Of a stretch of DNA of 64,000 bases, positions 1-64,000 are shown in pieces. A program made the position numbers and the translations under genes. The notes beneath the pieces were generated by a model. That model saw nothing but the letters and a program-made list of their open reading frames with translations, was not told where the DNA came from and made no database searches. The first letter of the stretch is position 1. Each line of letters starts with the position of its first letter. The DNA lies in contig DHPU01000008.1 of the NCBI GenBank assembly GCA_002407935.1, positions 9,430 to 73,429 on the forward strand, written 5' to 3'. The stretch is from Peptococcaceae bacterium UBA5356 (GTDB taxonomy: Bacteria; Bacillota; Peptococcia; DRI-13; DTU073).

Positions 1-2
1 AT

Positions 3-422
3 AATGCGTCACAAAGCAAGAACCCGGCGCCACAAGTTAATAATGCAATCTATAATGATAATAACTCCAATATCAAATATACGGGTTCGTGGGGGGTAGG
101 TAGCAATAAGTCCGCTTATATGGGAGATTATCGTTCTTCGAATCTGAAAGGTGACTTTTATACGATCAATTTTACAGGTAAACAGCTGAGGGCATATGGG
201 CAAAAAGATGATTGGTGTGGGAAGGCGGACATTTATGTAGATGGTGTTTTTAAAAAGACAATTGACTGTTATAGTTCCGCGGTCTCTCCCAATCAATTAT
301 TGTATGACACAGGTGTATTATCTGCCGGGAATCACACAGTAAAACTTGTCGTGTTACATCAAAAAAATGACTCGGCGCATGAATATTATATAAATGCCGA
401 TAAGTTTGAAATAACCCCTTAG
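3..422 (+). CDS. 3' end of a larger (probably secreted) protein: C-terminal beta-sandwich, carbohydrate-binding/galactose-binding-like module; 5' end outside window
   Basis: Frame 3 is open from the window edge (NASQSKNPAPQVNNAIYNDNNSNIKYTGSWG...) into the listed 120..422 ORF. The pattern IxYxGxW ... FxG ... IYVDG ... GNHTVK resembles CBM-type modules. A terminator hairpin follows. Confidence 0.45.
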   Translation, partial: NASQSKNPAPQVNNAIYNDNNSNIKYTGSWGVGSNKSAYMGDYRSSNLKGDFYTINFTGKQLRAYGQKDDWCGKADIYVDGVFKKTIDCYSSAVSPNQLLYDTGVLSAGNHTVKLVVLHQKNDSAHEYYINADKFEITP

Positions 423-460
423 CCCAATACAATAGTCGTTTTTTACAGTTTAAATAGGCA

Positions 461-505
461 AAAGGCTCCTAGGCATTGAACCTGGGGGCCTTTTATTGAT
501 TTTTC
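461..505 (+). terminator. Rho-independent terminator
   Basis: aaaggctcctagg / cctgggggccttt forms a 13-bp stem (2 G-U pairs) with loop cattgaa, followed by ttttattgattttt. Confidence 0.6.
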
Positions 506-575
506 GGTGTTGGCTGACAAAACGGCGTAGCGTTTGATAAACTAATATTCATATTAAGAGAATAAACCCTGATTT

Positions 576-806
576 TTACACCAAATCTACAGAAAAACAG
601 CCGTGATCCTTTGATATAAAGGGGGTTGCGGCCTCTCCGTCGGTAAGGGCGGTGCGGCAGTATTCTCCCAAATCCTCTTTTACTTCCAAATGCACAGCCG
701 TAATAGCGGCTCCGTTATTAGCGATCGTGATTTCCCCGATTTTTGTTTCATAAACGTAGTATGTATTTTGGCGTATCAGTGCTGTATTATTTGGATGTTT
801 TTTCAT
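576..806 (-). pseudogene. Truncated methylated-DNA-protein-cysteine methyltransferase (Ogt/MGMT): N-terminal domain only
   Basis: YYVYETKIGEITIANNGAAITAVHL matches the N-terminal domain pattern of Ogt/Ada-C proteins (YY..ETPLGEL.I......I..L.L). The ORF stops at 76 aa, no PCHRV active-site domain follows, and there is no room for one before the neighbouring gene. Confidence 0.4.
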
Positions 807-905
807 AATCTCACCGCCTGTTTTGTCAAATCAATATTTATTTTATATAAGTATCATAATCTATCGGGGCTATTGCAGACAACTCCCTAATACGTAGGAA
901 AATGA

Positions 906-937
906 ATACAAAAAAGATAGGGAAGAATCCCTATCTT
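906..937 (-). terminator. Rho-independent terminator of the L,D-transpeptidase gene (overlaps its stop codon)
   Basis: On the minus strand, aagataggga-ttct-tccctatctt is followed by tttttt. Confidence 0.6.
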
Positions 938-1566
938 TGGATGATTACCGGTGTACCTATTGAGACATAGTCATAAATTTCTTCTGCGTCTTTATTACTA
1001 AGCCCAACGCAACCCCAAGTCCAATTACTACCAAATTCCGGTACACTGCCTCCGTGTATCCCTACTCCACCTCCGAGAGCAGTATGTTGAGGCGGCGCTT
1101 TTTTCTGGTTAAATGCTGTAACAATCTTATTATATGTTACTTTGTCAATTAAGCCGGTTTTAAGACCGCGCCTGCCATCTTCAATGTTGGGATAACTCAG
1201 CCTCATCCAACGTGAGCCAAGGTATTCGTCGGCCGGTGATAACACAGATTTTTCACAAACATAAAAAGTTCCTTCCGGAGTTTTATGATCACCGGAAATC
1301 TTTTTATCACCCATTCCACTGTCGCCAAACTCGGCATGGTATGTTTTAATCGGTTGGCCATCCAGCATAATAGTAAGAAGCTGCTCAGATTTATCCACGA
1401 AGATGGTTAATTTATTTTTATTTAATGTTTTAGAAGCGGGGATAGTAGCAGCTATTAATTCCTGGCGAGGAAGGGAAGCTTGGCTCAAGAAGAGAGTTAT
1501 TAACAGAATGACGGTAAATAAAAATATAATTTTACGTTTATCCTTTTTACGCTTGTCCTTTTTCAT
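931..1566 (-). CDS. L,D-transpeptidase (YkuD-domain) with N-terminal membrane anchor/signal
   Basis: Catalytic-domain motif GIHGG...WTWGCVGLSN (His ... Ser/Thr-x-Gly-Cys). Lys-rich N-terminus followed by a hydrophobic helix. Confidence 0.85.
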   Translation of the reverse strand: MKKDKRKKDKRKIIFLFTVILLITLFLSQASLPRQELIAATIPASKTLNKNKLTIFVDKSEQLLTIMLDGQPIKTYHAEFGDSGMGDKKISGDHKTPEGTFYVCEKSVLSPADEYLGSRWMRLSYPNIEDGRRGLKTGLIDKVTYNKIVTAFNQKKAPPQHTALGGGVGIHGGSVPEFGSNWTWGCVGLSNKDAEEIYDYVSIGTPVIIQR

Positions 1567-1660
1567 AAAAACCTTCGACCCCTTTCTTTACTATTTCGAT
1601 AATGTTTAACAACACTTAAATAGTTTAACATAAATTAGATTAGGCTTGTTCCGGTAATGT

Positions 1661-1689
1661 TTGACTTCTCGGGGTATTTTATATATAAT
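1661..1689 (+). promoter_or_regulatory. Sigma-A type promoter for the leuS leader
   Basis: TTGACT-N17-TATAAT (1661-1666 / 1684-1689), a near-consensus spacing and sequence. Confidence 0.6.
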
Positions 1690-1720
1690 TTTTATGTCAT
1701 AATTAATAAAAATGATAATA

Positions 1721-1962
1721 GCGATGAGAGGATTCAGTAAATCAGCGTGATATTGCAGAGAGCTGTCGGAAGGTGCGAGACGGCATATTTCTGATTGAAC
1801 TCGTCCTGGAGCAAATAGGGATTATTTAGAAGTAATCCTGATCGGGAGGAACCCCGTTATCAGCTAGCAAGTGGATAATTTGGTGTTTCCAAATTATCAA
1901 TAAGGGTGGTACCGCGAGAATAACCTCTCGTCCCTTTCAGGGGAATGAGGTTATTTTTTTTA
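1721..1962 (+). promoter_or_regulatory. T-box riboswitch leader (tRNA-Leu responsive) with terminator/antiterminator
   Basis: GA/K-turn motif gcgatgag, AGAGA box (~1757) and distal-loop ggtgcgaga. Candidate specifier CUC (Leu) at 1800-1802, preceded by GAA and followed by a purine. T-box core aagggtggtaccgcg (~1902-1916). Terminator aataacctc...gaggttatt plus a T-run (1918-1962). Lies directly upstream of leuS. Confidence 0.9.
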
Positions 1963-2027
1963 ATGTGAAAAGCTTATGAAGTTGAGTATGATGATTGTTG
2001 ATAAGATTAAGTTAGGAGGAAAGCGCA

Positions 2028-4526
2028 GTGCAGGAAAAATACAATTTCAAAGAAATTGAAAAAAAGTGGCAGGACAAATGGGAAAGCAGTTCATTGAATA
2101 GCGTTAAGGAAGATTTACAAAAAGAAAAATATTACTGCTTGGAAATGTTCCCGTATCCCTCCGGAAACTTGCATATGGGTCATGTACGAAACTATTCTAT
2201 TGGTGATGTGGTAGCCCGTTTTAAGATGATGAGAGGATTTAATGTTCTTCATCCCATGGGTTGGGATTCTTTTGGGCTTCCGGCGGAAAATGCCGCTATT
2301 AAAAATAAAATTCCTCCGGCTACATGGACCATGGATAATATTCAAAACATGAAAGATCAACTGAAATCTATGGGGATTAGTTATGACTGGGAAAGAGAGT
2401 TTACAACATCGCTCCCTGATTATTATAAATGGACCCAATGGCTTTTCCTGCAATTTTACGAACATGGTTTGGCTTATAAGAAAAAAGGGCATGTTAATTG
2501 GTGCCCGGATTGTGCTACGGTTTTAGCAAATGAACAGGTAGTTAACGGGGCTTGTGAACGGTGTGACACGCCCGTAGAAAAGAAGGCGTTAGATCAATGG
2601 TATTTCCGGATAACCGATTATGCACAGGAGCTTTTGGATAGTTTGGAGGATTTGCCCGGTTGGCCGGATAAGGTTAAGACGATGCAGGAAAACTGGATTG
2701 GACGCAGCGAAGGGGCCGAGATATATTTTACGGAGGAAACGACCGGAGAAAGAATTCGTGTTTATACCACACGTCCGGATACGGCTTTTGGGGTGACTTA
2801 TGTCGTGTTGGCACCGGAACATCCGATGGTGGAGAGATTTATTGAAGGTACCGAATATCAACAACCGGTGAGGGATTTTGTGAAAAAAGTACAACAAATG
2901 AGTGAAATTGTTCGTACTTCAGCGGAAACAGAAAAAGAAGGGATGTTTATCGGGGCCTATGTTCTAAATCCGGTAAATCAAGAAAAAATACCTGTTTGGG
3001 TAGCTAATTATGTTTTATATGAATATGGTACAGGTGCGGTCATGGGTGTACCGGCACATGATGAAAGGGATTTTATGTTTGCCCGGAAATATCAGCTCCC
3101 GATTCGTTTGGTTATTCAGCCGTTTGACACTGAAATTACTGAGGATACGGAGGTTAATCCGCAAGAAATAACGGAAGCTTACGTCGGAGAGGGAATAATG
3201 GTTAATTCCGGATCCTTTAACGGCCTTACTAATCAAGAGGGTTTACGTAAGATCCCTGAATATCTGGAAAAGATACGCGCAGGCAAAATGAAGGTAAATT
3301 ATCGCTTGCGAGATTGGCTTATTTCTCGTCAACGTTACTGGGGAGCGCCTATTCCGATCGTTTATTGTGAAAAGTGTGGAGCTCAAGCGGTGTCGGAAAA
3401 AGAATTACCGGTAATTCTTCCGTTGGATGTAGAGTTTCGCCCTACTGGGGAATCGCCCCTTAACCATATTGCGGAATTTCTGCATACCGAGTGCCCTAAG
3501 TGTGGCGGGCCAGCTAGAAGAGAAACAGATACGATGGATACCTTTGTTTGTTCTTCCTGGTATTTTTTACGCTATACTGATTCTCAAAATGCAGAGGAAG
3601 CTTTTAAGCGGGAGAAAGCAGATTATTGGATGAATGTCGATCAATATATTGGTGGCGTAGAACATGCGATTCTGCATTTAATGTATGCTCGTTTCTTTAC
3701 GAAGGCGTTAGCGGATTTTGGCTTATTGGCAGCAAGGGAACCTTTTCAAAATTTGTTAACACAGGGCATGGTGCTGAAAGAAGGCACGAAGATGTCTAAA
3801 TCCAAAGGCAATGTAGTTAGTCCTGAGGAAATTATTAAGCAATATGGAGCGGATACGGCTCGCCTCTTTATCCTTTTTGCTGCACCGCCGGAAAGAGATT
3901 TGGAATGGAGCGACCAGGGCGTAGAAGGTTGTTATCGGTTCATTAACCGGGTGTGGCGTCTCGTCTATAGTTATAAAGAGGAGCTAAATAATAACAGTGC
4001 TTCTTTTCTTGATACAGCTGTGTCTTCAGAAGAAGACAAAAATTTAAAGCGGCTTTTGCATGGCACGATTAAGAAAGTGACAGAGGATTTGGATCTTCGC
4101 TTTAACTTTAATACGGCCATAAGTGCGATTATGGAGCTGGTTAATGGTCTTTATCATTACCGGGAAAAGAAGCCACAGAATAAAAACCTCTTACAGGAAA
4201 GTATGGAGGCACTCATTGTACTTTTAGCACCTTTTGCCCCACATCTTAGTGAAGAACTTTGGGAGGTTATCGGTCATACGGAAAGCGTTCATTTTCAGTC
4301 TTGGCCTAAATATAATGAAGAAGCTTTAAAGGTTGAGAAAGTGGAAATCGTTTTACAGATTAACGGAAAAGTAAGAGAACGTCTGATTGTTCCTGCTGCG
4401 ATAGATCGTGTAGCATTAGAAAAGATGGCCTTGTCCACGGAAAAGGCTAAAGCAGCTATGGCAGATAAGCAGATTGTTAAAGTTATCACTATCCCGGATA
4501 AATTAGTTAATATTGTTTTAAAATAA
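2028..4526 (+). CDS. leuS: Leucyl-tRNA synthetase
   Basis: Class I aaRS HIGH motif ([13 protein letters not shown]) and KMSKS motif (TKMSKSKGN). Length 832 aa, GTG start, T-box(Leu) upstream. Confidence 0.98.
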
Positions 4527-4578
4527 GTAAGCCTACAGGAAGATAGTGTGGAAATCTAAAACAAAGGCGGGATTAAAA

Positions 4579-5256
4579 ATGAAAAAAGTCTATGAGGGTA
4601 AGACGAAAACAGTTTATGAGGCTGAAGATGGGAACTATCTATTGTTGTTTAAAGATGACGTCACAGGAGACGGGGATATCGTTGATCCCGGTGGAAATAC
4701 GGTAGTAGGTAGAGTAGAAGGTAAGGGCAATGCCTCTTTAAGGATGTCCAGATATTTCTTTGAGATATTGCAAGATGCCGGAATCCCTACTCACTATGTC
4801 GAGGCCAATTTAGATAATAATACGATGCTTGTGAAGAAAGCGGAGCACTTTGGTAGTGGTTTAGAGTTTGTATGCAGGCTGCAGGCTACCGGTAGCTTTA
4901 TTCGTAGATATGGGAAGTATGCTCAGGAAGGTCAGCCGCTGGATTATTTAGTAGAGATTACTTTAAAGGATGATTTAAGAGGAGATCCTTTAGTTAATGA
5001 TGAAACTTTAGTTCAGCTTAACTTGATGACTGCTGAGGAAATAAATAATGTGAAGAAAACAACGAAGGATATTACGCGGTTAATTAAGAAGAAGTATGAT
5101 GAATTAGGATTAGAATTGATTGATATTAAACTGGAGTTTGGCAGGGTTGAGGGAAAGATTGCGCTGATCGACGAAATATCCGGGGATAACATGAGGGTTA
5201 AACAGGATGATAGAATCCTGCTGCAAAAGAAACTTTGCGAAATAGTTTGTGGTTAA
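4579..5256 (+). CDS. purC: SAICAR synthetase family protein (PurC-like, divergent, stand-alone)
   Basis: MKKVYEGKTKTVYE start, KDD.TG....I.GKG, LEFVCR, KDDLRGDPLV and IDIKLEFG....LIDEIS match the PurC pattern. The ATG at 4579 is preferred over the 4546 start in the ORF track. Confidence 0.7.
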   Translation: MKKVYEGKTKTVYEAEDGNYLLLFKDDVTGDGDIVDPGGNTVVGRVEGKGNASLRMSRYFFEILQDAGIPTHYVEANLDNNTMLVKKAEHFGSGLEFVCRLQATGSFIRRYGKYAQEGQPLDYLVEITLKDDLRGDPLVNDETLVQLNLMTAEEINNVKKTTKDITRLIKKKYDELGLELIDIKLEFGRVEGKIALIDEISGDNMRVKQDDRILLQKKLCEIVCG

Positions 5257-5285
5257 GGCTAACGGCACTTGCGGAATTATTTAAG

Positions 5286-5987
5286 ATGGGATGTGATAAA
5301 AAAATGCTGTTCAAGGGTGTAGTTTTTGATTTGGATGGGACATTACTTAATTCGCTGGAGGATTTAGCCGATTCTACTAATACGGTATTGGCAAGGCTCG
5401 GGTTCCCTTGTCATGAGCTGGAAAAGTATAATTATTTTGTAGGGGACGGGATGTTTAATCTGCTGCGCAGGGCTTTACCTGCCGAGCGGCAAGAGGATAA
5501 TGATTTTATTAAAAAATGTGTGGTAGCAATGAAGGAAGAGTACAGTAAACATTGGAGTGATAAAACCAGACCTTATCATGGAGTTATGGATTTGCTTCGG
5601 ATATTACGGAAAAAAGAGTTGAAACTGGCCGTCTTATCTAATAAGCCGCATGAATTTACGCAGGTGGTAGTTGAAAAGTATTTTCCCGGGCATTTTGATC
5701 TGGCTTTCGGAGAAAGATCCGGTATTCCAAGAAAACCGGATCCGCAAGGGGCGTTAGCTATAGCTGAGGCTATGCAGCTTACGCCTGCCGAGTTCTTGTA
5801 TCTGGGAGATACCAATACGGATATGCGGACGGCCGTTGCCGCCGGCATGTTTCCGGTTGGGGTGCTTTGGGGTTTTCGATCGGCAGAAGAGATCTTGGCC
5901 GCCGGAGCCAAGGTCTTAATTGAGCATCCGTCGGAACTGCTGAAATCATTAAACTACCCTTCCTTCCAAGGACATTGTACGACTTGA
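5286..5987 (+). CDS. HAD-superfamily hydrolase (phosphoglycolate phosphatase-like)
   Basis: HAD motif I VVFDLDGTLLNS, motif II LSNK, motif IV YLGDTNTDM. The start is ambiguous: 5235 TTG, 5286 ATG or 5304 ATG (the last giving MLFKGVVFDLDGT). Confidence 0.85.
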   Translation: MGCDKKMLFKGVVFDLDGTLLNSLEDLADSTNTVLARLGFPCHELEKYNYFVGDGMFNLLRRALPAERQEDNDFIKKCVVAMKEEYSKHWSDKTRPYHGVMDLLRILRKKELKLAVLSNKPHEFTQVVVEKYFPGHFDLAFGERSGIPRKPDPQGALAIAEAMQLTPAEFLYLGDTNTDMRTAVAAGMFPVGVLWGFRSAEEILAAGAKVLIEHPSELLKSLNYPSFQGHCTT

Positions 5988-6051
5988 CAGGATAACAAAA
6001 ATCGGCTAAACTAAAATCATAATTTTGGTTAGACACACAGGAGAGATAACG

Positions 6052-7305
6052 ATGTATATACCACGGGCGGCAGAAAACACCGTAATAAAAATCGCGGAGA
6101 CCTTCCCCGTTTTGTTGGTGACCGGTCCCCGTCAGGTCGGCAAGTCCACTATGCTGGAGAAGTTGTCTGACGGGAAAAGGAGGATTGTCACTTTGGATGA
6201 CCCTGACGTGCGGTTGTTGGCAAAGCGCGACCCGGCGTTGTTCATGCAACGGTACACGCCTCCCGTGCTGATTGACGAGATTCAGTATGCGCCGGAGTTG
6301 CTTCCGTACATCAAGATGGCAGTAGACCGTTCAAAGCGGAATGGTGATTATTGGCTGACTGGTTCTCAGGCGTTCCGATTGATGAAGGATGTCAGCGAAT
6401 CGCTGGCCGGTAGAGTGGGCATCGTGAATCTGCTTGGCTTGTCTTCCAGTGAGATCAACGGCGTATCTTCTGAGATCTTTTCAACGAACCCTTCCGGACT
6501 GATGAAACGCCTTAATGAAGTACCTAGGCAGGGCCTTAACGATGTGTATGCAAGGATTTTCAAGGGCTCCATGCCGCGTTTGTACGCGGATGAAAACGTC
6601 GCGTGGGAAACCTTCTATCGTTCCTATGTGGAGACCTATTTGCAGCGGGACATCCGCGATCTGTCGCAAGTCGCTGATGAAATGGCATTTTTCAGTTTTA
6701 TGACCATAGTGGCCGCAAGAACCGCAAAGCCCATTGTCTATGAGGAAATCGCCAACGAAGCAGGAATCAGCGCACCGACGGCCAAAAAGTGGCTGTCGAT
6801 CTTGGCCTCCTCTCACATCATAGCAATTGTTCAGCCATATCACAACAACGTCCTCAAGCGCGTAACTAAGATGCCGCTGCTCCATTTTCTAGATACCGGT
6901 CTTTGTGCTTATCTCCTGAAATGGGGCAACCCGGAGGCACTGGAAAAAGGCGCAATGTCTGGTGCATTCTTTGAAAGCCATGTGTTTTCGGAGATTTATA
7001 AGAGCTTTCTGAATGCCGGCAAAGAGCCGCCGCTCTTCTATTACCGGGACAAAGATCAAAAGGAAATCGACCTGCTTATATACGAAAACGCTACTCTCTA
7101 TCCTGTTGAAGTGAAGAAAGCGGCCTCCCCGGGAAAAGAGGCTATCAAGCACTTCAATGTCCTTGAACCGGTTAAGGAACCGGAAAAAATTGGGGAGCTT
7201 AATCAATTCAAAATCGACATAGGAACCGGAGCCGTGATCTGTATGGCGGACGATTTACTCCCGCTAGATAGAAAGAATTGGTATGTCCCCGTGTGGCTCA
7301 TATAA
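6052..7305 (+). CDS. AAA+ superfamily ATPase (COG1373-type, AAA_14 + DUF4143 architecture)
   Basis: Walker A LVTGPRQVGKST and Walker B-like PVLIDEIQY; the C-terminal half resembles DUF4143. RBS ggagag lies before the ATG at 6052. GC content is clearly higher than in both flanks. Confidence 0.75.
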   Translation: MYIPRAAENTVIKIAETFPVLLVTGPRQVGKSTMLEKLSDGKRRIVTLDDPDVRLLAKRDPALFMQRYTPPVLIDEIQYAPELLPYIKMAVDRSKRNGDYWLTGSQAFRLMKDVSESLAGRVGIVNLLGLSSSEINGVSSEIFSTNPSGLMKRLNEVPRQGLNDVYARIFKGSMPRLYADENVAWETFYRSYVETYLQRDIRDLSQVADEMAFFSFMTIVAARTAKPIVYEEIANEAGISAPTAKKWLSILASSHIIAIVQPYHNNVLKRVTKMPLLHFLDTGLCAYLLKWGNPEALEKGAMSGAFFESHVFSEIYKSFLNAGKEPPLFYYRDKDQKEIDLLIYENATLYPVEVKKAASPGKEAIKHFNVLEPVKEPEKIGELNQFKIDIGTGAVICMADDLLPLDRKNWYVPVWLI

Positions 7306-7348
7306 GCAATATCAAGGCACTTTCACCACGTAATTTTAGTACGGCCAG

Positions 7349-7960
7349 TCAAGATTCCGGTGCAGATACCGCCAGACTGGTTTTAAGCAGGGTGCAAAAT
7401 TCGTCAAGGGATTGTTCAAGATTATCAAAATTATGGTTGTAGTTTTCTGCTGCTGTATTTGCTGTTGTTTTTGTTGTAATGGCAAAAAGCAGTTCATTTA
7501 AAAAACCGGAAATAAAGAGAGAGATGTTTTGGGTATTGCAGGGGCGAATTTTTTTCTCGTCAATGCCTTGCTGTAAAATGGCGGAGATAATTAAGGAAAG
7601 CTGTGAGAAGTTAGCGAGGGAAGTGAGGCCATAACGATGAGCGTTCATTCTTTCCGCAAGGAGAATTATCGCAATGTCCGGTTCTTTTTGGAATTCTTGG
7701 AGATGAAAGTTGAGAATCCCGTTTATTTTTAAAAACCAGTCCATGCGCCAGTTCTTCATGTTTTGGTAAAAGGCAGCTCTTTTTTCAAATTCTACGGCAA
7801 AGATATAGTCGAGGATTTCTTCTTTGGAAGTAAAATAATTATAAAGGGTACCTACAGCTACTTTCGCTTCTTTGGCAATTTTATCCGTAGTAGCATTAAA
7901 GAAGCCATCGCGGGCGATTATTTTAATGGCCGCTTCTCTGATTTGTTCTTTTTTAGGCAT
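7349..7960 (-). CDS. TetR/AcrR family transcriptional regulator
   Basis: N-terminal HTH: IREAAIKIIARDGFFNATTDKIAKEAKVAVGTLYNYFTSKEEIL. Confidence 0.9.
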   Translation of the reverse strand: MPKKEQIREAAIKIIARDGFFNATTDKIAKEAKVAVGTLYNYFTSKEEILDYIFAVEFEKRAAFYQNMKNWRMDWFLKINGILNFHLQEFQKEPDIAIILLAERMNAHRYGLTSLANFSQLSLIISAILQQGIDEKKIRPCNTQNISLFISGFLNELLFAITTKTTANTAAENYNHNFDNLEQSLDEFCTLLKTSLAVSAPES

Positions 7961-8130
7961 AATTTCCTCCTGAGTGAGTAATCATTCATCAAGTAATTAT
8001 CCTTATAATAGAGCAAAACTTTGGTTAACGTCAAGTAAAAAATAAAGATTATATAAAAAAAGGAAAATCATGCAGGATAATCTAATTAAAGAGCGAATTA
8101 TGAAAATATATTAAATTTAGTTAGGACGGT

Positions 8131-8850
8131 TTGAAGATGGAGCGAGTACCTGTAAGAGTGCAGATTATTGTGGCGGGATGTGTAGCAATTCTTCTTTTTT
8201 TTGGCGGGGTTAAATACAAAGAGATGCGGCTGAATCATTTGAACGCTGAGGTGGATGTAGTAGGGGCAGCCGCTGGCTCAGGTTCTTTTTCTCAAGGAGA
8301 AGAAGCGAGTTCCCCAAAGGATTTGGTTGTACATGTGGTGGGGGCGGTGGAGAAGCCCGGGATTTATTGTTTTAAAGAAGGTGACAGGGTGAATGAGGCT
8401 GTTCAACAGGCCGTACCTTTGGCTAAAGCTGATTTGAGTCAGTTAAATTTGGCCTTGCCGCTGCAGGATGGTAAACAAATCGACGTACCTTTTCAGGATA
8501 CGGGCAAGACAATAACGAACCAGAAAATAACCAGCAGTAAGAAAACAGAAAAACAGAAAACGGTAAATCAAAAAACAACTGATCAGAAAACAACAGAGAG
8601 CAGTTTTGCGCATAGCACAGCTGCTGATCAAATAGGGCAAACAGTCACCACAAATGGGAAAATCAACCTCAATACGGCGAATAAAGATGAGTTGATGAAG
8701 CTTTCTGGAATTGGACCGGCGCTGGCTGGTAGAATTATTGATTATCGTGAAAAGGAAGGGCCTTTCTCCACCATCGAGGATCTTACGAAGGTTTCGGGGA
8801 TAGGGACAGCCACTTTAGCTAAATTTAAAGAAAAAATTACGGTGGAGTGA
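8131..8850 (+). CDS. comEA: Competence protein ComEA (SLBB + tandem helix-hairpin-helix DNA-binding)
   Basis: C-terminal INLNTANKDELMKLSGIGPALAGRIIDYREKEGPFSTIEDLTKVSGIG; N-terminal TM helix; sits upstream of comEC. Confidence 0.9.
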   Translation: MKMERVPVRVQIIVAGCVAILLFFGGVKYKEMRLNHLNAEVDVVGAAAGSGSFSQGEEASSPKDLVVHVVGAVEKPGIYCFKEGDRVNEAVQQAVPLAKADLSQLNLALPLQDGKQIDVPFQDTGKTITNQKITSSKKTEKQKTVNQKTTDQKTTESSFAHSTAADQIGQTVTTNGKINLNTANKDELMKLSGIGPALAGRIIDYREKEGPFSTIEDLTKVSGIGTATLAKFKEKITVE

Positions 8851-8860
8851 AGGAAGAAAA

Positions 8861-11290
8861 ATGGAACGACCACTTTTAACGGGGAGTCTTTTTTTTATGG
8901 CAGGAATTTTACTGGCCCGCTTTTTTACGACCGGGATAACGCTTTGGCTGGTGCTGGCCGGGGCGTCTTTTTTTGTTGTTTTGGTTTGCCTTTTTCTGCA
9001 AAGAGAGAAGAAAAATGAACTTAGCAAGGGAAATACAGATGAAGGCAAAGAAAAGGCAGATAAAGACCAGAAGAATTCGCAAGAAAAGAGCATACAGCAA
9101 GCAGTTGCTTTTTTTCTGGTGCTTTGTTTAACCTTATCAGGAGCTTTTTGGTATAGCTTGAGTAGGTGTCCAGAGGGGCTGGCTCAGGAAGATGTAGGAA
9201 AAATAGTGACAGGGGTAGGAACGGTTGCTTCTTACCCGCGGGAAAATGAATATGGTATATCGTGTTTGCTTACGGTGGAAAAAATAGCAGCAACAAAAGA
9301 TTCCGGCAAGACAACTTTCAAGACGCAAAAGGTGCTGTTAAAAAACCGAAAAGACCCAGCATTAGTTCTTTCGCCAGGGGATAGGATTGTTTTCCGGGGA
9401 GAAATCACTCAACTCTCGGAACCCCGCAATCCGGGACAATTTGACTATGGGGAATATTTGGCTAATCAGGGCATTTTCCGGATTATTAATTGTCAAAAAG
9501 GGGAACTGCGAATTGCCGAAAAAGGGGAGGGAATCAGAGCACTGGCGGCGGAGGGAAGGAAGCAGGTTGTTCAGTGCTTAAATGGGCTCTTGCCTCAACG
9601 GGAGAAAGGGCTTATTTTAGGAATTCTGTTCGGAGATACGACTCTGATTGAGGAAGAAGAATGGGATGCTTATAAGCGAGCCGGTGTAGTACATTTATTT
9701 GCTGTTTCGGGGCTTCACGTAGGGATAGTACTAGGGCTAATTTGGTTTTCACTTTCCTTTTTTCAGCCACGGCCTTTGCTGCGTTTGCTTATTGGGACTG
9801 GGGTAATTGTGGGATATGGTTTTATGGTGGGGTGGAGTTCCTCCATTTTAAGAGCTTCGTTGATGGCTGTGTTAGGATTATTGGCTTTGACAGTAGGCCG
9901 AAAAAATGATTTGTACAATTCTTTGGGAGCGGCCGCCTGGATTATTTTATTGTTTTCTCCGGGAGAATTGTTTCAGGCGGGATTTCAATTTTCTTTTTTA
10001 ACTACAGCCGGTCTAATTTATTTAACGCCTTGGTTAGAGAAAAAAGGGTGTGGAAAATTACTTTCGCCGGCTTTGGCGGCCCAGCTGGTCAGTACTCCTC
10101 TTACGGCTTATCATTTTAATCAAATTTCCTTGATTGCTCCTTTTGTCAATATTTTAGCCATTATGGTAAGTAGTTTGGCAGCTGTACTTTCTTTTGCGGG
10201 TGCTTTTTTGACTTGGTTCTTACCCTGGTTGGCGACACCGTTCTTTTTGGCAGCCGGTTTTATCATGTTCTGTTTGAGTAAGTTAATTGTTTGGTGTGCG
10301 GACTTAAAGTGGGCAAGTATTGTGGTGGCAAGCCCTTCACCTTTGTTGCTTATTTGTGTTTATTTAGGCCTCCTAGTTTTACCGGTTTTTGCTCGTTACC
10401 GTTACATTCTGAGAGAGGTTCCCTCAAAATTGAAAGCGGCTTTGGTTTGCTTTTTTGTTGTGGTATTTCTGTTTGCTTGCTGGCCTGTGCAGAAAGGCTT
10501 AGAGGTAGTTTTTTTGGATGTTGGTCAGGGAGATTGCATTTTCATTAGGACGCCTGGGGGCAAAACAGTTCTGATAGATGGAGGAGGAACCCCTGGCTCC
10601 TCTTATTCGATAGGCAGAACAATACTCAGGCCTTTTCTTTATCATTATGGGGTGAATAAAATTGATGTAATGATCATGTCGCATAATCATGTCGATCATA
10701 GTGAAGGCTTACTGGAGATCTTGCCTTATTTTAAGGTAGGTGCTTTTATGATGCCTCCCGGTGAGGAAAATAATGAAATGGAACAAGAGCTTCGGAGGAT
10801 TTGCCTCGAAAAGAAGGTTCCTGTGCAAGAATTAACGGCTGGTCAAAGAATTACAGTGGAGCGCGATGTTTTGCTGGAAGTGTTTCATCCCGACCAAGAG
10901 GTACATTTTATAGGAAATAACCGCTCCTTGGTTTTAAAATTAAATTATCAAGAGAGCAGTTGGCTTTTTACCGGTGATGCGGAAAAGGAGGTTTTAGAGA
11001 AGTTATTGGAGAATGGGGCAAAGTTGCACGCTGATCTTTTAAAGATACCACATCATGGCAGCAGGACATCCTTTGTCCCCGCTTTTTATCAAAAAGTACA
11101 GCCTGGTGCAGTAGTTTTTTCTGTGGGCGAAAACAGGTTTGGTCAGCCTCACCCAGAAGTGCCTGATTATTTTATGCAGAGGGGAATTTCGGTATATCTA
11201 ACGAAGGAAAGCGGAGCGGTGTTTACCCAAAGTAACGGGCAGAAAATTCTGCTTAAAACCTATCTGCCGACTAAAGGGAATAAAAGGTAA
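8861..11290 (+). CDS. comEC: DNA internalization channel ComEC/Rec2 with C-terminal metallo-beta-lactamase domain
   Basis: Polytopic membrane core followed by an MBL motif (MSHNHVDHSEG ... HHGS); 809 aa; comEA-comEC-holA synteny. Confidence 0.95.
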   Translation: MERPLLTGSLFFMAGILLARFFTTGITLWLVLAGASFFVVLVCLFLQREKKNELSKGNTDEGKEKADKDQKNSQEKSIQQAVAFFLVLCLTLSGAFWYSLSRCPEGLAQEDVGKIVTGVGTVASYPRENEYGISCLLTVEKIAATKDSGKTTFKTQKVLLKNRKDPALVLSPGDRIVFRGEITQLSEPRNPGQFDYGEYLANQGIFRIINCQKGELRIAEKGEGIRALAAEGRKQVVQCLNGLLPQREKGLILGILFGDTTLIEEEEWDAYKRAGVVHLFAVSGLHVGIVLGLIWFSLSFFQPRPLLRLLIGTGVIVGYGFMVGWSSSILRASLMAVLGLLALTVGRKNDLYNSLGAAAWIILLFSPGELFQAGFQFSFLTTAGLIYLTPWLEKKGCGKLLSPALAAQLVSTPLTAYHFNQISLIAPFVNILAIMVSSLAAVLSFAGAFLTWFLPWLATPFFLAAGFIMFCLSKLIVWCADLKWASIVVASPSPLLLICVYLGLLVLPVFARYRYILREVPSKLKAALVCFFVVVFLFACWPVQKGLEVVFLDVGQGDCIFIRTPGGKTVLIDGGGTPGSSYSIGRTILRPFLYHYGVNKIDVMIMSHNHVDHSEGLLEILPYFKVGAFMMPPGEENNEMEQELRRICLEKKVPVQELTAGQRITVERDVLLEVFHPDQEVHFIGNNRSLVLKLNYQESSWLFTGDAEKEVLEKLLENGAKLHADLLKIPHHGSRTSFVPAFYQKVQPGAVVFSVGENRFGQPHPEVPDYFMQRGISVYLTKESGAVFTQSNGQKILLKTYLPTKGNKR

Positions 11291-11322
11291 AAATAGATTG
11301 CGTGAGAAAGGATGTTTTTTTA

Positions 11323-11331
11323 TGCTATAAT
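11323..11331 (+). promoter_or_regulatory. Possible extended -10 promoter element (TGcTATAAT)
   Basis: tgctataat lies 65 nt upstream of the carboxypeptidase start. No clear -35 element. Confidence 0.3.
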
Positions 11332-11395
11332 AGGAACATCTAAAGGAAGTAGGAAATTTATCTTATTGTTAAAGACGAGATAGGGTGATATACAG

Positions 11396-12601
11396 TTGCT
11401 TAGAAAACATGGGTTGCTCCTTTTCAGCTTTTTATGGTTTTTTTGTGCGGTTCAGCCGTCTTATGCACAGCCTCAAATTAATGGACAAGGAGCTGTGCTT
11501 CTTGATGTGGAAAGTGGGCAGGTTCTTTTTACTAAAGAGAAGGATAAAAAGCTTCCGCCTGCCAGTATTACGAAGATACTTACCGCCATTATGGCGATTG
11601 AAAGTGGAAAAATGGAGGAAATAGTAACGATAGGGCCTAATCCCCGAAAGCTAGAGGGAACCAGTGTCTACTTAGAGGAAGGGGAAAAGGTAAAGCTGCG
11701 TGAGTTGGTTAAGGCGGCGCTGGTTTATTCGGCTAATGATGCGGCTTTGGCTATTGGTGAATATTTGGGAGGAACAGAGGAGAAATTTGTCAAGACAATG
11801 AATGAGCGAGCACGGGAAATGGGTGCTCAGAATAGTAATTTCGTTAATTCGCATGGACTTTCCGTAGAAAATCATTATACTACTGCTTATGATATGGCTT
11901 TGATTGCTCGTTACGCGATGCAAAATGAGATATTCCGTGAAATAGTCAAAATTAAAGTACAGGATTGGCAGGGAAAGGCTTGGCAGACAAGGTTAATTAA
12001 TAAAAATCAACTACTTTGGTCCTATGAAGGAGCTACAGGAATAAAAACCGGATATACGACAGAGGCCAAATGTACAATAGTGGCTTCGGCTACTCGGGGC
12101 ACACAATCATTTTTGGCTGTGGTGCTGGGTAGTCAAGGAAAGACTACTTGGACAGATGCTCAGAGCTTATTGGATTATGGTTTTAGTAATTTTCACACGG
12201 TGCAGTTGGCTAATGCGGAAGAGATTGCCGCCACGGTGAATCTTAGTGCGGGGAAGAAGTTATTATTGCAGCCGGAACAAGAATTGAGGATTTCTGTACC
12301 TAACGAAGGAAAGAAAAAAGTGGAGTTCCGCATGTTGCTTGAACCTTTGGGGAAAAAGGTGGAGAAGGGACAGGTCATGGGGAAGATGTTTTATTATGTG
12401 GATGGTGAGCAGGCGGGGGCTGTTGATTTAGTAGCACAAAGTTTCTTAACAATCTCTTCCTGGCGGGTTTTTGATTATTTGATTTATGTGGCGGCGGGTC
12501 TATATTTTTGCCAGATTTTATGGCGAATATATCAGCGGTATGGACGACGGAAAAGGAATATTTTTGCTGGGCGTTCATCACGTATATATTATCGAGATTA
12601 G
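11396..12601 (+). CDS. D-alanyl-D-alanine carboxypeptidase (S11 penicillin-binding protein, DacB/DacF-like)
   Basis: SxxK (SITKIL), SxN (YSANDAA) and KTG (IKTGYT) motifs; signal peptide; C-terminal membrane anchor; TTG start. Confidence 0.9.
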   Translation: MLRKHGLLLFSFLWFFCAVQPSYAQPQINGQGAVLLDVESGQVLFTKEKDKKLPPASITKILTAIMAIESGKMEEIVTIGPNPRKLEGTSVYLEEGEKVKLRELVKAALVYSANDAALAIGEYLGGTEEKFVKTMNERAREMGAQNSNFVNSHGLSVENHYTTAYDMALIARYAMQNEIFREIVKIKVQDWQGKAWQTRLINKNQLLWSYEGATGIKTGYTTEAKCTIVASATRGTQSFLAVVLGSQGKTTWTDAQSLLDYGFSNFHTVQLANAEEIAATVNLSAGKKLLLQPEQELRISVPNEGKKKVEFRMLLEPLGKKVEKGQVMGKMFYYVDGEQAGAVDLVAQSFLTISSWRVFDYLIYVAAGLYFCQILWRIYQRYGRRKRNIFAGRSSRIYYRD

Positions 12602-12620
12602 AAAAACAGGGGGGATTTTG

Positions 12621-13727
12621 GTGCAGTACCAGAGTATTTTAAATAGTATCAAACGTGAGGTAATTTCCCCTGTATATTTGCTTTATGGAGAAGAAGAGTA
12701 TTTACAGGAATTAGTTGTTAAGGCTTTGAAGGAAACAGTTCTTTCCTCTGAAACAGGTTCTTTTAACTTGGATGAATTAGAGGGAGGAAAGGTAAGCTTA
12801 AGTTCTTTGGTAGATATGGCCAATACTTTACCTGTTTTTGCTGAAAAGAGATTGGTTATTGTTAAAGATGCTGCTTATTTTCGGTCACGTGGCAGTAAGG
12901 AGGAAAACAAGGAAGGTAGCGAGGCAGAAAACAAAGAAGGCTCTACTGAAGGTAGTAAGCAGACGGAAATAGAGGGAAAAGGGTTAGTTTCAGGAGAAGA
13001 AAAATGTTTACTGAAATATTTAGAGGATCCGCTTCTTTCAACTTGCCTGGTTTTTTGGCAGAAGGGTACGGTGGATAAGCGCCGCAAAATTTATAAGGCC
13101 ATAGCTGCAACCGGACAGGTGTTGGAAATAGGGCCTTTAAGGGGGCGGGATCTAAGTGATTGGTTAGCAGCGGAAGCCAAGAAAATGGGGAAGAGGATGG
13201 AGCGGCAAGCGCTGGAATATATGCTGATTAATTGTGGCAATCAGTTACGGAATTTACACAGCGAGCTGGAAAAATTGGCCCTTTATAGTGGTGAAGAACA
13301 GACAATTACGTTAGATATGATGCAAAAGTTAGTTACCAGATCCAGTGAAGGCAATATTTTTAATTTGGTGGATGGGATAGGCTTAGGAAAAGGAGAGGAA
13401 GCCTTGCTGGAATTAAAAAATCTACTGATCAATGGTGAGCCTCCGGTGAAGATTTTACATATGATTGCACGTCAGTTTCGGCTTCTCTTGCTGGTAAAGG
13501 AAGCGGCGCAAAAGGGATGGCCGGAAAAGAAAATTTCGGCGGAGCTTTCCCTGCATCCTTTTGTGACCGGCAAAATTTTACGGCAAGCACGTAATTTTTC
13601 TTTTGCCCAATTAGAGAAAAGCTTGCAGTTAATTCTGCAAAGTGATTTGGGGATTAAGACCGGATTAAAGCCTGATCTGACCTTAGAAACTTTAATAATT
13701 AAACTGACTTCGACAGCGAGTTTTTAA
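12621..13727 (+). CDS. holA: DNA polymerase III delta subunit
   Basis: N-terminus ...PVYLLYGEEEYL is typical of HolA. GTG at 12621 with RBS aggggg; the 12486 start in the ORF track would overlap the previous gene. Conserved comEC-holA-rpsT context. Confidence 0.9.
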   Translation: MQYQSILNSIKREVISPVYLLYGEEEYLQELVVKALKETVLSSETGSFNLDELEGGKVSLSSLVDMANTLPVFAEKRLVIVKDAAYFRSRGSKEENKEGSEAENKEGSTEGSKQTEIEGKGLVSGEEKCLLKYLEDPLLSTCLVFWQKGTVDKRRKIYKAIAATGQVLEIGPLRGRDLSDWLAAEAKKMGKRMERQALEYMLINCGNQLRNLHSELEKLALYSGEEQTITLDMMQKLVTRSSEGNIFNLVDGIGLGKGEEALLELKNLLINGEPPVKILHMIARQFRLLLLVKEAAQKGWPEKKISAELSLHPFVTGKILRQARNFSFAQLEKSLQLILQSDLGIKTGLKPDLTLETLIIKLTSTASF

Positions 13728-13765
13728 AGGTTGGTCGCGAGAGGGATAAATTGTTCGTGATACGC

Positions 13766-13812
13766 AAAGCCCCTGGTAGGTACCAACAGGCACCTACCAG
13801 GGGCTTACTTTA
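13766..13812. terminator. Bidirectional rho-independent terminator between convergent holA and rpsT
   Basis: Perfect 13-bp stem gcccctggtaggt / acctaccaggggc (13769-13781 / 13792-13804) with A/T runs on both sides. Confidence 0.8.
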
Positions 13813-13839
13813 TTGTGTGAAAACTTATTCCTTATACAA

Positions 13840-14106
13840 TTAACTAGCCACTTTATTTAGCTTGCGTGTTAAACGAGATTTTTTACGGGCAGCTGTATTC
13901 TGATGAAGAACACCTTTGTCAGCAAGCTTATCAATAATACGGGTTACTTTTTGCAGCTGTTCTTTTGCCATTTCGATTTGACCAGCCTGCAGGGCTGTTT
14001 CAAAATGACGAATAGCAGTCTTGATCATTGATTTATAGGCAGCATTCTTAGTTGTGCGAATGCGGGCTATGCTTGCTCTTTTTAAGGCTGATTTAATGTT
14101 TGCCAA
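13840..14106 (-). CDS. rpsT: 30S ribosomal protein S20
   Basis: (M)ANIKSALKRA... N-terminus from a TTG start at 14106, preceded by GGAGGTGA. The longer ORF start in the track (14136) has no RBS. Confidence 0.95.
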   Translation of the reverse strand: MANIKSALKRASIARIRTTKNAAYKSMIKTAIRHFETALQAGQIEMAKEQLQKVTRIIDKLADKGVLHQNTAARKKSRLTRKLNKVAS

Positions 14107-14313
14107 TGTTAAGCTCACCTCCCTCAGGTGTTTCATTGATGATCGATCAAATCAGATCAAACCAAACAAAGAATTCACCATTAAATTGTATCATTGATAT
14201 TTAGAAAAGGCAAGGAAAGATTTGTACTTTCAATTTGAGTTTCAATTTGAGGGCTTTTGTATAAAACTTGTTAAAGAGGTTAAGATTATAGATAAAGAAA
14301 AGGAGGTGAGATA

Positions 14314-14643
14314 TTGCTAGGTACTATTGTTCGTTTTCTTATTTCTGCTCTTGTTTTATTAGTAGTTAGTTGGCTTATCCCAGGTTTATCGGTAGCTGGA
14401 TTTACAGGTGCTATTATTGCTGCTGTGGTAATTACTTTTTTGGGATGGGTGGTTGAAAAGTTACTGGGAAAAAGTATTACGCCCCGTTCTCGTGGCCTAG
14501 TTGGATTTATTAGTGCAGCTGTAGTAATCTATTTGGCTCAGTATATTGTTCCAGGCAGTATTAGGGTGAATATCCTTGGAGCTTTACTGGCTTCCTTGGT
14601 GATAGGCTTAGTTGATGCTTTTGTGCCGACAGAAATCAGGTAA
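14314..14643 (+). CDS. Small 4-TM membrane protein, Phage_holin_4_2 (DUF360/YvlD-like) family
   Basis: 109 aa, four hydrophobic helices; the N-terminus ...VRFLISALVLLVVSWLIPGLSV.GF..AIIAAVVI resembles DUF360 proteins. Strong RBS aaggaggtga, TTG start. Confidence 0.55.
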   Translation: MLGTIVRFLISALVLLVVSWLIPGLSVAGFTGAIIAAVVITFLGWVVEKLLGKSITPRSRGLVGFISAAVVIYLAQYIVPGSIRVNILGALLASLVIGLVDAFVPTEIR

Positions 14644-14711
14644 GATAGTAAAAAAATAGAGATAGTTCTAGCAATACTCCCCGTCACATATAGATTAGAT
14701 TATGGGAAAGG

Positions 14712-15770
14712 ATGGGGAGTATGTTTTTTAAGCTTTATTATTTAAATATTAATAAAGCCCTGTTTTTTTTCGGTATGATGGTTCTTTTGCTTGCTTTGCT
14801 GGTGTTTCCTTTTAGAAAGAGCTGTTTACAGGTAGCATTTACTCTTGCGGGAGGCCTTGCCGAGGATCCGGTGCTGATTTTAGACGAAGGATTATCAGGG
14901 CTTGCTTTTTCAGAAGATGGGCGGGGAACTCTTTTTACTCAAGCGATGAGGACATTGACGGGAGTCGATACCAGAGATGCTTTTTCTCTGCTTTGTACAG
15001 AGCTTAATCTAGTACCCACACAGGCTGTGACGGGTTATTTTGCTTATGCAGAGCTAGCGGTAGAGGAGGAAGAAGGCGGAGAAGAGGATTTTTATTTACC
15101 GGGGACTGAGGAGGATTTGGGACAATGGATTATTATCCCTGAAGATGAATTTCCACCGGTACAGTTAAACGGGGAACCCATGGTGCTTATTTATAATACG
15201 CATAATGCTGAATCATATAAACCTACGCAGGGGGTCTCGCGTTTGGAGGGAAAAAACGGGGGAATCGCGACGGTGAGCAAAATGTTTTCTAAAGCATTAG
15301 AAAGTAAGTATGCCATCAAAACAATTTATAGTGAGGTAATTCATGATTTCCCTGATTTTACGAAGTCTTATCTTAATTCGATGCAAACGGTCAAGAAGTT
15401 TTTAAAAGAATATCCGAAAATACAGGTAGTTTTGGACATTCATCGTGATGCCGGGTTAAAGTCAAGGAGCGATACCTTGGTGAAAATAAAGGGGAAAGAT
15501 TATGCCAAAGTGATGATTGTGATTGGGACAGAACACGAGCGTTGGAAACAAAATTTAGCCTTTGCCCGGAAAATTGAAAAGAAGGCCAATGAGCTGTATC
15601 CGGGTTTGATTAAATGTGTAAGGCTGTTTAAGGATAGGAGGTATAATCAGAATTTGCATACGCGGAGTTTGCTGCTGGAAATAGGCAGCAATTTAAATAA
15701 GGAAGAAGAGGCTTTGGAATCGGCTAAACTGTTGGCCGAGGTAATTGCCGGTGTTTTGAAAAATGAATGA
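14712..15770 (+). CDS. spoIIP: Stage II sporulation protein P (SpoIIP, engulfment amidase/endopeptidase)
   Basis: LIYNTHNAESY ... VLDIHRDA ... MIVIG signature of SpoIIP; N-terminal TM segment; position between rpsT and lepA as in Bacilli/Clostridia. Confidence 0.85.
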   Translation: MGSMFFKLYYLNINKALFFFGMMVLLLALLVFPFRKSCLQVAFTLAGGLAEDPVLILDEGLSGLAFSEDGRGTLFTQAMRTLTGVDTRDAFSLLCTELNLVPTQAVTGYFAYAELAVEEEEGGEEDFYLPGTEEDLGQWIIIPEDEFPPVQLNGEPMVLIYNTHNAESYKPTQGVSRLEGKNGGIATVSKMFSKALESKYAIKTIYSEVIHDFPDFTKSYLNSMQTVKKFLKEYPKIQVVLDIHRDAGLKSRSDTLVKIKGKDYAKVMIVIGTEHERWKQNLAFARKIEKKANELYPGLIKCVRLFKDRRYNQNLHTRSLLLEIGSNLNKEEEALESAKLLAEVIAGVLKNE

Positions 15771-15788
15771 TTATAGGGTGAAGTTGGG

Positions 15789-15998
15789 ATGATTTCGTAT
15801 CGAAAACAGATGCTGCTAGGGACTTTTTTGTTAGTTTTGATGATTTGCCTGGGGCTATTGGTGATTTCGCTGAATATGGAAAAGAACATTAATAATGTAG
15901 CTATCACGGAGGGGATCAAGGCTAGATTAGTACAGGGTATTAATTATGTGGGAGGAGCTGTAGATTATTTGCAGGGATTATGGGAAGGAAGGGAATGA
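15789..15998 (+). CDS. Small hypothetical membrane protein (positional equivalent of yqxA)
   Basis: 69-aa ORF with one TM helix immediately after spoIIP. No recognisable motif. Confidence 0.35.
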   Translation: MISYRKQMLLGTFLLVLMICLGLLVISLNMEKNINNVAITEGIKARLVQGINYVGGAVDYLQGLWEGRE

Positions 15999-16091
15999 AT
16001 GCAAGGAAAGAATAGACAAGAGACGGCACATCCGATAAAATGTTGTCACGTAGGAATATTATAAGGTAAGGGAATTTAGAGAAGGTGTACG

Positions 16092-17672
16092 ATGATGTCG
16101 TCGACAGGTACCAAGGTAGCTAAAGCGGCGGGTATTATTATGGTGGCGATGGTTCTTTCACGAATTCTTGGTTATGTGAGAGATGTGGTTATTTATACTA
16201 ATTTCGGGCAAAACAATTTGACCGATGCGTATAATGCTGCTTTTTCCATTCCGGATTTTTTATATTATTTGCTAATAGGTGGGGCTTTGAGCTCGGCCTT
16301 TATTCCTGTTTTTTCTGGTTATATTGCCACGAATAAGGAGGAGGATGGTTGGCGGGTTGCCAGTACGATTTTTAATATTGTAATCATTCTGATGTTGGTT
16401 GGAATTATGCTGGGAATGATTTTTGCACCTGCGTTGATCCGTATTTTGGTACCCGGTTTTAGTCCGGAGAATATGGCTCTTACTGTAAAAATGACGAGGA
16501 TTATGTTTTTACAGACTTTTTTCATGGCTTTAAATGGGATTTCTATGGGGATTCTTCACTCCTATCAGCGTTTTCTGGCACCGGCGGCTGGGGCTGTGTT
16601 GTATAATTTGGGGATTATCTTGGTGGGAGTATTTTTATTACCGTATTTAGGGCCTGAGTTAGGAATAATCGGCTTTGCGATTGGGGTAGTGGTGGGTGCA
16701 GTTTTGAATTTTGCCGTACAATTACCTGCTTTATTGAAGATTGGTTTGCGGTATCAATTTATTTTTGATTTAAAACACCCTGGAGTGAGAAAAATTGGCG
16801 CTTTAATTTTACCGGTTTTAATTGGTTTGTCTGTAACTCAGTTTAATCTTTTTGTAAATCAGAATTTGGGCTCCAGCTTGCCTAGCGGGATGCTTTCTGC
16901 CTTGCGGGCTGCTCAGCGGATTATGCAGCTACCCATTGGAGTCTTTGCCGTGGCCATTGCCGTAGCAGTTTTCCCGACTTTGACAGGACATGCTGCCCGT
17001 CAGGAAAGGGAGCAATTCAAAAAGACGATGTCCCTAGGCATACGGACAATCTTTTTCATCACGATTCCGGCTGCGATGGGGTTGGTCGCGCTGAAAACCC
17101 CTATTGTGAGGATGCTCTTTCAGCAGGGGCAATTTACACCCGGGGATACGAGCACTACTGCTTATGCCCTTCTTTTTTATTGCCTGGGCCTTTTTGCTTA
17201 CTCGGCCTTGCAGTTGTTGAACAGGGTTTTTTATGCCTTGCAGGATACATTGACCCCTGTAGCAGTGGGCGCATTTACGATTCTCGTAAACATTGCTTTG
17301 AACTTTTTACTGATTAAACCACTGGGGCATGGTGGGCTTGCTTTAGCGTATTCTTTAGCCGGAATTATCAATATGTTTCTTTTACTATTTATTTTCCGCT
17401 CTAAGGTTGGTTCCATTGATGGTCGGAAAATCCTTCAGTCTTTTGTGGTTACGGTAGGCATCTCTTTGCTGATGGGGTTGGCTGCCTATCAAACGTCAGA
17501 ATTAATGGCTATGGTGGTGGATATAGGGACAAAAACAGGGCAGTTGTTGCAGGTGGGGAGTAGTATTGCGGTAGGTGTTTTAGTGTTTGGTTTTTTAACG
17601 GTTTTTTTGAAAATGGAGGAAGGAGAACTGGCTAAGAATATTCTTTTACGCCGTTTCAGCAAAAAACGGTAA
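16092..17672 (+). CDS. murJ: Lipid II flippase MurJ (MviN)
   Basis: 526 aa, ~14 TM helices. N-terminus AAGIIMVAMVLSRILGYVRDVVI and the motifs NAAFSIPDFLY and ALRAAQRIMQLPIGVF are typical of MurJ. Confidence 0.9.
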   Translation: MMSSTGTKVAKAAGIIMVAMVLSRILGYVRDVVIYTNFGQNNLTDAYNAAFSIPDFLYYLLIGGALSSAFIPVFSGYIATNKEEDGWRVASTIFNIVIILMLVGIMLGMIFAPALIRILVPGFSPENMALTVKMTRIMFLQTFFMALNGISMGILHSYQRFLAPAAGAVLYNLGIILVGVFLLPYLGPELGIIGFAIGVVVGAVLNFAVQLPALLKIGLRYQFIFDLKHPGVRKIGALILPVLIGLSVTQFNLFVNQNLGSSLPSGMLSALRAAQRIMQLPIGVFAVAIAVAVFPTLTGHAARQEREQFKKTMSLGIRTIFFITIPAAMGLVALKTPIVRMLFQQGQFTPGDTSTTAYALLFYCLGLFAYSALQLLNRVFYALQDTLTPVAVGAFTILVNIALNFLLIKPLGHGGLALAYSLAGIINMFLLLFIFRSKVGSIDGRKILQSFVVTVGISLLMGLAAYQTSELMAMVVDIGTKTGQLLQVGSSIAVGVLVFGFLTVFLKMEEGELAKNILLRRFSKKR

Positions 17673-17795
17673 TTCTTGCTGGTGAAACTCTTTTCCGTTA
17701 TACTTAAGGAAGTTACTTTTATACTTATTAAAAAAGTTACATTCGCACAGACAGAAGAACCGTTATCCTGTCTGTATTGAGGAGGAAAGAAGATA

Positions 17796-19598
17796 TTGGA
17801 TCAGAAATATATCCGTAATTTTTGCATTATTGCTCATATCGATCATGGTAAATCAACGCTGGCCGATCGGCTGTTGGAAGCTACCGGGTCACTTACGGCC
17901 CGGGAGATGACAGAGCAGGTTTTAGATAAAATGGATTTAGAACGGGAAAGAGGTATTACGATTAAACTGAAAGCTGTGCGTATGAATTATGCGGCAGAGG
18001 ATGGGCAGGAATATGTGCTTAATCTGATTGATACCCCCGGTCATGTAGACTTCACCTATGAGGTTTCCCGAAGTCTGGCGGCTTGTGAAGGCGCAATTTT
18101 GGTGGTTGATGCGGCTCAAGGGATTGAGGCACAGACACTGGCTAATGTCTATATGGCTTTGGAGCATGATTTGGAGATTATTCCGGTCATTAATAAAATT
18201 GATTTGCCTGGGGCTGAACCGGAACGTGTGAAGCAGGAAATTGAGGATGTGATTGGGTTAGACTGTAGTGAGGCTATTTTAGCTTCGGCCAAGGAAGGAA
18301 TCGGCATTAAGGAGATTTTGGAAGCTATTGTACAGAAAATCCCGGCCCCACGCGGTAATTATGCGGCGCCGTTGCAAGCCTTAATTTTTGATTCTCATTT
18401 TGATTCTTATAAAGGAGCGATCTCTTATCTCAGGGTAATTAACGGTTCATTGAAAAAAGGGGCCACTATTCAAATGATGTCTACCGGAAAAACCTTTGAG
18501 GTAACAGAAGTGGGTGCTTTTAAGCCGGAGATGAATAGTGTGGAGGAGCTTCCGGCAGGAATGGTCGGTTATCTGGCGGCTAGTATCAAAAATGTTAAGG
18601 ATACGCGGGTGGGGGATACGGTAACCTTAGCCGAGCATCCGGCCAGTGAGCCGCTTCCCGGTTACCGGAAGGCTACGCCGATGGTTTATTGCGGACTTTA
18701 CCCGATTGATACCAGTGATTATGAGAATTTGCGGGATGCGCTGGAAAAATTGAAACTTAATGATGCTTCGCTGGAATATGAGCCGGAAACCTCTGTGGCG
18801 TTAGGGTTCGGTTTTCGTTGCGGTTTTTTGGGGCTGTTGCATATGGAGATTATTCAGGAACGTTTGGAGCGGGAATATAACTTGGATATTTTGACTACCG
18901 CACCCAGTGTAGTCTATCAAGTATTAAAGACGAACCGGGAAACAATTACGGTGGACAACCCTACTAAGCTTCCTCCGCTTCAAGAAATAGAAGAGATTTC
19001 CGAACCTTATGTGCGGGCCACAATTATGGTTCCTACTGATTATGTGGGGCCTGTGATGGAGTTGTCTCAGGAGAAAAGGGGCAACTTTGTGACAATGGAC
19101 TATCTTTCGACGAGTCGGGTAATGTTGAAGTATGAGTTGCCTTTAAGTGAGATTATCTATGATTTTTTTGATCAATTAAAATCGCGCACCAGAGGATATG
19201 CGTCCTTGGATTATGAGTTGGTTGATTATCAGGTTTCGGACTTAATTAAATTGGATGTGCTCATTAATAATGAAATTGTCGATGCGTTATCTTTTATTGT
19301 GCACCGGGAGCGGGTCTATATCAGGGGAAGAGCCTTGGTGGAAAAATTACGTGGTTTGATCCCTCGTCAGATGTTTGAGGTACCTATTCAGGCGGCCATT
19401 GGTAATAAGGTGATTGCCCGTGAATCGGTGAAAGCACTGCGCAAAAATGTGATAGATAAATGCTACGGAGGAGATATTTCTAGAAAGCGCAAGCTGCTCG
19501 AAAAACAAAAAGAAGGAAAAAAACGGATGAAGCAGGTGGGTAACGTAGAAATTCCCCAGGAGGCTTTTATGGCCGTTTTAAGTTTGGAAGACGATTAG
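17796..19598 (+). CDS. lepA: Elongation factor 4 (LepA)
   Basis: [30 protein letters not shown] and NKIDL GTPase motifs plus the LepA-specific C-terminus; TTG start after GAGGAGG. Confidence 0.98.
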
Positions 19599-19676
19599 AG
19601 ACAGAGAGACAGAGAAATGATAAAGAAATAAAGAGATAAAGAGATAGAAAAGAGATAGAGATAAAGAGATGAAAAC
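19596..19676 (+). repeat. Purine-only (AG-rich) degenerate tandem tract, units of AGAGATA(A/G)A
   Basis: tagagacagagagacagagaaatgataaagaaataaagagataaagagatagaaaagagatagagataaagagatg spans the whole lepA-hemW intergenic region. Confidence 0.7.
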
Positions 19677-20808
19677 GGTCGGCATTTATGTACATCTGCC
19701 CTTTTGCCGGGCTAAGTGTCATTATTGTGATTTCGTTTCCTATGCGGGACGAAGTGAAGAGGAAAAAAATGCTTATCTTTTAGCCTTGACCAAAGAAGGC
19801 GAGATTTATCGTCGGCGTTTCGCCGAGGTTACCGGAAAAAGTTTGTATATTGGCGGCGGCACGCCCACTTGTTTAACAGGTGGGCAGCTTTTTAGGCTTT
19901 TTAATATATTGCACCACCTTTTTCAGCTGCCGCAAGGGATAGAGGTAACGGTTGAGGCTAATCCGGGCACTTTAAATGCGGATAAACTTACTTGTTTAAG
20001 AGAAGTTGGTTGCAACAGACTTTCTCTGGGGGTGCAAAGTTTTTCTTCCCGTGACTTACAAGTTTTGGGCCGGATTCATACTCCCCGAGAAGTAGATGCT
20101 ACTTATGAGCTGGCACGACAGGCGGGGTTTACGAATATTAATCTGGATTTAATGTATGGCTTACCGGGTCAGGATTTGCCGGGGTGGCGGACAACTTTAC
20201 GTAAGGCCGCAGAGCTGAGGCCGGAACATCTTTCCTTGTATCAGCTTAATATAGAAAAAGAGACTCCTTTTGGCCAATTACTGCAAAAAGGTCTCTTTGC
20301 AGAGTTTGACCAAGATGAAGCCTTTCTCATGTACGAGGAAGCGATTAATTTTTTGGAAAACAAAGGATATCGTCATTATGAAATCAGCAATTTCGCTTTA
20401 CCCGGGAAGGAAGCTTTTCATAATCAATTATATTGGCTGAATGAGGAGTATTTAGGGTTAGGAGCCGGTGCAGCCGGTTTTTTGCAGGGGGTTCGTTACA
20501 AAAATACAGCTGAGTTGTCGGGATATCAGGAGCAGCTTAGCCAAGGGAAGTTACCGATCATAGAAGAAGAACTAATTAATGAAGAACTGAGCATGGCCGA
20601 GACGATGTTTTTGGGTTTGCGGAGGCGGGAAGGGGTAAACAAGGCGGATTTTTTGCAAAAATACGGGTTTAGTATCGAAAATAAGTATGGCGAAGTTTTA
20701 GGTAAATTAATTACACAAGGGCTTTTGGAGGAAACGTCAACCCAAATAGTACTAAGCCGTAAGGGCTTATATATCGCGAATCTGGTAATGCAGGAGTTTC
20801 TTTCTTGA
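19669..20808 (+). CDS. hemW: Radical SAM heme chaperone HemW (formerly HemN-like oxygen-independent coproporphyrinogen oxidase)
   Basis: CxxxCxxC cluster motif HLPFCRAKCHYCDF, GGGTP; conserved lepA-hemW-hrcA synteny. Confidence 0.9.
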   Translation: MKTVGIYVHLPFCRAKCHYCDFVSYAGRSEEEKNAYLLALTKEGEIYRRRFAEVTGKSLYIGGGTPTCLTGGQLFRLFNILHHLFQLPQGIEVTVEANPGTLNADKLTCLREVGCNRLSLGVQSFSSRDLQVLGRIHTPREVDATYELARQAGFTNINLDLMYGLPGQDLPGWRTTLRKAAELRPEHLSLYQLNIEKETPFGQLLQKGLFAEFDQDEAFLMYEEAINFLENKGYRHYEISNFALPGKEAFHNQLYWLNEEYLGLGAGAAGFLQGVRYKNTAELSGYQEQLSQGKLPIIEEELINEELSMAETMFLGLRRREGVNKADFLQKYGFSIENKYGEVLGKLITQGLLEETSTQIVLSRKGLYIANLVMQEFLS

Positions 20809-20850
20809 AAGACCTCGATTTAAGAAAGGGTACTACTTAAAGAAGTAGTG

Positions 20851-20879
20851 TTGACAAAAAAAACACATAATGGTATTTT
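20851..20879 (+). promoter_or_regulatory. Sigma-A type promoter of the hrcA/dnaK operon
   Basis: TTGACA-N17-TATTTT, directly upstream of the CIRCE operator. Confidence 0.55.
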
Positions 20880-20893
20880 AAAAGAGGAATACT

Positions 20894-20920
20894 TTAGCAC
20901 TCAAGAAGGGGGAGTGCTAA
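20894..20920 (+). promoter_or_regulatory. CIRCE operator (HrcA binding site)
   Basis: Perfect match to TTAGCACTC-N9-GAGTGCTAA (ttagcactc aagaagggg gagtgctaa). Confidence 0.97.
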
Positions 20921-20940
20921 CAAGGAGGCGGTGATGAAGC

Positions 20941-21966
20941 TTGAAAATGGAGGAAAGAAAGCAGCAAATTTTACAGGCGCTCATCCTTGATTACATTGCG
21001 ACCGGTGATCCGGTCGGCTCCCGTACCATTGCTCGTAAATATAAACTGGGAGTGAGTTCGGCAACGATTCGTAATGAAATGGCGGATTTAGAGGAGCTGG
21101 GATTGATTGAACAGCCCTATACCTCCGCGGGCAGGATCCCTTCACAATTAGGATATCGCTATTATGTTGATTGTTTGATGGAAAGGAAACCGTTAGCAGA
21201 TTCTGTGAAGAAGTATATTCAGGATACTTTGTTGGATAAAATTAAAGAAACGGAATCTCTCATTCAATTAGCCAGTAAGCTTTTATCTCAACTAACCAAT
21301 TATACGGCCATCGTAATGGCTCCGACTTATGGCAAAAATGTGTTAAGACATGTACAGTTATTACCGCTGGAAAACAATAAGGTTGTGTTGGTTATTGTCT
21401 TGGATAATGGGCATGTAGAACATCGTACTTTGGATTTTTCTCTGTCGTTAAGAGGGGAAGATTTTGAGAGGCTCTCTGCTATTTTAAATGCTCATTTGCG
21501 GGGTTTATCTTTGGAACAATGGAAGTCGGGTGTTTTCCAAGCTATTTATCATGAACTTGATTATCAAAAACGGCTCTTAAACCAGGTGATGGAGCTGGTT
21601 GAAAATGTTTTATCTGTTGAGTATGAAAGCAAGGTATACTTAGGAGGAGCTCTTAATATTTTAAACCAGCCGGAGTTTAAGGATGTGGAAAAGGTTAAGG
21701 TAATTTTGGAGCTGCTAGAAGAGGAGAGAGCTTTGAAAGAAGTCCTGGGGATGGGACAGGAATTAGGTATATCGGTAAAAATCGGGACAGAAAACCCTCA
21801 TGAGGGGATGAAGGATTGTAGTTTGATTACAGCTACTTATGAGCTAAACGGAAAGGTAATTGGAACTTTAGGAGTTCTTGGACCTACGCGGATGGAATAT
21901 TCTAAGGCGGTCAGCGTTGTGGATTTTTTAACGTCTGCCTTGGCAGAAGGATTACGCAAGCTGTAG
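20941..21966 (+). CDS. hrcA: Heat-inducible transcription repressor HrcA
   Basis: ILQALILDYIATGDPVGSRTIARKY...SSATIRNEMADLEELGL; CIRCE upstream. The start may be the ATG at 20947. Confidence 0.97.
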   Translation: MKMEERKQQILQALILDYIATGDPVGSRTIARKYKLGVSSATIRNEMADLEELGLIEQPYTSAGRIPSQLGYRYYVDCLMERKPLADSVKKYIQDTLLDKIKETESLIQLASKLLSQLTNYTAIVMAPTYGKNVLRHVQLLPLENNKVVLVIVLDNGHVEHRTLDFSLSLRGEDFERLSAILNAHLRGLSLEQWKSGVFQAIYHELDYQKRLLNQVMELVENVLSVEYESKVYLGGALNILNQPEFKDVEKVKVILELLEEERALKEVLGMGQELGISVKIGTENPHEGMKDCSLITATYELNGKVIGTLGVLGPTRMEYSKAVSVVDFLTSALAEGLRKL

Positions 21967-21997
21967 TAAGTTAGAAATATTGTTACCGGAGGATATT

Positions 21998-23563
21998 ATG
22001 ATGAATAAAAATCAGCAAAGCAGTCAAAATTCCGGAGAAGAACGTTTATCAGCACTGATGACCAATGCTAATGCCATCAAAGTGATTGCCCAAGCGGTAG
22101 AAGGAACACTGGGTCCGAAGGGGCTGGATACAATGCTGATAGACCAGTTTGGGGATGTGGTGATTACCAATGATGGGGTCACGATTTTAGAATTAATGGA
22201 TGTAAATCATCCTGCGGCCAGGATGTTGATTAATATTGCCAAGGCGCAGCAGGAAGAAATCGGGGATGGAACTACTACGGCGACAATTTTGGCGGGGGCC
22301 TTGGTTAATGAAGGGGTTAATCAGGTTAGGAAAGGGGTTCCTGTGGTCAAAGTTATTGAAGGGATGCGTTGGGGAATTACTAAAGCCATACAGGCCTTTG
22401 AGGAAAAAGCTATTCAGGTAAAAGAGGTTCATGATATTGCCCTGAAAGAAGTAGCCAGAGTAGCGGCGAGAGGGAAAGTGGATATTGCCGATTTAGTGAC
22501 GAGGGCTGCTCAGCTGATTGGTAAAGAAAAATTAGTAGATCCTTCTTTTAAGCTGGCAGAGATTATTCGTGCGGTAGAAGGGGCCGAAAATCAGGTTGTT
22601 TCAGGAGTAATTATAGAGAAGGAACCGGTCAATCCCGAAATGCCTAAAAAGCTGACCAAGGTTAAAGTGGCGGTAATTGATGATGCTTTAGAGCCGGAGG
22701 AAATAGAGGATGAGGCTTTAGGAACGGAAGCCGGTTTCACCCGTTATATGAGGCTTCAGGAGGAATTTGGGCAAAATGTAGCTAAACTAACCCGTTTAGG
22801 GGTGGGATTAGTCTTAGTAGATCGGGGAATCCATGATAAGGCAGAGGAGATTTTTACGGATGCCGGAATCATGGTTTTGCAACGGGTTCCTAATAAGCAA
22901 TTACGGCAGGCGGCCGAATTTACCGGAGCAAAACCGCTGAAACGAACAGGCTTGAAAAAAGAGGAGAAAGAACTCGTCCAGTTGATAGGAGAGGCAGAAG
23001 CGGTATATTTGGATGAAAAGTTAAAGCACGTCTGTATCCTGGGCGGAAAGGGTAAAGCCCAAGCTACTGTTTTGGTAGGGGCTTCTACTGAAGAGGTTGT
23101 GGGAGAGAGAGAACGCATTGCCAAGGATGCGGCGGCGGCGGTACAGGCGGCTGTAAAAGACGGTATTGTGGCTGGAGGCGGTGCGATGGAATTGGCGATT
23201 GCCTGTCAGATAAGCGGCTTCCGTCAGGAAGCCAGGGGGATGGCTGTTTATGGGGTAGATTGTGTGGTAGAAGCTTTAAAACAGCCTTTTGCGCAAATTG
23301 TTTTAAATGCCGGTTTTAACCCCTTGGAGAAGTTAGGAAATATTATGGCGGCACAGGCGGAAAAAGGGAAGGATTCCTTGGGGATTAATTGTGATAGCGG
23401 GGAAATTGCCGATATGCTGGAAATGGGTATTTATGATCCCGTTTTAGTGAAAAAGCATGCCCTCAAAGCTGCCGGAGAGGTAGCAGAAGCAGTTTTACGT
23501 ATTGATACGATTATTAAGAAGAAGGAGCGAGGTTCAGCAAACATTTCCCAAAGAGAAGAATAA
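21998..23563 (+). CDS. Thermosome/TCP-1 family (group II-like, bacterial group III) chaperonin
   Basis: [50 protein letters not shown] and [27 protein letters not shown] are CCT/thermosome signatures, not GroEL. RBS GGAGGA before the ATG at 21998. Located between hrcA and grpE. Confidence 0.9.
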
Positions 23564-23571
23564 GCATAGGG

Positions 23572-24138
23572 GTGAAGACAGTAATGCAGGAAGAAAATTT
23601 AAAAGAAGTAAACTTAAAAGAGGAAAATTCAAAAGAAGTAGAGTTGAAAGAAGAGTTAAAGCAAGATAGTTCTGTGGAGGAAGGATCAGAAAATGGGGGT
23701 GAGGAATTAGCTGAAGCAAAGGAACGACTGCTGAGAATTCACGCCGATTTTGACAATTATCGTAAAAGGGTAAACAAGGAGAAGGAAGAATGGTTTCAGT
23801 ATTCTTGTATGGGTCTTGTGGAAAAACTTCTTCCGGTTCTTGATAATTTTGATTTAGCCATGGATTCTTTAGAGCAACAGAATGAAGAAGTAAAAAAGAT
23901 TTTCTCGGGAATCAGTATGATCGTAAAGCAGCTGAAAGAAATATTACAAAACGAAGGATTGGAGCCTATTCAAGCTGTTGGCGAAAATTTCGATCCGCTT
24001 TTTCATGAGGCTGTGATGCAGGTTCCGGCAGAAGACGAGATGATGGATAATCAGATTGTGGAGGAAATGCGGAAAGGATATCGTTTTAAAGAAAAGGTAC
24101 TTAGAGCATCAATGGTTAAAGTAGCTAAAAACAGTTAA
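23572..24138 (+). CDS. grpE: Nucleotide exchange factor GrpE
   Basis: RIHADFDNYRKRVNKE ... FDPLFHEAV ... GYRFKEKVLRASMVKV. The start could be the ATG at 23584. Confidence 0.95.
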   Translation: MKTVMQEENLKEVNLKEENSKEVELKEELKQDSSVEEGSENGGEELAEAKERLLRIHADFDNYRKRVNKEKEEWFQYSCMGLVEKLLPVLDNFDLAMDSLEQQNEEVKKIFSGISMIVKQLKEILQNEGLEPIQAVGENFDPLFHEAVMQVPAEDEMMDNQIVEEMRKGYRFKEKVLRASMVKVAKNS

Positions 24139-24193
24139 AGATTTTTAAAATTAATTGACAAATTTTTTTAATTGGCAAGGAGGAAAAAGAAAA

Positions 24194-26071
24194 ATGGGAA
24201 AAGTAATTGGTATTGATTTAGGAACGACCAACTCTTGTGTGGCTTGTATGGAAGGAGGAGAGTCAGTAGTTATTGCTAACTCTGAAGGAAATAGAACTAC
24301 TCCTTCGGTGGTGGCTTTTTCTAAAACAGATGAAAGATTGGTAGGGCAAGTAGCCAAAAGGCAGGCCGTTACTAATTCGGAACGGACAATTCAATCCATT
24401 AAAAGAGAGATGGGCTCCAATTATAAAGTGCAGATTGGGGATAAAGAATATACTCCTCAGCAAATTTCGGCGATGATTTTGCAAAAATTGAAAGCAGATG
24501 CAGAAAGTTATTTGGGAACTCAAGTAACCCAGGCCGTGATTACTGTTCCGGCTTATTTTAATGATTCACAGCGTCAAGCAACTAAAGATGCGGGAACGAT
24601 TGCCGGACTAGAGGTATTACGTATCATTAACGAACCTACGGCAGCAGCCTTAGCCTATGGAATTGAAAAAGAGGAAGATCGGACGATCCTCGTTTTTGAC
24701 CTGGGAGGAGGAACCTTCGATGTTTCAATCTTGGAACTGGGTGATGGGGTATTCGAAGTTAAAGCTACCAGCGGTAATAACCGTTTGGGCGGTGATGACT
24801 TTGATATGCGCATCGTTAATTGGATGAACGAGGAGTTTAAAAAACAAACAGGGATAGAGTTAAAAAATGACCGGATGGCGATGCAACGCCTGAGAGAGGC
24901 GGCGGAAAAAGCTAAACACGAGCTTTCCTCGCTGATGACTACTAATATTAATTTGCCTTTTATCACTGCTACGGCAGAAGGACCGGCTCATCTTGATTTA
25001 AATCTGACCAGGGCCAAATTCAATGAATTAACGGCAGACTTGGTGGAAGCGACCATGGGACCTACTCGTCAAGCTTTGCAGGATGCTAATCTTAAGGCGC
25101 AAGATATTGATAAGGTTTTATTGGTAGGGGGTTCTACTCGGATACCGGCTGTGCAGGAAGCGATTAAAAATCTCCTGGGCAAGGAACCTTTTAAAGGTAT
25201 TAATCCTGATGAATGTGTAGCCGTTGGAGCCGCTATCCAGGGCGGGGTTTTGGCAGGCGATGTGAAAGATGTCTTGCTGCTGGATGTTACACCTCTCTCC
25301 TTGGGGATTGAGACATTGGGTGGTGTTTCGACAAAGCTCATTGAAAGGAATATGACCATTCCTACTTCGAAGAGTCAAATCTTTTCTACGGCCGCTGATA
25401 ACCAGACCTCGGTAGAGATTCATGTACTGCAGGGGGAAAGGGAAATGGCTGCCTACAACAAGACGCTGGGACGTTTCCAACTTACGGGTATTCCTCCGGC
25501 ACCGAGAGGTATTCCGCAGATTGAAGTTAAATTTGATATTGATGCAAATGGCATCGTCAATGTTTCGGCTAAGGATTTGGGCACCGGAAAAGAACAAAAA
25601 ATTACGATCACCTCTTCTTCCGGTTTAAGTAAAGATGAAATAGACCAGATGGTCAAAGAAGCAGAAAAGAATGCAGCCGAAGATCAAAAACGGAAAGAAG
25701 AAGTAGAAATTAAGAATCAGGCCGATAATCTTCTTTATCAGACGGAAAAAACCTTAAAAGAAGCCGGCGACAAAGCTACTCAGGAAGATAAGGAAAAGAT
25801 CGGTCAAGCGCAAGAAGCTTTGCAAAAAGCCGTGGAAAGCGGTAATACCGAAGAGATCAAGAGTAAGACGGAAGAATTAACGCAGGCTTTATATGGTTTA
25901 ACCTCACGGATGTATCAGCAACAGGCTCAGCCGGGAGCAGAAACCGGTCAGACTAACCAAGGCGGAGCCGGAGCCGGAGCCGGTGCTACTTCCGGGCAAG
26001 CGGACGAAGAAGAAAATATTGTGGATGCTGATTATGAAGTGAAGGATGACAATAACCAAGGGAAAAACTAA
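24194..26071 (+). CDS. dnaK: Molecular chaperone DnaK (Hsp70)
   Basis: [14 protein letters not shown] start (ATG 24194 after GGAGGA), DLGGGTFD, and other Hsp70 signatures throughout. Confidence 0.99.
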
Positions 26072-26121
26072 AGAAGGACTAAAAAAGGCAAGGTAATCTT
26101 GAATAAAGAACCTGAAGAACG

Positions 26122-26153
26122 CGGCTTCCGGAAAAAGCTAATACCGGAAGCCG
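26122..26153 (+). other. Intercistronic stem-loop between dnaK and dnaJ (partial terminator / mRNA stabiliser)
   Basis: Perfect 10-bp stem cggcttccgg / ccggaagccg with a 12-nt loop and no strong T-run. Confidence 0.5.
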
Positions 26154-26208
26154 GTTCAAATGTTTAGAATACTTATGTAGTGTCTGGTGGGGAGAGTGAG
26201 GTGACATC

Positions 26209-27375
26209 GTGGCAAAAAGAGATTATTATGAGGTTCTCGGCGTGGAAAAAAACGCCGGGGAGGCAGAAATTAAAAAAGCTTTTCGTAAATTAGCTCGTCA
26301 ATATCATCCCGATGTAAACCCCGGTAATAAAGCTGCCGAAGAGAAATTCAAAGAAGTAAATGAAGCTTATGAGGTTTTGAGTGACTCGGAAAAACGGCAA
26401 AGATATGATCAATTAGGTCATGACGGTATTGATCCGAACGGCTTTGGCGGCGGCTTCGGTGGTTTTGGCGGATTTGGGGAAAATACGGCGGACTTCGGCG
26501 GCTTTGGTGATATTTTTGATATGTTTTTCGGGGGAGGAACGTCGACACGAGCAAAAGGTCCTCAGCAGGGTGCTGATTTAAGGTATGATCTAGGATTATC
26601 TTTTGAAGAGGCGGCTTTTGGCGTAGAAAAAGACTTAGAATTGCCGCGCCTGGAAAACTGTCCTACTTGCCATGGCAGCGGGGCTAAACCGGGAACAAGT
26701 CCTACCACTTGTGCAAAATGTCAGGGGACAGGGCAGATCCGGATTACGCAGCGAACACCTTTGGGGCAGTTCCAGACTATTAAAACATGTCCTGAATGTG
26801 GCGGGGAAGGAAAAACGATTGCTAACCCTTGTTCAGAATGCCACGGCAGAGGAAAAATACGGAAGAACCGGAAGCTGCATATTAAGATACCGGCAGGTAT
26901 TGACAATGGCTCTCGGATCCGTTTGTCGGGGGAAGGCGAGCCGGGAACACGCGGGGGAGCGACAGGTGATTTATATGTTTTTATCGAAGTGAGACCCCAT
27001 AAGATTTTCGAAAGACGGGGCAATGACATCTATATGGAATTTCCTGTGACCTTTGTGCAGGCTACTTTGGGTGCGGAGGTTCAGGTACCCACCTTGGAAG
27101 GAAACGCTACTTTGAAAATACCGGAGGGAACACAGACCCATACGGTATTGAGGTTAAGAGGACAAGGGATTCCTTATTTACGGGGGAGCGGACGGGGCGA
27201 TCAACATATTAGGGTTATTGTAGTGACACCGACGAAGCTTAGTGAGGAACAGAAACAAGTGCTACGTCAGTTTGATGGCAGTACGGATAAAAGCAATTAT
27301 CATTCCAGGGGAAAAGGAAGGGATAAAGGGCTTTTGGAAAAGCTCTGGGATAGCCTGAAAGGAATGGGAGAATAA
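26209..27375 (+). CDS. dnaJ: Co-chaperone DnaJ (Hsp40)
   Basis: J-domain with HPD (YHPDVNPG), a G/F-rich region and four CxxCxGxG zinc-finger repeats; GTG start. Confidence 0.98.
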
Positions 27376-27379
27376 GCTT

Positions 27380-28312
27380 ATGGAATGGCAAGAGATCACT
27401 GTAATTACGGTACCTGATGCGGTAGAAGCAGTGGCGCAATGTTTTTATCAGGTAGGTTCGGGTGGGGTGGTTATCGAAGATTCCGCCCTGTTAAAGACCA
27501 AGATAAATGAAGGTAAATGGGATGCCTTTGAATTCCCGGAAGAAATGTTGCAACGTTCTTTTCCGGTGGTCAAAGGCTATTTGCCTGTAAATGAAGAGTT
27601 ACCGCCAAAGCTGGAGGAATTAAAAAGAGGGATTGAGGAAATCATGGCGCGCCTGGGTCAAGCTCCGGGGACTATTACGCTGGCTACTGTGCAGGAAGAA
27701 GACTGGGCGAATTCTTGGAAAGCTTATTTTAAACCTTTCAAGCTGGGAAACAAAATAGTAATTAAGCCTTCCTGGGAAAGTTATCAGGCCGGAGAAGGGG
27801 AAATTGTCCTGGAAATGGATCCCGGCATGGCTTTTGGGACGGGAACGCATATTACGACGGCAATGTGTGCGGCTTTTTTAGAAAAGTATCTGCAACCGGG
27901 TGATCGGGTTTATGACGTGGGAACAGGTACGGGTATTTTGGCAATGATGGCGGCATCGATAGGGGCACAATCAGTTTTAGCTTTGGATTATGATCAGGTA
28001 GCGGTCAGGGTAGCCGGAGAAAATATTGCTCATAATGGGTTAGAACAGCTTGTAACGGTGAAGCAAAATGATTTGCTGGACGGAGTAGAGGGGAAGGCGG
28101 ATTTCATCGCAGCTAATATTATTGCCGATATCATTCTCAAGTTGCTCCCACAGGTACAAGCCCGGTTGAGAACCGGGGGCCTTTTCCTTGCCTCCGGAAT
28201 TATTGAGGAGCGGCAGGCGGAAGTGAGGCAGACCGCACAAGCAGCAGGGTTTGAACTTTTAGAGGAACGAAGCAAGGAGGAGTGGGTTGCTCAGGTTTGG
28301 CGATTAAAATAA
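27380..28312 (+). CDS. prmA: Ribosomal protein L11 methyltransferase
   Basis: GMAFGTGTHITT, SAM motif VYDVGTGTGILA, and conserved dnaJ-prmA-rsmE order. Confidence 0.95.
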   Translation: MEWQEITVITVPDAVEAVAQCFYQVGSGGVVIEDSALLKTKINEGKWDAFEFPEEMLQRSFPVVKGYLPVNEELPPKLEELKRGIEEIMARLGQAPGTITLATVQEEDWANSWKAYFKPFKLGNKIVIKPSWESYQAGEGEIVLEMDPGMAFGTGTHITTAMCAAFLEKYLQPGDRVYDVGTGTGILAMMAASIGAQSVLALDYDQVAVRVAGENIAHNGLEQLVTVKQNDLLDGVEGKADFIAANIIADIILKLLPQVQARLRTGGLFLASGIIEERQAEVRQTAQAAGFELLEERSKEEWVAQVWRLK

Positions 28313-28370
28313 GGTAAGATGAAATTCAGGAAAATTATTAAGCATTAAGCGGTAAGTAGGAAGTGGATGT

Positions 28371-29171
28371 ATGCATAGATTTTTTGTGTGGAAAGAAGAT
28401 ATAAAGAATCATCAAGCGGTAATCAAGGGAGAAGAATTTAGGCATCTTTCTAAGGTGTTGCGCTTAACGTCAGGAGATGCGGTGACCATTTTTGACGGAG
28501 AAGGTCGGGAATATTTGGGCAACATCTTGACGGTGGGCAAGGAGGAAGCACTTGTTGAGATAGGGGAACCTCTTTTTCTATCTCGGGAAAGTCCTTTAGA
28601 GGTATGGCTTGTGCAAGGGATTCCTAAAGGGGAAAAGATGGAGATGATTATCCAAAAGGCTACGGAGTTAGGGGTACGCGGGATTATTCCTCTCAAAACA
28701 CAGCGTTGTGTAGTTAAGTTGGAAGGTAAAAAAGAGGAAGAGCGTCGGAAACGCTGGCAGAAGGTGGCGGTAGAAGCTGCTAAACAATGCCGCCGGGCGT
28801 TGGTGCCGGAGGTGTTGTCTCCCTGTAGTATTACAAATTTTTTGACCGGTTTACCGCAAGAGCGGCATCTTTTTGTACCCTGGGAAGAAGGCGGGGTTTC
28901 GATCAAAGAGGTATTAACAGCACAACCGCTTTCTCCTGTGATTAGGTCAGCATCCGGATTCCTTTCTGAATCTGAATCTAAATTTGGTTCCGTACCTGTG
29001 CCTGTGTATCTGGTAATTGGGCCGGAAGGCGGTTTAGCCGCAGAAGAAGTTGATCAGATGAAGAATTATGGGGGTATCCCCTTAACTTTGGGGCCTCGGA
29101 TTTTACGAACGGAGACAGCTGGACTTGCTGCCCTAGCGGTAGTAATGTTTGCTTGGGGGGACTTAGGATAA
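28371..29171 (+). CDS. rsmE: 16S rRNA (uracil1498-N3)-methyltransferase
   Basis: MHRFFV start, PUA-like N-terminus, C-terminal SPOUT motif IGPEGGL...E and LGPRILRTETA. Confidence 0.93.
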   Translation: MHRFFVWKEDIKNHQAVIKGEEFRHLSKVLRLTSGDAVTIFDGEGREYLGNILTVGKEEALVEIGEPLFLSRESPLEVWLVQGIPKGEKMEMIIQKATELGVRGIIPLKTQRCVVKLEGKKEEERRKRWQKVAVEAAKQCRRALVPEVLSPCSITNFLTGLPQERHLFVPWEEGGVSIKEVLTAQPLSPVIRSASGFLSESESKFGSVPVPVYLVIGPEGGLAAEEVDQMKNYGGIPLTLGPRILRTETAGLAALAVVMFAWGDLG

Positions 29172-30619
29172 TGAATAAAGCGGCAGCGAGGCGACGGCGG
29201 GTTGCGTTTCATACCTTAGGTTGTAAAGTAAATCAGAATGAAACAGAGGCTCTTTCCGCTCTTTTTCGGGAAAAGGGTTATGAGATAGTAGATTTTGAGA
29301 AAGAGGCCGATTTGTATGTGATTAACACTTGTACTGTTACTCATTTGGCTGATCGAAAATCGCGCCAGATGATCAGGCGGGCGGTGAAGACTAATCCTCA
29401 GGCCAAAGTAGTGGTAACCGGGTGTTATGCGCAGACGGATGCAGAGACGGTTCAGAAGATACCGGGAGTAAGTCTGATTGTAGGGACGAACGAGAAAGCC
29501 CGTTTAGTAGACCTGGTAGAAGAATTTTCTAAGGAGGAAGAACTTCACCAGACTAAGGAATCTCAAGTAAAGAAGAAATTACAAGCAGCTAAGAAGCCTC
29601 ATATAACTAAGGAGTTACAGGTAGGTGAAGGTGAGAAAATAACGCCAGGACCGCGTGTAGTTGTACGAAAGTATCAGGATTTAAAAGAGTTTACGGAAAT
29701 TAAGGTTGAGAAAAACATCCAAAGGGCGCGGGCCTATCTTAAGGTGCAGGAAGGCTGCAATCAGTTTTGCTCATATTGTATTATTCCCTATGCTCGCGGG
29801 CCAGTACGCAGCCGTTCTTTGCAAAACACCCTGGAGGAAGCCGAAAAGCTTGTACAACTTGGCTTTAAAGAGATTATCCTGACAGGGATTCATTTAGGAA
29901 CCTATGGGCAGGATTTGGGAAAGGGACAGAACTTAGAAGTGCTATTACAAAAATTGCTGATCCTTTATCCCGAGGCACGGTGGCGTTTGAGCTCTTTAGA
30001 ACCGACCGAGGTTAATTCGGAATTATTAAGATTACTAAAGGATTATGCTAATTTTTGCCCGCATTTGCATTTACCGCTCCAGAGTGGGCATGACGAAATT
30101 CTCAAGGCGATGAAACGACCTTATACCACGGGTGAGTATTTCAAGGTAATTACAGAGGTTCGCAAAGCAGTCCCGGATATCGCGATTACCACCGATGTAA
30201 TGGTGGGTTTCCCGGGGGAGAACGAGGAACATTTTCAGGAGTATTTACAATTTGTGGAGACTGTTGGTTTTAGTAGACTGCATGTTTTTAAATATTCTCC
30301 CCGCAGGGGTACACCGGCCGCCCAATTTCCTGCTCAAGTTTCTCCGCAGATAAAGGAAGCGCGCAGTAGAAAATTAATTCAACTGGGGGAAAAGTTAGAA
30401 GAACGCTATGTTAAGAGGTTTTTGTATCGTGTTGTGGAGGTCTTGGTGGAAGAACAGATCGATGAGTTTACCTGGGAAGGAAGTAGTGCTAATTATCTCA
30501 AAGTCCGTTTTGATTCGGCACAGCTTCGCAGAGAATTGCCCAGGGGTGAAATTGTTCCGGTTATTTTGCAGGAATTTACGGGAAAGCATTGTCTTGGACA
30601 GGTTTTCCAGTTAAAATAG
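29171..30619 (+). CDS. mtaB: tRNA (t6A37) methylthiotransferase MtaB
   Basis: MTTase N-domain (VAFHTLGCKVNQNE), radical SAM CNQFCSYCIIP and a TRAM-like C-terminus. ATG at 29171 preferred; synteny after rsmE. Confidence 0.9.
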   Translation: MNKAAARRRRVAFHTLGCKVNQNETEALSALFREKGYEIVDFEKEADLYVINTCTVTHLADRKSRQMIRRAVKTNPQAKVVVTGCYAQTDAETVQKIPGVSLIVGTNEKARLVDLVEEFSKEEELHQTKESQVKKKLQAAKKPHITKELQVGEGEKITPGPRVVVRKYQDLKEFTEIKVEKNIQRARAYLKVQEGCNQFCSYCIIPYARGPVRSRSLQNTLEEAEKLVQLGFKEIILTGIHLGTYGQDLGKGQNLEVLLQKLLILYPEARWRLSSLEPTEVNSELLRLLKDYANFCPHLHLPLQSGHDEILKAMKRPYTTGEYFKVITEVRKAVPDIAITTDVMVGFPGENEEHFQEYLQFVETVGFSRLHVFKYSPRRGTPAAQFPAQVSPQIKEARSRKLIQLGEKLEERYVKRFLYRVVEVLVEEQIDEFTWEGSSANYLKVRFDSAQLRRELPRGEIVPVILQEFTGKHCLGQVFQLK

Positions 30620-30640
30620 AGATAAAGGGGGTGTAAAGTA

Positions 30641-30982
30641 ATGAAGGAATGTCTTTTTTGTAAGATAGTAAAGGGTGAAATCCCGAGTAAGAAAGTTTAT
30701 GAAGATGACAGTATCTTGGCTTTTTATGATATAAACCCGGCTGCTCCCGTACATGTTTTGGTTATTCCTAAAGAACATATAGAAAGTTTAGCGAAGCTAA
30801 AGGAAGAGCAGTTAGCTTTAGTGGGGTATTTACATGGGAAGATTCGTAAAATTGCCCAAGATCTAAACTTGGAGCATGGTTATCGGGTAGTAAATAATTG
30901 TGGCAGCGATGGGGGACAAGAAGTCGGTCACCTTCACTTTCACCTATTAGGTGGAAGAAAAATGCTCTGGCCGCCAGGTTAA
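30641..30982 (+). CDS. HIT family (Hint-like) nucleotide hydrolase
   Basis: CLFCKIVKGEIPS ... histidine triad HLHFHLLGG. Confidence 0.95.
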   Translation: MKECLFCKIVKGEIPSKKVYEDDSILAFYDINPAAPVHVLVIPKEHIESLAKLKEEQLALVGYLHGKIRKIAQDLNLEHGYRVVNNCGSDGGQEVGHLHFHLLGGRKMLWPPG

Positions 30983-30985
30983 TTC

Positions 30986-31014
30986 TTGACCCCCTTCTGC
31001 TATTGAAGTATAAT
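30986..31014 (+). promoter_or_regulatory. Sigma-A type promoter for rpsU
   Basis: TTGACC-N17-TATAAT (30986-30991 / 31009-31014). Confidence 0.6.
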
Positions 31015-31112
31015 ATTAGATGTGTATTTTAGCCTTGTTCCCAGTTATTTTACAGCAAGCTACGTAGCAATTTTTTTAGCAAGACGGTCGTAGTGGAGGG
31101 AGGGAAAAATGA

Positions 31113-31289
31113 ATGAGCGAAGTGAGAGTAGGCAAAAACGAAACTCTTGATAGTGCACTCCGCCGCTTCAAGCGTACTTGTCAGAAGTCTGGTGTTCTTG
31201 CCGAGTTTAGAAAACATGAACATTATGAGAAGCCAAGTGTGAAGAAAAAAAAGAAGTCCGAAGCAGCCAGGAAAAGGAAGTTCAAATAG
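31113..31289 (+). CDS. rpsU: 30S ribosomal protein S21
   Basis: Not in the ORF track (58 aa). Hand translation gives [61 protein letters not shown] ggagggaggg upstream. Confidence 0.95.
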
Positions 31290-31329
31290 GAGTAAGCAAG
31301 GGAGTTTTGCTTAGCAGTATTAACAGTAA

Positions 31330-31356
31330 CAGCTCGGTATTAACCGAGCTGTTTTT
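31330..31356. terminator. Rho-independent terminator between convergent rpsU and the transglycosylase gene
   Basis: acagctcgg-tattaa-ccgagctgt followed by ttttt. Confidence 0.75.
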
Positions 31357-31370
31357 ATGTATTTATTTAG

Positions 31371-31985
31371 TTAACCGGCGATTTGTAAAGCAAGTTGCCG
31401 ACTTTTGCTCTTAATTCTTTGCGAGTATCTACTAACAGATGTTCCTTTATTTTTCATATAAATTTCCAAACCCCTTGGACCGCGGTTATAAGCTGTTAAA
31501 GCCCGATGGTAGTCCCCGTTGTTGCTATGTAATAATTTAGCAAGATAATATGTACCGAGAGAAATGTTATAATTAGTGTCAAAGAGATGGTTTTCACCGT
31601 AGCTAACCTTTAACTCCTGCGATAATTCTTTAGCGGTAACAGGTCTGATTTGGCATAATCCTCTGGCGCCGAATTTACTGACTGCCCGAGGATTAAAATC
31701 ACTTTCCGTTTTAATTAATTCTAACATGATTGTGGGTGTAATCTCATATTTTTCACTTTCCCGTAGCACAACGGCTACAATTTGTGGGGATGTTTGATAG
31801 ATTTCCGAGAATCTATTGATTTTTATCAGTTCCTCTTTTAATTGGGTTGCTTCTTCTTGGCTTTTTTGCAAGTCCTGTTTTAAACAAGCATTTTCTTGAT
31901 ACAGCGTGCAGATACAGAATAACGCTGCAAGAACTACCGCAGTATATACAAAAATCAGCAGCGGTATTTTGATTTTTTTAAACAC
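31371..31985 (-). CDS. Membrane-anchored lytic transglycosylase (SLT domain)
   Basis: ELIKTESDFNPRAVSKFGARGLCQI ... YNISLGTYYL ... ALTAYNRGP match the SLT catalytic-Glu motif family; N-terminal TM helix plus a coiled coil. Confidence 0.8.
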   Translation of the reverse strand: MFKKIKIPLLIFVYTAVVLAALFCICTLYQENACLKQDLQKSQEEATQLKEELIKINRFSEIYQTSPQIVAVVLRESEKYEITPTIMLELIKTESDFNPRAVSKFGARGLCQIRPVTAKELSQELKVSYGENHLFDTNYNISLGTYYLAKLLHSNNGDYHRALTAYNRGPRGLEIYMKNKGTSVSRYSQRIKSKSRQLALQIAG

Positions 31986-32160
31986 AATAAATTTAAACCT
32001 CCTAATTATTTTGGAAATTATTACCTAAAAGCTTATTTACAAACTTTTCTTATTATATAAAAAATTTTCATGGTTGGCAAGAGCTAAAAGAATGGTTTTT
32101 ATAATGAGAATATGTTAAACTAAAAAAATAGTAGTTCAATAATTACTAACGGGGTGGAAA

Positions 32161-33483
32161 ATGAAAAAGAAGATTTTTTTAAAAGGCTTGTTAGTTTGCT
32201 TAATTTTGCTTTTCTGTGCGTTTAATTTATTAGCGGCAACTTCTTCAAAGGTATATGTTATACCTGTCCAAAAAACGATAGATCCGGGTTTAGCCAGTTT
32301 TATGGAAAGAAGTTATCAGGAAGCGGAAAGTCTTAAAGCAAAGTTAATTATTTTGGAGGTGGATACCCCCGGTGGGCGGGTTGATGCCGCTGAAAAAATC
32401 AAAAAAGTGATTAATAACAGCACGATTCCTACTATAGCGTTGGTGAAGGGTGGGGCGATTTCGGCAGGAGCTTATATTACCTTAGCTTGTCCGCAAATAG
32501 CCATGATACCCGGTTCAACAATAGGGGATGCGGAACCGCGGTTAAGCAGCGGCGAGAGGGTTGATGAAAAGTTCGTCTCTTATTGGGCGGCAGAAATGGG
32601 TACTACGGCTGAAAAAAACGGGAGAGACAGAGAAATTGCGATGGCTATGGCCGACCGGGATATTGAGATTCCCGGAGTGGTAGAAAAAGGCAAGTTATTG
32701 ACCTTTACTTATCAGCAGGCGAAGGAGCACGGTTATGCCGATTATATTGTAAAGGATCGGGCAGAATTGTTACAGGTACTGAAATTAGATGAAGCAGAAG
32801 CGGTTGAGGCGAAGCCGACGGTAGCCGAAAAATTGACCCGGATAGTAACAAATCCATATATGGCTTCTCTCCTTTTGACAATAGGTATTGCGGGGATTAT
32901 TATTGAGATTTTTACGATAGGGTTTGGTCTTGCGGGGTTTTTGGGGATTGCTTCTTTAGCTCTTTATTTTGGGGGGCATCTTTTAGCGGGCTTTAGTGGT
33001 TGGGAAGCGATTCTGCTTTTCTTGCTGGGGATCATCCTTTTGGGGATAGAAGCACTTGTACCCGGATTTGGATTACCGGGGTTAGGGGGAATAATTAGTA
33101 TTATTGTGGGAATTGTACTGGCTGCTCCGAGCTGGGAGGCGGGGATAGCCTCTTTAGTTATGGCGATTGTGGGGACAATTATTTTGGTATTGCTTAGCTT
33201 TAAGGTATTGACGAAAAGAAGGTTTTGGGATCGGTTGGTTTTGGGCACGAAATATAACAAAGAGGCCGGTTACATCCCCCAAAAAGAGGACTTTAACAGG
33301 TATATTGGCAAACAGGGGGAAGCCCTTACGATTCTCAGACCGGCCGGGACGGTTCTTCTTGAAGATGGAACCAGACTTGATGTGGTGACCGATGGCGGTT
33401 TCATTCAAAAAGGAGAACGGGTGGAGGTAATTGGGGCTGAAGGGATAAGGTTGATTGTGCGTGAAAAACGCGAAACAAATTAA
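32161..33483 (+). CDS. NfeD-family membrane-bound ClpP-class serine protease (YqeZ-like)
   Basis: Signal peptide, ClpP-like domain (DTPGGRVDAA ... GGAISAGAYI), multi-TM middle and a C-terminal OB-fold NfeD domain; upstream of floA as in Bacillus yqeZ-yqfA. Confidence 0.85.
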   Translation: MKKKIFLKGLLVCLILLFCAFNLLAATSSKVYVIPVQKTIDPGLASFMERSYQEAESLKAKLIILEVDTPGGRVDAAEKIKKVINNSTIPTIALVKGGAISAGAYITLACPQIAMIPGSTIGDAEPRLSSGERVDEKFVSYWAAEMGTTAEKNGRDREIAMAMADRDIEIPGVVEKGKLLTFTYQQAKEHGYADYIVKDRAELLQVLKLDEAEAVEAKPTVAEKLTRIVTNPYMASLLLTIGIAGIIIEIFTIGFGLAGFLGIASLALYFGGHLLAGFSGWEAILLFLLGIILLGIEALVPGFGLPGLGGIISIIVGIVLAAPSWEAGIASLVMAIVGTIILVLLSFKVLTKRRFWDRLVLGTKYNKEAGYIPQKEDFNRYIGKQGEALTILRPAGTVLLEDGTRLDVVTDGGFIQKGERVEVIGAEGIRLIVREKRETN

Positions 33484-33520
33484 ATAAAATTAAACCAAAA
33501 TAAAAAGGAGGTAGTTTTAA

Positions 33521-34510
33521 GTGGGACCATTTATTACGCTTGTCATCATGATTGCAATCATTTTTACTTTTTTGGCGGTGCTTTTTAGCTTTATTCCTCT
33601 GGGTTTGTGGATTTCCGCATTAGCGGCGGGAGTACGTATCGGGATTTTTACTTTGGTTGGAATGCGGTTTAGACGGGTGCCTCCTTCGCTGATTGTCAAC
33701 AGCTTAATTAAGGCGGATAAGGCCGGAATTGAGGTCAGTACGAATCAATTGGAAGCACATTTCCTGGCCGGTGGTAATGTTGACCGGGTAGTTAATGCTT
33801 TGATAGCGGCGGAAAGAGCGAATATCCCCTTGCCTTTTGAACGTGCGGCGGCGATTGATTTAGCCGGTCGTAATGTGTTGGAAGCTGTACAAATGAGTGT
33901 TAATCCTCAGGTGATTGAGACTCCGGTTGTTTCCGCCATGGCTAAAAACGGGATTGAAGTGAGAGCTAAGGCGAAAGTTACCGTAAGGGCTAATATAGAC
34001 CGTCTGGTAGGGGGCGCCGGAGAAGCAACAATTATTGCCCGTGTCGGGGAAGGGATTGTTACAACGGTAGGTAGTTCAGATACGCATAAAGTTGTCTTGG
34101 AAAATCCGGATTTGATTTCTCGTACGGTGCTGAATAAGGGTTTGGATGCCGGGACGGCTTTTGAGATTTTGTCCATAGATATTGCGGATGTTGATGTCGG
34201 ACGGAATATCGGAGCCCAGTTACAGACGGATCAGGCCGAGGCCGATAAGCGGATCGCTCAGGCGAAAGCGGAGGAACGTCGTGCTCTGGCCGTGGCTCGT
34301 GAACAGGAAATGAAAGCCTCTGTGCAGGAAATGAGGGCGAAGGTTGTGGAAGCCGAGGCAGAAGTACCTCAGGCGATGGCGCAAGCCTTGCGGGAAGGCA
34401 AATTGGGTGTTATGGATTATTATCAATTGCAAAATGTGCTTGCGGATACCAGCATGAGGGAATCCATTGCCAAGGGAACGGGGCAAAACGGTCAGGAACC
34501 GATCAAATAA
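33521..34510 (+). CDS. floA: Flotillin-like protein FloA (YqfA, UPF0365)
   Basis: N-terminal hairpin [35 protein letters not shown]-like body and an Ala/Glu-rich C-terminal coiled coil; GTG start after AAGGAGG. Confidence 0.9.
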
Positions 34511-34553
34511 GCGGTATTAGGGCTAATAGATAAAAGAAAGGGGGGAAGCCCCT

Positions 34554-35024
34554 TTGGAAGATTTAATTGGGATTATTATCTTTATTCTTTTTGTGGTGGC
34601 ACGTGCTAATGCAGATCGTAAACGGGGCATGGAAAAGCAACCTTCTCCCAGTAGCACCGAACAGCCAAGACCATATTTTGATTTCCCCTATACTCAGGAA
34701 GAGGAGGAAGAACCTGAGTACTGGGAAAGTTACGAGACCATGAAGAGTAACGGTACCATGGAAAATTACGAGACCTTGGAAAACATTGAGAACGTAGCAG
34801 AACAAGAAACCATGGAAACCTATGAAAGCCTGGAAAACTATGAAAGCATGGAGGGAAGAAGCCTGGAGGAACAACCGCTTCTTCATTTAGTTACAAAGGA
34901 AGAACCGGTAGTAGTCTCGTCCCCAATTAAGCAGTTTGGTTTTGCGGGAATGAATATGCAGCAGGCGGTTATTTGGAGCGAAATATTGCAAAAGCCGAGA
35001 GCTTTGCGTAAAAGAATAAGGTAG
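34554..35024 (+). CDS. Hypothetical membrane-anchored acidic repeat protein (yqfB position)
   Basis: N-terminal TM helix, an E/Y/N-rich degenerate repeat (ENYETLE, ETMETYESLENYESME) and a basic C-terminus. TTG start. No family recognised. Confidence 0.45.
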   Translation: MEDLIGIIIFILFVVARANADRKRGMEKQPSPSSTEQPRPYFDFPYTQEEEEEPEYWESYETMKSNGTMENYETLENIENVAEQETMETYESLENYESMEGRSLEEQPLLHLVTKEEPVVVSSPIKQFGFAGMNMQQAVIWSEILQKPRALRKRIR

Positions 35025-35062
35025 ACTTTACAAATTAAACCAATAAAAAATGTTTCTATGCT

Positions 35063-35107
35063 TTGCGGTAGTCCAAGTGATGCGGGTCTTGGACTACCGC
35101 AATTTTT
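35063..35107 (+). terminator. Rho-independent terminator closing the nfeD-floA unit
   Basis: 15-bp perfect stem ttgcggtagtccaag / cttggactaccgcaa followed by ttttt. Confidence 0.85.
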
Positions 35108-35132
35108 GTCGGAAAGTGACGAACGAAATTTC

Positions 35133-35161
35133 TTGCAATACCTAATACGGTAAAATATGAT
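35133..35161 (+). promoter_or_regulatory. Candidate sigma-A promoter of the accessory island operon
   Basis: TTGCAA-N17-TATGAT, ~60 nt upstream of the first island gene. Confidence 0.4.
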
Positions 35162-35218
35162 TAAAATGTGTAAAATAAGATGAAAAAATAGGAATAAAAA
35201 ATAGGGGGTATTTTACAA

Positions 35219-38200
35219 ATGAGGAGAAGTGAAAAATTCAAAAAAATCACGATGACAATATTATTAATGATTTTTCTATGTACTAACTCTACATTCGCAT
35301 TTCAGGCAAGTGCATCCGGCACAAAATTATTGGGTATTGAAAAAGAACATGGGCAGCCTGAAATGATCGGGCAGGAAGGGTACGAAACCGACAGATTTAT
35401 TATTAAGTATAAAGAGAGTAAAGGTAATGAAGGAGAAAAAACAAAAAAACAGTATCAGGAACTGTTAAAGGACAAGTTGTTCTCGGTAGAGAAAATCAAT
35501 GGCAGGAAGGGACCAAACTATCAAAGGATAGTACTAAACCAGAAGCTGAAGACTAAGGATTTTCTTGATGCGCTTGCGGTCAAAGACAAGACGATTGATA
35601 TAGAATATATTCAACCCGACTATCAATTAAGCTGTTTCTCAAATGATCAGTATTATGCAAGCCAGTGGGGGCTTGAAAATAATTTACCGGAATCAGCACA
35701 GGATGAGGAATTCCTACGGGACGAAGCCCGGCATAGACTTCCGCCTCATTTAAGAGACACCATGGAGAGGCATCCCGAGCTTATAGAGATAATCAGAAAT
35801 ACCCCGCCGAAGGAGTTAAGAGCAAGGCTGATGAGTAAGAAGGTAATGTGTGACATTCCTCCGGAAATACTCTTTGAGCTGGCTCACGAGCCTTTATTAA
35901 GGGAGAGAGGACGTAATAGAACGGTGCAGCAGGAATATGTTTGTGATGCCGCAGTTAAGGGGGCTTGGGAGAAGACAAATGGTGAAGGGGTTCTTGTTGC
36001 TGTAATTGATACCGGTATCGATGTAACTCATGAAGATCTTGTGGGGAACATTTGGGAAAATACCGGAGAAATACCTGATAATGGCCTTGATGATGATGGT
36101 AACGGTTATGTGGACGATGTGTATGGTTGGAATTTTTCTGACGGGAATAATCTTGTTTTTAATAAGGATAATCTCAATGCGGAAAAACATGGCACCCATG
36201 TGGCCGGGATCATTGCGGCCGAAAAGGACAACGGAAAGGGTGTGGCCGGGACAGCACCTAAGGCAAAAATCATGCCTTTGAAGGTGTTTAAAGATGGCAC
36301 GGCCTATACCAGCGAGATTATTGCAGCCATAGAGTATGCGGAAAAAATGGGAGCCCGGATTGTGAACGCCAGTTGGGGCAGTACCATGGATAACCCTGCC
36401 TTGAAAGAAGCGATAGAAAACAGTAAGATGCTTTTCGTTTGTGCTACTGGCAACAGCGGAGTAAATCTGGAAAACAGCCCGGTTTATCCAGCTTCCTTCG
36501 CAGGTAAAAATATTATTTCCGTTGCATCATTAAATAGAAATGGCATTTTATCGGCGTTTTCCAATTATGGAGCATCGGCAGTTGATGTTGCTGCACCGGG
36601 AGAAAAAATTATCAGCACAATTCCGGGGAACAGCTATGCCAATATGAGCGGGACATCTATGGCGGCGGCTTTTGTGTCGGGCGAAGCAGCTTTATTATTA
36701 GGCATGGATAAAAACTTAAAGGCGGCTGATATTAAGGGGCGAATAGTAGGTTACTGTGATAGATTATCTTCTTTGAAAGGGAAGATACATCAAAGCAATA
36801 AAGTGAATTGTACGAATGCAGTGAATAAAAGTGGTAACAATAAATTAATCAATGTTAGTGTTGCATCGCATTCAAATGATGCTGTTAAAGCAAGCGTTAC
36901 TTCGGGCGTGGATAGTTTTGCTTTGTTCGAGGCATCGTCAAAAGGGTTGCTCAATGTAAAGAATGTTGTGGGTGGAAGATATCATAGTTTAGCGTTAAAG
37001 GAAGATGGAACAGTGTGGGCATGGGGAGATAATTTTTATGGACAATTAGGGGATGGGACATTTGATAACAAAACAATTCCGGTGCAGGTAAGCGAGTTAA
37101 CTGGAGTAAAGGCAATTGCCGGTGGAGGTTATCATAGTTTAGCGTTAAAGGAAGATGGAACAGTGTGGGCGTGGGGATCTAACCGCAAAGGACAATTAGG
37201 AAATGGAACGTATGAAGATAGCGCAATTCCGGTGCAGATAAGCGGGTTAACTGGAGTAAAAGCTATTGCTGGTGGATACGAACATAGTCTAGCGTTAAAG
37301 GAAGATGGAACAGTGTGGGCGTGGGGATCTAACCGCAAAGGACAATTAGGAAATGGAACGTATGAAGATAGCGCAATTTCGGTGCAGGTAAGCGGGTTAT
37401 CTGGGGTAAAAGCAATTGATGGAGGAGTTTGTCATAGTCTAGCGTTAAAGGAAGATGGAACAGTGTGGGCGTGGGGAGAAAACTGTGATGGACAATTAGG
37501 AAATGGAACGTATGAAGATAGCGCAATTCCGGTGCAGGTAAGCGGGTTATCTGGGGTAAAAGCAATTGATGGAGGAGTTTGTCATAGTCTAGCGTTAAAG
37601 GGAGATGGAACAGTATGGGCGTGGGGAGCTAATTGGCTTGGACAATTAGGAGATGGAACGGATGACGAAAGCGCAATTCCGGTGCAGGCAAGTGGGTTGA
37701 TTGGAGTAACAGCAATTGATAGTGGAGATTATCATAGTCTAGCGTTAAAGGAAGATGGAACAGTATGGGTGTGGGGAGATAACTGGAAAGGGCAATTAGG
37801 AAATGGGACGTATGAAGAAAGCCTAATTCCGGTGCAGGTAAGCGGGTTAACCGGAGTAAAAGCAATTGCTACTGGAGGTCATCATAGTTTAGCGTTAAAG
37901 GAAAGTGGGACAGTGTGGGCGTGGGGAGATAACGAGGACGGACAATTAGGGAATGGAACGTGCGGCACTATTCCAATTCCGGTGCAGGTAAGCGGGTTAA
38001 CCGGGGGAAAAGCAATTGCCGGTGGAGGTAGTCATAGTCTAGCGTTAAAGGAAGACGGAACAGTATGGGCGTGGGGATATAACTGGGACGGAGAATTAGG
38101 AAATGGAACGGATGAAGAAAGCTCAATTCCGGTGCAGGTAAGCGGGTTAACTGGGGTAAAGGCAATTGCTGGTGGATACTTTCATAGTCTAGCGTTAAAG

Positions 38201-39682
38201 GAAGACGGAACAGTATGGGCGTGGGGAGAAAACCGGGATGGACAATTAGGAAATGGAACGTATGAAGATAGCGCAATTCCGGTGCAGGTAAGTGGGTTAA
38301 CCGGAGTAAAAGCAATAACTGGTGGAGGTAATCATAGTCTAGCGTTAAAGGAAGACGGAACAGTATGGGTGTGGGGATCTAACCGCAAAGGACAATTAGG
38401 AAATGGTACGTATGAAGAAAGCCCAATTGCGGTGCAGGTAAGCGGGTTAACCGGGGTAAAAGCAGTGGCTGGAGGATGCAATCATAGTCTAGCGTTAAAG
38501 GAAGACGGAACAGTGTGGGCGTGGGGATATAACTGGGGTGGACAATTAGGAAATGGTACGTATGAAGAAAGCCCAATTGCGGTGCAGGTAAGCGGGTTAA
38601 CCGGGGTAAAAGCTATTGCCGGTGGAGGCAATCATAGTCTAGCGTTAAAGGAAGACGGAACAGTATGGGCGTGGGGATATAACTGGGAAGGACAATTAGG
38701 AGATGACACAGATGACAATAGCCCAATTGCGGTGCAGGTAAGTGGGTTAACCGGAGTAAAAGCTATTGCTGGTGGATTCGAACATAGTCTAGCGTTAAAG
38801 GAAGACGGAACAGTATGGGTGTGGGGATCTAACTGGGAAGGACAATTAGGAAATGGGACGTATGAAAAAAGCCTAATTCCGGTGCAGGTAAGCGGGTTAA
38901 CCGGGGTAAAGGCAATTGCTGGTGGATACTTTCATAGTATAGCGTTAAAGGAAGACGGAACAGTGTGGGCGTGCGGATCTAACGAGGATGGTCAATTGGG
39001 GGATGGAATGAAGATACTAAACTCGTCTTATCCTTTAGGGCTCTATGGCAATCCTCCTACTGTTGAAGCATTTTTGACTGATACGGCACTAGATCTTTCC
39101 TACAGTGCTATTGGTGGTACCGTATATTATGAAGTGGAGGTTAATGGTTCGTCAATAAATAATGGTAAGAACACAGCATACAGCTACCAAATATCCAGTC
39201 CCGGCAGTTTACCTACTTATCGGGTACGTTCCATAAACATGGACGGATTGGGTTTATGGAGCATAAATGCTCCAACGCAGGGATCATTCGGTACAATAAC
39301 AGACAACAGTATCGAGACGATCTGGGGAGCTAACGGAAACCCCAGTGGTACGTTATATAGAATTGCCGCTTTTGATGCAAATGATGAACTGGTAAAAGAA
39401 AACGAGTGGACAAGTAATTTTTCGGATACAATCACCAACCTTACTCCCAATACTTTTTATAAATTAAAAGGTAAGGCTAAAAACAGCGACAATGTTGAGA
39501 CAGGTTGGGTTGAGTTAGGATTGGTAACAACTCTTAATTCACAAATTATTAATTCATCTACTGTTTATGTTTATGATGAACGGAACAGGCTGGACTATAT
39601 GCAATTACAGTCAGGGGAAATAATTGATTTTCAGTACGATAATAACGGTAATTTAATTAGAACAGTAAGAAGCCAGCTATAG
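35219..39682 (+). CDS. Secreted multidomain protein: signal peptide, I9-like propeptide, subtilase (S8) domain, 14 RCC1 repeats, 2 FN3-like domains, short YD-repeat tail
   Basis: Signal peptide (LLMIFLCTNSTFAFQASA). S8 triad motifs VAVIDTGID / HGTHVAG / GTSMAAAFVSG. Fourteen 50-aa units HSLALKEDGTVWAWG.N..GQLGNGT....IPVQVSGLTGVKAIAGG. C-terminal YVYDERNRLDYM...FQYDNNGNLI. Confidence 0.9.
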   Translation: MRRSEKFKKITMTILLMIFLCTNSTFAFQASASGTKLLGIEKEHGQPEMIGQEGYETDRFIIKYKESKGNEGEKTKKQYQELLKDKLFSVEKINGRKGPNYQRIVLNQKLKTKDFLDALAVKDKTIDIEYIQPDYQLSCFSNDQYYASQWGLENNLPESAQDEEFLRDEARHRLPPHLRDTMERHPELIEIIRNTPPKELRARLMSKKVMCDIPPEILFELAHEPLLRERGRNRTVQQEYVCDAAVKGAWEKTNGEGVLVAVIDTGIDVTHEDLVGNIWENTGEIPDNGLDDDGNGYVDDVYGWNFSDGNNLVFNKDNLNAEKHGTHVAGIIAAEKDNGKGVAGTAPKAKIMPLKVFKDGTAYTSEIIAAIEYAEKMGARIVNASWGSTMDNPALKEAIENSKMLFVCATGNSGVNLENSPVYPASFAGKNIISVASLNRNGILSAFSNYGASAVDVAAPGEKIISTIPGNSYANMSGTSMAAAFVSGEAALLLGMDKNLKAADIKGRIVGYCDRLSSLKGKIHQSNKVNCTNAVNKSGNNKLINVSVASHSNDAVKASVTSGVDSFALFEASSKGLLNVKNVVGGRYHSLALKEDGTVWAWGDNFYGQLGDGTFDNKTIPVQVSELTGVKAIAGGGYHSLALKEDGTVWAWGSNRKGQLGNGTYEDSAIPVQISGLTGVKAIAGGYEHSLALKEDGTVWAWGSNRKGQLGNGTYEDSAISVQVSGLSGVKAIDGGVCHSLALKEDGTVWAWGENCDGQLGNGTYEDSAIPVQVSGLSGVKAIDGGVCHSLALKGDGTVWAWGANWLGQLGDGTDDESAIPVQASGLIGVTAIDSGDYHSLALKEDGTVWVWGDNWKGQLGNGTYEESLIPVQVSGLTGVKAIATGGHHSLALKESGTVWAWGDNEDGQLGNGTCGTIPIPVQVSGLTGGKAIAGGGSHSLALKEDGTVWAWGYNWDGELGNGTDEESSIPVQVSGLTGVKAIAGGYFHSLALKEDGTVWAWGENRDGQLGNGTYEDSAIPVQVSGLTGVKAITGGGNHSLALKEDGTVWVWGSNRKGQLGNGTYEESPIAVQVSGLTGVKAVAGGCNHSLALKEDGTVWAWGYNWGGQLGNGTYEESPIAVQVSGLTGVKAIAGGGNHSLALKEDGTVWAWGYNWEGQLGDDTDDNSPIAVQVSGLTGVKAIAGGFEHSLALKEDGTVWVWGSNWEGQLGNGTYEKSLIPVQVSGLTGVKAIAGGYFHSIALKEDGTVWACGSNEDGQLGDGMKILNSSYPLGLYGNPPTVEAFLTDTALDLSYSAIGGTVYYEVEVNGSSINNGKNTAYSYQISSPGSLPTYRVRSINMDGLGLWSINAPTQGSFGTITDNSIETIWGANGNPSGTLYRIAAFDANDELVKENEWTSNFSDTITNLTPNTFYKLKGKAKNSDNVETGWVELGLVTTLNSQIINSSTVYVYDERNRLDYMQLQSGEIIDFQYDNNGNLIRTVRSQL
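36950..39010 (+). repeat. In-frame tandem array of 14 x 150-nt RCC1-blade units (coding)
   Basis: Strict 150-nt period. For example, 37141-37228 is identical to 37291-37378 (88 nt). Confidence 0.95.
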
Positions 39683-39733
39683 CTTAATGGAAAAGAACGA
39701 TTTTGGAGCAATATTGTGTTGAGGAGGAGAAAA

Positions 39734-42700
39734 ATGAGGAAATCAGGATTTAAGAAGGTTATTTCCCTTGTATTGCTATTAACATTTAGTCTGGGCATTG
39801 CGATACCGACAGACCTTGCAAAGGCTACAGAAAGTGGTAAAACTCAAGAGTTTGTACAACAGACAAAGCCGGTTATTGAACCAAGCAATTTAACCAATAG
39901 TAACGAAAAACAATCTAAAGAGGATGCTGCTGCTGAGGACGTCAATAATAATGCAAGCACTTTGTCCCAAGAGGAAATAAATAAAATAGTTGACGATCAT
40001 TTACGCAGTCAAGAAAAGGTGGACGAATTTTCCGAAGAGAATAAAAGTGAAAACATAGAAATTACCGAAGAAGAAAAAACAGATCGGTTCATAATTAAAT
40101 ACAAAGATAGTAAACAAAAAGAAGAAACAGCGAAAAAATTAAAGAATAATAAGATTAAAAAAAGGATACAAACAAAAAACAAACAATATGATTTACTTAT
40201 TACCACTGAAAAAATAAATAAGAATGATTGCAAAAAGTATTTCCAACAAGAAAAGGACGATTCAAATATTGAATATATTCAGCCAGATTATGAGGTTACT
40301 GTAGCTGCAGTAGACTTATTGGAAAAGAATAATGAACAACCAATCGGAGGACCAGGGGAAGCACCAGTCGAACAACCAGCAGTGGAACCTATCGACGAAT
40401 CTGAAAAAGGAACAATTGGAGAATCAGTAGATGAAGATCCTCTAGTTGAGGAGCCTATAGATGAAGAAACAACGAATGAAGCTGTTGAAGATCAAAAGGA
40501 AGATGCAGCGGATGAATTAACAGAAGAACCAGTCAAAGACTCAAATACGGAGGAAAATGAGCCAACCGATGATGCCGAACTTGATGATGCCCTTTTGACT
40601 GAACAAGACGAAATAACCGAAGAAATTATCGAGGAGATTACTCCGGTAGATGACCCTAATTTTGCCGAGCAATGGGCTCTACAACCCAATGAATATACTG
40701 ACAAAAAGAATCAAGTAAGTGCCGTGGGCATTGATGCCGTTAATGCTTGGGAAAACGCGGAAGGGAAAGGCGTTATTGTCGCGGTTTTGGACACCGGAGT
40801 TGACATTACGCATGAAGACCTCTCGGATAATATCTGGGTAAATGCCGCAGAAATTCCGGGAAATGGTCTTGATGACGATGAGAATGGGTATATTGATGAT
40901 GTCAATGGTTGGAATTTTGTTAATAAAAGCAATTTAGTGCATGACCCTGCTCTAGTGCATGACGAATGGCATGGGACGCATATCGCCGGAATTATTGCTG
41001 CTTCTAAAGGGAACCAAAAAGGGATTGTTGGAGTAGCACCAAAAGCAAAAATTATGCCCTTACAGGTTTTCCAAAATGGGACGGCTTATACCAGCGATAT
41101 AATAAGCGCGATCGAGTATGCTCAACAGATGGGCGCGCAAATTGTCAACTGTAGTTGGGGAACTACCAGTGAAAACGTCGCATTGCAGGAGGCAATAGCT
41201 GAAGCGGGACTTCTCTTCGTTTGTGCGGCCGGTAATAGCAATCAAGATATTGATCTTGATCCAGTTTATCCTGCTTCGTTATCGAATAGCAATGTTATTG
41301 CTGTTGCCGCGATCAAAAAAAATGGGCATTTAGCTACATTTTCAAATTATGGTGAGAACTCCGTAGATGTAGCTGCCCCGGGCAGTGAGATCGAGAGTAC
41401 TTTACCTGAAAATAACTATGGGAAGAGTGCGGGAACCTCAATGGCAGCAGCTTTTGTTTCCGGGGAAGCAGCGTTAATTATCAGCAGGTTTCCCGAGGCC
41501 AGTCATGCTGAGGTCAAAGCAAGAATTATGGATTCTTCCGATAGGTTATCTTCATTGAATGGCAAAGTAAAAAGAGCATCTAAAATTAATTGTGCAAATG
41601 CATTGGAGGAGCCACTTAATGATAATTACGGCATATTAAAGGTTTTAGAGGAAGAAATTAGTGCAGAAGAAAGCATAGGATCGTCAGAGGGTGGAGATTT
41701 TAGTTTATATTCTGTTGATGAATGGAATACTCGAGCCAGTATGTCAACGCCGAGGAGATATCTGGGAGTAGTTGAGCTGAACGGGAAGATTTATGCGATT
41801 GGCGGGTATAATGGTGCATATAAGAATACAGTAGAGGAGTATGATCCAGCCACTAATACATGGTCAACAAAAGCCAGTATGAGTTATGCCCGCTATGGAC
41901 TTGGCGTTGCAGCAGTTAATGGCAAGATTTATGCGATTGGTGGATATAACGGTGGATATAAGAGTTATGTTGAAGAATATAATCCGGTTACGAATACTTG
42001 GAGTACGAAAGCCAGCATGCCTACGGCCAGGGGGTATTTAGGTGTTACGGCTGTTAACGGAAAGATTTATGCGATTGGCGGTTATAACAGTAATGGGAAT
42101 TTAAACACCGTAGAAATATACGATCCAATTAATAATCAATGGAGCACGAAGACAAGTATGGCAGTTGCTAGGTATGGTCTAGGTGTCGTGGAAATTAATA
42201 GCAAGATTTATGCGATTGGTGGTTACAACGGGAGTTATCTAAATGCTGTGGAAGAATACGATCCTGTAACAAACACTTGGAACATGAAAGCTAGTATGCC
42301 TACCCCTAGGAGATTATTTGGTGTAACGGTGGCAAACGGGAAAATCTATGCGATAGGAGGAAGGAACAGCTCTTACCAAAACATTGTTGAGGAATATAAC
42401 CCGCTTGTTGATACCTGGGGGAAAAGAAATAATCTTTCCACTGCAAGAGAAGGTTTGGGTGCTGTCGCGGTAAACGGGAAAATCTATGCGATAGGTGGCT
42501 ATAATGGTAGCTATTTAGCTACTAACGAGGAATATGGTTTACCCTTAAGTAGCTGGAGTCAATTGAAGAGTATGGCTACAGCCAGGACGGGGCTTAGTGC
42601 TGCTGCAGTCAACGGTAAATTATATGCGATAGGCGGCTATAATGGGAGTACTTATTTAAATACTGTTGAAGAATATGATTCAGCTAACAACTCCTGGACG

Positions 42701-45700
42701 GCTAAAGCTAGTATGCCGACAGCCAGGGGTTTTAGCGGTGTGGCCGCGGTAAATGGGAAGATTTATGTTGTTGGCGGCTATACCGGTAGTACCTACTTAA
42801 ATACGCTTGAAATGTACGATTCTGTAACGAATACCTGGACTACTAAGGCTAGTATGCCAACGGCCAGAGGATATTTAGCGGTTAGCGTGGTTAATGGTAA
42901 AATCTATGCGGTAGGCGGTTATAATGGTAGTGCTTATCTTAATACAGTAGAAGAATACGATCTTGCTACCGATACATGGGTTGTAAAAACAAACATGCCT
43001 ACAGGCAGACGAAACCTGGGAGCAGCCGCAGCCAATGGTAAGCTGTATGCGGTTGGTGGCTATAACGGTAGTTATCTAAATACAGTAGAAGAATATGATC
43101 CTACAGACAACGTCTGGCGAAGCAAAATAGGCATGTCTGCGGGAAAGGAAAAGCTAGGGATAGTATCTTTATTTGGCAAGGTTTATGCCATTGGCGGCTA
43201 TAACGGGACGGAATATCTGAATTCATTGGAGGAATACGATCCCCTGACCAACAATTGGATAAGCAAAAATAAGGAAAATATGATTCAGCCCCGAGGCTCA
43301 TTTGGTGTTGCCAGCTACAATGGAAATATTTATGTTCTCGGTGGTTCAGGTAACAACGGATATGGGGCACAGCTTAATACAGTGGAAGAATATAATCTCA
43401 CGGCGGATATTGCTAACTTTAAGGCTAGTATGCCAACCGGAAGGTGGGATGTTGGGGCGATTGCCGTCAATGGAAAAATTTACGCCATTGGAGGAACGAA
43501 CGGAAATACATATTTAAACAATGTAGAAGAATACGATCCGGCAACGGATACGTGGACAAGTAAGGCTAACATGCCAACAGCCAGAAGATCCTTTGGGATT
43601 ACTCAGGTAAACGGAAAAATTTATATAATTGGTGGAGCAACTGGCGGGACGACATTTATTACTACCGTGGAAGAATATGATCCGGTAACGAATAGCTGGA
43701 GTACGAAAGCTAGTATGCCAACGGCTAGATATCTATTGTCAGCAGCAACTGTAAATGGAAAAATATATGCCATTGGCGGCAGTAACGGATCTTCTATATT
43801 TAAAACCGTGGAAGAATATAATCCCATAACCAATACTTGGTCTACTAAAACTAGTATGTCTATTGCGAGAATGGGATTAAGCACAGTAGCGGCTAATGGA
43901 AAAATATATGCCATTGGTGGCTGGTATAATGCCCCGTTAAATGCGGTGGAAGAATATAATCCGGTAACAAACAGCTGGAGTACAAAAGCCTGTCTGCCAA
44001 CAGCCAGACAGGAGTTGGGAGCAATAACGGCTAACGGAAAGATTTATGCAGTAGGCGGGGACAGTCATGGAAGCCTAGATATAGTAGAAGAGTACGATCT
44101 AACTACAAATACTTGGGCAAAGGAACACAGTCTGCTTATGGAGAGAACAAGATTTGGCCTTGCAGATTGCAGTGGAAAAATTTATGTGCTTGGTGGTCTT
44201 TCGGATAATGCAACAGCAAGTAATCTGGTAGAGGAATATAATCTTGGCGCGACAGCTTGGAACACTAAAGCAAATATGGGTACAGCACGCAAAGATTTTG
44301 GGATAGTTGCAGCAAACGGTAAAATCTATGCGGTCGGAGGCAACAACGGCGGTACTTGCCTTAATACAGTAGAAGAATACAATAGTATTACAAACACTTG
44401 GGCAGCGAAGGCTAACTTGCTTACGGCTAGGGAGGGGTTAGGGGCAGCTGCGGTAAACGGGAAGCTTTATGCTATTGGCGGCTATAATGGCAGCAGTTAT
44501 TTGAATACCATAGAAGAGTATGATCTGTCTACCAATACTTGGAGTGCTAAAGCCAATATGCCTACAGCGAGAAGATATTTAGGTATAGCTGCGGTGAACG
44601 GGAAAATATATGCCATTGGGGGGTATAACGGCAGTTATTTGAATAAGGTAGAGGAATACGATCCGTTAACAAATAGCTGGACAACGAAAGCCAGTATGCC
44701 GACTGCTAGGTCTATGCTGACCTTAGTTGTAGCATATGGCAAGCTCTATGCTATTGGGGGGTATAACGGCGGTTATTTGAATAAAGTGGAAGAATACGAT
44801 CCGGCAACCAACATTTGGAGTGTCAAAGCGAATATGCCTTCCATAAGAGCCGGAGCCGGTGCGGCGGTTGTTAATCATAAAATTTATGTAATGGGTGGTA
44901 CGAACGGCACGAATAATTATCTGGATTTTAATGAAGAGTTTGACCCCATTAATAATCTTTGGGCGCAAAAAAGTACGCTGCCCACCACCAGAGGGAATTT
45001 GGGGGTAGGTTCGGTCAATGGAAAAATATATGCTATTGGGGGAATAAGATATGAAACAAGTAATATTCTACTGAAGACCGTTGAAGAATATGATCCTACC
45101 TATGACAGCGTTTCTATAGAAAGCGATAAAGCTTCTTCTAGAAAAGGGCTTGGTGTTGTGGCAACAGATTCTAAACTCTTAGCCATTGGCGGTTACAACG
45201 AGAACGGTTATCTTAACGGAGTGGATATATATCGAGAAGGTCGATTATGGTGTACAACTCAGATGACTTTAAGCAGAAAAGACTTAGGGACAGCTTATGT
45301 CAACGGTAAGGTTTATGTAATCGGTGGATATGATGGAACTAACTATTTGAATGCAGTAGAAATTTTCCAAACTAATAACTACTATAACGGTACTTGGACA
45401 ACCGGAGCTAGTATGCAAACGGCTAGAGCGGGCCTAGGCGTAGTAGCTGTAAACGGTAGATTATACGCGATTGGCGGGCAAAACAGCAACGGGTATCTAA
45501 ATACGGTTGAAGAATATGATCCTTATACGGATACTTGGCGTATGAGGGCTTCAATGGCAACACCAAGAAGTGAGTTCGGGATTGCTGTTCATAATGGATT
45601 GATTTATGTCATTGGCGGACGAAATGAAGATATTCTTTCATCTGTTGAAGTATATGATCCTATTTCTAATAAGTGGGCGGTGGCGACAAATTTACCGAAA

Positions 45701-48700
45701 GGTAGATATGGTCTTTCGGCAGCAGAGTTAAACGGTAGAATATATGCGATTGGCGGCCATGATGGAAATAACTATCTAAACATCGTAGAAGAATATGACC
45801 CTGACACCCAAAAATGGGTTCCCAAACAAGGAACGATTGATCCGCGGGCTTTTTTTGGTGCTGCCTCCTTTGCCGGAAATATTTATTTAATTGGCGGTTG
45901 TAATGAAAAAGAATATTTACGAACCATTGAGCAGTATAATGTTGGAGATATTATCTGGGAGTCAAGAGCACCGTTATTGTCTCCAAGAGCTTCATTAGGC
46001 GTGGCTGCGGTGAACGGTAGAATTTATGTCATCGGAGGGAAAAATGACTATAATTATCAATTTAATGAGGTTGAAGAATATAATCCCGCTACCAATGTCT
46101 GGATTGATAAAGCTATTATGCCAACTGCCAGAGCGGGGCTGGGCGTAGCGGAAGTAAATGGGAAGATTTACGCAATCGGCGGATATGCAGGAACTACACA
46201 ATTAAATAAAGTAGAAATGTATGATCCGGCAACCAACACTTGGAGCACAAAGGCAAATATGCCTACTGCCCGGAGTAAAATAGGCGTTGCCGCAGTCAAC
46301 GGCAAGATTTATGCTATCGGCGGATATAACGGAAGCGCGGAAATAGGAATAGTAGAGGTATATGATCCGGCAACTAACAGTTGGAATACCAGAGCAAGCA
46401 TGCCTACGGCCAGAAGTGCCTTTGGCATAACAGCTTTAAATGGAAAAATCTATATAGCCGGTGGACGTTTGAGGGGTTCTCTTGATACAGTGGAGGAATA
46501 TGATCCGGTAACCGACAACTGGAGCACTAAGGCCAGCTTAACAAGCTGGAAGTCCGGATTAAGTATCGCGGCATTAAACGGTAAAATTTACGCATTGGGG
46601 GGAGACCAACTAAATGTTGTAGAACAATATGATCCCGCTACGGATCATTGGACCACTAATACCAGTATGCCGATGGCGAAAAGCGATTTTGGTTTAGTAG
46701 CGTTGAATAATTATTTGTTTGTCATAGGTGGTATTGCTAAATCTACCTGCACTGACAGTGTCGAAGTCGGCAAATTTGGCGACGAAGCAACAAGCCCAGT
46801 TTTTGAATTAGTTCACTTGGGAGAAGAAAACGTCAATCCTTCAGGGAATTTCTCCCGCTCCTATACTGATATGGAAATTCCGGCGCCAGGATTTGATATT
46901 GACATAACCCGCACATATAATTCCCGGGATTACAGAAACGATAGTCCGTTGGGCCTTGGTTGGAGTTTTGGTTTCCAAGGCAGCCTCAAAGATAGTGATG
47001 ATAACCAATGGATGGCTAGAATGCCTAATGGGAGCGCCATGACCTTCACCAAAAATGCGGATAGTTCGTACACAGCCAATGATTTAAGGGCAACGCTTGT
47101 GAAACAGGCGGATAATACCCATATCCTTACTACCCAAGATCAATACACTTATGGGTTTGATACTAACGGTTGGCTGAAGTGGATGAAGGATAGAAACGGA
47201 AACATTATTAACCTCATGGTGAACGCCGCGAACGGGAAAGTGACCGCGATCACCGACCAGGTGGGACGGCAAATAAACCTTACATACAATGCTCAGGGGT
47301 ACATCCAAACCATTACCGACCCGTTGAATCGTACTGTGTACTACGAGTATACCAATAACCAGCTTACCAAGGTCACCGATCCCCGTGGCAAGAACATGTA
47401 TTACAGCTATAATTCCCTTGGGTATTTGGAAACAATCAAAGACCATGATAACAATATACTTGAGTCTGTTGTTTATGATGCTATATCAGGTACTTTGCCT
47501 AAAGTTGCCCGGGTAACGGATATTTACGGGAACACTCAGACCTATATGTATGATACTGAATACCGGAAAGTTACCGTTACCGATCTAAATGGGCGGGAAA
47601 CAATCACCTGGTTTGACAATTCCCTTTATCCGATCCAAGTGCAAGATGCTGATGGGCGAAGAAGTACCACTATTTATACCCTTGACGAAAATGGCGGCAA
47701 TAAATACGGAGAAGTAGAATCAATTACCGATCGAAATGGGAACAGAACCGTATATGAAAGAGACAGCAGAGGGAACATTACCCATATCTATCATCCTGAT
47801 TCCAGCTGTCAGGAATTTGGCTACGATGATAAGAACAATAAAATCCGGGAAAAAGACCAGGACGGCAAATATACCTTCTATATTTACGATGGTACTAAAG
47901 CCAGACTACTCAAGAAAGCCCAACCCCTGAATGGCACAGACCAATATACAGCTGGTTGTAACGAAACGCCGTTTGCCGTAACCACCTATACCTATTATAC
48001 TGATGCCGAAGCACAACAAATGGGTTGTCAAGCGAAAGGGCTGCTTAAATCCGAGACTAACCCTAACGGAAAGCTTACAACCTATACCTACGATACTTAT
48101 GGCAATATCCGCACTGTTACCAATCCCGAAGGGAAAACAATCACTTACCAATACAACAACATCGGTTGGAAAACGGCGGAGATTTCCCCGAAACAAAATA
48201 CGACCAGCATCAATTACGACCAAAACGGGAATATCGAAGAAGTTACCTTAGCCGGGGGCGAAGTAACCCGTACGACCTATGACACGATGGGACGAGTCAC
48301 CAAAGAAGTAGCGGCAAACCTTTATGATCCCGCCTTAGATAATCTTGCCGGACATACCTATAATGGCAACCATGGTACGCGGTACACCTATTACCCCAGC
48401 GGCAAAATACGCACCGTGACCGATCCGGAAAACAACGTGACCAGCTATACTTATGATCTCTACGGGAATATCGCGACAGAAACCAAACCGAACGGAGCTA
48501 TCTATGAATATGGTTATGATGCTTTGGATCGTCTGACCTCAACCCAATTCAAAGAAAATACCGGAGCAGCTCTCGTGGTCTTAAACACCTATAGCTACCA
48601 GATCCTGCCTGACGGCAAAACGACCAAAACAGAGACCCGCTATCTCAACGACAGTGAGACAGCTGAGACAATTTACACTTACGATTACGAAGATCGGCTC

Positions 48701-51700
48701 ATCAAACAAGATAATCCTGACGGCAGTTCCAGCAGTACACAATATAACCCGAACGGAACGATAAACTCCACCACCGATGAGCGGGGTAAGACCACTTATT
48801 ACCGCCATGACGGACTGAACAGGAATACGGAAAAGTGGATTCCGGCCAGTTTTGACGGAGGCGTTACCCTTTACACTTATGTAAAGAACACCTACGATAA
48901 AGTGGGTAATTTAATGACCACGCAAACCGGGAAAGAGACCGTTCCCTTGTATCAAACGGCATCCGAGCTCATTACCGTGACGAATACATACTATGACGAT
49001 AATAAATTAAAGAGCCAAGCGGATAGTGCCGGCAGAAAAACTGAGTACCAATATGACGATGACGGCTATCTTAGCCGTAAAGAGGTCTACACTGATGCAA
49101 CTGCAAAAATCACTACGGAATATCTCAACAATCATCTGGGTAAACCCGTTGAAGAAAAGCTCCATGTTCAGGAAAAAGATTTGGCGGGCGATGACCCAAC
49201 CAGCGAACAAGAAGTAATCCTCACCACCACGTATACTTACGATCAAAACGGGAACTTGAAAACCTTAACCAGACCGGACACCATCGTAATTACGTATACC
49301 TATGATCATCTCGATAGGGTTCTTAGCACCAGTATGCCGGGCGTAGACGAGCACAACAACCCCGTCCAGATCACCACTGCCACCACCTACAACTGGGATG
49401 GGCAAGTCCTCACTGAAACTGATGCCAATAATCATACCATCAGGAATACATACGATCAGCGTGGTCGGCTAATCAAAACTACTGACACCTTGGAGAAAAC
49501 GGCTGCTTACTACTATGACCGCGGCGGTCGTCTAATCGCGGAAGTATCACCCAATAACTATGATCCGGCGAAAAACCTTACCCAAATGAGCCGGACAGAA
49601 TACACTTATGATCTTATGGATCGGGTGCAAACCAAAGGCTACACCTATCTTGAGCCGATGAGCGGGCAGTGGCGGAGCTATGTCGCCCAAGCCTTCCAGT
49701 ATGACACTAAGGGCAATATTACCAAACAGCTGGATGCGTTAGGCTTTGCGGCAGGGGCTGGTACTACCGCCCAAAAAATTGCCAGCGGCTATGGTACGGT
49801 CACTACTTACGACTTAGCAGATAGAGTGCTCACAATTCTGGATCCGGTAAGTCAGGAAAAAGGGCTGCCCTTTACTGTGAAGTATCAATATGACGGGGCC
49901 GGGCGCAAAACAAGCGAAACTAACGCCAAAAATATCGGCACTGCCTACACTTACGATGAGGCCGGGAACATTCTTTCCATTACGAAGGACAATCATTTAA
50001 TCCAAACCAACACTTATGACCTCACTGGCCATCTGCTGGCTCAAACCGACGCCAACGGCAACACTACGACCTTCGAATACAATGCCTTCGGGAAAGAAAG
50101 AAAAGCAAACTACCCCGGTGATGCGACAATTCCAGTCAATAGCACTACTTCCCAATACGACCGGCTGGGAAACCTGATGCAAGAAACGAACGCTGCCGGC
50201 TTTGTTGACCTGTACACCTACGATAACCAAGGGCGGGAAACATCTCAGACGCGGCGCAAAGCCGACGGCACGCAAAGTATTACCACCAGCGTGCGTTACG
50301 ACAAAGCAGGGAACCCGCGTTTCCTCACGGACGGGAATAGCAAAACCACAGAACAAAGCTATAATGACAACAATAAGCTTATTAGCAGTAAAATAACCGT
50401 TACCGATCTAAATGGCACGGCGCGAGAGCAAAGCACCACCTATACCTATGATGCGAACGGCAATCAGCTTACCCAAACAGACTGGCTGGGTAACACCTAC
50501 ACCAATATTTATGATCCTTTAAACCGGCTGATTGAAAAGAAAGATCCGCTGCACAAAAGCATCAGCAGACTGGAATACAACGAGAACAGCGTGCAAGTAA
50601 AAGCTTACGATGCCTTGGGCAAAGCAACCCAATACACGTATGACAAAAACAACCGGCTCCTTTCGACCATTGATCCCCTAAATCACAGCAAAAGCCAGAC
50701 CTACGATGAAACCGGGAAAATAAAGACCTCTACTGATGGCCGGGGAAATACGACGATCTACAACTACGATAATTTTGACCGTCTCAGCTCCGTAGTGAAT
50801 GCGTTAAACGAAACCACTGCCTATACTTACGACTTAAACGGCAACCTGTTAACCCAGACGGATGGCGAAGGGCGGGTCACCACCTTTGAATACAACGCCG
50901 CGAACAAAAGCACCAAAAAAATAGACCATGGAGGGAGAACCGGCACCCCGGGCAACTACACCTATGACCTCGCTAAGACGGAAAGCTATACCTATGACGC
51001 CTTGGGGAACCTTGTTACCAAAACAGACCGCAATGGCAAAACCACTACCTATACCTATGATATTCATGGTAAAATATTGACAGAGAATGTGGGAATCATC
51101 TCAACTGCCTATACCTATGACGGGAACGGGAATCAGTTGACCATGACCGATCAGACCGGCACTACAACCCGGACCTATGACGAACTTAACCGCACCAAAA
51201 CGAAAACTATTCCCGGGGCAGGAACCTTAACCTTCCTTTATGACATCACCGCCGGACTTCCTGCCGGGCAGGTCGCGGAACAGCAGACTGATGCCAAAGG
51301 CAACATTACGACCCAAATCTTCGACCAAGCGGGAAGAATGTGTCAAGTCACGGCTGATGGGCAGACGACCACTTACACCTATTATGATGACGGCAAAAAG
51401 CACCAGATTATTTATCCCTTCGGTTTCAGCGAAGAATATACCTATTATGACGATGGCATGCTGCATACGCTTGTCAATAAAAAAGCGGATCAGAGCATCA
51501 TTGACAGCTATACCTATACTTACGATGAAGCGCATAACCTTGTTACGAAGCTTGATGCCAAAGGAACCACAACCTATACCTATGACTACCTCAATCGGCT
51601 GGAAACCGTCACCGAACCGAACAAAACTACCACCTATACCTATGACAGAGCAGGCAACCGCATTAATCAATTGGAAGAAGCCGAAGGCGGGCAATTGCTG

Positions 51701-53371
51701 GATACTCCGGGAGCAGCCGTCAACACCTATGACGAATTAAACCGGCTGAAAACTGTGGTCAAAGATGGCACGACGATCACCAATACATACAATGGGGAAG
51801 GCTTCCGCGTAGCCAAAGAAGTAAATGGTGTAACCACCAACTACGTCTATGTCTCAGACCAAATCGTTCTTGAACTGGATGGCTCCGGTAACCAGACCGC
51901 CCGCAATGTCCAGGGAACGAACCTGATCTCCCGGACAGTAGATGGCGTAACTCTTTACTATATGTACAATGGGCACGGAGATGTTACCGCTCTCATTGAT
52001 TCCAGCGGGAATATTCACACCACATATTACTATGATGCTTTCGGTAATTTACTGGAATCTACGGGTAATGTCAATAATCCCTTTACCTATGCCGGATACC
52101 AGTATGACCAAGAGACAGGCTACTATTACCTGCAAGCACGGCACTATGACCCCATCACGGCTCGCTTTATTTCCGAGGATACTTACCGGGGTGATCCCAC
52201 GGATCCGCTCACGCTGAATCTGTATACGTACGGGATAAATAACCCAATAAGGTATATTGATCCTACCGGGCATTACATTGATGAAAGCAAATTAAGCAAC
52301 TTATCAAATGATAAGTATTATAAAGATGTAAAACTGACCTATGTTCCGGGGAAAGGCGATACTCTAACTGTAACCACAAAAGATGGTTTGAAAATAACTA
52401 TTACGGATAACCGTTCGGGTGTATATATTGATCCGACAGACCGAGTTCATGATTTATCCAGTCATGGCAATAAGAAGAAGAGCAGTCAGGTTAAATCTAA
52501 CGCGGGGAAAAATGATACAAAAGCCAATAGTCCAAAGCAAAAAACGATTCAGCCACCCAAACAAAATGCATCACCTCAAAACATGGCACCCGTACCAGTA
52601 GTAACACCTTCGACAGCAGGTGAGTTGTCAAAAAAGTTGGGATCGGGATATGATGCAGTTGGAATGGGTGGGTTCCGAGTACAAGAAGCAGGCCGTTATA
52701 CATTTTCACTTGATAAATACAGCAATATAGATGATCTTGTTGGTAAAGTGTATTGCGCTTGGAATGACACCCATCCAGATAAAAGAGTACCTATTCTCAA
52801 ATTACAAAATAGTGGTTTTTTTGGTACTGAGTTTTATACCAGATTAAGTTACCTACAAAAGATGGGAGTAGATATTTCACAACTAGATGTTCAGGAATTA
52901 GATAGGATATACGAGGCTGAGCATTATGCTAAAGTAGATATGATTGCAGGTGGTGTTGGTATTGCAGCGGGGATTGCAGCAAATACTGCAAGGATGGCTA
53001 CAGCGGCTAAGACAGTTACTAATGTTGCAGATGATGTTGTAGAGGGCGCGGGGAAGTGGACTAACAGAATTAAGGCTACCCAAGAAGTAATTCCGGGCAC
53101 AAATATTCCCAAATCTTTTGTTATGGAAGGAAAAGTGGTCAATGGTAAGGAAATATGGGTTCATGGTAACGCAACAAAACACATGGGTGAATTTGTAAAT
53201 TCAGCAAAGGGTTCCGTTTTGGTTGAGAATGAATTGATGGCTAGCTTTCAAAATACCGTATCGGAAATATTACCTAAAGTTAAGCCTGGACGTAATTTTT
53301 TCAACTTAAACGGATGGGAAATGGGAATAAGCGGTGATACCGGCGTAATTTATCACGCACTTTTTAAGTAG
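39734..53371 (+). CDS. Giant (~4,545 aa) secreted polymorphic toxin: signal peptide, I9-like propeptide, acidic linker, subtilase (S8), 36 Kelch repeats, RHS/YD-repeat cage, C-terminal toxin region
   Basis: ATG at 39734 after GAGGAGGAG; signal peptide ...GIAIPTDLAKA. S8 motifs VAVLDTGVD / HGTHIAG / GTSMAAAFVSG. 36 units of NGKIYAIGGYNG..YLNTVEEYDP.TNTWS.KASMPTAR. RHS N-plug (ITRTYNSRD...GLGWSF) and many YD repeats. RHS core end RHYDPITARFISEDT...NLYTYGINNPIRYIDPTGH. Confidence 0.93.
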   Translation: MRKSGFKKVISLVLLLTFSLGIAIPTDLAKATESGKTQEFVQQTKPVIEPSNLTNSNEKQSKEDAAAEDVNNNASTLSQEEINKIVDDHLRSQEKVDEFSEENKSENIEITEEEKTDRFIIKYKDSKQKEETAKKLKNNKIKKRIQTKNKQYDLLITTEKINKNDCKKYFQQEKDDSNIEYIQPDYEVTVAAVDLLEKNNEQPIGGPGEAPVEQPAVEPIDESEKGTIGESVDEDPLVEEPIDEETTNEAVEDQKEDAADELTEEPVKDSNTEENEPTDDAELDDALLTEQDEITEEIIEEITPVDDPNFAEQWALQPNEYTDKKNQVSAVGIDAVNAWENAEGKGVIVAVLDTGVDITHEDLSDNIWVNAAEIPGNGLDDDENGYIDDVNGWNFVNKSNLVHDPALVHDEWHGTHIAGIIAASKGNQKGIVGVAPKAKIMPLQVFQNGTAYTSDIISAIEYAQQMGAQIVNCSWGTTSENVALQEAIAEAGLLFVCAAGNSNQDIDLDPVYPASLSNSNVIAVAAIKKNGHLATFSNYGENSVDVAAPGSEIESTLPENNYGKSAGTSMAAAFVSGEAALIISRFPEASHAEVKARIMDSSDRLSSLNGKVKRASKINCANALEEPLNDNYGILKVLEEEISAEESIGSSEGGDFSLYSVDEWNTRASMSTPRRYLGVVELNGKIYAIGGYNGAYKNTVEEYDPATNTWSTKASMSYARYGLGVAAVNGKIYAIGGYNGGYKSYVEEYNPVTNTWSTKASMPTARGYLGVTAVNGKIYAIGGYNSNGNLNTVEIYDPINNQWSTKTSMAVARYGLGVVEINSKIYAIGGYNGSYLNAVEEYDPVTNTWNMKASMPTPRRLFGVTVANGKIYAIGGRNSSYQNIVEEYNPLVDTWGKRNNLSTAREGLGAVAVNGKIYAIGGYNGSYLATNEEYGLPLSSWSQLKSMATARTGLSAAAVNGKLYAIGGYNGSTYLNTVEEYDSANNSWTAKASMPTARGFSGVAAVNGKIYVVGGYTGSTYLNTLEMYDSVTNTWTTKASMPTARGYLAVSVVNGKIYAVGGYNGSAYLNTVEEYDLATDTWVVKTNMPTGRRNLGAAAANGKLYAVGGYNGSYLNTVEEYDPTDNVWRSKIGMSAGKEKLGIVSLFGKVYAIGGYNGTEYLNSLEEYDPLTNNWISKNKENMIQPRGSFGVASYNGNIYVLGGSGNNGYGAQLNTVEEYNLTADIANFKASMPTGRWDVGAIAVNGKIYAIGGTNGNTYLNNVEEYDPATDTWTSKANMPTARRSFGITQVNGKIYIIGGATGGTTFITTVEEYDPVTNSWSTKASMPTARYLLSAATVNGKIYAIGGSNGSSIFKTVEEYNPITNTWSTKTSMSIARMGLSTVAANGKIYAIGGWYNAPLNAVEEYNPVTNSWSTKACLPTARQELGAITANGKIYAVGGDSHGSLDIVEEYDLTTNTWAKEHSLLMERTRFGLADCSGKIYVLGGLSDNATASNLVEEYNLGATAWNTKANMGTARKDFGIVAANGKIYAVGGNNGGTCLNTVEEYNSITNTWAAKANLLTAREGLGAAAVNGKLYAIGGYNGSSYLNTIEEYDLSTNTWSAKANMPTARRYLGIAAVNGKIYAIGGYNGSYLNKVEEYDPLTNSWTTKASMPTARSMLTLVVAYGKLYAIGGYNGGYLNKVEEYDPATNIWSVKANMPSIRAGAGAAVVNHKIYVMGGTNGTNNYLDFNEEFDPINNLWAQKSTLPTTRGNLGVGSVNGKIYAIGGIRYETSNILLKTVEEYDPTYDSVSIESDKASSRKGLGVVATDSKLLAIGGYNENGYLNGVDIYREGRLWCTTQMTLSRKDLGTAYVNGKVYVIGGYDGTNYLNAVEIFQTNNYYNGTWTTGASMQTARAGLGVVAVNGRLYAIGGQNSNGYLNTVEEYDPYTDTWRMRASMATPRSEFGIAVHNGLIYVIGGRNEDILSSVEVYDPISNKWAVATNLPKGRYGLSAAELNGRIYAIGGHDGNNYLNIVEEYDPDTQKWVPKQGTIDPRAFFGAASFAGNIYLIGGCNEKEYLRTIEQYNVGDIIWESRAPLLSPRASLGVAAVNGRIYVIGGKNDYNYQFNEVEEYNPATNVWIDKAIMPTARAGLGVAEVNGKIYAIGGYAGTTQLNKVEMYDPATNTWSTKANMPTARSKIGVAAVNGKIYAIGGYNGSAEIGIVEVYDPATNSWNTRASMPTARSAFGITALNGKIYIAGGRLRGSLDTVEEYDPVTDNWSTKASLTSWKSGLSIAALNGKIYALGGDQLNVVEQYDPATDHWTTNTSMPMAKSDFGLVALNNYLFVIGGIAKSTCTDSVEVGKFGDEATSPVFELVHLGEENVNPSGNFSRSYTDMEIPAPGFDIDITRTYNSRDYRNDSPLGLGWSFGFQGSLKDSDDNQWMARMPNGSAMTFTKNADSSYTANDLRATLVKQADNTHILTTQDQYTYGFDTNGWLKWMKDRNGNIINLMVNAANGKVTAITDQVGRQINLTYNAQGYIQTITDPLNRTVYYEYTNNQLTKVTDPRGKNMYYSYNSLGYLETIKDHDNNILESVVYDAISGTLPKVARVTDIYGNTQTYMYDTEYRKVTVTDLNGRETITWFDNSLYPIQVQDADGRRSTTIYTLDENGGNKYGEVESITDRNGNRTVYERDSRGNITHIYHPDSSCQEFGYDDKNNKIREKDQDGKYTFYIYDGTKARLLKKAQPLNGTDQYTAGCNETPFAVTTYTYYTDAEAQQMGCQAKGLLKSETNPNGKLTTYTYDTYGNIRTVTNPEGKTITYQYNNIGWKTAEISPKQNTTSINYDQNGNIEEVTLAGGEVTRTTYDTMGRVTKEVAANLYDPALDNLAGHTYNGNHGTRYTYYPSGKIRTVTDPENNVTSYTYDLYGNIATETKPNGAIYEYGYDALDRLTSTQFKENTGAALVVLNTYSYQILPDGKTTKTETRYLNDSETAETIYTYDYEDRLIKQDNPDGSSSSTQYNPNGTINSTTDERGKTTYYRHDGLNRNTEKWIPASFDGGVTLYTYVKNTYDKVGNLMTTQTGKETVPLYQTASELITVTNTYYDDNKLKSQADSAGRKTEYQYDDDGYLSRKEVYTDATAKITTEYLNNHLGKPVEEKLHVQEKDLAGDDPTSEQEVILTTTYTYDQNGNLKTLTRPDTIVITYTYDHLDRVLSTSMPGVDEHNNPVQITTATTYNWDGQVLTETDANNHTIRNTYDQRGRLIKTTDTLEKTAAYYYDRGGRLIAEVSPNNYDPAKNLTQMSRTEYTYDLMDRVQTKGYTYLEPMSGQWRSYVAQAFQYDTKGNITKQLDALGFAAGAGTTAQKIASGYGTVTTYDLADRVLTILDPVSQEKGLPFTVKYQYDGAGRKTSETNAKNIGTAYTYDEAGNILSITKDNHLIQTNTYDLTGHLLAQTDANGNTTTFEYNAFGKERKANYPGDATIPVNSTTSQYDRLGNLMQETNAAGFVDLYTYDNQGRETSQTRRKADGTQSITTSVRYDKAGNPRFLTDGNSKTTEQSYNDNNKLISSKITVTDLNGTAREQSTTYTYDANGNQLTQTDWLGNTYTNIYDPLNRLIEKKDPLHKSISRLEYNENSVQVKAYDALGKATQYTYDKNNRLLSTIDPLNHSKSQTYDETGKIKTSTDGRGNTTIYNYDNFDRLSSVVNALNETTAYTYDLNGNLLTQTDGEGRVTTFEYNAANKSTKKIDHGGRTGTPGNYTYDLAKTESYTYDALGNLVTKTDRNGKTTTYTYDIHGKILTENVGIISTAYTYDGNGNQLTMTDQTGTTTRTYDELNRTKTKTIPGAGTLTFLYDITAGLPAGQVAEQQTDAKGNITTQIFDQAGRMCQVTADGQTTTYTYYDDGKKHQIIYPFGFSEEYTYYDDGMLHTLVNKKADQSIIDSYTYTYDEAHNLVTKLDAKGTTTYTYDYLNRLETVTEPNKTTTYTYDRAGNRINQLEEAEGGQLLDTPGAAVNTYDELNRLKTVVKDGTTITNTYNGEGFRVAKEVNGVTTNYVYVSDQIVLELDGSGNQTARNVQGTNLISRTVDGVTLYYMYNGHGDVTALIDSSGNIHTTYYYDAFGNLLESTGNVNNPFTYAGYQYDQETGYYYLQARHYDPITARFISEDTYRGDPTDPLTLNLYTYGINNPIRYIDPTGHYIDESKLSNLSNDKYYKDVKLTYVPGKGDTLTVTTKDGLKITITDNRSGVYIDPTDRVHDLSSHGNKKKSSQVKSNAGKNDTKANSPKQKTIQPPKQNASPQNMAPVPVVTPSTAGELSKKLGSGYDAVGMGGFRVQEAGRYTFSLDKYSNIDDLVGKVYCAWNDTHPDKRVPILKLQNSGFFGTEFYTRLSYLQKMGVDISQLDVQELDRIYEAEHYAKVDMIAGGVGIAAGIAANTARMATAAKTVTNVADDVVEGAGKWTNRIKATQEVIPGTNIPKSFVMEGKVVNGKEIWVHGNATKHMGEFVNSAKGSVLVENELMASFQNTVSEILPKVKPGRNFFNLNGWEMGISGDTGVIYHALFK
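40661..41615 (+). other. Subtilase (peptidase S8) catalytic domain of the giant protein
   Basis: Asp codon at 40790-40792, His at 40970-40972 (HGTH) and Ser at 41438-41440 (GTSMA). Closely paralogous to the S8 domain of the upstream gene. Confidence 0.85.
41717..46775 (+). repeat. Array of 36 Kelch-type beta-propeller blades (coding, ~47 aa each)
   Basis: 36 occurrences of the [KR][IL]Y[AV][IV]GG core counted by hand. Every sixth unit (6, 12, 18, 24, 30, 36) has an atypical linker. Confidence 0.85.
46792..52272 (+). repeat. RHS/YD-repeat shell region ending at the RHS-core autoproteolysis motif
   Basis: Dozens of YxYDxxGNL/R-type repeats. Ends with the conserved YDPxxxRFxxxDP ... NLYxYxxNNPxxYxDPxGH motif at ~52258-52272. 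Confidence 0.9.
49988..51034 (+). repeat. Direct repeat copy A (~1,047 bp) inside the giant gene; copy B is at 54190-55236
   Basis: See the orphan fragment: near-identical DNA, same orientation, 4,202 nt apart. Confidence 0.9.
52273..53371 (+). other. Variable C-terminal region (365 aa): putative toxin cargo, unclassified
   Basis: Begins immediately after DPTGH. Contains a small beta-rich segment, a K/S/P/Q-rich linker, an unknown ~120-aa domain, a Gly/Ala-rich hydrophobic helix (MIAGGVGIAAGIAANTARMATAA) and a terminal ~105-aa domain (…WVHGNATKHM…GVIYHALFK). Lower GC than the RHS shell. Confidence 0.6.
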
Positions 53372-53383
53372 GAGGATACAAGT

Positions 53384-53905
53384 GTGCTATTAAAAAATAA
53401 AATTGAACACGGTGAAACTATTGCACAAGTTGAATTTGAAAAAGTAGCTGACGATTTACTGATGATTTCTATTGACAATGACATCAACGACTCATCTAGG
53501 GTGTTTAGCTATTGGAGATTATTAGGTACAGGTGAGAATCCACCTCTGGAAATTGGTATAAATACTAAGAAAAAGACTATAAAAAATATAACTTTTTTTG
53601 TGGATTCCGATTGTTTCAAAGACTTGACTTTTCAAGAACTAAATGTTCTTAAAGGTAGCATCATCGTTGACACGAAGATTTTTAGGAAAGAAAACGATTA
53701 TGTGGACTTAACAGGAGAATATGTTGTATCTGTATTAGATAATAGGCTCATTTGTATTTTCGACTCACATAGCCATATTAAAGAAATTATTGGGAATAAC
53801 AACATCAAGTTCTTTGTGAATAGCAATAATGAATTATACGGATTTGCTATTTATCATTTACAAGAACAAGAAATAAAAGAAATAATGTCCATAAGGAAAA
53901 TCTAA
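53384..53905 (+). CDS. Putative cognate immunity protein (family not recognised)
   Basis: 173-aa ORF 12 nt after the toxin stop. RBS AGGAGGA overlaps the toxin stop codon; GTG start. Very AT-rich, with no signal peptide or TM helix. The position is canonical for Rhs immunity genes. Confidence 0.6.
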   Translation: MLLKNKIEHGETIAQVEFEKVADDLLMISIDNDINDSSRVFSYWRLLGTGENPPLEIGINTKKKTIKNITFFVDSDCFKDLTFQELNVLKGSIIVDTKIFRKENDYVDLTGEYVVSVLDNRLICIFDSHSHIKEIIGNNNIKFFVNSNNELYGFAIYHLQEQEIKEIMSIRKI

Positions 53906-54078
53906 ATTTCTAGACCGGAAAATGAGGTTACCTGTAAATGTAAGAGGTGTACCTTTGCAGATGCCTTAAAATCTTTAACGATGGATACTTTACAGCAATC
54001 ACAGACACCTCAAAGATGTACCTCGCTCAATTAACAACCACTTGAGAAAAAGTAGAGGTTGATTCATAAAAGTCTGGT

Positions 54079-54135
54079 GCGGTCGGCATTGCCGACCGCT
54101 GTGAACTGGCGGGTGCGCCCGAAGGTGCACCCGCC
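54079..54135 (+). other. Pair of adjacent GC-rich perfect hairpins (possible terminator / junction element)
   Basis: gcggtcggc-att-gccgaccgc (54079-54099) and ggcgggtgc-N10-gcacccgcc (54108-54135), followed by ttt. GC-rich within an AT-rich spacer. Confidence 0.5.
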
Positions 54136-54183
54136 TTTAACCTGCTGCATGGTTTATCTACCACGAAGAAATGACTAATACGT

Positions 54184-55275
54184 ATGACGGATAATCAATT
54201 AATCCAAACTAACACCTATGACCTCACCGGTCATCTGCTGACTCAGACTGATGCCAACGGTAACACCACGACCTTCGAACACAATGCCTTCGGGAAAGAA
54301 AGAAAAGTAACCTACCCCGGTGATGTGACAATTCCAGTCAATAGCCGTACTTCCCAATACGACCGGATGGGAAACCTGATGCAAGAAACAAACGCTGCCG
54401 GCTTTGTTGACCTGTACACCTACGACAACCAAGGGCGGGAAACCTCTCAGACACGGCGCAAAGCCGACGGTACGCAAAGTATTACCACCAGCGTCCGTTA
54501 CGACAAAGCAGGGAACCCGCGTTTCCTCACGGACGGGAATAGCAACACCGCAGAACAAAGCTATAATGACAACAATAAGCTTATTAGCAGTAAAATAACC
54601 GTTACCGATCTAAACGGAACTGCGCGAGAGCAAAGCACCACCTATACCTATGATGCGAACGGTAATCAGCTTACCCAAACAGATTGGCTGGGTAACACCT
54701 ACACCAATATTTATGATCCTTTAAACCGGTTGATTGAAAAGAAAGATCCGCTGCACAAAAGCATCAGTAGACTGGAATACAACGAGAACAGCGTGCAAGT
54801 AAAAGCTTACGATGCCTTGGGCAAAGCAACTCAATACACGTATGACAAAAACAACCGGCTCCTTTCGACTATTGATCCCCTAAATCACAGCAAAAGCCAG
54901 ACCTACGATGAAACCGGGAAAATAAAGACCTCCGTCGATGGCCGGGGAAATACGACTATCTACAACTACGATAATTTTGACCGTCTCATCTCCGTAGTGA
55001 ATGCGTTAAACGAAACCACTGCCTACACGTACGACTTAAACGGCAACCTGCTAACCCAGACGGATGGCGAAGGGCGGGTCACCACCTTTGAATACAACGC
55101 CGCGAACAAAAGCATCAAAAAAATAGACCATGGAGGGAGAACCGGTACCCCGGGCAACTACACCTATGACCCCGCCAAGACGGAAAGCTATACTTATGAT
55201 GCCTTGGGGAACCTTGTTACCAAAACAGACCGCAATAAGTATATTCTGCTGATAGATTTTACATCCGTTTTATGA
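54184..55275 (+). pseudogene. Orphan RHS-repeat fragment: duplicate of an internal segment of the giant gene, lacking N-terminus, RHS core end and toxin
   Basis: Colinear with 49988-51034 at a constant offset of 4,202 nt and no indels; 14 aa differences in ~349 aligned residues by hand count. Homology ends at ...TKTDRN, after which the ORF reads KYILLIDFTSVL-stop. Confidence 0.85.
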
Positions 55276-55317
55276 TAAAATAAAAGCATGCAGAGAGTAG
55301 CTGGAGAGAGTAATATA

Positions 55318-55584
55318 ATGCCTTTAATTTCACAATTTTACGGGATTTTGATAAGAATGTTTTTTAATGACCAGGAGCAGCACTGTTTACCACATTTTCA
55401 TGCGGTGTATGGTGAATACTCAGGTTCTTTTACACTGGACGGTGAGCTTATAACTGGAGATATTCCCAAAAAGCAGCAGAAGCTTGTTGCTGCTTGGGCT
55501 ATCATTCATCAGGAGGAGCTTGAAGCACTTTGGAAGACCATTCAAGAGACTGGTGAATACTTTACAATAAAGGGACTGGAGTGA
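55318..55584 (+). CDS. DUF4160 domain protein
   Basis: MPLISQFYGILIRMFFNDQEQHCLPHFHAVYGE matches the DUF4160 signature (F.GI.I.MY.ND..PPHFHA.Y.E). ATG at 55318 after ggagagag. Confidence 0.8.
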   Translation: MPLISQFYGILIRMFFNDQEQHCLPHFHAVYGEYSGSFTLDGELITGDIPKKQQKLVAAWAIIHQEELEALWKTIQETGEYFTIKGLE

Positions 55585-55826
55585 TTTATATGGCGCCAAG
55601 ACCTAAGAAAGTTAAGGCTTTGGAAAACTATTGCCTGCAAGTGTTTTTTGAAAATGGTGAAACAAAGATATATGACATGTCGGCATTACTTGAAATGCCT
55701 TTTTACAGCAAGTTAAAGAACAAAAGCCTGTTTAATACTGTCAAGGTCAAGGATATAACTTTAGAATGGGCTACAGGTCAGGATATATGTCCGGACGAGC
55801 TTTATAATAACAGCAAAAGCTTTTAA
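55581..55826 (+). CDS. DUF2442 domain protein
   Basis: Overlaps the DUF4160 stop (GTGA). V.ALENYCLQVFFENGETKIYDMS...L resembles DUF2442, and DUF4160/DUF2442 pairs are a recurrent two-gene cassette. The start could be the ATG at 55590. Confidence 0.7.
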   Translation: MIYMAPRPKKVKALENYCLQVFFENGETKIYDMSALLEMPFYSKLKNKSLFNTVKVKDITLEWATGQDICPDELYNNSKSF

Positions 55827-55862
55827 AATTTAAATAGAATTAAATTGAAGTTTATTCAAAAA

Positions 55863-55896
55863 ACAGCCAACGAAAAAAATTCGTTGGCTGTTTTTT
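55863..55896 (+). terminator. Rho-independent terminator at the right edge of the accessory island
   Basis: acagccaacgaa-aaaaa-ttcgttggctgt followed by ttttt. Confidence 0.85.
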
Positions 55897-55977
55897 CGTA
55901 AGCGTTAAAGTGTTGTGGTTCTGTTTTGGGAGGAGAGGGCATAAAGATATTTAATAGGTAAATGGGGGGATGTTCTG

Positions 55978-56232
55978 GTGGAGAAATTGACTCGTTTTTT
56001 GGATCTACCGAAGGAGATTGTTTATAATTTACCTAAAGTTACCCTAATTGGTAATATGCAGGTTTTGCTGGAAAACCATCGGGGGATTATTGAATATAGT
56101 GCGGAAAAAGTACGAATCGCCATAAATTCGGGCGAGATGGAGATCACCGGTGAGGGGTTATTTATTCGGAACATTAACAGGGATGAAATCTCTCTGGATG
56201 GAGATATTTCCGCTATAAAATTTTACCGGTAG
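55978..56232 (+). CDS. yqfC: Sporulation protein YqfC
   Basis: LDLPKEIVYNLPKVTLIGNMQVLLENHRGIIEYS...V.I is typical of YqfC; GTG start; upstream of yqfD. Confidence 0.9.
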   Translation: MEKLTRFLDLPKEIVYNLPKVTLIGNMQVLLENHRGIIEYSAEKVRIAINSGEMEITGEGLFIRNINRDEISLDGDISAIKFYR

Positions 56233-56236
56233 GTGG

Positions 56237-57457
56237 TTGGAGATGAAATGGACTTCCGGGATATCCGGTTATGTAGAGATATCTTTATGGGGTATGCAGC
56301 CGGAAAGAGTAATTAATATGGCCTTGAGCAGGGGCATTTCTATTTGGGATATTCGACATCAAGAAAAAGATCATTATATACTCAAGGTAAGTTTGGGTGG
56401 ATATAAAGCTTTACGTATTTTAGTAAGGCGTTCTTCCTGTCGGGTAAAAATCATCACTAAAAAAGGGGCGCCTTTTTTAGTGATGCGGGCCAAAAGAAGA
56501 AAAGTACTAGTCATAGGTACTTTCTTTTTTTGCCTTACTTTATATTTTTTAAGTTCTTTTGTTTGGTTTATCGAGGTGACGGGGAACAAATTGGTTTCCG
56601 CAGAACTTATTTTGGAGAAGGGACAATTGCAGGGGCTGCGCAGGGGAATGCCTAAAGCGGCTTTTAATCGGAAGGAGCTTGCCGAAAGATTACTCTCGGA
56701 AATTCCTGAGCTTTCCTGGGCAGGGATTCATACACAGGGAACAAAGGTAATTATTGAGGTTGCGGAAAAAACCTTGCCTCCCGCTGATGACGAGCATCAG
56801 CCGGCGGATTTAGTAGCACGGATTGATGGAAAGATAGAAGAATTACTTGTCTTAGTGGGAACTCCACTGGTGAGAGAGGGCGATCAGGTCAAAAAGGGGC
56901 AGACTCTGATTGCCGGTTTATTGTATTCACAGATAAAAATTTCGGAAACGGGGGAAATTAGTCCGGAAGGAGAACCGGAGTTGGTTCGTGCTAAAGGTCT
57001 TATTCGGGGCAGGGTTGTACGGACACATATAGAGCAGTGCCCGATCCTGGAAGAAATTAGGGGCGATACGGGAGCCGAGACCGGTGCGGTTTTATTAAAG
57101 CTGCTGGGAAAAGAGATTTATTTACGGGGAACCGGGGAATGTGCTTATGAAAATTACCGGGTGATTCGCCAGACTAAACCACTTATTAACTTTAAGGGGA
57201 GGATTTTTCAGGGCGCTGTCGAATTAATTACTATTGTGTTTAAGGAGCAATTTTGTGAAAGACGACAATGGGGGATAGAAGGGGCATATCAGGAAGCGGG
57301 CAGGAGAGCACGGGAAATTTTAAAAAGTGCTTTACCGATTGATTGCAAAATTACCGCCCAAAAATTCGAGCCGGTACCGGTACAAGATAAAGGGATTGTG
57401 GCAGTAAAATATGAGCTGGAGACAGTTGAAGATATCGGAACTTATCGGCGAAGATAG
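56237..57457 (+). CDS. yqfD: Sporulation protein YqfD (stage IV)
   Basis: GYVEISLWGMQPERVINMALSRGISIWDI N-terminus, one central TM helix, ~400 aa, conserved pairing with yqfC. The start may be the ATG at 56243. Confidence 0.88.
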   Translation: MEMKWTSGISGYVEISLWGMQPERVINMALSRGISIWDIRHQEKDHYILKVSLGGYKALRILVRRSSCRVKIITKKGAPFLVMRAKRRKVLVIGTFFFCLTLYFLSSFVWFIEVTGNKLVSAELILEKGQLQGLRRGMPKAAFNRKELAERLLSEIPELSWAGIHTQGTKVIIEVAEKTLPPADDEHQPADLVARIDGKIEELLVLVGTPLVREGDQVKKGQTLIAGLLYSQIKISETGEISPEGEPELVRAKGLIRGRVVRTHIEQCPILEEIRGDTGAETGAVLLKLLGKEIYLRGTGECAYENYRVIRQTKPLINFKGRIFQGAVELITIVFKEQFCERRQWGIEGAYQEAGRRAREILKSALPIDCKITAQKFEPVPVQDKGIVAVKYELETVEDIGTYRRR

Positions 57458-57617
57458 CTTATTAACATTAAATCGGGTATAATAAATTGTTAGAGTAAAA
57501 CCTTTAGTGCAAAGGATTGTACTGGCGTATGAAGATTATCAGCGGACTGAAGACGAAGATAAGGATAAAGGGAATGGTTAGGTTAATAAGGGGGAGATTG
57601 CGATAGAAACTCAAAAA

Positions 57618-59783
57618 ATGAAGGCCCCATTTTTTAGGGAAACAAGGGCTATCTGGAGAAATAGCCGGGTGAGAAAAATTATTTCGTTTTTGGCTTTCTT
57701 TTTAGGTATTCTGATTATTTTTGCGTTTCATTTTCTTCCTAAAGATTTACCTGTGCAAGAAGGACAAGTTTCGCCTACTACGATTAAGGCATCTCAGACG
57801 ATTACCTTTGAAGATACCCGTAAAACGGCAGAACGAAAGAAACAGGCCGAAGAACGAATCAAGGAAGTCTATATTTTGGACAGAAGTATTCTGGCGCAAA
57901 TGGAGCAGGATCTAAAAAGCTGTTTTACAGATTTGGAAACACTATTAAATGATGATCTAAGCAGTAAGGACAAGATGAAGGCGCTGCAGGAAAGATACCA
58001 TTTGCAAGAAGGTACGGTTAGGGCTTTGGTTTCTTTAGATTCTAATACGATTAAATCGTTAAATCTGGAAGCGGATACCCTTTTAAAAAATCATTGGCAG
58101 ACTGGGGTTAGGGATTTTGAGGTTGAAGAAAAAAAGGTGAAGCTATATAACCAGATTGATTTATTAAATATTACCGTACCTTATAAAAATCTGTTAAAAT
58201 CAGTATTTAATAAAATTGAATTTCAAGCGAATTATCTTAAGGATGAAGAGGCAACCATCAGAGCTAGGCAGGAAGCCACGCAAAACGAAGGGGTCGTCAT
58301 GGTGACGATTCGTAAAGGACAGAAGATTGTTGGGGAAGGTGAGGTTGTTACTGCCGAACACATTGAAATTTTGCAGGCCCTTGGTTATAAATGGTCAGTG
58401 GCTCCCTATGTTACCTTATTGGGTGTATCTATTTTCACTTTGCTGGCCTTTGTTTTGACGTGGTTTTATCTAAAATATTACCGTAAAGATTTATACCGTA
58501 AAGGGATTAACATGGTTTTGCTTGGCCTGCTTTGTTTTATCTCTTTATTGCTGACTATTTTAATTTCCTCGGTAAATATCAGTTCTAATCTAGAGGTCGC
58601 TAAAATGGTAGGTTATTTAATCCCTGTAGCTACAGGATCCATGTTAATCGCTATTCTTTTGGATACAACTTTGGCTATTTTTATGACAGTTTTACTTTGC
58701 TTCTTTATCGGTATTTTGACAGGGAATCAACTCTCTTATGCGATTACGGCGTTTATTGGCGGGTTAGTGGGAATTTACAGCGTGGGCAAATTCAACCAGA
58801 GATTGGATTGGGTGAAAGCCGGCTTATTTATTTCTTGTGCCAATGTGGTCAGCATTTTGTCATTAGGCTTGATGAATAACGATGATTGGCCTGTGCTCTT
58901 GATTGGCTGTTCTTTAGGGGTCACTAATGGGATTTTTTCTTCTATTTTTGCTTATGGCAGTCTCCCCTTTTTGGAATCGGGGTTTAAGGTTACTACCAGT
59001 GTTCGCCTTTTAGAGCTTTCCAATCCCAACCAGCCTCTTTTAAAAAGGTTATTAATTGAGGCCCCGGGAACTTATCATCACAGTATTTTAGTGGGAAATC
59101 TCGGGGAGGCGGCTGCTGATCTGGTGGGAGCCGATTCTTTACTGGTACGTGTAGGAGCTTATTATCATGATATCGGTAAGTTAAAGAGACCCTATTTTTT
59201 CATTGAAAACCAGTTAGGAGGAGAAAACCCGCACGAAAAACTTTCTCCTTCTTTGAGTGCTTTGATTATTACCTCTCATTTGAAAGATGGTTTAGAAATT
59301 GCCCAGCAGCATAATATTCCTCCTGTAATTATAGATTTGATTGCTCAGCATCATGGGACAGGCTTAGCCACTTATTTTTATCATAAAGCCTTGGAAATGG
59401 GGAATTCTGATAATGTAAAAGAAGAAGACTACCGTTATAATGCACCGAAACCTCAGTCTAAGGAAGCGGCCATTATTATGCTGGCTGACAGTGTGGAGGC
59501 GGCAGTTCGTTCCATGACTTCACCCAATCTTGGTAAAATTGAAGGATTAGTGCGGAAAATGCTCAAAGAACGTTTAGAAGACGGACAACTGGATGAATGT
59601 GAGTTGACTTTTAAAGATCTTGATTTGATTGCAACTGCTTTTACCCGGATTTTAAGCGGTATTTTCCATACCAGAATAGAATATCCGGAAAATGTTTTGG
59701 AAGCGCTGAAGGGAGGAAATCTGCTTAATGGAGATCTTAATGGGGAATCAGCAGGAGAACATCACGATAACTCCGCAGATTGA
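57618..59783 (+). CDS. pgpH: 7TM-receptor HD-domain phosphohydrolase PgpH (YqfF; cyclic-di-AMP phosphodiesterase family)
   Basis: Extracellular domain, 7 TM helices and an HD domain (YHHSILVGNL ... YYHDIGK ... AQHHGT); position upstream of ybeY. Confidence 0.9.
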   Translation: MKAPFFRETRAIWRNSRVRKIISFLAFFLGILIIFAFHFLPKDLPVQEGQVSPTTIKASQTITFEDTRKTAERKKQAEERIKEVYILDRSILAQMEQDLKSCFTDLETLLNDDLSSKDKMKALQERYHLQEGTVRALVSLDSNTIKSLNLEADTLLKNHWQTGVRDFEVEEKKVKLYNQIDLLNITVPYKNLLKSVFNKIEFQANYLKDEEATIRARQEATQNEGVVMVTIRKGQKIVGEGEVVTAEHIEILQALGYKWSVAPYVTLLGVSIFTLLAFVLTWFYLKYYRKDLYRKGINMVLLGLLCFISLLLTILISSVNISSNLEVAKMVGYLIPVATGSMLIAILLDTTLAIFMTVLLCFFIGILTGNQLSYAITAFIGGLVGIYSVGKFNQRLDWVKAGLFISCANVVSILSLGLMNNDDWPVLLIGCSLGVTNGIFSSIFAYGSLPFLESGFKVTTSVRLLELSNPNQPLLKRLLIEAPGTYHHSILVGNLGEAAADLVGADSLLVRVGAYYHDIGKLKRPYFFIENQLGGENPHEKLSPSLSALIITSHLKDGLEIAQQHNIPPVIIDLIAQHHGTGLATYFYHKALEMGNSDNVKEEDYRYNAPKPQSKEAAIIMLADSVEAAVRSMTSPNLGKIEGLVRKMLKERLEDGQLDECELTFKDLDLIATAFTRILSGIFHTRIEYPENVLEALKGGNLLNGDLNGESAGEHHDNSAD

Positions 59784-60216
59784 AGAAGTGATTAATAAGG
59801 TTGGGCAGGAAATTAGTCGCAGATTTAAGTTAGATGATCATACGGAGGTAAGTGTAGCCTTTGTTGATGATTTAATGATTAAGGATTTGAATCGAACTTA
59901 CCGGGCAATCGATCAGGTCACCGACGTATTATCTTTTGCTTTTGATGAAGAGGCAGAAGGGACGCCGGAAACTCCGGTTAAAGGGTCGGAAATTCACCTT
60001 TTGGGAGAGATTATTATTTCTTTGGAAACAGCCCGGCGGCAGGCGGAGGAATATGGGCACAGTTTTGTCAGAGAACTCGCGTTTTTGTTTTTACATGGGA
60101 TGCTTCATCTTCTGGGCTATGATCATCAGGAGGAACAGGATACGCGAGAAATGCGCAAAATGGAAGAGGAAATTCTGCACACTTTAAATTATAGGCGCTG
60201 GGCAGAAAATTCTTAG
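59728..60216 (+). CDS. ybeY: rRNA maturation endoribonuclease YbeY
   Basis: Zinc motif HGMLHLLGYDH. Overlaps the pgpH 3' end; an alternative start is at 59740. Confidence 0.95.
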   Translation: MEILMGNQQENITITPQIEEVINKVGQEISRRFKLDDHTEVSVAFVDDLMIKDLNRTYRAIDQVTDVLSFAFDEEAEGTPETPVKGSEIHLLGEIIISLETARRQAEEYGHSFVRELAFLFLHGMLHLLGYDHQEEQDTREMRKMEEEILHTLNYRRWAENS

Positions 60217-60246
60217 ATGTAGATAGAGTTAGGGAGGGAAACTTTT

Positions 60247-61512
60247 TTGTCTCAGATACAGGTGATACAAATCTTCTTACTGGTGGGGCTATTGTTTTTA
60301 TCTGCTTTTTTTTCGGCTTCGGAAACAGCTTTTTTCTCGGCGAACAAAGTAAAAATTCGGCGGCTGGTGGAAGAAGGAAACAAACGAGCGATTCTCACCA
60401 GGCGTTTAATGGATCAGCCTGCCAGATTAATTTCTACTATTTTGATTGGCAATAATGTGGTTAATATCGGGGCAACAGCTTTAGCGACTACTTTAGCAAT
60501 TAGTATTTTTGGTTCTACAGGAGCAGGGGTTGCTGTCGGTGTAATGTCCGTTTTAATTCTTGTTTTCGGAGAAATTACACCCAAAACGTTGGCCGCTAGG
60601 CGAGCGGAAACTTTTTCTCTGCGGGTAAGTCGTTTGCTTAATCTGTTAGGAAAGCTTTTAGCTCCGATTATTTATGTCTTTAATTTATTAACGAATGCCT
60701 TGGTAAGATTAATTGACGGACCGGGGAAGGAAAATCATCTAATAACAGAGGAAGAATTGCGGATGCTGGTCAATGTAGGGGAGGAAGAAGGGTTTATTGA
60801 CGAAGATGAGCGGGAGATGATTGATAGTATCTTTGAATTTGATGATACTTTGGTGAGGGAGGTAATGATCCCGCGTATTGATATTGTGGCTGTTAATGTT
60901 ACGGAGACATTGGAAAATGTGATTAAACTGGTTATTAAAATGGGACATTCGCGTATTCCCGTGTTTGATGAGACCGTAGACAATATCATCGGTTTAATTT
61001 ATGCGAAGGATATTTTACAGGTATTTGTTGAACCCTCTCCTGAAAAGAGAACATTGCAGAAATTGATGCGTTCGGCTTATTATGTTCCGGAAAGTAAAAA
61101 GGTACGTGATTTGTTTGCCGAATTACGTAAGGAAAAGGTACATATGGCCATTGTTCTTGATGAGTACGGAGGGACAGCTGGACTGGTTACGATTGAGGAT
61201 GTAATTGAGGAGATTGTGGGCGAGATTCAAGATGAATATGATCAAGAGGAAAAAGCGGTGGAAAGATTGAGTGACGGCTCTCTTCTTGTGGATGCCCGTA
61301 CCCCTATTTATGAAATAAATGAGCTTTTAGAAATTGATTTACCTGATGATGAATTTGAGACAATTAGTGGGTGGGTTTTTCATAATTTAGGTACTTTACC
61401 TGATGAAGGGCAGGAAATGGATATAGGTGACATTCATGTTAAGGTAGAGAAAATCACAGGACGACGTATTGGAAAGCTGCATCTCTGGAAAAAAGAGCAT
61501 AATCCAGGATAA
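60247..61512 (+). CDS. CNNM/DUF21 + CBS pair + CorC_HlyC domain membrane protein (hemolysin/Mg-Co efflux family)
   Basis: Four N-terminal TM helices (FFSASETAF), the VREVMIPR CBS-pair region and a C-terminal transporter-associated domain; TTG start. Confidence 0.9.
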   Translation: MSQIQVIQIFLLVGLLFLSAFFSASETAFFSANKVKIRRLVEEGNKRAILTRRLMDQPARLISTILIGNNVVNIGATALATTLAISIFGSTGAGVAVGVMSVLILVFGEITPKTLAARRAETFSLRVSRLLNLLGKLLAPIIYVFNLLTNALVRLIDGPGKENHLITEEELRMLVNVGEEEGFIDEDEREMIDSIFEFDDTLVREVMIPRIDIVAVNVTETLENVIKLVIKMGHSRIPVFDETVDNIIGLIYAKDILQVFVEPSPEKRTLQKLMRSAYYVPESKKVRDLFAELRKEKVHMAIVLDEYGGTAGLVTIEDVIEEIVGEIQDEYDQEEKAVERLSDGSLLVDARTPIYEINELLEIDLPDDEFETISGWVFHNLGTLPDEGQEMDIGDIHVKVEKITGRRIGKLHLWKKEHNPG

Positions 61513-61533
61513 TTTATTTAGTTACAAGGAGTA

Positions 61534-62583
61534 GTGGACATGAGATTCAAGTATATCTTAGGGGGCTTTGCCGCATTTTTCTTGAGTATGGCGCTCGGGA
61601 TGGTTACGTATTATTATATTCATCCGTTACTGCCCAAGGAAATGGCAATGTATGAATTAAAAAAGGAGATAGACGAAGAAGCAGAGGAAAAAGCAGTGGC
61701 ATATTCCTTCAATGGATGGAAGGATAAGCCGAGGAAAAGGGCTTTGGCAGTAGTGATTGATAATGAGGAAGAGGCCAGGCCGCAAGCTGGGCTGGAACGG
61801 GCAGATGTAGTAGTGGAATTACCGATTGAAGGAGGGATAACTCGTTTTATTGCAATTATCTCTCGAGAAGATTCGGATTTGGTTGGGCCTGTTCGCAGTG
61901 CCAGACCCCATTTTGTGGAACTGGCTGGGGAGTATAAGGCCATTTTGGTTCATGCCGGAGGCTCTGAAGAGGCCTTGCAGAAAATAGCGACAGAAGAACC
62001 GGATCACCTTGATCAGATATACGGTGGGTATCAGGTAGCGGCTGCTTTCTGGCGTACACCGGATCAACGCAAGCCCCATAATCTTTTTACCAGTTACGAT
62101 ACTTTACGTCGGGTGGCGAAACAATTAAAAATGAATATTACTTTCTTACCTCCTCAGCGTCTGCTCTTAAGTCAGGATGCGGAAGTCACGGGAGAGGAAG
62201 TTGAGGATTTGCATATTTTTTATTCCCATAAAAGTTATTTAGTACGTTTCGTTTTTAATAAGGAGAAGGGAATTTTCGAGAGATTTATTTCTGATAAGGA
62301 TAAACCACATTTAAATGCGGCAGGTGAACAATTAACGGCGGCTAATGTACTTGTTCAATTTGCCCCTTATCGTTATAAGGATGGGGATGGTCATCTGCAA
62401 CTGATTATGGATGGGGAAGGAGAGGCACTGATTTTCCGTGCCGGCAAGGTAATCAAAGGGCGATGGGAAAAGACACCGGGGAATCTTACAAAGTTTACCG
62501 ATGAAAAAGGAACGGTGGTTCCTTTGTTGGAAGGGCCTACCTGGATTGAGGTTGTTCCTCAGGGAAGCAGGGTGGATTATTAA
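61534..62583 (+). CDS. DUF3048 domain protein (YerB-like, membrane-anchored)
   Basis: RALAVVIDNEEEARPQAGLERADVVVELPIEGGITRFIAII ... RSARPHF matches the DUF3048 pattern; N-terminal TM helix; GTG start. Confidence 0.7.
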   Translation: MDMRFKYILGGFAAFFLSMALGMVTYYYIHPLLPKEMAMYELKKEIDEEAEEKAVAYSFNGWKDKPRKRALAVVIDNEEEARPQAGLERADVVVELPIEGGITRFIAIISREDSDLVGPVRSARPHFVELAGEYKAILVHAGGSEEALQKIATEEPDHLDQIYGGYQVAAAFWRTPDQRKPHNLFTSYDTLRRVAKQLKMNITFLPPQRLLLSQDAEVTGEEVEDLHIFYSHKSYLVRFVFNKEKGIFERFISDKDKPHLNAAGEQLTAANVLVQFAPYRYKDGDGHLQLIMDGEGEALIFRAGKVIKGRWEKTPGNLTKFTDEKGTVVPLLEGPTWIEVVPQGSRVDY

Positions 62584-62591
62584 GGGTAAAC

Positions 62592-62829
62592 ATGTGTCCT
62601 TCGTTGTTTTAGTCAAGGATTACCTCGGGGTTCCAAATTCTCGGACAGAACAGTCCTAAGCTTGGTTCGGCGTGATACCGACCGGGCTCAATTCGCCTCC
62701 CTGCTCAGTTCGCCCTAGCGCCGATCTCCTTGTCGGCGACTTCGGTATCACTAGCCTCACCTTCGCTAAGGATGTTTAGCTGCCCGATGATAGTCACCCT
62801 CCGGTAATGCCTTGCCTAAAACGGCACAT
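62592..62829 (+). ncRNA. Candidate structured RNA (~240-nt irregular rod-like hairpin; 6S-like shape, identity and strand uncertain)
   Basis: Non-coding in all six frames and GC-richer than its surroundings. Long-range pairings: atgtg(t)cc/ggcacat, gttttag/ctaaaac, caagg/ccttg, attacc/ggtaat, tcggacag/ctgcccga, gtgataccga/tcggtatcac. Apical hairpin cgccga...tcggcg. Confidence 0.4.
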
Positions 62830-62946
62830 TTCCTATTTCGAATCTCGAGTAGGGCAGCACAACATATTTACCCCTTTACGAAGGGATATATTCAGTGGAG
62901 CACATGCTTTTAGATAAGTTAAACTGTAAGATCGGGGGTAAAAAAA

Positions 62947-63393
62947 ATGGCGGAGATGAAGCAAGAAAAGAATTGGAGTTGTGAACGGGAAGCAGAATTG
63001 ATAGAGATGGCCGGAAGGGTGCGTGAAAATGCGTATGCCCCTTATTCTCATTTTAAAGTGGGAGCAGCACTGTTGGCTGATGATGGGAAGATCTATCCGG
63101 GTTGTAATGTAGAAAACGCTTCTTATGGATTATCTGTCTGTGCGGAAAGAGCGGCAGTTTTTCATGCTGTTTCTCATGGGGCAACTTCGTTTCAAGCGTT
63201 AGCCGTAATAGCGGATTTAGAGGAGCCGGTTCCGCCTTGTGGGGCTTGTCGCCAGATCTTAGCGGAGTTTTCTCAGGAGATGCCGATCATTATGACAAAT
63301 TTACAGGGGAAGATTAGGCGGATGAAAGTGCAAGATTTATTACCGTACGTCTTTATCCCTGATGAATTACGGGAGGAAAAAGTTGATGACTGA
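62947..63393 (+). CDS. cdd: Cytidine deaminase
   Basis: Zinc motifs CAERAA and PCGACRQ; ~148 aa; cdd-era synteny. Confidence 0.95.
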   Translation: MAEMKQEKNWSCEREAELIEMAGRVRENAYAPYSHFKVGAALLADDGKIYPGCNVENASYGLSVCAERAAVFHAVSHGATSFQALAVIADLEEPVPPCGACRQILAEFSQEMPIIMTNLQGKIRRMKVQDLLPYVFIPDELREEKVDD

Positions 63394-64000
63394 TGGTTTT
63401 AAATCCGGGTTTATTGCTTTGATTGGGCGGCCTAATGCCGGAAAATCGACGTTATTGAATAAGTTGATAGGCCAAAAAATAGCGATTATTTCTGATAAAC
63501 CGCAGACGACGCGGAATAAGATTGTGGGGGTATTAACTCAGCCGCAGTATCAGGCTGTTTTTCTTGATACGCCCGGGATTCATAAACCCCAGGATAAGCT
63601 GGGTCGGTTGATGGTTGGCACAGCACTGAATACTTTGCGGGAAGTTGAGGTGATTTATTATTTAGTAGATGCTACTGTATCTTTTGGAGGAGGCGAGGCT
63701 TATCTTCTTGAGAAATTACAGAAGGTTGATACGCCTGTTTTTTTGCTGTTAAATAAAGTTGATTGCTTAAAAAAACAGGATATTTTGCCTGTGATTGATT
63801 TTTATCGTCAGAAAAAGGACTGGGCGGAAGTAATCCCCATTTCGGCCTTGACGGGCGAAAATTTAGAGCATTTGTTGGACGTTACTTTGCCTTATTTGGA
63901 AGAGGGGCCTCAATACTATCCGGCCGATGCACTGACTGATCAGCCCGAAAGAATTTTGGTGGCGGAATTGATCAGGGAGAAAATAATTCGGGCTACCCAG
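63386..64000 (+). CDS. era: GTPase Era (5' part; continues beyond window)
   Basis: Hand translation gives MTDGFKSGFIALIGRPNAGKSTLLNKLIGQKIAIISDKPQTTRNKI...DTPGIHKP. Overlaps the cdd stop by 8 nt and stays open to the window end. Confidence 0.95.
   Translation, partial: MTDGFKSGFIALIGRPNAGKSTLLNKLIGQKIAIISDKPQTTRNKIVGVLTQPQYQAVFLDTPGIHKPQDKLGRLMVGTALNTLREVEVIYYLVDATVSFGGGEAYLLEKLQKVDTPVFLLLNKVDCLKKQDILPVIDFYRQKKDWAEVIPISALTGENLEHLLDVTLPYLEEGPQYYPADALTDQPERILVAELIREKIIRATQ

Follow-up and report, generated by a model that had tools for sequence, protein, structure and literature searches.

The ORF1 gene described here probably encodes a conserved, trans-acting head subunit, made up of a protease and predicted propellers, of a Sec-exported clostridial RHS polymorphic-toxin system, and it appears to be co-transcribed with the toxin gene that follows it. 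ORF1 lies within a 64,000-nucleotide stretch of DNA from Peptococcaceae bacterium UBA5356 (hereafter the window), and the coordinates of its domains and surrounding features are collected in Table 1. Because the ORF1 family directly precedes giant RHS toxin genes in many Clostridia, the protein is likely a working toxin helper.

Table 1. Coordinates of ORF1, its domains and neighbouring features, counted from the first nucleotide of the window.
Feature	Position	Strand	Basis
Intrinsic terminator of upstream gene	35063..35107	+	15-bp stem followed by U run
Promoter-like site TTGCAA-17-TATGAT	35133..35161	+	Consensus scan, 9/12; weak pattern match only
ORF1, secreted S8-RCC1x14-FN3x2-YD protein, probable trans-acting partner	35219..39682	+	ORF calling, translation, Pfam
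Putative Sec signal peptide (MRRSEKFKK, hydrophobic core, FQASA)	35219..35314	+	Read from translation
Pro-region with motifs TDRFIIKYK and IEYIQPDY	35381..35629	+	Invariant columns in alignment; 33% identity to toxin pro-region
Insert of ~90-95 aa (LPPHLRD..PEL..NTP..ELR..RLM), from QWGL motif to catalytic core	35666..35950	+	Alignment
S8 subtilase catalytic domain (D264/H324/N412/S480)	35951..36838	+	Pfam, 190.9 bits; catalytic residues checked
14 RCC1 blades of 50 aa each	36971..39070	+	Pfam, Tandem Repeats Finder; blade 14 divergent
FN3-like domain 1	39071..39268	+	No direct Pfam match; recurs in tandem in giant proteins annotated as fn3 by Pfam
FN3 domain 2	39269..39541	+	Pfam fn3, 23.1 bits, below cut-off of 25
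Terminal double-YD tail (VYVYDERNRLDYMQLQSGEIIDFQYDNNGNLIRTVRSQL-stop)	39542..39679	+	Pfam RHS_repeat, 22.9 bits
Intergenic spacer of 51 nt with toxin ribosome-binding site, without terminator	39683..39733	+	Sequence and folding
Toxin, 4545 aa	39734..53371	+	Translation, Pfam
173-aa ORF, candidate immunity protein	53384..53905	+	Position only, 12 nt past toxin

The ORF1 gene starts with an ATG preceded by a GGGGG ribosome-binding site and encodes a protein of 1487 aa; two metagenome contigs carry an identical copy amid the same neighbouring genes. The initial annotation had described a giant secreted ORF with a subtilase head, an RCC1 body and no toxin domain, and had called for domain searches; the extent of the ORF and a Pfam search that returned Peptidase_S8 and 14 RCC1 stretches bear out this description, including the lack of a toxin domain. 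A signal-like stretch and a conserved pro-region can be seen at the N-terminus, for which no Pfam I9 match is reported. Invariant columns of the pro-region in the family alignment are T57, R59, I61, K63, K65 and I128-Y135, except for Y130 (Y or F), and the motifs TDRFIIKYK, IEYIQPDY and DDDxNGYxDD are invariant throughout the family.

The PF00082 match covers residues 255-510 (curated cut-off of 21.8 bits), and the Asp/His/Ser triad together with the oxyanion Asn is kept in all 76 related S8 heads, ORF1 included. By sequence, the solved structures nearest to this domain are deseasin MCP-01 and thermitase. The insert that separates the catalytic Asp from the QWGL motif, overlooked in the initial annotation, is also present in the orthologous S8-RCC1 proteins P0001-P0003 and in several loci; in the toxin head it is missing, and an acidic linker takes its place.

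The RCC1 region matches the RCC1-like domain PF25390 with 983.8 bits (cut-off of 150), and Tandem Repeats Finder reports a period of 150 nt in 13.6 copies with 86% matches. The 14 repeats counted earlier are thus confirmed by Pfam and by the exact 50-aa spacing of the blades. The blades presumably form two 7-bladed propellers; most S8-RCC1 orthologues have 7, 14 or 28 blades, and the nearest solved structures are the 7-bladed UVR8, HERC2 RLD and BLIP-II. The two FN3-like domains proposed previously hold up by homology, through tandem recurrence in fn3 proteins and through homologues of the second domain (L010, P0159, P0172) that score 29-32 bits, over the cut-off, while the direct Pfam score in ORF1 is sub-threshold. 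The predicted product of ORF1 is therefore an intact secreted protease, likely to be active, that bears what appear to be two RCC1 propellers.

The transcriptional context has been probed by RNA folding. The strong terminator ahead of ORF1 (MFE of -26.4 kcal/mol, z = -4.66, with 0 of 200 shuffles folding as well) indicates that a new transcription unit begins at ORF1. If the ATG at 39734, with a GAGGAGGAG site 5 nt upstream of it, is taken as the toxin start, the gap between ORF1 and the toxin gene measures 51 nt, and the gap RNA is unstructured (MFE of -6.7 kcal/mol; 199 of 200 shuffles fold more stably). The start-codon position and the folding thus agree with the terminator-free gap noted earlier, and the proposed co-transcription of the two genes is consistent with this gap and with the terminator upstream of ORF1. 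The toxin contains, in order, a signal peptide, a pro-region, the acidic linker, an S8 domain, 36 Kelch repeats, DUF6531, an RHS shell, a DPxG core motif and a C-terminal tip. The 173-aa ORF that follows has no match in Pfam or NCBIfam.

The linkage of ORF1-like partner genes to RHS genes was examined across 78 loci retrieved by head similarity alone, with RHS regions detected by a single-sequence HMM. Among partner ORFs that are complete and have 4 kb or more of downstream sequence, 29 of 42 precede an RHS ORF on the same strand, 2 kb away or less in 26 cases, and the gap is 139 nt or less, or the genes overlap, in about half. The linkage is directional: 27 of 40 partner genes have an RHS ORF that begins in the 8 kb downstream, whereas none of 43 has one that ends in the 8 kb upstream (Fisher test, p = 2e-12). 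The partner-RHS pair is also seen by Pfam in Ruminiclostridium papyrosolvens (L013) and in L031, and the order S8-RCC1 followed by S8-Kelch-RHS recurs in Anaerobacterium chartisolvens (L004), L031 and L068. On this synteny, ORF1 belongs to a family of predicted protease-propeller proteins whose genes, in many Clostridia, immediately precede those of giant RHS toxins, and this fits the earlier suggestion of an accessory or processing partner. Furthermore, fused S8-propeller-RHS heads interleave with separate partner heads in the S8 tree, a Rosetta-stone argument for joint action of the head and the RHS cage. With the single-sequence HMM, no RHS ORF was found within reach for about one third of the partner genes with enough flank; for some of these (L010, L011, L014) a second S8 ORF follows that is cut by the contig end. 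For some S8-Kelch36-RHS toxins (L035), the 9.6 kb upstream contains no partner gene.

The C-terminus of ORF1 contains a double YD (RHS-type) repeat that was absent from the initial annotation. The RHS_repeat match (cut-off of 22 bits) was obtained on the last 60 aa; the final ~46 residues make up two YD repeats, and the stop codon lies 7 residues past the second. The same module ends at least 12 other proteins in related loci, mostly S8-propeller partners that carry RCC1, Kelch or neither, and two carriers are small ORFs immediately upstream of an S8-propeller partner. The YD-tailed partners (at least 12, from at least four separate S8 clades) have one or two YD repeats followed by 3-10 residues. 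In a leave-one-out test, the ORF1 tail scored 53.2 bits, compared with 35.2 for the best of 721 internal YD hits. By these alignments and scores, the short YD end of ORF1 is a conserved terminal module rather than a chance truncation. Two classes of C-termini are found among the partners, namely a ~120-aa domain (38 ORFs) and the terminal YD tail (13 loci), and close homologues of the ORF1 FN3-FN3 region carry at the same position either the YD tail (P0159) or the ~120-aa domain (P0172, L010). As judged from these homologues, the two are swappable C-terminal classes of the partner proteins.

These findings suggest a mechanism in which ORF1, the toxin and the candidate immunity gene would be expressed as one transcript from a promoter just past the upstream terminator. 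ORF1 would be exported through its signal peptide, activated by removal of the pro-region like other subtilases, and act extracellularly alongside the RHS toxin, with which it is presumed to associate physically. The two RCC1 propellers and two FN3 domains would offer a binding surface unlike that of the Kelch head of the toxin, while the YD tail, replaced by the ~120-aa domain in most orthologues, would hold ORF1 to the RHS protein or place it at the same site on the surface. The S8 domain would carry out the chemistry, and its favoured role is cleavage of surface or envelope proteins, of either the target or the toxin complex, such that the RHS cage would be freed and able to reach the target membrane; the substrates themselves are assigned here by conjecture. 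A pure releasing-peptidase role looks redundant because the toxin already has its own predicted-active S8 head. A further point against the favoured reading is that the nearest solved S8 domains are broad-specificity degradative enzymes and not specific convertases. A broader and rather speculative proposal is that clostridial RHS toxins draw on protease-propeller heads that are interchangeable, are encoded by genes of their own and dock on the RHS cage without covalent bonds via a dedicated C-terminal module, which may be the two-repeat YD tail, joining the β-sheet of the cage, or the ~120-aa domain. If true, one cage could be armed with several heads at once (here RCC1 in trans plus Kelch in cis), the toxin could bind and cut its way across a wider range of surfaces, and the proposal would bear on how RHS toxins cross the thick Gram-positive envelope.

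An unlikely alternative is that ORF1 docks as one half of a split cage. TcB and TcC both supply RHS repeats to a single cocoon, and the YD hairpins of ORF1 could similarly insert into or extend the RHS β-sheet shell, giving a complex of two chains with ORF1 acting in trans as the head that binds a receptor or breaches the wall. Terminal YD tails form a distinct conserved module found only at the extreme C-terminus of partners that adjoin RHS genes, the interleaving of fused and split forms is as expected for such a complex, and FN3 modules pass straight into RHS repeats in some proteins (P0269). However, the tail comprises two repeats (~40 aa) where TcB has hundreds of residues, a DUF6531 plug and a full-length shell are already present in the window toxin, and most partners use the non-YD domain. 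The single-sequence structure model of the tail is unusable (pLDDT of 40).

Somewhat less probable still is an independent secreted protease or adhesin, serving nutrition or remodelling of the cell's own surface, that is found near toxin genes only through a shared mobile island. The resemblance of the S8 domain to degradative thermitase- and deseasin-type enzymes is in keeping with this idea, several divergent S8-RCC1 genes (L056, L062, L075, L076) seem to have no RHS neighbours in the fetched flanks, and the island sits amid conserved housekeeping and sporulation genes. The RHS linkage described above is, however, both directional and tight, with overlaps or very short gaps across many genera, and the same head type has been fused to RHS repeatedly.

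The suggestion that ORF1 is a decayed sister toxin is improbable. On this view an S8-RCC1-FN3-RHS toxin would have lost its shell and tip, and ORF1 would be what is left of its N-terminal part, bearing two YD repeats as a scar. The YD repeats at its C-terminus, the FN3-to-RHS order known elsewhere (P0269) and a truncated RHS fragment in the island (54184-55275) would be compatible with decay. Nevertheless, ORF1 is intact with every catalytic residue kept, and the YD end is shared by at least 12 partners from at least four S8 clades, with tails that outscore all ~700 internal repeats. The orthologues with the alternative tail are also toxin-less, no RHS-like sequence is found past the ORF1 stop codon, and the longest matches between the tail DNA and the toxin gene are 11 nt. 

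Set beside the RHS/YD polymorphic toxins themselves, ORF1 lacks, by Pfam and its translation, the N-terminal DUF6531 plug, the RHS core and the DPxG...DPxG autoproteolysis motif, all of which are present in the downstream toxin. Nor does ORF1 contain a long RHS shell, as its C-terminal YD repeats number two and it has no match to a profile built from the RHS region of the window toxin. A variable C-terminal toxin domain and an immunity gene were not found for ORF1, and the next gene is the toxin itself.

The initial annotation also held that the pro-domain and S8 domain of ORF1 are paralogous to those of the toxin, and that the locus shuffles one head onto different propellers. Homology is upheld, with 59% identity over 293 aa for the S8 domains (E = 1e-118) and 33% over 91 aa for the pro-regions (E = 3e-7), and all of the peptides quoted in its support are present, with one slip (ORF1 has DNGLDDDGNGYVDDVYGWNF, not GNGL....). 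The heads are not each other's closest relatives, however, which is one of the outcomes that the initial annotation had itself named as refuting: at 59.4% identity, each ranks ~36th-38th closest to the other among 76 related heads. The ORF1 head clusters with S8-RCC1 heads (L003, 72%; L010) and the toxin head with Kelch36-RHS heads (L037, 73%; L035, 68%). Recent local duplication and shuffling of one head is consequently the least probable explanation and is refuted by the S8 tree: the 59% identity of adjacent heads speaks for it, but each has many closer relatives in other genomes (nearest orthologues at 72-73%), the heads fall in different clades, the conserved insert of ORF1 is missing from the toxin, and pro-region identity is just 33%. 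Shuffling is real only at the evolutionary scale of the family, where one head type is joined to RCC1, Kelch or neither.

The arrangement of ORF1 and the toxin can be compared with several known systems. In the Tc (ABC) toxins, the TcB gene lies upstream of TcC; the TcB product has a β-propeller and an RHS/YD end, while TcC is an RHS protein with a toxin tip, and fused TcB-TcC versions occur. TcB, which requires TcA, contains an SpvB domain and about half of the cocoon. The pair described here is similar in that an upstream propeller protein with a YD end adjoins a downstream RHS protein with a toxin tip. Differences include the subtilase, the RCC1 propellers and the mere two YD repeats of ORF1, in which Pfam detects neither an SpvB domain nor a long RHS region, and no TcA-like gene is present. 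A second parallel is BLIP-II, a secreted bacterial RCC1-like propeller that acts as a tight protein binder; none of deseasin MCP-01, thermitase, BLIP-II, UVR8 and HERC2 RLD joins S8 and RCC1-like domains or is linked to a toxin.

Further likenesses are found among Sec-exported toxins. In the Gram-positive Streptococcus suis, an N-terminal cut before DUF6531 parts the head of an RHS toxin from its cage (PMC12704120). WapA-type toxins of Bacillus subtilis and S. suis are Sec-exported RHS toxins with a clade-specific N-terminal region that is cut off before DUF6531, and have upstream accessory genes, SecF-like and SrtB in S. suis (PMC12704120). In contrast to the present system, the N-terminal region of WapA serves as a module that binds the cell wall, and its accessory proteins lack the subtilase-propeller architecture. 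For Sec-dependent RHS polymorphic toxins, subtilisin domains within the toxin have been listed as the processing protease (Zhang et al. 2012, PMC3482391, Table 1, Ntox32 row), and the window toxin, with its S8 domain, β-propeller, RHS region and toxin tip, fits this class. The catalogue, however, has the protease within the toxin polypeptide, and a separate conserved toxin-less S8-propeller partner gene was not found in it (PMC3482391).

The S8-PTS of Gram-positive bacteria consists of an S8 peptidase and a BetaH polymorphic toxin together with an immunity protein (Li, Tan and Zhang 2022, PMC9424270), and the S8 peptidases encoded upstream are proposed to process or release the toxin; RHS is mentioned only in passing (PMC9424270). 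As in S8-PTS, where a signal-peptide-bearing S8 gene lies mostly upstream of a Sec-exported toxin gene that is followed by an immunity gene, an S8 gene precedes the toxin gene both here, across the 51-nt gap, and in 27-29 of 40-42 related loci. The toxin plan differs, since the signal peptide-BetaH-toxin domain order is replaced in the Pfam architecture by S8-Kelch36-DUF6531-RHS, giving a giant RHS/YD cage that may hold a second S8 head of its own. The peptidases differ as well, in that those described here add a pro-region, RCC1 or Kelch propellers (one to four), FN3 domains and a C-terminal tail of their own. The system is regarded as a new variant of the S8-associated polymorphic toxins, one in which the toxin is an RHS protein.

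ORF1 belongs to a family of subtilase-propeller genes that show directional linkage to RHS genes and have repeatedly become fused with them. Its S8 subtilase domain scores 190.9 bits in Pfam, and the motifs TDRFIIKYK and IEYIQPDY lie within its pro-region. Each of the 14 RCC1 blades is exactly 50 aa long with zero indels, and the coding DNA forms a tandem array with an exact 150-nt period (13.6 copies, 86% matches). Blades 1-13 share a mean identity of 78% in protein and 84.5% in DNA, and blade 14 is divergent; no 7-blade super-period was found among blades 1-13. This regularity suggests that homogenisation is ongoing or that single blades expanded recently. Most RCC1 partners, i.e. separately encoded, toxin-less S8-propeller genes, have 7, 14 or 28 blades, which points to 7-bladed propeller units and supports the presence of two such propellers in ORF1. 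The closest solved structures to the RCC1 part are the 7-bladed UVR8, the HERC2 RLD and the secreted protein-binder BLIP-II. NCBIfam holds no dedicated family for ORF1; generic S8 models such as mycosin stay below threshold (148.8 bits; cut-off 278.75). Two metagenome contigs (JGI 3300029822 and ENA ERZ724040) encode an identical protein, again followed by the same gene. Judged from its sequence, ORF1 is an intact, secreted and probably active subtilase with a large binding body.

Features of the window and of related genome loci (L-numbers)
Feature	Sequence	Position	Strand	Description
Terminator hairpin	window	35063-35107		strong; just upstream of ORF1
ORF1	window	35219-39682	+	1487 aa; order from translation and Pfam: Sec-type signal peptide, pro-region, insert, S8, 14 RCC1, two FN3-like domains, short C-terminal end
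ORF1 insert	window	35666-35950		~95 aa, probably helical; between QWGL motif and catalytic Asp
RCC1 array, 14 blades	window	36971-39070		150-nt period, no indels
Toxin	window	from 39734		4545 aa; signal peptide, pro-region, acidic linker, S8, 36 Kelch, DUF6531, RHS shell, DPxG core motif, ~480-aa tip
Toxin acidic linker	window	40330-40720		residues ~200-330; long, low-complexity, E/D/P/T-rich; pro-region to S8 core
3' RHS region	window	48001-52000		GC 0.47-0.48, GC skew -0.08 to -0.12
Internal part of toxin gene	window	49981-51034		95% identical to the copy downstream
Copy of internal toxin part	window	54183-55236		1055 nt
RHS-only ORF	window	54184-55275		363 aa, RHS repeats only
DUF4160 pair	window	55288-55826		DUF4160 protein (98 aa), then overlapping 81-aa ORF
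Tail domain	L013	6081-6458		~110-125-aa class
Intervening protein	L013	6734-7603		~290-340-aa class
Small YD-tail ORF	L045	8388-8909		174-296-aa class, just upstream of S8 gene
Small YD-tail ORF	L051	7141-7689		174-296-aa class, just upstream of S8 gene
Small YD-tail ORF	L073	8618-9505		174-296-aa class, just upstream of S8 gene

Relatives were sampled by scanning one genome per species by pro-region motifs alone with tblastn confirmation, giving 78 loci. S8, RCC1, Kelch and RHS regions were mapped on all ORFs of these loci with profiles from the window's own repeats and domains, so that divergent genes were possibly missed, and many loci end at contig ends. The partners found in this way have two classes of C-terminal tail. 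The first, present in 38 ORFs, is a domain of about 110-125 aa that has no Pfam match; a word-indexed search with the roughly 120-aa orthologue domain returned one fragment only. Its pattern (FNLVLK..GRTFTITYD..DLC.MT..PG.I.F.V.K.IP..K.WSG..N.I.FK) is reminiscent of cohesin or Ig-like beta-sandwiches. The second class is a terminal YD tail, found at 13 loci or more, in which one or usually two repeats (Y.YD..NRL.YI, about 6 residues,.I.Y.YD.NGNLI) are followed by 3-10 residues and a stop. ORF1 is of this class: the initial annotation was right that the protein carries no toxin, but it overlooked the two YD repeats that make up the final ~46 residues (Pfam RHS_repeat, 22.9 bits; cut-off 22). 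The two domains before the tail are FN3 units that occur in tandem in giant proteins, with 12 fn3 stretches recognized by Pfam in one of these, P0139.

Partners of all three kinds, RCC1, Kelch and propeller-less, can end in the YD tail, and their S8 heads represent at least four separate clades. In a leave-one-out comparison, the ORF1 tail reaches 53.2 bits with a profile of the remaining tails, while the best of 721 internal YD hits from all RHS ORFs reaches 35.2; 10 of the 12 tails beat every internal repeat, and the tail of locus L024, which was outside the profile-building set, was recovered as a terminal hit. Among the closest homologues, P0159 (64% identical) finishes with one YD repeat and a stop, and P0172 (57%) and locus L010 have the other domain at the same position. 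The presence of either ending at one position indicates that the tail is an exchanged module and not a scar. Copying of the tail from the neighbouring toxin was rejected: at the protein level its best match is a generic one (37% over 35 aa), and its DNA is not similar to the RHS DNA of the toxin, with matches of no more than 11 nt. These findings also speak against a role of the tail as a recombination handle in head swapping. The tail shows no resemblance to the first repeats of RHS shells; its best internal matches are mid-shell. By inspection, there is no clear pattern relating tail class to whether the downstream RHS protein has an S8 head of its own. Searches with the tail comprised a full HMMER search of 1.84 billion representatives, which brought out the tandem FN3 units and the homologues with either ending, a word-indexed search that gave RCC1 hits only, from the stub, and a comparison with PDB sequences that gave nothing significant (a single weak RHS match, E about 1). 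A single-sequence AlphaFold2 model of residues 1270-1487 has a mean pLDDT of 40, too low for use. ORFs of 174-296 aa with the same terminal YD tail are also found just upstream of S8 genes, placing the module on a separate small protein as well. In a rival and less likely reading, the most novel one, ORF1 and the toxin would form a split cage like that of TcB-TcC, in which the YD tail joins the RHS sheet of the toxin.

The genomic setting of the partners bears on the possibility that ORF1 is an unrelated protease on the same island as the toxin. A toxin-less head gene is followed by a same-strand RHS ORF in 29 of the 42 complete genes with at least 4 kb downstream; in 26 of these 29 the RHS ORF starts no more than 2 kb away, and in about half the genes overlap or lie within 139 nt of one another. 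For the S8-RCC1 subset the figure is 18 of 24. Two S8-RCC1 genes not followed by RHS, plus a third with a shorter flank, precede another S8 ORF that is truncated by the contig end. With upstream counts as an internal control for direction, 27/40 cases have an RHS ORF starting within 8 kb downstream, and 0/43 have one ending within 8 kb upstream (Fisher p = 2e-12). Pfam confirmed the pair in loci L013 and L031. The exact layout of the window, S8-RCC1 followed by S8-Kelch-RHS, recurs in Anaerobacterium chartisolvens (L004), L031 and L068; at other loci the RHS protein is headless, or its S8 head is divergent and lacks Kelch repeats. The pair is present in several cultured strains (A. chartisolvens DSM 27016, Ruminiclostridium papyrosolvens C7, R. 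sufflavum DSM 19573 and Sporotomaculum syntrophicum FB), and in R. hungatei DSM 14427 the gene behind the partner is another S8 gene, which the contig end interrupts ahead of any RHS region. An unrelated protease is disfavoured because the linkage is tight, directional and spread over several genera, although this explanation may hold for divergent family members without RHS neighbours. A further protein of about 290-340 aa, which starts with a signal or anchor and has a helical body rich in Lys and Glu, lies between partner and RHS gene in L012, L013, L015, L016, L018 and L048, mostly Ruminiclostridium; Pfam finds no match to it, and the window lacks it. The suggestion that ORF1 is a decayed sister toxin is likewise disfavoured, as its reading frame is intact and both its toxin-less orthologues and its tail are conserved.

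The relationship of the two heads was examined in a distance-based neighbour-joining tree of 76 S8 domains without support values. The ORF1 head clusters with S8-RCC1 heads (L003, 71.9%; L010) and the toxin head with Kelch36-RHS heads (L037, 72.8%; L035, 68.4%). Pairwise, the S8 domains of ORF1 and the toxin are 59% identical over 293 aa and the pro-regions 33% over 91 aa; the motifs by which the two had been matched do not vary anywhere in the head family (alignment A1). The ORF1 insert is conserved within the S8-RCC1 subfamily (homologues P0001-P0003 and several loci), including orthologues such as a Ruminiclostridium cellobioparum protein, whereas Kelch-type heads, that of the toxin among them, lack it; the acidic linker of the toxin occupies the position of this structured insert. 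The separate groupings and the insert indicate that the two heads descend from two old lineages. Local duplication or shuffling of one head, as first proposed, is refuted by the tree, in which the window heads (59.4% identity) rank only 36th and 38th to each other, an outcome that the initial annotation had itself named as refuting. Heads of fused S8-propeller-RHS proteins and of separate partners are interleaved, so head and cage (the RHS shell) have been repeatedly joined and split, a classical sign that the two would work together. The D/H/N/S residues are retained in all 76 domains. In the S8-RCC1 homologue P0003 the catalytic Asp is replaced by Asn (VINTGID); unlike the 76 heads from genome loci, this protein may be inactive.

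In the favoured model, the partner would act outside the cell together with the RHS toxin, its tail holding it to the RHS partner or to the same site on the surface. The protease would cut envelope or surface proteins, or the toxin complex, freeing the cage or bringing it to the target membrane. Two points speak against a purely releasing role: the toxin has an active head of its own, and the closest solved S8 structures to ORF1, deseasin MCP-01 and thermitase, are broad-specificity enzymes.

The toxin gene starts with an ATG that has a GAGGAGGAG ribosome-binding site. The 51-nt spacer behind ORF1 folds more weakly than 199 of 200 shuffles, and a scan found no terminator-like site on its + strand. 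An ORF of 173 aa without a family match begins 12 nt after the toxin; together, ORF1, the toxin and this candidate immunity gene have the layout of one transcription unit. The island is bordered by NfeD, FloA and a 156-aa gene on one side and by YqfD and a small yqfC-like ORF, assigned by position only, on the other; these flanking genes indicate a spore-forming Bacillota host. The RHS-only ORF ends abruptly, with no core motif or toxin tip, which identifies it as a duplicated, truncated RHS fragment and rules out an orphan toxin cassette. The 3' RHS region, which overlaps the stretch copied downstream, has a raised GC content and a negative GC skew and may mark recently exchanged DNA; GC skew is +0.15 to +0.37 across most other DNA of the window. 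Between the fragment and the yqfC-like/YqfD sporulation genes, the DUF4160 pair seems to be a small module of two genes with no relation to the toxin.

This subtilase-propeller gene, conserved beside RHS genes in many Clostridia and with its catalytic residues intact, is a candidate for the delivery or maturation component that would let Sec-exported RHS toxins of Gram-positives exit the producer wall and reach a neighbour's membrane. Neither the literature searched nor NCBIfam yielded an S8-RCC1 or other separate, conserved S8-propeller partner of RHS toxins, the two alternative C-terminal partner modules, or loci with heads both in trans and in cis. The B. subtilis wall subtilase WprA, which reportedly processes WapA, was dropped as a precedent since a review describes only an analogous maturation of both proteins. 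Subtilisin is listed as a processing protease within Sec-dependent RHS toxins (PMC3482391). In Streptococcus suis, a cut immediately ahead of DUF6531 separates the N-terminal region of an RHS toxin from its cage (PMC12704120); with such a cut, fused forms would yield the same two pieces as split forms. A role as releasing peptidases has been proposed for the products of S8 genes that lie upstream of BetaH toxins (PMC9424270), and the present family extends the idea of S8-associated polymorphic toxins from these small proteins to giant RHS cages. The toxin itself falls within a catalogued architecture class, and an S8 gene serving a polymorphic toxin has precedent.

Follow-up and report, generated by a model that had tools for sequence, protein, structure and literature searches.

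Immediately downstream of a giant Rhs polymorphic toxin gene in Peptococcaceae bacterium UBA5356, about 1 kb of the interior of that gene is present a second time, in the same orientation and lacking any toxin tip. The question raised by this locus is what such a fragment represents. The first-pass annotation of the window (the whole stretch of 64,000 nt analysed here, from contig DHPU01000008.1) had offered two readings, the stump of an older, displaced 3' end that lost its tip or a live recombination substrate, and had also considered that the duplication might be an error of assembly.

The toxin gene and its island

The toxin gene, its candidate immunity gene, the orphan fragment and a neighbouring toxin-antitoxin cassette all lie inside a 20.9-kb island, the presence of which is polymorphic within one sample. 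Empty-site contigs (L052, L053, L054, L055, L057, L058 and L059) join window position 35033 to 55904, with 115 nt of unrelated intergenic DNA in place of the island and flanks that are 99.6-100% identical to the window. No homologue of the island ends was found in any fetched locus. The features needed here are:

35034-55903, + strand: strain-variable island, 20,870 bp, between a yqfB-like ORF (34554-35024) and yabP/yqfC (55978)
55863-55897, + strand: terminator-like hairpin and T-run at the right end of the island (read from the sequence; absent from a simple terminator scan)
39734-53371, + strand: main toxin gene (public gene call, 4,545 aa)
49981-51034, + strand: source copy of the repeat (main-protein shell residues 3423-3773)
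52031-52273, + strand: Rhs-associated core domain, ending in YIDPTGH (TIGR03696, 73.4 bits; cutoff 32.5)
52274-53371, + strand: variable C-terminal toxin region, a 365-aa tail
53384-53905, + strand: candidate immunity gene, 173 aa, with a strong ribosome-binding site

The main toxin ORF opens at a GTG (39716), while the probable start is the ATG at 39734, which is preceded by GAGGAGG. The encoded protein consists, in order, of a signal peptide, a subtilase S8 domain, a Kelch array (31 motif matches), DUF6531, a YD/RHS shell, the Rhs-associated core and the C-terminal toxin. Matches to PF05593 and TIGR01643 extended across the YD/RHS repeat array, and the protein was colinear with relatives over aa 2650-4186 (tblastn). 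The Rhs-associated core forms the shell end, with DPTGH at aa 4182 (nt 52259). No Pfam family matched the C-terminal toxin region, the last ~140 aa of which (nt ~52940-53365) resemble the tRNA nuclease CdiA-CT(EC869) (PDB 7vmc_B, E = 7.9e-15; structure described in PMC9071432). The candidate immunity gene begins 13 nt past the toxin stop and falls in the lowest-GC kilobase of the window (35%); it had no match in Pfam, NCBIfam or PDB and no homologue in any fetched locus. Judged by its domains, the main gene is a complete Rhs polymorphic toxin, with shell repeats, a DPxG-ended core and a variable tip.

A direct repeat of internal shell sequence

Past the candidate immunity gene, the following features were delimited:

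53906-54182, + strand: spacer of ~278 nt with two G+C-rich hairpins (54076-54099 and 54108-54135)
54183-55236, + strand: orphan copy of the repeat, a pseudogene-like Rhs shell fragment (RHS_repeat, E = 6.6e-50)
54184-55275, + strand: open frame over the orphan, 363 aa, with its ATG at the homology edge

When positions 4,202 nt apart were compared, 49981-51034 and 54183-55236 proved to be colinear direct repeats with a constant offset and no indels, in agreement with the first-pass annotation, which had described the same relationship for 49988-51034 and 54190-55236. Homology begins at 49981-49988 and 54183-54190 and ends at 51034 and 55236, respectively; beyond these limits identity was at the random level (~25%). 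The copies differ at 53 of 1,054 nt (95.0% identity), their longest identical run is 64 nt, and no other long high-identity dispersed repeat is present within the island. The repeat shares the reading frame of the giant ORF (39716-53371), spans aa 3423-3773 and carries amino-acid differences in 16 of 351 codons (14 within a 349-codon span, exactly the number previously counted by hand). Its right edge is 1.2 kb short of the core end, where it had been placed before, and the description of the orphan as a toxin-less fragment of internal Rhs core also held, since only aa 3423-3773 are represented.

The homology of the orphan stops at 55236, 410 aa short of the core end, and its ORF closes with ...TKTDRN followed by KYILLIDFTSVL and the stop codon, the abrupt ending reported at first pass; 12 unrelated codons thus separate the end of Rhs homology from the stop. 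The Rhs-associated core of the main gene has no counterpart in the orphan (no TIGR03696 match), which also lacks the final 410 residues of the shell, the toxin and any immunity gene of its own: the next genes downstream encode DUF4160 and DUF2442 proteins and then YabP, with no immunity gene among them. In common with Rhs orphans, the fragment has direct-orientation core homology to an adjacent full-length gene and no delivery part; it does not pass through a DPxG core end into a toxin and immunity gene of its own. No Shine-Dalgarno sequence precedes the orphan ATG, and an in-frame TGA is found at 54172, 4 codons upstream of it. Lacking a ribosome-binding site, a shell end, a toxin and an immunity gene, the orphan cannot serve as a swap-in tip. 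The open 351-codon frame is only weakly informative, as the chance of a stop-free frame after 53 random substitutions is 0.12.

The spacer folds at -50.7 kcal/mol (z = -5.9); it contained no Rhs remnant and had no homologue in any fetched locus (blastx, blastn). Six-frame comparison of the spacer and the junction after the break gave only chance-level Rhs matches, and Rfam returned only sub-threshold matches over 53300-56300, driven by the terminator. A 'TNTYDG' string just upstream of the orphan ATG was rejected as an Rhs remnant (E > 4).

Missing support for the two unique junctions (~54190 and ~55237) was to have marked the duplication as an artefact. Both junctions were recovered in the JGI contig, a MEGAHIT k127 contig, a SPAdes contig and the Logan contigs of SRR1562008, and also in MEGAHIT k119 contigs of a separate assembly (ERZ27283067), giving a total of five assemblies, four assemblers and at least two samples. 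Short-read metagenome assemblies handle repeats poorly, and in one SPAdes contig (L032) the copies are identical over 50349-50912, as would be expected if one locus had been written twice. Against this stand 53 fixed differences, a longest identical run (64 nt) shorter than k = 119 or 127, and recovery of both junctions by four assemblers from the data of at least two assemblies; the repeat pair is not an assembly artefact, and the chance of a locus written twice is negligible. The 18 differences of L032 were also rejected as gene conversion, as they make up exactly three whole k = 55 bubble groups; in the SPAdes assembly behind this contig, contigs overlap the island borders by 55 nt. In other assemblies, two sites of the orphan carry main-copy bases, which may reflect either gene conversion over a short tract or the behaviour of the assembler, bubble collapse explaining the difference equally well as exchange does. 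This two-site difference was the only hint of recombination between the copies, of which no direct evidence was found, and no assembly contained a circle or the junction of the predicted 4,202-bp deletion.

The nucleotide alignment of the copies that the first-pass annotation had proposed yielded 35 synonymous and 18 non-synonymous differences (S = 234 sites, N = 819 sites), corresponding to a dN/dS of 0.13. Drift of one copy would be expected to give a ratio of ~0.55, and so few non-synonymous changes would have P = 2e-6 if one copy had drifted neutrally since duplication in situ; the ratio thus indicates that the copies diverged as working alleles, not through in-situ duplication and decay. 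Derived amino-acid changes, polarised with 13 outgroups, were divided about evenly between the copies (about five each), and excess decay of the orphan was therefore rejected. Divergence is uneven along the repeat, the leftmost 85 nt being 16.5% diverged relative to 4.0% in the remainder (fourfold; permutation p about 0.001), with dS values of 0.69 and 0.13, respectively. If unequal crossing-over or slippage had duplicated the 4,202-bp unit in tandem in situ, and most of the second unit had then been deleted while the rest decayed neutrally, the copies would be expected in direct orientation, at a constant offset and without indels, as they are. This origin is nevertheless very unlikely given the dominance of synonymous changes and the even distribution of derived changes, and because the dS of the left 85 nt (0.69) implies an age that does not fit an island with nearly identical flanks between strains.

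The right boundary and the origin of the fragment

The right edge of the orphan is adjoined by the following features:

55237-55256, + strand: junction filler of 11-21 nt, from the end of Rhs homology to the start of cassette homology
55257-55828, + strand: DhiT/DhiA-like type II toxin-antitoxin cassette, ~580 bp
55318-55584 and 55590-55826, + strand: DUF4160 gene and DUF2442 gene of the cassette, which also includes a conserved ~60-nt leader

The orphan had been said to stop where a DUF4160 cassette begins, and cassette homology does start 11-21 nt past the break. Both ends of the cassette are sharp (at about 55247-55257 and 55828-55832), and it matches PF13711 (71.6 bits) and PF10387 (55 bits). 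Copies with 88-92% nucleotide identity occur elsewhere beside nitrogenase-like, MTHFR and transposase genes, and the protein cluster of the cassette at the level of at least 90% spans Desulfosporosinus, Desulfitobacterium, Metallumcola and Ruminiclostridium. On these sequence grounds, the DUF4160/DUF2442 pair is a putative mobile DhiTA-like toxin-antitoxin cassette. As in DhiTA of Dickeya dadantii 3937 (PMC8198452), where the DUF4160 toxin gene comes first and the DUF2442 antitoxin gene is adjacent or overlapping, the DUF4160 gene is directly followed by the DUF2442 gene; the cassette differs in its Firmicute host and in an NCBIfam toxin_DhiT score of 76.8 bits, under the equivalog cutoff of 100, and is a candidate toxin-antitoxin pair. 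At this locus, it matters only in that it bounds the truncation on the right.

All three orphans found in relatives of this subtilase-Kelch-RHS family reach the core end and have their own tip after it, which supports the earlier statement that a normal Rhs orphan includes the end of the core together with toxin and immunity genes. They have 955-2,562 nt in common with their own main genes at 97-99% identity and start at aa 3529, 3583 and 3916, in the same shell region as aa 3423 here; judged against them, only the right end of the present fragment is abnormal. Two such relatives, Candidatus Formimonas warabiya DCMF and a sediment metagenome contig (L033), belong to the same family with 62-63% amino-acid identity over the shell compared, and their orphans, unlike the fragment here, extend to the core end and a tip of their own (in L033, a 994-aa ORF followed by a 127-aa ORF). 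The comparison of related genomes thus produced full-length orphans with tips, but no intact version of the present one: no intact ancestral orphan or donor allele was present in the genomes and contigs searched, since none held a relative closer than 72% amino-acid identity (best 72% among genome contigs and 70% among metagenome contigs). Synteny with the best relative was rejected, its rhs gene being at a different chromosomal site, beside ffh/rpsP/rimM. The search for homologous proteins was saturated by YD-repeat proteins (best match 61%) and did not return the locus itself, and the exact sequences of the orphan and the giant protein were absent from the protein cluster collection searched.

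Of the two readings offered at first pass, the dN/dS favours the stump, while the live recombination substrate was left without a deletion junction or circle. The fragment is probably the decayed stump of an Rhs orphan that was displaced and then truncated. In a first step, two shell-segment alleles that had diverged in working genes of different lineages would have been brought into tandem, when a new 3' module (distal shell from ~aa 3423, shell end, tRNase-like tip, immunity gene and the spacer) was joined to the resident gene, through homologous recombination in the core at one end and illegitimate joining at 54182/54183 at the other end. Such an event would follow the classical route of C-terminal displacement, with the old 3' part pushed downstream. 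In a second step, the old copy would have lost everything distal to shell residue 3773: the remaining 410 shell residues together with its former toxin and immunity gene. With the right edge so close to the DhiTA-like cassette, arrival of the cassette may have caused the loss, or its addictive nature may have limited the deletion that was tolerated. Displacement and truncation could have occurred in either order, and the lost old tip is hypothetical. The excess divergence of the left 85 nt is not predicted by this simple model, and requires either that the ancestry was mosaic or that the interior was homogenised later.

An equal number of events and the same anatomy would result if the downstream copy were the original gene body, cut at residue 3773 by deletion or cassette arrival, and a later 3' module with ~1 kb of shell homology had restored the toxin by entering upstream of the homologous segment instead of replacing it. 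This sequence of events is equally compatible with the dN/dS but improbable, as the lineage would have to keep a dead 11-kb gene intact until its rescue, simple homologous replacement would leave no duplicate, and the classical orphans of the relatives point to displacement of intact ends as the common route in the family.

Under the displaced-stump reading, the remaining 1,054 nt of 95% identical direct repeat make RecA-type exchange possible. From general recombination and Rhs biology, such exchange could convert short tracts or delete the shell-end/toxin/immunity unit of 4,202 bp, the geometry of which was correctly predicted at first pass. The deletion product would be truncated at 3,785 codons (numbered from GTG 39716), and deletants would lose immunity to the toxin of their siblings and should be purged. 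A more active role is quite doubtful, namely that the repeats bracket a 4,202-bp unit that loops out as a circle (carrying distal shell, shell end, tRNase tip, immunity gene, spacer and 1 kb of conserved shell) and re-enters the rhs gene of another strain by a single crossover. If so, the internal shell segment would be the 'attachment site' of a recombinase-free toxin/immunity cassette, and the two orphan sites with main-copy bases a trace of ongoing exchange. Function of the fragment itself, as a separate 363-aa YD-repeat protein, a programmed recombination switch or 'attachment' homology for excision of the 4.2-kb module, would fit the open frame with its ATG exactly at the homology edge, the low dN/dS, the two sites (as ongoing exchange) and the polymorphism of the island within one sample. 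It is highly unlikely, as the ATG follows two strong hairpins with no Shine-Dalgarno sequence, a beta-cocoon shell reduced to one third and lacking its closing plug is unlikely to fold, no assembly holds a deletion or circle junction, the two-site difference also fits bubble collapse, and the relatives have no conserved counterpart.

Comparison with known Rhs systems

The rules of displacement and orphan formation were worked out in enterobacteria, and C-terminal displacement and vestigial tips have reportedly been described at enterobacterial Rhs elements. Scars of the kind seen at the present locus are ordinary among Rhs loci; it does not represent a new system and leaves the current understanding of Rhs systems unchanged. 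It would document both C-terminal displacement and the decay of an orphan in a Gram-positive family of Sec-exported subtilase-Kelch-RHS toxins, and one concrete route of orphan death, truncation at the edge of a mobile toxin-antitoxin cassette. It is also a natural test bed: strains with and without the island, nearly identical in their flanks, occur in the same community samples, so that the frequency of recombination of a 1-kb, 95% identical repeat in the wild, and any purging of toxin and immunity loss, could be measured from read-level data.

At displaced enterobacterial Rhs ends and orphan cdiA-CT/cdiI modules (Poole et al. 2011, PMC3150448), new 3' ends likewise leave older ends downstream, with core sequence common to the main gene and, as in the orphan here, no initiation signals; those remnants as a rule retain a tip and the DPxGL or VENN junction motif, whereas the present fragment is internal shell only. 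In rhs-main/rhs-CT-orphan of Salmonella Typhimurium LT2 (Koskiniemi et al. [quoted passage not shown] The Salmonella Rhs protein is delivered by a T6SS, while the toxin here has a Sec-type signal and belongs to a Gram-positive spore-former. The Salmonella orphan continues past the core end and encodes a second active toxin with its immunity gene, which is why recombination there switches toxins, whereas the fragment here stops 410 aa before the core end, has no tip, and could by recombination only destroy the gene.

Limits and content of the repeat

Repeat limits and mismatch count were taken from a self-comparison of the window with the offset set to 4,202 nt. Identity rose from about 25% (random) to about 95% at 49981-49988 / 54183-54190 and returned to random directly past 51034 / 55236, with no indels and 53 mismatches in 1,054 nt (95.0% identity). 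The elements concerned are as follows.

35034-55903, strain-variable island (20,870 bp)
39716-53371 (+), ORF of the main gene, a giant subtilase-Kelch-RHS toxin gene (GTG at 39716)
49981-51034, source copy of the repeat
52259, YIDPTGH motif closing the Rhs shell of the main gene (residue 4182)
53906-54182, spacer
54076-54135, two adjacent hairpins
54183-55236, downstream copy (orphan)
54184-55275, orphan ORF (363 aa)
55257-55828, cassette of an approximately 60-nt leader and two genes (approximately 580 bp)

The first-pass annotation had described a colinear, indel-free repeat with 14 amino-acid changes in 349 codons, and its factual statements on the repeat all hold: a recount over the same span gave the same figure (16 of 351 codons when counted from 49982). 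The source segment shares the reading frame of the giant ORF, of which it covers residues 3423-3773, and the right edge of the repeat lies 1.2 kb short of the core end, so that the orphan is an internal RHS segment, as had been stated. It also breaks off where the DUF4160 cassette begins: past ...TKTDRN the ORF reaches its stop after 12 unrelated codons (KYILLIDFTSVL), and the left edge of the cassette lies 11-21 nt beyond the last Rhs-homologous base (55236).

Exact-protein look-ups retrieved the locus from public assemblies. JGI contig 3300029822 (72.6 kb) and the MEGAHIT k127 contig of SRR1562008 are identical to the window, and the locus is also carried by a SPAdes contig of ERZ724040, by Logan contigs of SRR1562008 and by MEGAHIT k119 contigs of ERZ27283067, which is a separate assembly. 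An assembly artefact, the earlier proposed refutation of the duplication, was ruled out, as several of these assemblies span the left junction (54183) and several the right (55237), and the copies are discriminated at 53 sites, with a longest identical run (64 nt) below the larger assembly k values.

The main protein carries an N-terminal signal sequence of the typical kind (judged by eye), a subtilase S8 domain, 31 Kelch_1 motif matches, DUF6531, a long YD/RHS shell and, with YIDPTGH at its end, an Rhs-associated core domain (TIGR03696, 73.4 bits); we take it to be of the Sec-exported, WapA-like Gram-positive type. A Pfam search found no family in its 365-aa tail; the last 140 residues (nt 52940-53365) match CdiA-CT(EC869) (PDB 7vmc_B, E = 7.9e-15), the EF-Tu/Ts-dependent tRNA nuclease of E. 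coli EC869 (PMC9071432). A 173-aa ORF that begins 13 nt past the toxin stop, with a strong RBS and in the window's lowest-GC kilobase (35%), is the candidate immunity gene, for whose product family and structure searches gave no match. Because signal, subtilase/Kelch region, shell, core end, tRNase-like tip and candidate immunity gene are all present, the main gene reads as a complete polymorphic Rhs toxin. The first approximately 120 aa past DPTGH are common to the tips of two fetched loci (L033 and L034) and a small fragment in a third (L001), and may represent a conserved pre-toxin segment.

Two adjacent giant secreted proteins (35219-39682 and 39734-47200) both have a subtilase S8 domain at the start and a beta-propeller array behind it. 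In the first, the array is made of RCC1 repeats with fn3 (thirteen 150-nt tandem units at 36.9-39.1 kb, approximately 80-87% identical); in the second, it is the long Kelch array, joined to the Rhs toxin. Five related loci (L001, L003, L004, L011 and L012) share the subtilase-propeller-Rhs architecture. The Rhs shell and the fragment (47000-52000 and 54000-55000) have negative GC skew and 47-49% GC, elsewhere in the window the skew is strongly positive (+0.2 to +0.4) with approximately 42% GC, and the toxin tip and immunity gene have 35-41% GC, which is the compositional patchwork usual for Rhs loci.

The downstream copy has YD repeats as its sole domain content, with no Rhs-associated core domain (TIGR03696 not matched), toxin or immunity gene. 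Its ATG coincides with the homology edge, an in-frame TGA lies four codons 5' of it, and no Shine-Dalgarno sequence precedes it, whereas the neighbouring genes have one. Just 5' of the orphan, between immunity gene and fragment, lie the two perfect G+C-rich hairpins with 9-12 bp stems (fold of 54060-54160, -50.7 kcal/mol, z = -5.9), with no T-run after them, no Rfam match and no homologue elsewhere. In the spacer no Rhs remnant could be recognised, and none of the fetched loci has a homologue of it. Two features that define a functional orphan module, a run through the core end into a toxin and an immunity gene of its own, are missing, and the downstream copy is accordingly best classed as a decayed orphan, a pseudogene fragment at the Rhs locus.

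Divergence between the copies and orphans in relatives

The nucleotide alignment proposed in the first-pass annotation gave 35 synonymous differences over 234 sites and 18 non-synonymous differences over 819 sites (dN = 0.022, dS = 0.167, dN/dS = 0.13). For a copy made in place and drifting neutrally beside a constrained main copy, the expected pairwise dN/dS is approximately 0.55, and so few non-synonymous changes have P = 2e-6 under this null. Polarisation of the 16 amino-acid differences against 13 outgroup sequences (58-75% identical) assigned about five derived states to the orphan, including Y33H (tyrosine retained in 12 of 13 outgroups), and about five or six to the main copy, including T20A (threonine retained in 11 of 13). 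Duplication in place followed by decay was rejected on both grounds. The low dN/dS and the evenly split derived changes argue that the divergence accrued mostly while both copies belonged to working genes, and that the copies are probably two alleles from different lineages put in tandem. The left 85 nt (49981-50065 versus 54183-54267) have about four times the divergence of the remainder (14/85, 16.5%, versus 39/969, 4.0%; dS 0.69 versus 0.13; permutation p approximately 0.001), which suggests a mosaic ancestry or that the interior was homogenised later.

The closest public loci, from genomes and metagenomes, have 60-72% protein identity. Extra Rhs fragments 3' of the main gene were found three times in relatives, twice in Candidatus Formimonas warabiya (L002) and once in a sediment metagenome contig (L033), where an orphan ORF of 994 aa is followed by a 127-aa ORF. 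All three reach the core end, as had been claimed for normal Rhs orphans, and correspond to residues 3529-4186, 3916-4186 and 3583-4187; they share 2,562, 955 and 1,967 nt, without gaps, with their own main genes at 98.9, 97.0 and 99.0% identity, respectively. Direct main/orphan repeats of 1-2.5 kb are thus routine in this Rhs family. The window fragment begins in the same shell region (residue 3423) and is abnormal at its right end only. In the closest relative, Peptococcaceae bacterium UBA5318 (L001, 14406-15601), the Rhs gene is followed by an IS-type integrase gene (rve) and then a 106-aa ORF that matches the window's toxin tail (residues 11-58) at 65% identity, which looks like another decayed orphan, cut by an insertion sequence.

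The DhiTA-like cassette and the island

The two genes 3' of the orphan encode a DUF4160 and then a DUF2442 protein, an arrangement, toxin first, that is known as the DhiTA type II toxin-antitoxin system and is active in Dickeya dadantii (PMC8198452); the DUF4160 protein scores 76.8 bits against the NCBIfam DhiT toxin, under the equivalog cutoff of 100. The 90%-identity clusters of the two proteins have 42 and 40 members, with named members, both clusters combined, from Desulfosporosinus, Desulfitobacterium, Metallumcola, Paradesulfitobacterium and Ruminiclostridium. On other contigs whose DUF4160 protein is near-identical (L064-L071), the pair adjoins nitrogenase-like, MTHFR, beta-lactamase-fold and transposase genes, and nucleotide identity to those copies is 88-92% with sharp limits at 55247-55257 and 55828-55832. 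The same pair recurs in unrelated contexts with sharp ends, and the cassette is therefore mobile. The two-gene cassette has no recombinase, and some copies lie beside transposase genes. At residue 23 of the DUF4160 protein (55384-55386), in a His-rich motif, the window reads EQHCLPHFH where other cluster members have His (7/9) or Asn (2/9), a change that may be attenuating for a DhiT-like toxin.

The best-supported reading, and probably the right one, is one already offered in the first-pass annotation, namely that the fragment is a stump, left by a displaced 3' end whose tip has been lost. Arrival of the cassette may have removed the rest of the orphan; alternatively, a deletion may have halted at the cassette, the loss of an addictive cassette being costly.

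Seven contigs from other samples, with flanks 99.6-100% identical to the window, connect 35033 to 55904 through an unrelated, hairpin-containing intergenic stretch of 115 nt; 35034-55903 is therefore an island that some strains have and others lack. It comprises the subtilase-RCC1 protein, the Rhs toxin, the candidate immunity gene, the fragment, the toxin-antitoxin cassette and a terminator-like hairpin. In this spore-forming Firmicute the island is set between a yqfB-like ORF and yabP/yqfD, within a dnaK ... yqfD-ybeY-era block that is otherwise conserved. Neither flanking direct repeats nor a recombinase gene was observed. In ERZ724040, the island contig (coverage 16.1, from contig names) reaches exactly 55 nt into either flank, and the flanking contig (18.9) begins at 55904; because an overlap of exactly this length is what a branch in a k = 55 graph leaves, the sample holds island and empty alleles together.

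Recombination between the copies

Recombination from copy to copy would take out the immunity gene and leave a protein of 3,785 codons (counted from GTG 39716) that lacks shell end and toxin; by analogy with Rhs and CDI biology, such deletants would be expected to be killed by their siblings. The earlier suggestion that the repeat may be a live recombination substrate found no direct support: the predicted deletion was absent from every assembly compared, and the one hint of exchange is two orphan sites with main-copy bases. These are C,C for T,T at 54831 and 54870 (39 nt apart) in two ERZ27283067 contigs (L062 and L049), from a strain with about two other differences from the window in approximately 26 kb, a tandem-repeat contig end set aside. 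The pair fits a gene-conversion tract of 40-164 nt, and the contigs end exactly where a 164-nt identical run would branch a k = 119 graph; it could equally stem from bubble removal at lower k in an iterative assembler. In a SPAdes contig (L032), all 18 differences from the window inside the repeat are copy-discriminating and make the copies identical over 50349-50912. This identity was treated as an artefact, the 18 sites being exactly three whole groups set off by gaps of at least 55 nt, as k = 55 bubble collapse gives.

Rhs loci are named for repeat-mediated rearrangement of this kind, and the fragment is therefore unsurprising to a specialist. Worth keeping are the truncation beside a mobile DhiTA-like cassette, the presence or absence of the entire Rhs locus as an island in natural populations, and the fact that recombination between the copies is directly testable from reads. 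Recombination between main gene and orphan over shared homology has been shown experimentally in Salmonella, where it switches toxins (PMC3967940), whereas at the present locus it could yield only a protein lacking both shell end and toxin.

Follow-up and report, generated by a model that had tools for sequence, protein, structure and literature searches.

A 294-nt hairpin unit inserted between a DUF3048 gene and cdd in a Peptococcaceae bacterium has a tip that resembles the TwoAYGGAY RNA motif

The long hairpin located between a DUF3048 gene and the cytidine deaminase gene cdd of Peptococcaceae bacterium UBA5356 (contig DHPU01000008.1; "the window" denotes the whole 64-kb stretch of DNA that was analysed) is a unit of 294 nt inserted between the two genes, with the pentanucleotide AAGGG duplicated at both ends. 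Its tip resembles the TwoAYGGAY RNA motif (RF01731) on the minus strand, and on balance we favour reading the unit as a rod element of the TwoAYGGAY type that has diverged and lies antisense in the operon as an insertion. The element would belong to, or derive from, a dispersed family prone to insertion and deletion, and the copy present in the window is most likely a passenger or a fossil, affecting the processing of the operon mRNA incidentally at most.

The hairpin lies within the 363-nt gap between DUF3048 and cdd (62584-62946), and the element interrupts a gene row that is otherwise tight, ybeY-corC-DUF3048-cdd-era (with a corC-like gene in second position). An earlier, sequence-only reading had described this gap as devoid of ORFs of 60 aa or more and as GC-richer than its neighbours, and both descriptions are borne out. 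In the list of ORFs from all frames, none of at least 60 aa lies wholly within 62584-62946, and the only ones touching the gap are antisense ORFs that extend from DUF3048 and cdd; the longest open stretch inside the 294-nt element is ~45 codons. The GC content of 62592-62829 is 53.4%, vs 44.8% for DUF3048, 45.9% for cdd and 42.9% for the window. A search for a tRNA or tmRNA origin of the element gave no match. The features of the locus, in order of position, are the following.

61534..62583, plus strand: DUF3048 (YerB-like) gene (ORF; Pfam PF11258/PF17479; homologues)
62581-62583: stop codon TAA of DUF3048
62582..62586: left AAGGG copy, sharing two bases with the end of the stop codon (empty-site comparison)
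62584..62595: left arm of the terminal inverted repeat, GGGTAAACATGT, pairing with 62862-62873 (12 nt, 92%)
62587..62880, minus strand (putative sense strand): inserted rod element, 294 nt (alignment to the empty site; folds)
62636..62792, minus strand: core aligned to RF01731 (23 bits, E 0.42)
62672..62681: one strand of P2, the junction-closing stem (GTGATACCGA), pairing 10/10 with 62742-62751 (repeat search and folds)
62684..62715, minus strand: hairpin H2, the earlier reading's 12-nt direct repeat (folds and cmscan)
62719..62738, minus strand: hairpin H1, CGCCGAC-AAGGAG-(A/G)UCGGCG, with a GGA-containing loop (folds and cmscan)
62742..62751: other strand of P2 (TCGGTATCAC), pairing with 62672-62681 (repeat search)
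62862..62873: right arm of the terminal inverted repeat, ACATATTTACCC, pairing with 62584-62595
62874-62880: CTTTACG, an unpaired 5' leader (CGTAAAG) when read on the minus strand
62881..62885: right AAGGG copy (empty-site comparison)
62886..62946, plus strand: native cdd leader and ribosome-binding site (GGGGGT-A8-ATG), outside the insertion
62947..63393, plus strand: cdd, then era (ORF and Pfam)

The limits of the insertion come from two empty sites. The closest relative, L165, belongs to a sister species with ~89% nucleotide identity to the window; in this strain and in L196, a second sample of the sister species, the site reads TTATTAAGGGAGATATTC and contains a single AAGGG. At the position of L165's empty site, the window reads TTATTAAGGG, then the 294 nt, then AAGGGATATATTC. 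As AAGGG is single in the empty site and present twice in the window, the inserted unit corresponds to 62587-62880, and the insertion point lies 3 nt past the DUF3048 stop codon. Downstream of the element, cdd keeps its native leader and ribosome-binding site undamaged, and these align with those of the element-free L165 and L196. Among the relatives from which this gene row was collected, the DUF3048-cdd gap spans 11-82 nt in every one with 47-63% DUF3048 protein identity, and all outgroups, together with these two sister-species strains, are without the element at this locus. A third sister-species strain, L195, carries it at the same site, 95.2% identical to the window copy (14 differences); there, 77 nt comprising the right end of the element and flank are duplicated in tandem.

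Note that some of the duplicated bases also belong to the left arm of the terminal inverted repeat, which leaves an uncertainty of 3 nt in the position of the ends. Note also that the junction repeat at a TwoAYGGAY site of Agathobacter rectalis (see below) is only 2 bp (CC), thus AAGGG may be a microhomology rather than a target duplication made by a transposase. Three other descriptions of the ends were considered. An 8-bp duplication (ATTATTAA/TTTACGAA) is a less parsimonious alternative, since it requires three later substitutions. Tn3-type ends, which carry GGGG...TAAG with a 5-bp duplication, were rejected, the 5 bp outside GGG/CCCC being mismatched (ATTAA vs TTTAC), and so were IS200/IS605-type ends, as the ends of the element are inverted, not direct, copies of each other.

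The hairpin is real, and it is longer than the sequence-only reading had stated. On either strand, the element forms an imperfect hairpin of ~100 bp whose arms pair along their whole length; in the folds, each arm contributes ~85 positions to a bulged closing helix, the apex branches as a three-way junction and small internal loops are scattered elsewhere, only ~75-80% of the closing stem being paired. Repeat searches gave 92% complementarity for the arms 62606-62618/62810-62822 and 77% for 62619-62631/62796-62808. The pairing of the two arms over most of their length was thus rightly noticed, and the inner pairs listed at the time were recovered, as were the two features described in the apex, a 12-nt direct repeat (62686-62697/62703-62714 in the repeat search) and a small hairpin at 62719-62738, which is present in every fold. 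The outermost pairing then proposed, 62592-62599/62823-62829, is obtained only as an alternative register, the structure being closed instead by the terminal inverted repeat.

We compared the folding of 62587-62880 with that of 200 shuffles, and 0/200 reached the observed values: -104.0 kcal/mol (z -5.99) for the plus-strand RNA, -114.3 kcal/mol (z -5.44) for the minus-strand RNA and z -4.52 for the DNA fold. A near-equal stability of both strands is what is expected from a palindrome at the DNA level, thus thermodynamics cannot name the strand, which justifies the earlier doubt that the strand could be told from the pairing. The indicators of the minus strand are only the covariance-model matches, the GGA loops and the tandem G-A pairs. 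A pairing of the apex (62716-62727) with the cdd ribosome-binding site (62929-940) was also considered and dropped, as a substitution in L195 weakens it.

The TwoAYGGAY RNA motif was described in 2010 (Weinberg et al., PMC2864571), with a closing stem P1 that is "often very large" (PMC2864571 supplement). One of its stems is reported to contain two tandem G-A motifs, and the motif was proposed to be a small RNA binding a dimeric protein, e.g. CsrA (PMC4333381). The motif counts 216 representatives; in the literature searched, it is mentioned, never in a title or an abstract. It is the only Rfam family that the tip of the element resembles in both alleles, in each case on the minus strand. The orthologous core of L195 (5083-5237, minus strand) scores 34.2 bits against RF01731 (E 0.0011 and 0.00055) and the window core 23 bits, neither allele reaching the gathering score of the family, 43 bits. 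By comparison, a true A. rectalis copy scores 159 bits, and the reverse strand of a true copy gives no match at E<=10, indicating that a rod shape alone gives no score.

The likeness extends to the architecture and the motifs of the tip. In the cmscan alignment, P2 closes two adjacent hairpins, the conserved junction bases of the family (AG between the hairpins, CGG after H2) and both GGA loops fall in their proper places, and the same three-way junction was obtained from independent minimum-free-energy folds of both alleles. The minus strand of H2 reads GGGC-GA-ACU-GA-GC-[AGGGAG]-GC-GA-AUU-GA-GCCC and contains two tandem G-A motifs. Their symmetry makes the strands of the stem resemble repeats, which accounts for the "direct repeat" of the earlier reading. 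The context of the H1 loop, GACAAGGAGGUC, occurs in members of the discoverers' alignment, 27 sequences of which contain CAAGGAG (an example is UGACAAGGAGGUCA, vs CGACAAGGAG(A/G)UCG in the element). For H2, members of this alignment have UUGAGCCAUGGACGGCGAAU, vs CUGAGC-AGGGAG-GCGAAU in the element. Both element loops, AAGGAG and AGGGAG, contain the GGA core and neither is literally AYGGAY; the discoverers' alignment has 8 occurrences of CAGGGAC and 0 of CAGGGAG.

In the reciprocal direction, a model built from the element only and run with filters off on 50 kb of A. rectalis placed one of the true copies first: its top match is the core of c1, in the right orientation, but at 12.9 bits (E 0.076). 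The second true copy within the same 50 kb was not listed, and default filters gave no match. A model combining A. rectalis copies with the Rfam consensus gave only 11 bits (E 1.8) for L195 and left the window copy unreported; this A. rectalis-based covariance model, whose effective sequence number is 1.03, was set aside as too narrow to serve as a test of distant kinship. Sequence-only alignment of the element to the true copies is no better than alignment to shuffles, and in a structure-blind alignment with true members 26-29 of the ~50 family pairs are standard. We do not file the element as TwoAYGGAY, since it falls below the score threshold and its loops do not follow the consensus literally.

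The 159-bit copy was found by a consensus search in a 251-kb A. rectalis record. This record is labelled as a plasmid, yet contains ribosomal protein and RNA polymerase genes. Over its ~250 kb, it holds four full TwoAYGGAY copies and one fragment, and all four full copies are on the same strand as both of their neighbouring genes. Each copy forms the tip of a 270-290-nt rod whose outer stem, of 45-50 bp, is near-perfect, GC-rich in a genome of 41% GC and different in sequence in every copy. The copies have a 5' leader ending in GTAAG, comparable to the CGTAAAG of the element. Multiple copies are also found in Psychromonas ingrahamii, with seven in the original TwoAYGGAY alignment. A viral contig matching a TwoAYGGAY-like pattern (L210) is not a member of the family.

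Among A. rectalis strains, the site of copy c1, between hemerythrin and GGDEF genes, is filled in 7 contigs, empty in 2 and occupied by a scar in 1. The empty site reads AATAAA-GTACCGAA-TTTTATAG, the scar contig keeps the 5' leader, and the junction repeat is the CC mentioned above. In the c1 alleles, substitutions and G-run lengths are mirrored between the two arms, and 3 alleles have arms that are 100% complementary. The family is therefore dispersed and strain-variable, and some process keeps its arms identical.

Joining these observations with the insertion in the window, TwoAYGGAY RNAs may tentatively be seen as the tips of an unrecognised class of ~280-nt rods that are mobile or prone to insertion and deletion, a joint reading that we find possible but still doubtful. 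In each rod, a 5' leader, short and single-stranded, would be joined to a closing stem that is GC-rich and hypervariable, and the tip would be conserved; a copying process would keep the arms of the closing stem identical, as in the mirrored changes of A. rectalis; and the window would hold a decayed member, with the insertion captured beside its empty site.

Whether or not such a class exists, the orientation of the window copy bears on what it may do. Because the element is antisense to the operon, the operon mRNA holds only its complement, an imperfect ~100-bp hairpin with CUCCUU and CUCCCU loops. An RNA with two GGA loops on a three-way junction would need antisense transcription, for which no promoter is visible. 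The antisense placement and the decayed closing stem are what lead us to read this copy as a passenger or a fossil.

The unit might instead be an ordinary foldback MITE unrelated to TwoAYGGAY, mobilised by a trans-acting transposase with a 5-bp target duplication, its tip resembling the motif by chance. We consider this explanation unlikely, even if much of the anatomy fits it: at 294 nt, the element has no coding capacity, carries a terminal inverted repeat of 12 nt and a GC content above that of its host, is flanked by a 5-bp direct repeat that is single in the empty site, is missing from relatives and fits the published definition of a MITE (PMC10969869); the Rfam scores are moreover below threshold and the similarity to TwoAYGGAY in sequence alone is nil. 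Against it, the arms pair over the whole length and not at the ends only, the motif matches and the reciprocal top match are hard to ascribe to chance, and neither a second copy nor a related terminal repeat was found anywhere that was searched. Blastn of the element, the check for extra copies that the sequence-only reading had called for, was negative in the 64-kb window, and blastn and nhmmer against the fetched related loci (1.2 Mb) and ~9 kb more of the contig returned the same locus only. Plasmid and phage collections contained no copy; of four pattern scans of viral contigs with parts of the element, two gave nothing and two chance matches only; and the six-frame translation of the element against 5.8 billion proteins gave nothing at E<=10. 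Within the window, the terminal repeat with 3 mismatches allowed retrieves the element itself only, no other foldback resembles it, and no transposase, hence no candidate parent, is present among the ORFs checked. As no multiple copies or parent transposase were found in the DNA searched, we do not file the element as a MITE. The earlier suggestion of a "structured RNA or MITE-like palindrome" is partly right in both halves, the anatomy being MITE-like and the apex TwoAYGGAY-like.

As for distribution, the full-length contigs that other samples provide for the same species (L001-L003, L199-L201) carry an identical copy of the element; partial same-species contigs, found in further samples, differ singly at 62639 and 62785. 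L165 and L195 are ~98-99% identical overall; they differ at 12/233 positions to the left of the site and at 15/139 to the right, where L195 has the window base at 14 of the 15. The L195 element thus lies within a recombination tract that matches the window lineage, most simply imported from a lineage near that of the window, and after its insertion the element may have spread among close relatives through homologous recombination of its flanks. Breaks of short-read contigs in the apex were also considered as the sign of a variable or invertible segment, which was rejected: 2/3 break positions lie exactly 30 nt from allele differences (62639, 62759), as expected from a k=31 assembly of mixed strains.

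The divergence between the window and L195 bears on another explanation, in which the element acts on the plus strand as a cis-acting mRNA structure, recruited to uncouple or tune cdd-era, e.g. as an RNase III processing or stabilising hairpin. This is improbable. The element diverges by 4.8% overall and by 1.8% in its core (3 differences between the lineages in the central 169 nt), vs 8.6% for the background and ~18% for third codon positions, which would speak for it; the adjacent flank (139 nt, 4.3%) however shares the low divergence, hence this is attributed to the recent recombination tract and not to selection, and purifying selection on the core was rejected. The 14 substitutions between the two alleles include 0 compensatory pairs and several that break pairs on either strand; on the plus strand, pairs are broken by 6/9 substitutions at paired positions. 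The intact cdd leader and ribosome-binding site downstream, and the result of a terminator search, which found none on the plus strand and would imply co-transcription if the gene row is one operon, are compatible with such a role, but strains and relatives manage without the element and no Rfam family matches the plus strand.

The last alternative, a dedicated 6S-type small RNA gene, which the sequence-only reading had raised from the rod shape with its internal loops, has practically nothing else in its favour and can be set aside: 6S (RF00013) gave no match in the whole window at the gathering score nor in 62450-63000 on both strands at E<=10, the central bubble is absent because the apex is a three-way junction, no promoter or terminator accompanies the rod, and in no relative is the element found at the locus as a conserved gene. 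The comparison with Rfam proposed at that stage, for 6S especially, yielded only the sub-threshold TwoAYGGAY match on the minus strand; at the Rfam gathering scores, the whole window has only a T-box, located elsewhere. Matches to SAM-SAH, RMST_8 and MIR6445, obtained in permissive mode, are weak chance matches. Nor does the weak promoter suggested at the base of the helix hold: TTGTTC-N17-GATTAT (62552-62580) agrees with the consensus at 7/12 positions and fails the promoter scan, which found 0 sites on either strand. Its hexamers are the last codons of DUF3048 and are equally present in element-free strains.

What this means for the genome itself is modest: the hairpin is best regarded as an inserted passenger, not a housekeeping RNA, and neither 6S nor cdd regulator is an appropriate annotation for it. 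For the family, our reading would mean that relatives of TwoAYGGAY exist below the Rfam threshold and beyond gut Lachnospiraceae and gamma-proteobacteria. The true TwoAYGGAY copies are multi-copy, with a presence that varies among conspecific strains, and their long closing stems appear to evolve in concert. If these points are borne out, the question shifts from the function of the TwoAYGGAY RNA to how the element moves and what it brings to itself or to its host, a question open to testing in existing A. rectalis isolates.

We finally compare the element with known systems. Like 6S RNA, it is elongated and mostly double-stranded with internal loops, but it is inserted rather than a stand-alone gene, is not conserved, and has neither a central bubble nor a match to the model. 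With MITEs, it shares a length of <500 bp, the absence of coding capacity, a terminal inverted repeat, a 5-bp flanking direct repeat, a position between co-directional genes that are both left whole and a very stable RNA hairpin. Two examples of such elements are Chunjie, from Geobacter, and bcr1, which has a flanking repeat of 5 bp and belongs to the Bacillus cereus group. Unlike MITEs, the element has no further copies, parent transposase or common terminal repeat in the DNA searched and is GC-rich, not AT-rich, and the repeat at a true TwoAYGGAY site is just 2 bp. REPINs, which are paired REP sequences mobilised by RAYT transposases, are likewise long intergenic hairpins, dispersed, with arms that stay complementary; they are however ~100 nt long, with hundreds of near-identical copies, no flanking duplication and no conserved three-way-junction tip, whereas the element is longer (294 nt) and has both a three-way-junction tip and a flanking AAGGG duplication.

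The comparison with TwoAYGGAY itself is the closest. The element departs from the family by its scores (23-34 bits vs the 43-bit cut-off), by an AGGGAG loop absent from the discoverers' alignment, by a closing stem ~75-80% paired vs the near-perfect stems of the A. rectalis copies, by its antisense orientation to the neighbouring genes, the four A. rectalis copies being sense, and by being single in the host DNA searched (the window and ~9 kb of contig). It shares with the family a three-way junction that has AG and CGG as its bases and bears two hairpins, each with a GGA hexaloop, a closing stem long enough to give a rod of 270-295 nt, and a host among the Clostridia in the broad sense; and just as the family is dispersed and strain-variable, the window element is an insertion.

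We found that a recombination tract spans the insertion site of the element (window 62347-63024, as compared with two sister-species strains, L165 with the empty site and L195 with the element). The two strains are about 98-99% identical to each other elsewhere and differ beside the insertion site by 5% on the left and 11% on the right; to the right of the site, the element-carrying strain agrees with the window species. The L195 allele also carries a duplication:

L195 5278-5431: tandem duplication of about 77 nt, comprising the right end of the element, AAGGG and 9 nt of flanking DNA

Identity between the two units is no more than about 85%, each having private changes that are mostly C to T.

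The apex of the element is also a break point of short-read contigs in four samples, at three positions in window coordinates:

62669: end of L192
62653: ends of L193 and L194
62729: starts of L004, L197 and L198

Two of the three positions lie exactly 30 nt from allele-variable sites (62639 and 62759), an offset expected from k=31 assembly of mixed alleles; behind the break at 62653 there is no known variant.

Elsewhere in the window, about 20.9 kb (35034-55903) is replaced by 115 nt in the same-species contig L199, which is otherwise 99.9-100% identical to the window. This segment has the appearance of a strain-specific island of toxin or surface-protein genes. Two regulatory RNAs were recorded as well, one of them in L043, an Oscillospiraceae locus chosen solely for its DUF3048 gene:

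Window 35034-55903: ORFs of 1487, 4551 and 173 aa, together with an RHS-repeat protein
Window 1715-1938, plus strand: T-box leader (RF00230, 136 bits), upstream of an 832-aa ORF (2028-4526)
L043 5504-5619, plus strand: FMN riboswitch (113.6 bits)

For TwoAYGGAY itself, the Agathobacter rectalis record NZ_CP143948.1 (L211-L215) holds four full copies and one fragment within 250 kb; it is a plasmid by label, yet ribosomal protein and rpoB/rpoC genes are present.

NZ_CP143948.1 32116-32293: full copy
NZ_CP143948.1 74444-74729 (L209 3940-4225): bona fide full copy scoring 159 bits, flanked by hemerythrin and GGDEF genes
NZ_CP143948.1 79833-80026: full copy
NZ_CP143948.1 146581-146758: full copy
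NZ_CP143948.1 141124-141183: fragment, adjoining an IS607/TnpB pair
L216-L224, about 3007-3320 in each: the hemerythrin-GGDEF site in further A. rectalis contigs

Both neighbouring genes are co-stranded with the copy in all four full copies, whose core is conserved (80-92% identity) and whose outer stems are unrelated in sequence from one copy to another.

The hemerythrin-GGDEF copy is strain-variable in A. rectalis, the site being filled in seven contigs, empty in two and reduced to a scar in one. The junction repeat of the empty sites is CC, 2 bp only, and the scar allele retains a 28-nt 5' leader, the rod having gone between GACC repeats of both arms. When the alleles in L216, L217, L218, L220, L221, L223 and L209 were compared, the two arms of the outer stem (45-49 bp) were seen to co-vary from strain to strain, the opposite arm mirroring ACA/GCC and C/T differences as well as G-run lengths (3, 5, 6 or 7). 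Three of the alleles have arms with 100% complementarity. This pattern suggests that one arm of this TwoAYGGAY copy is copied from the other, or that selection for pairing is very strong.
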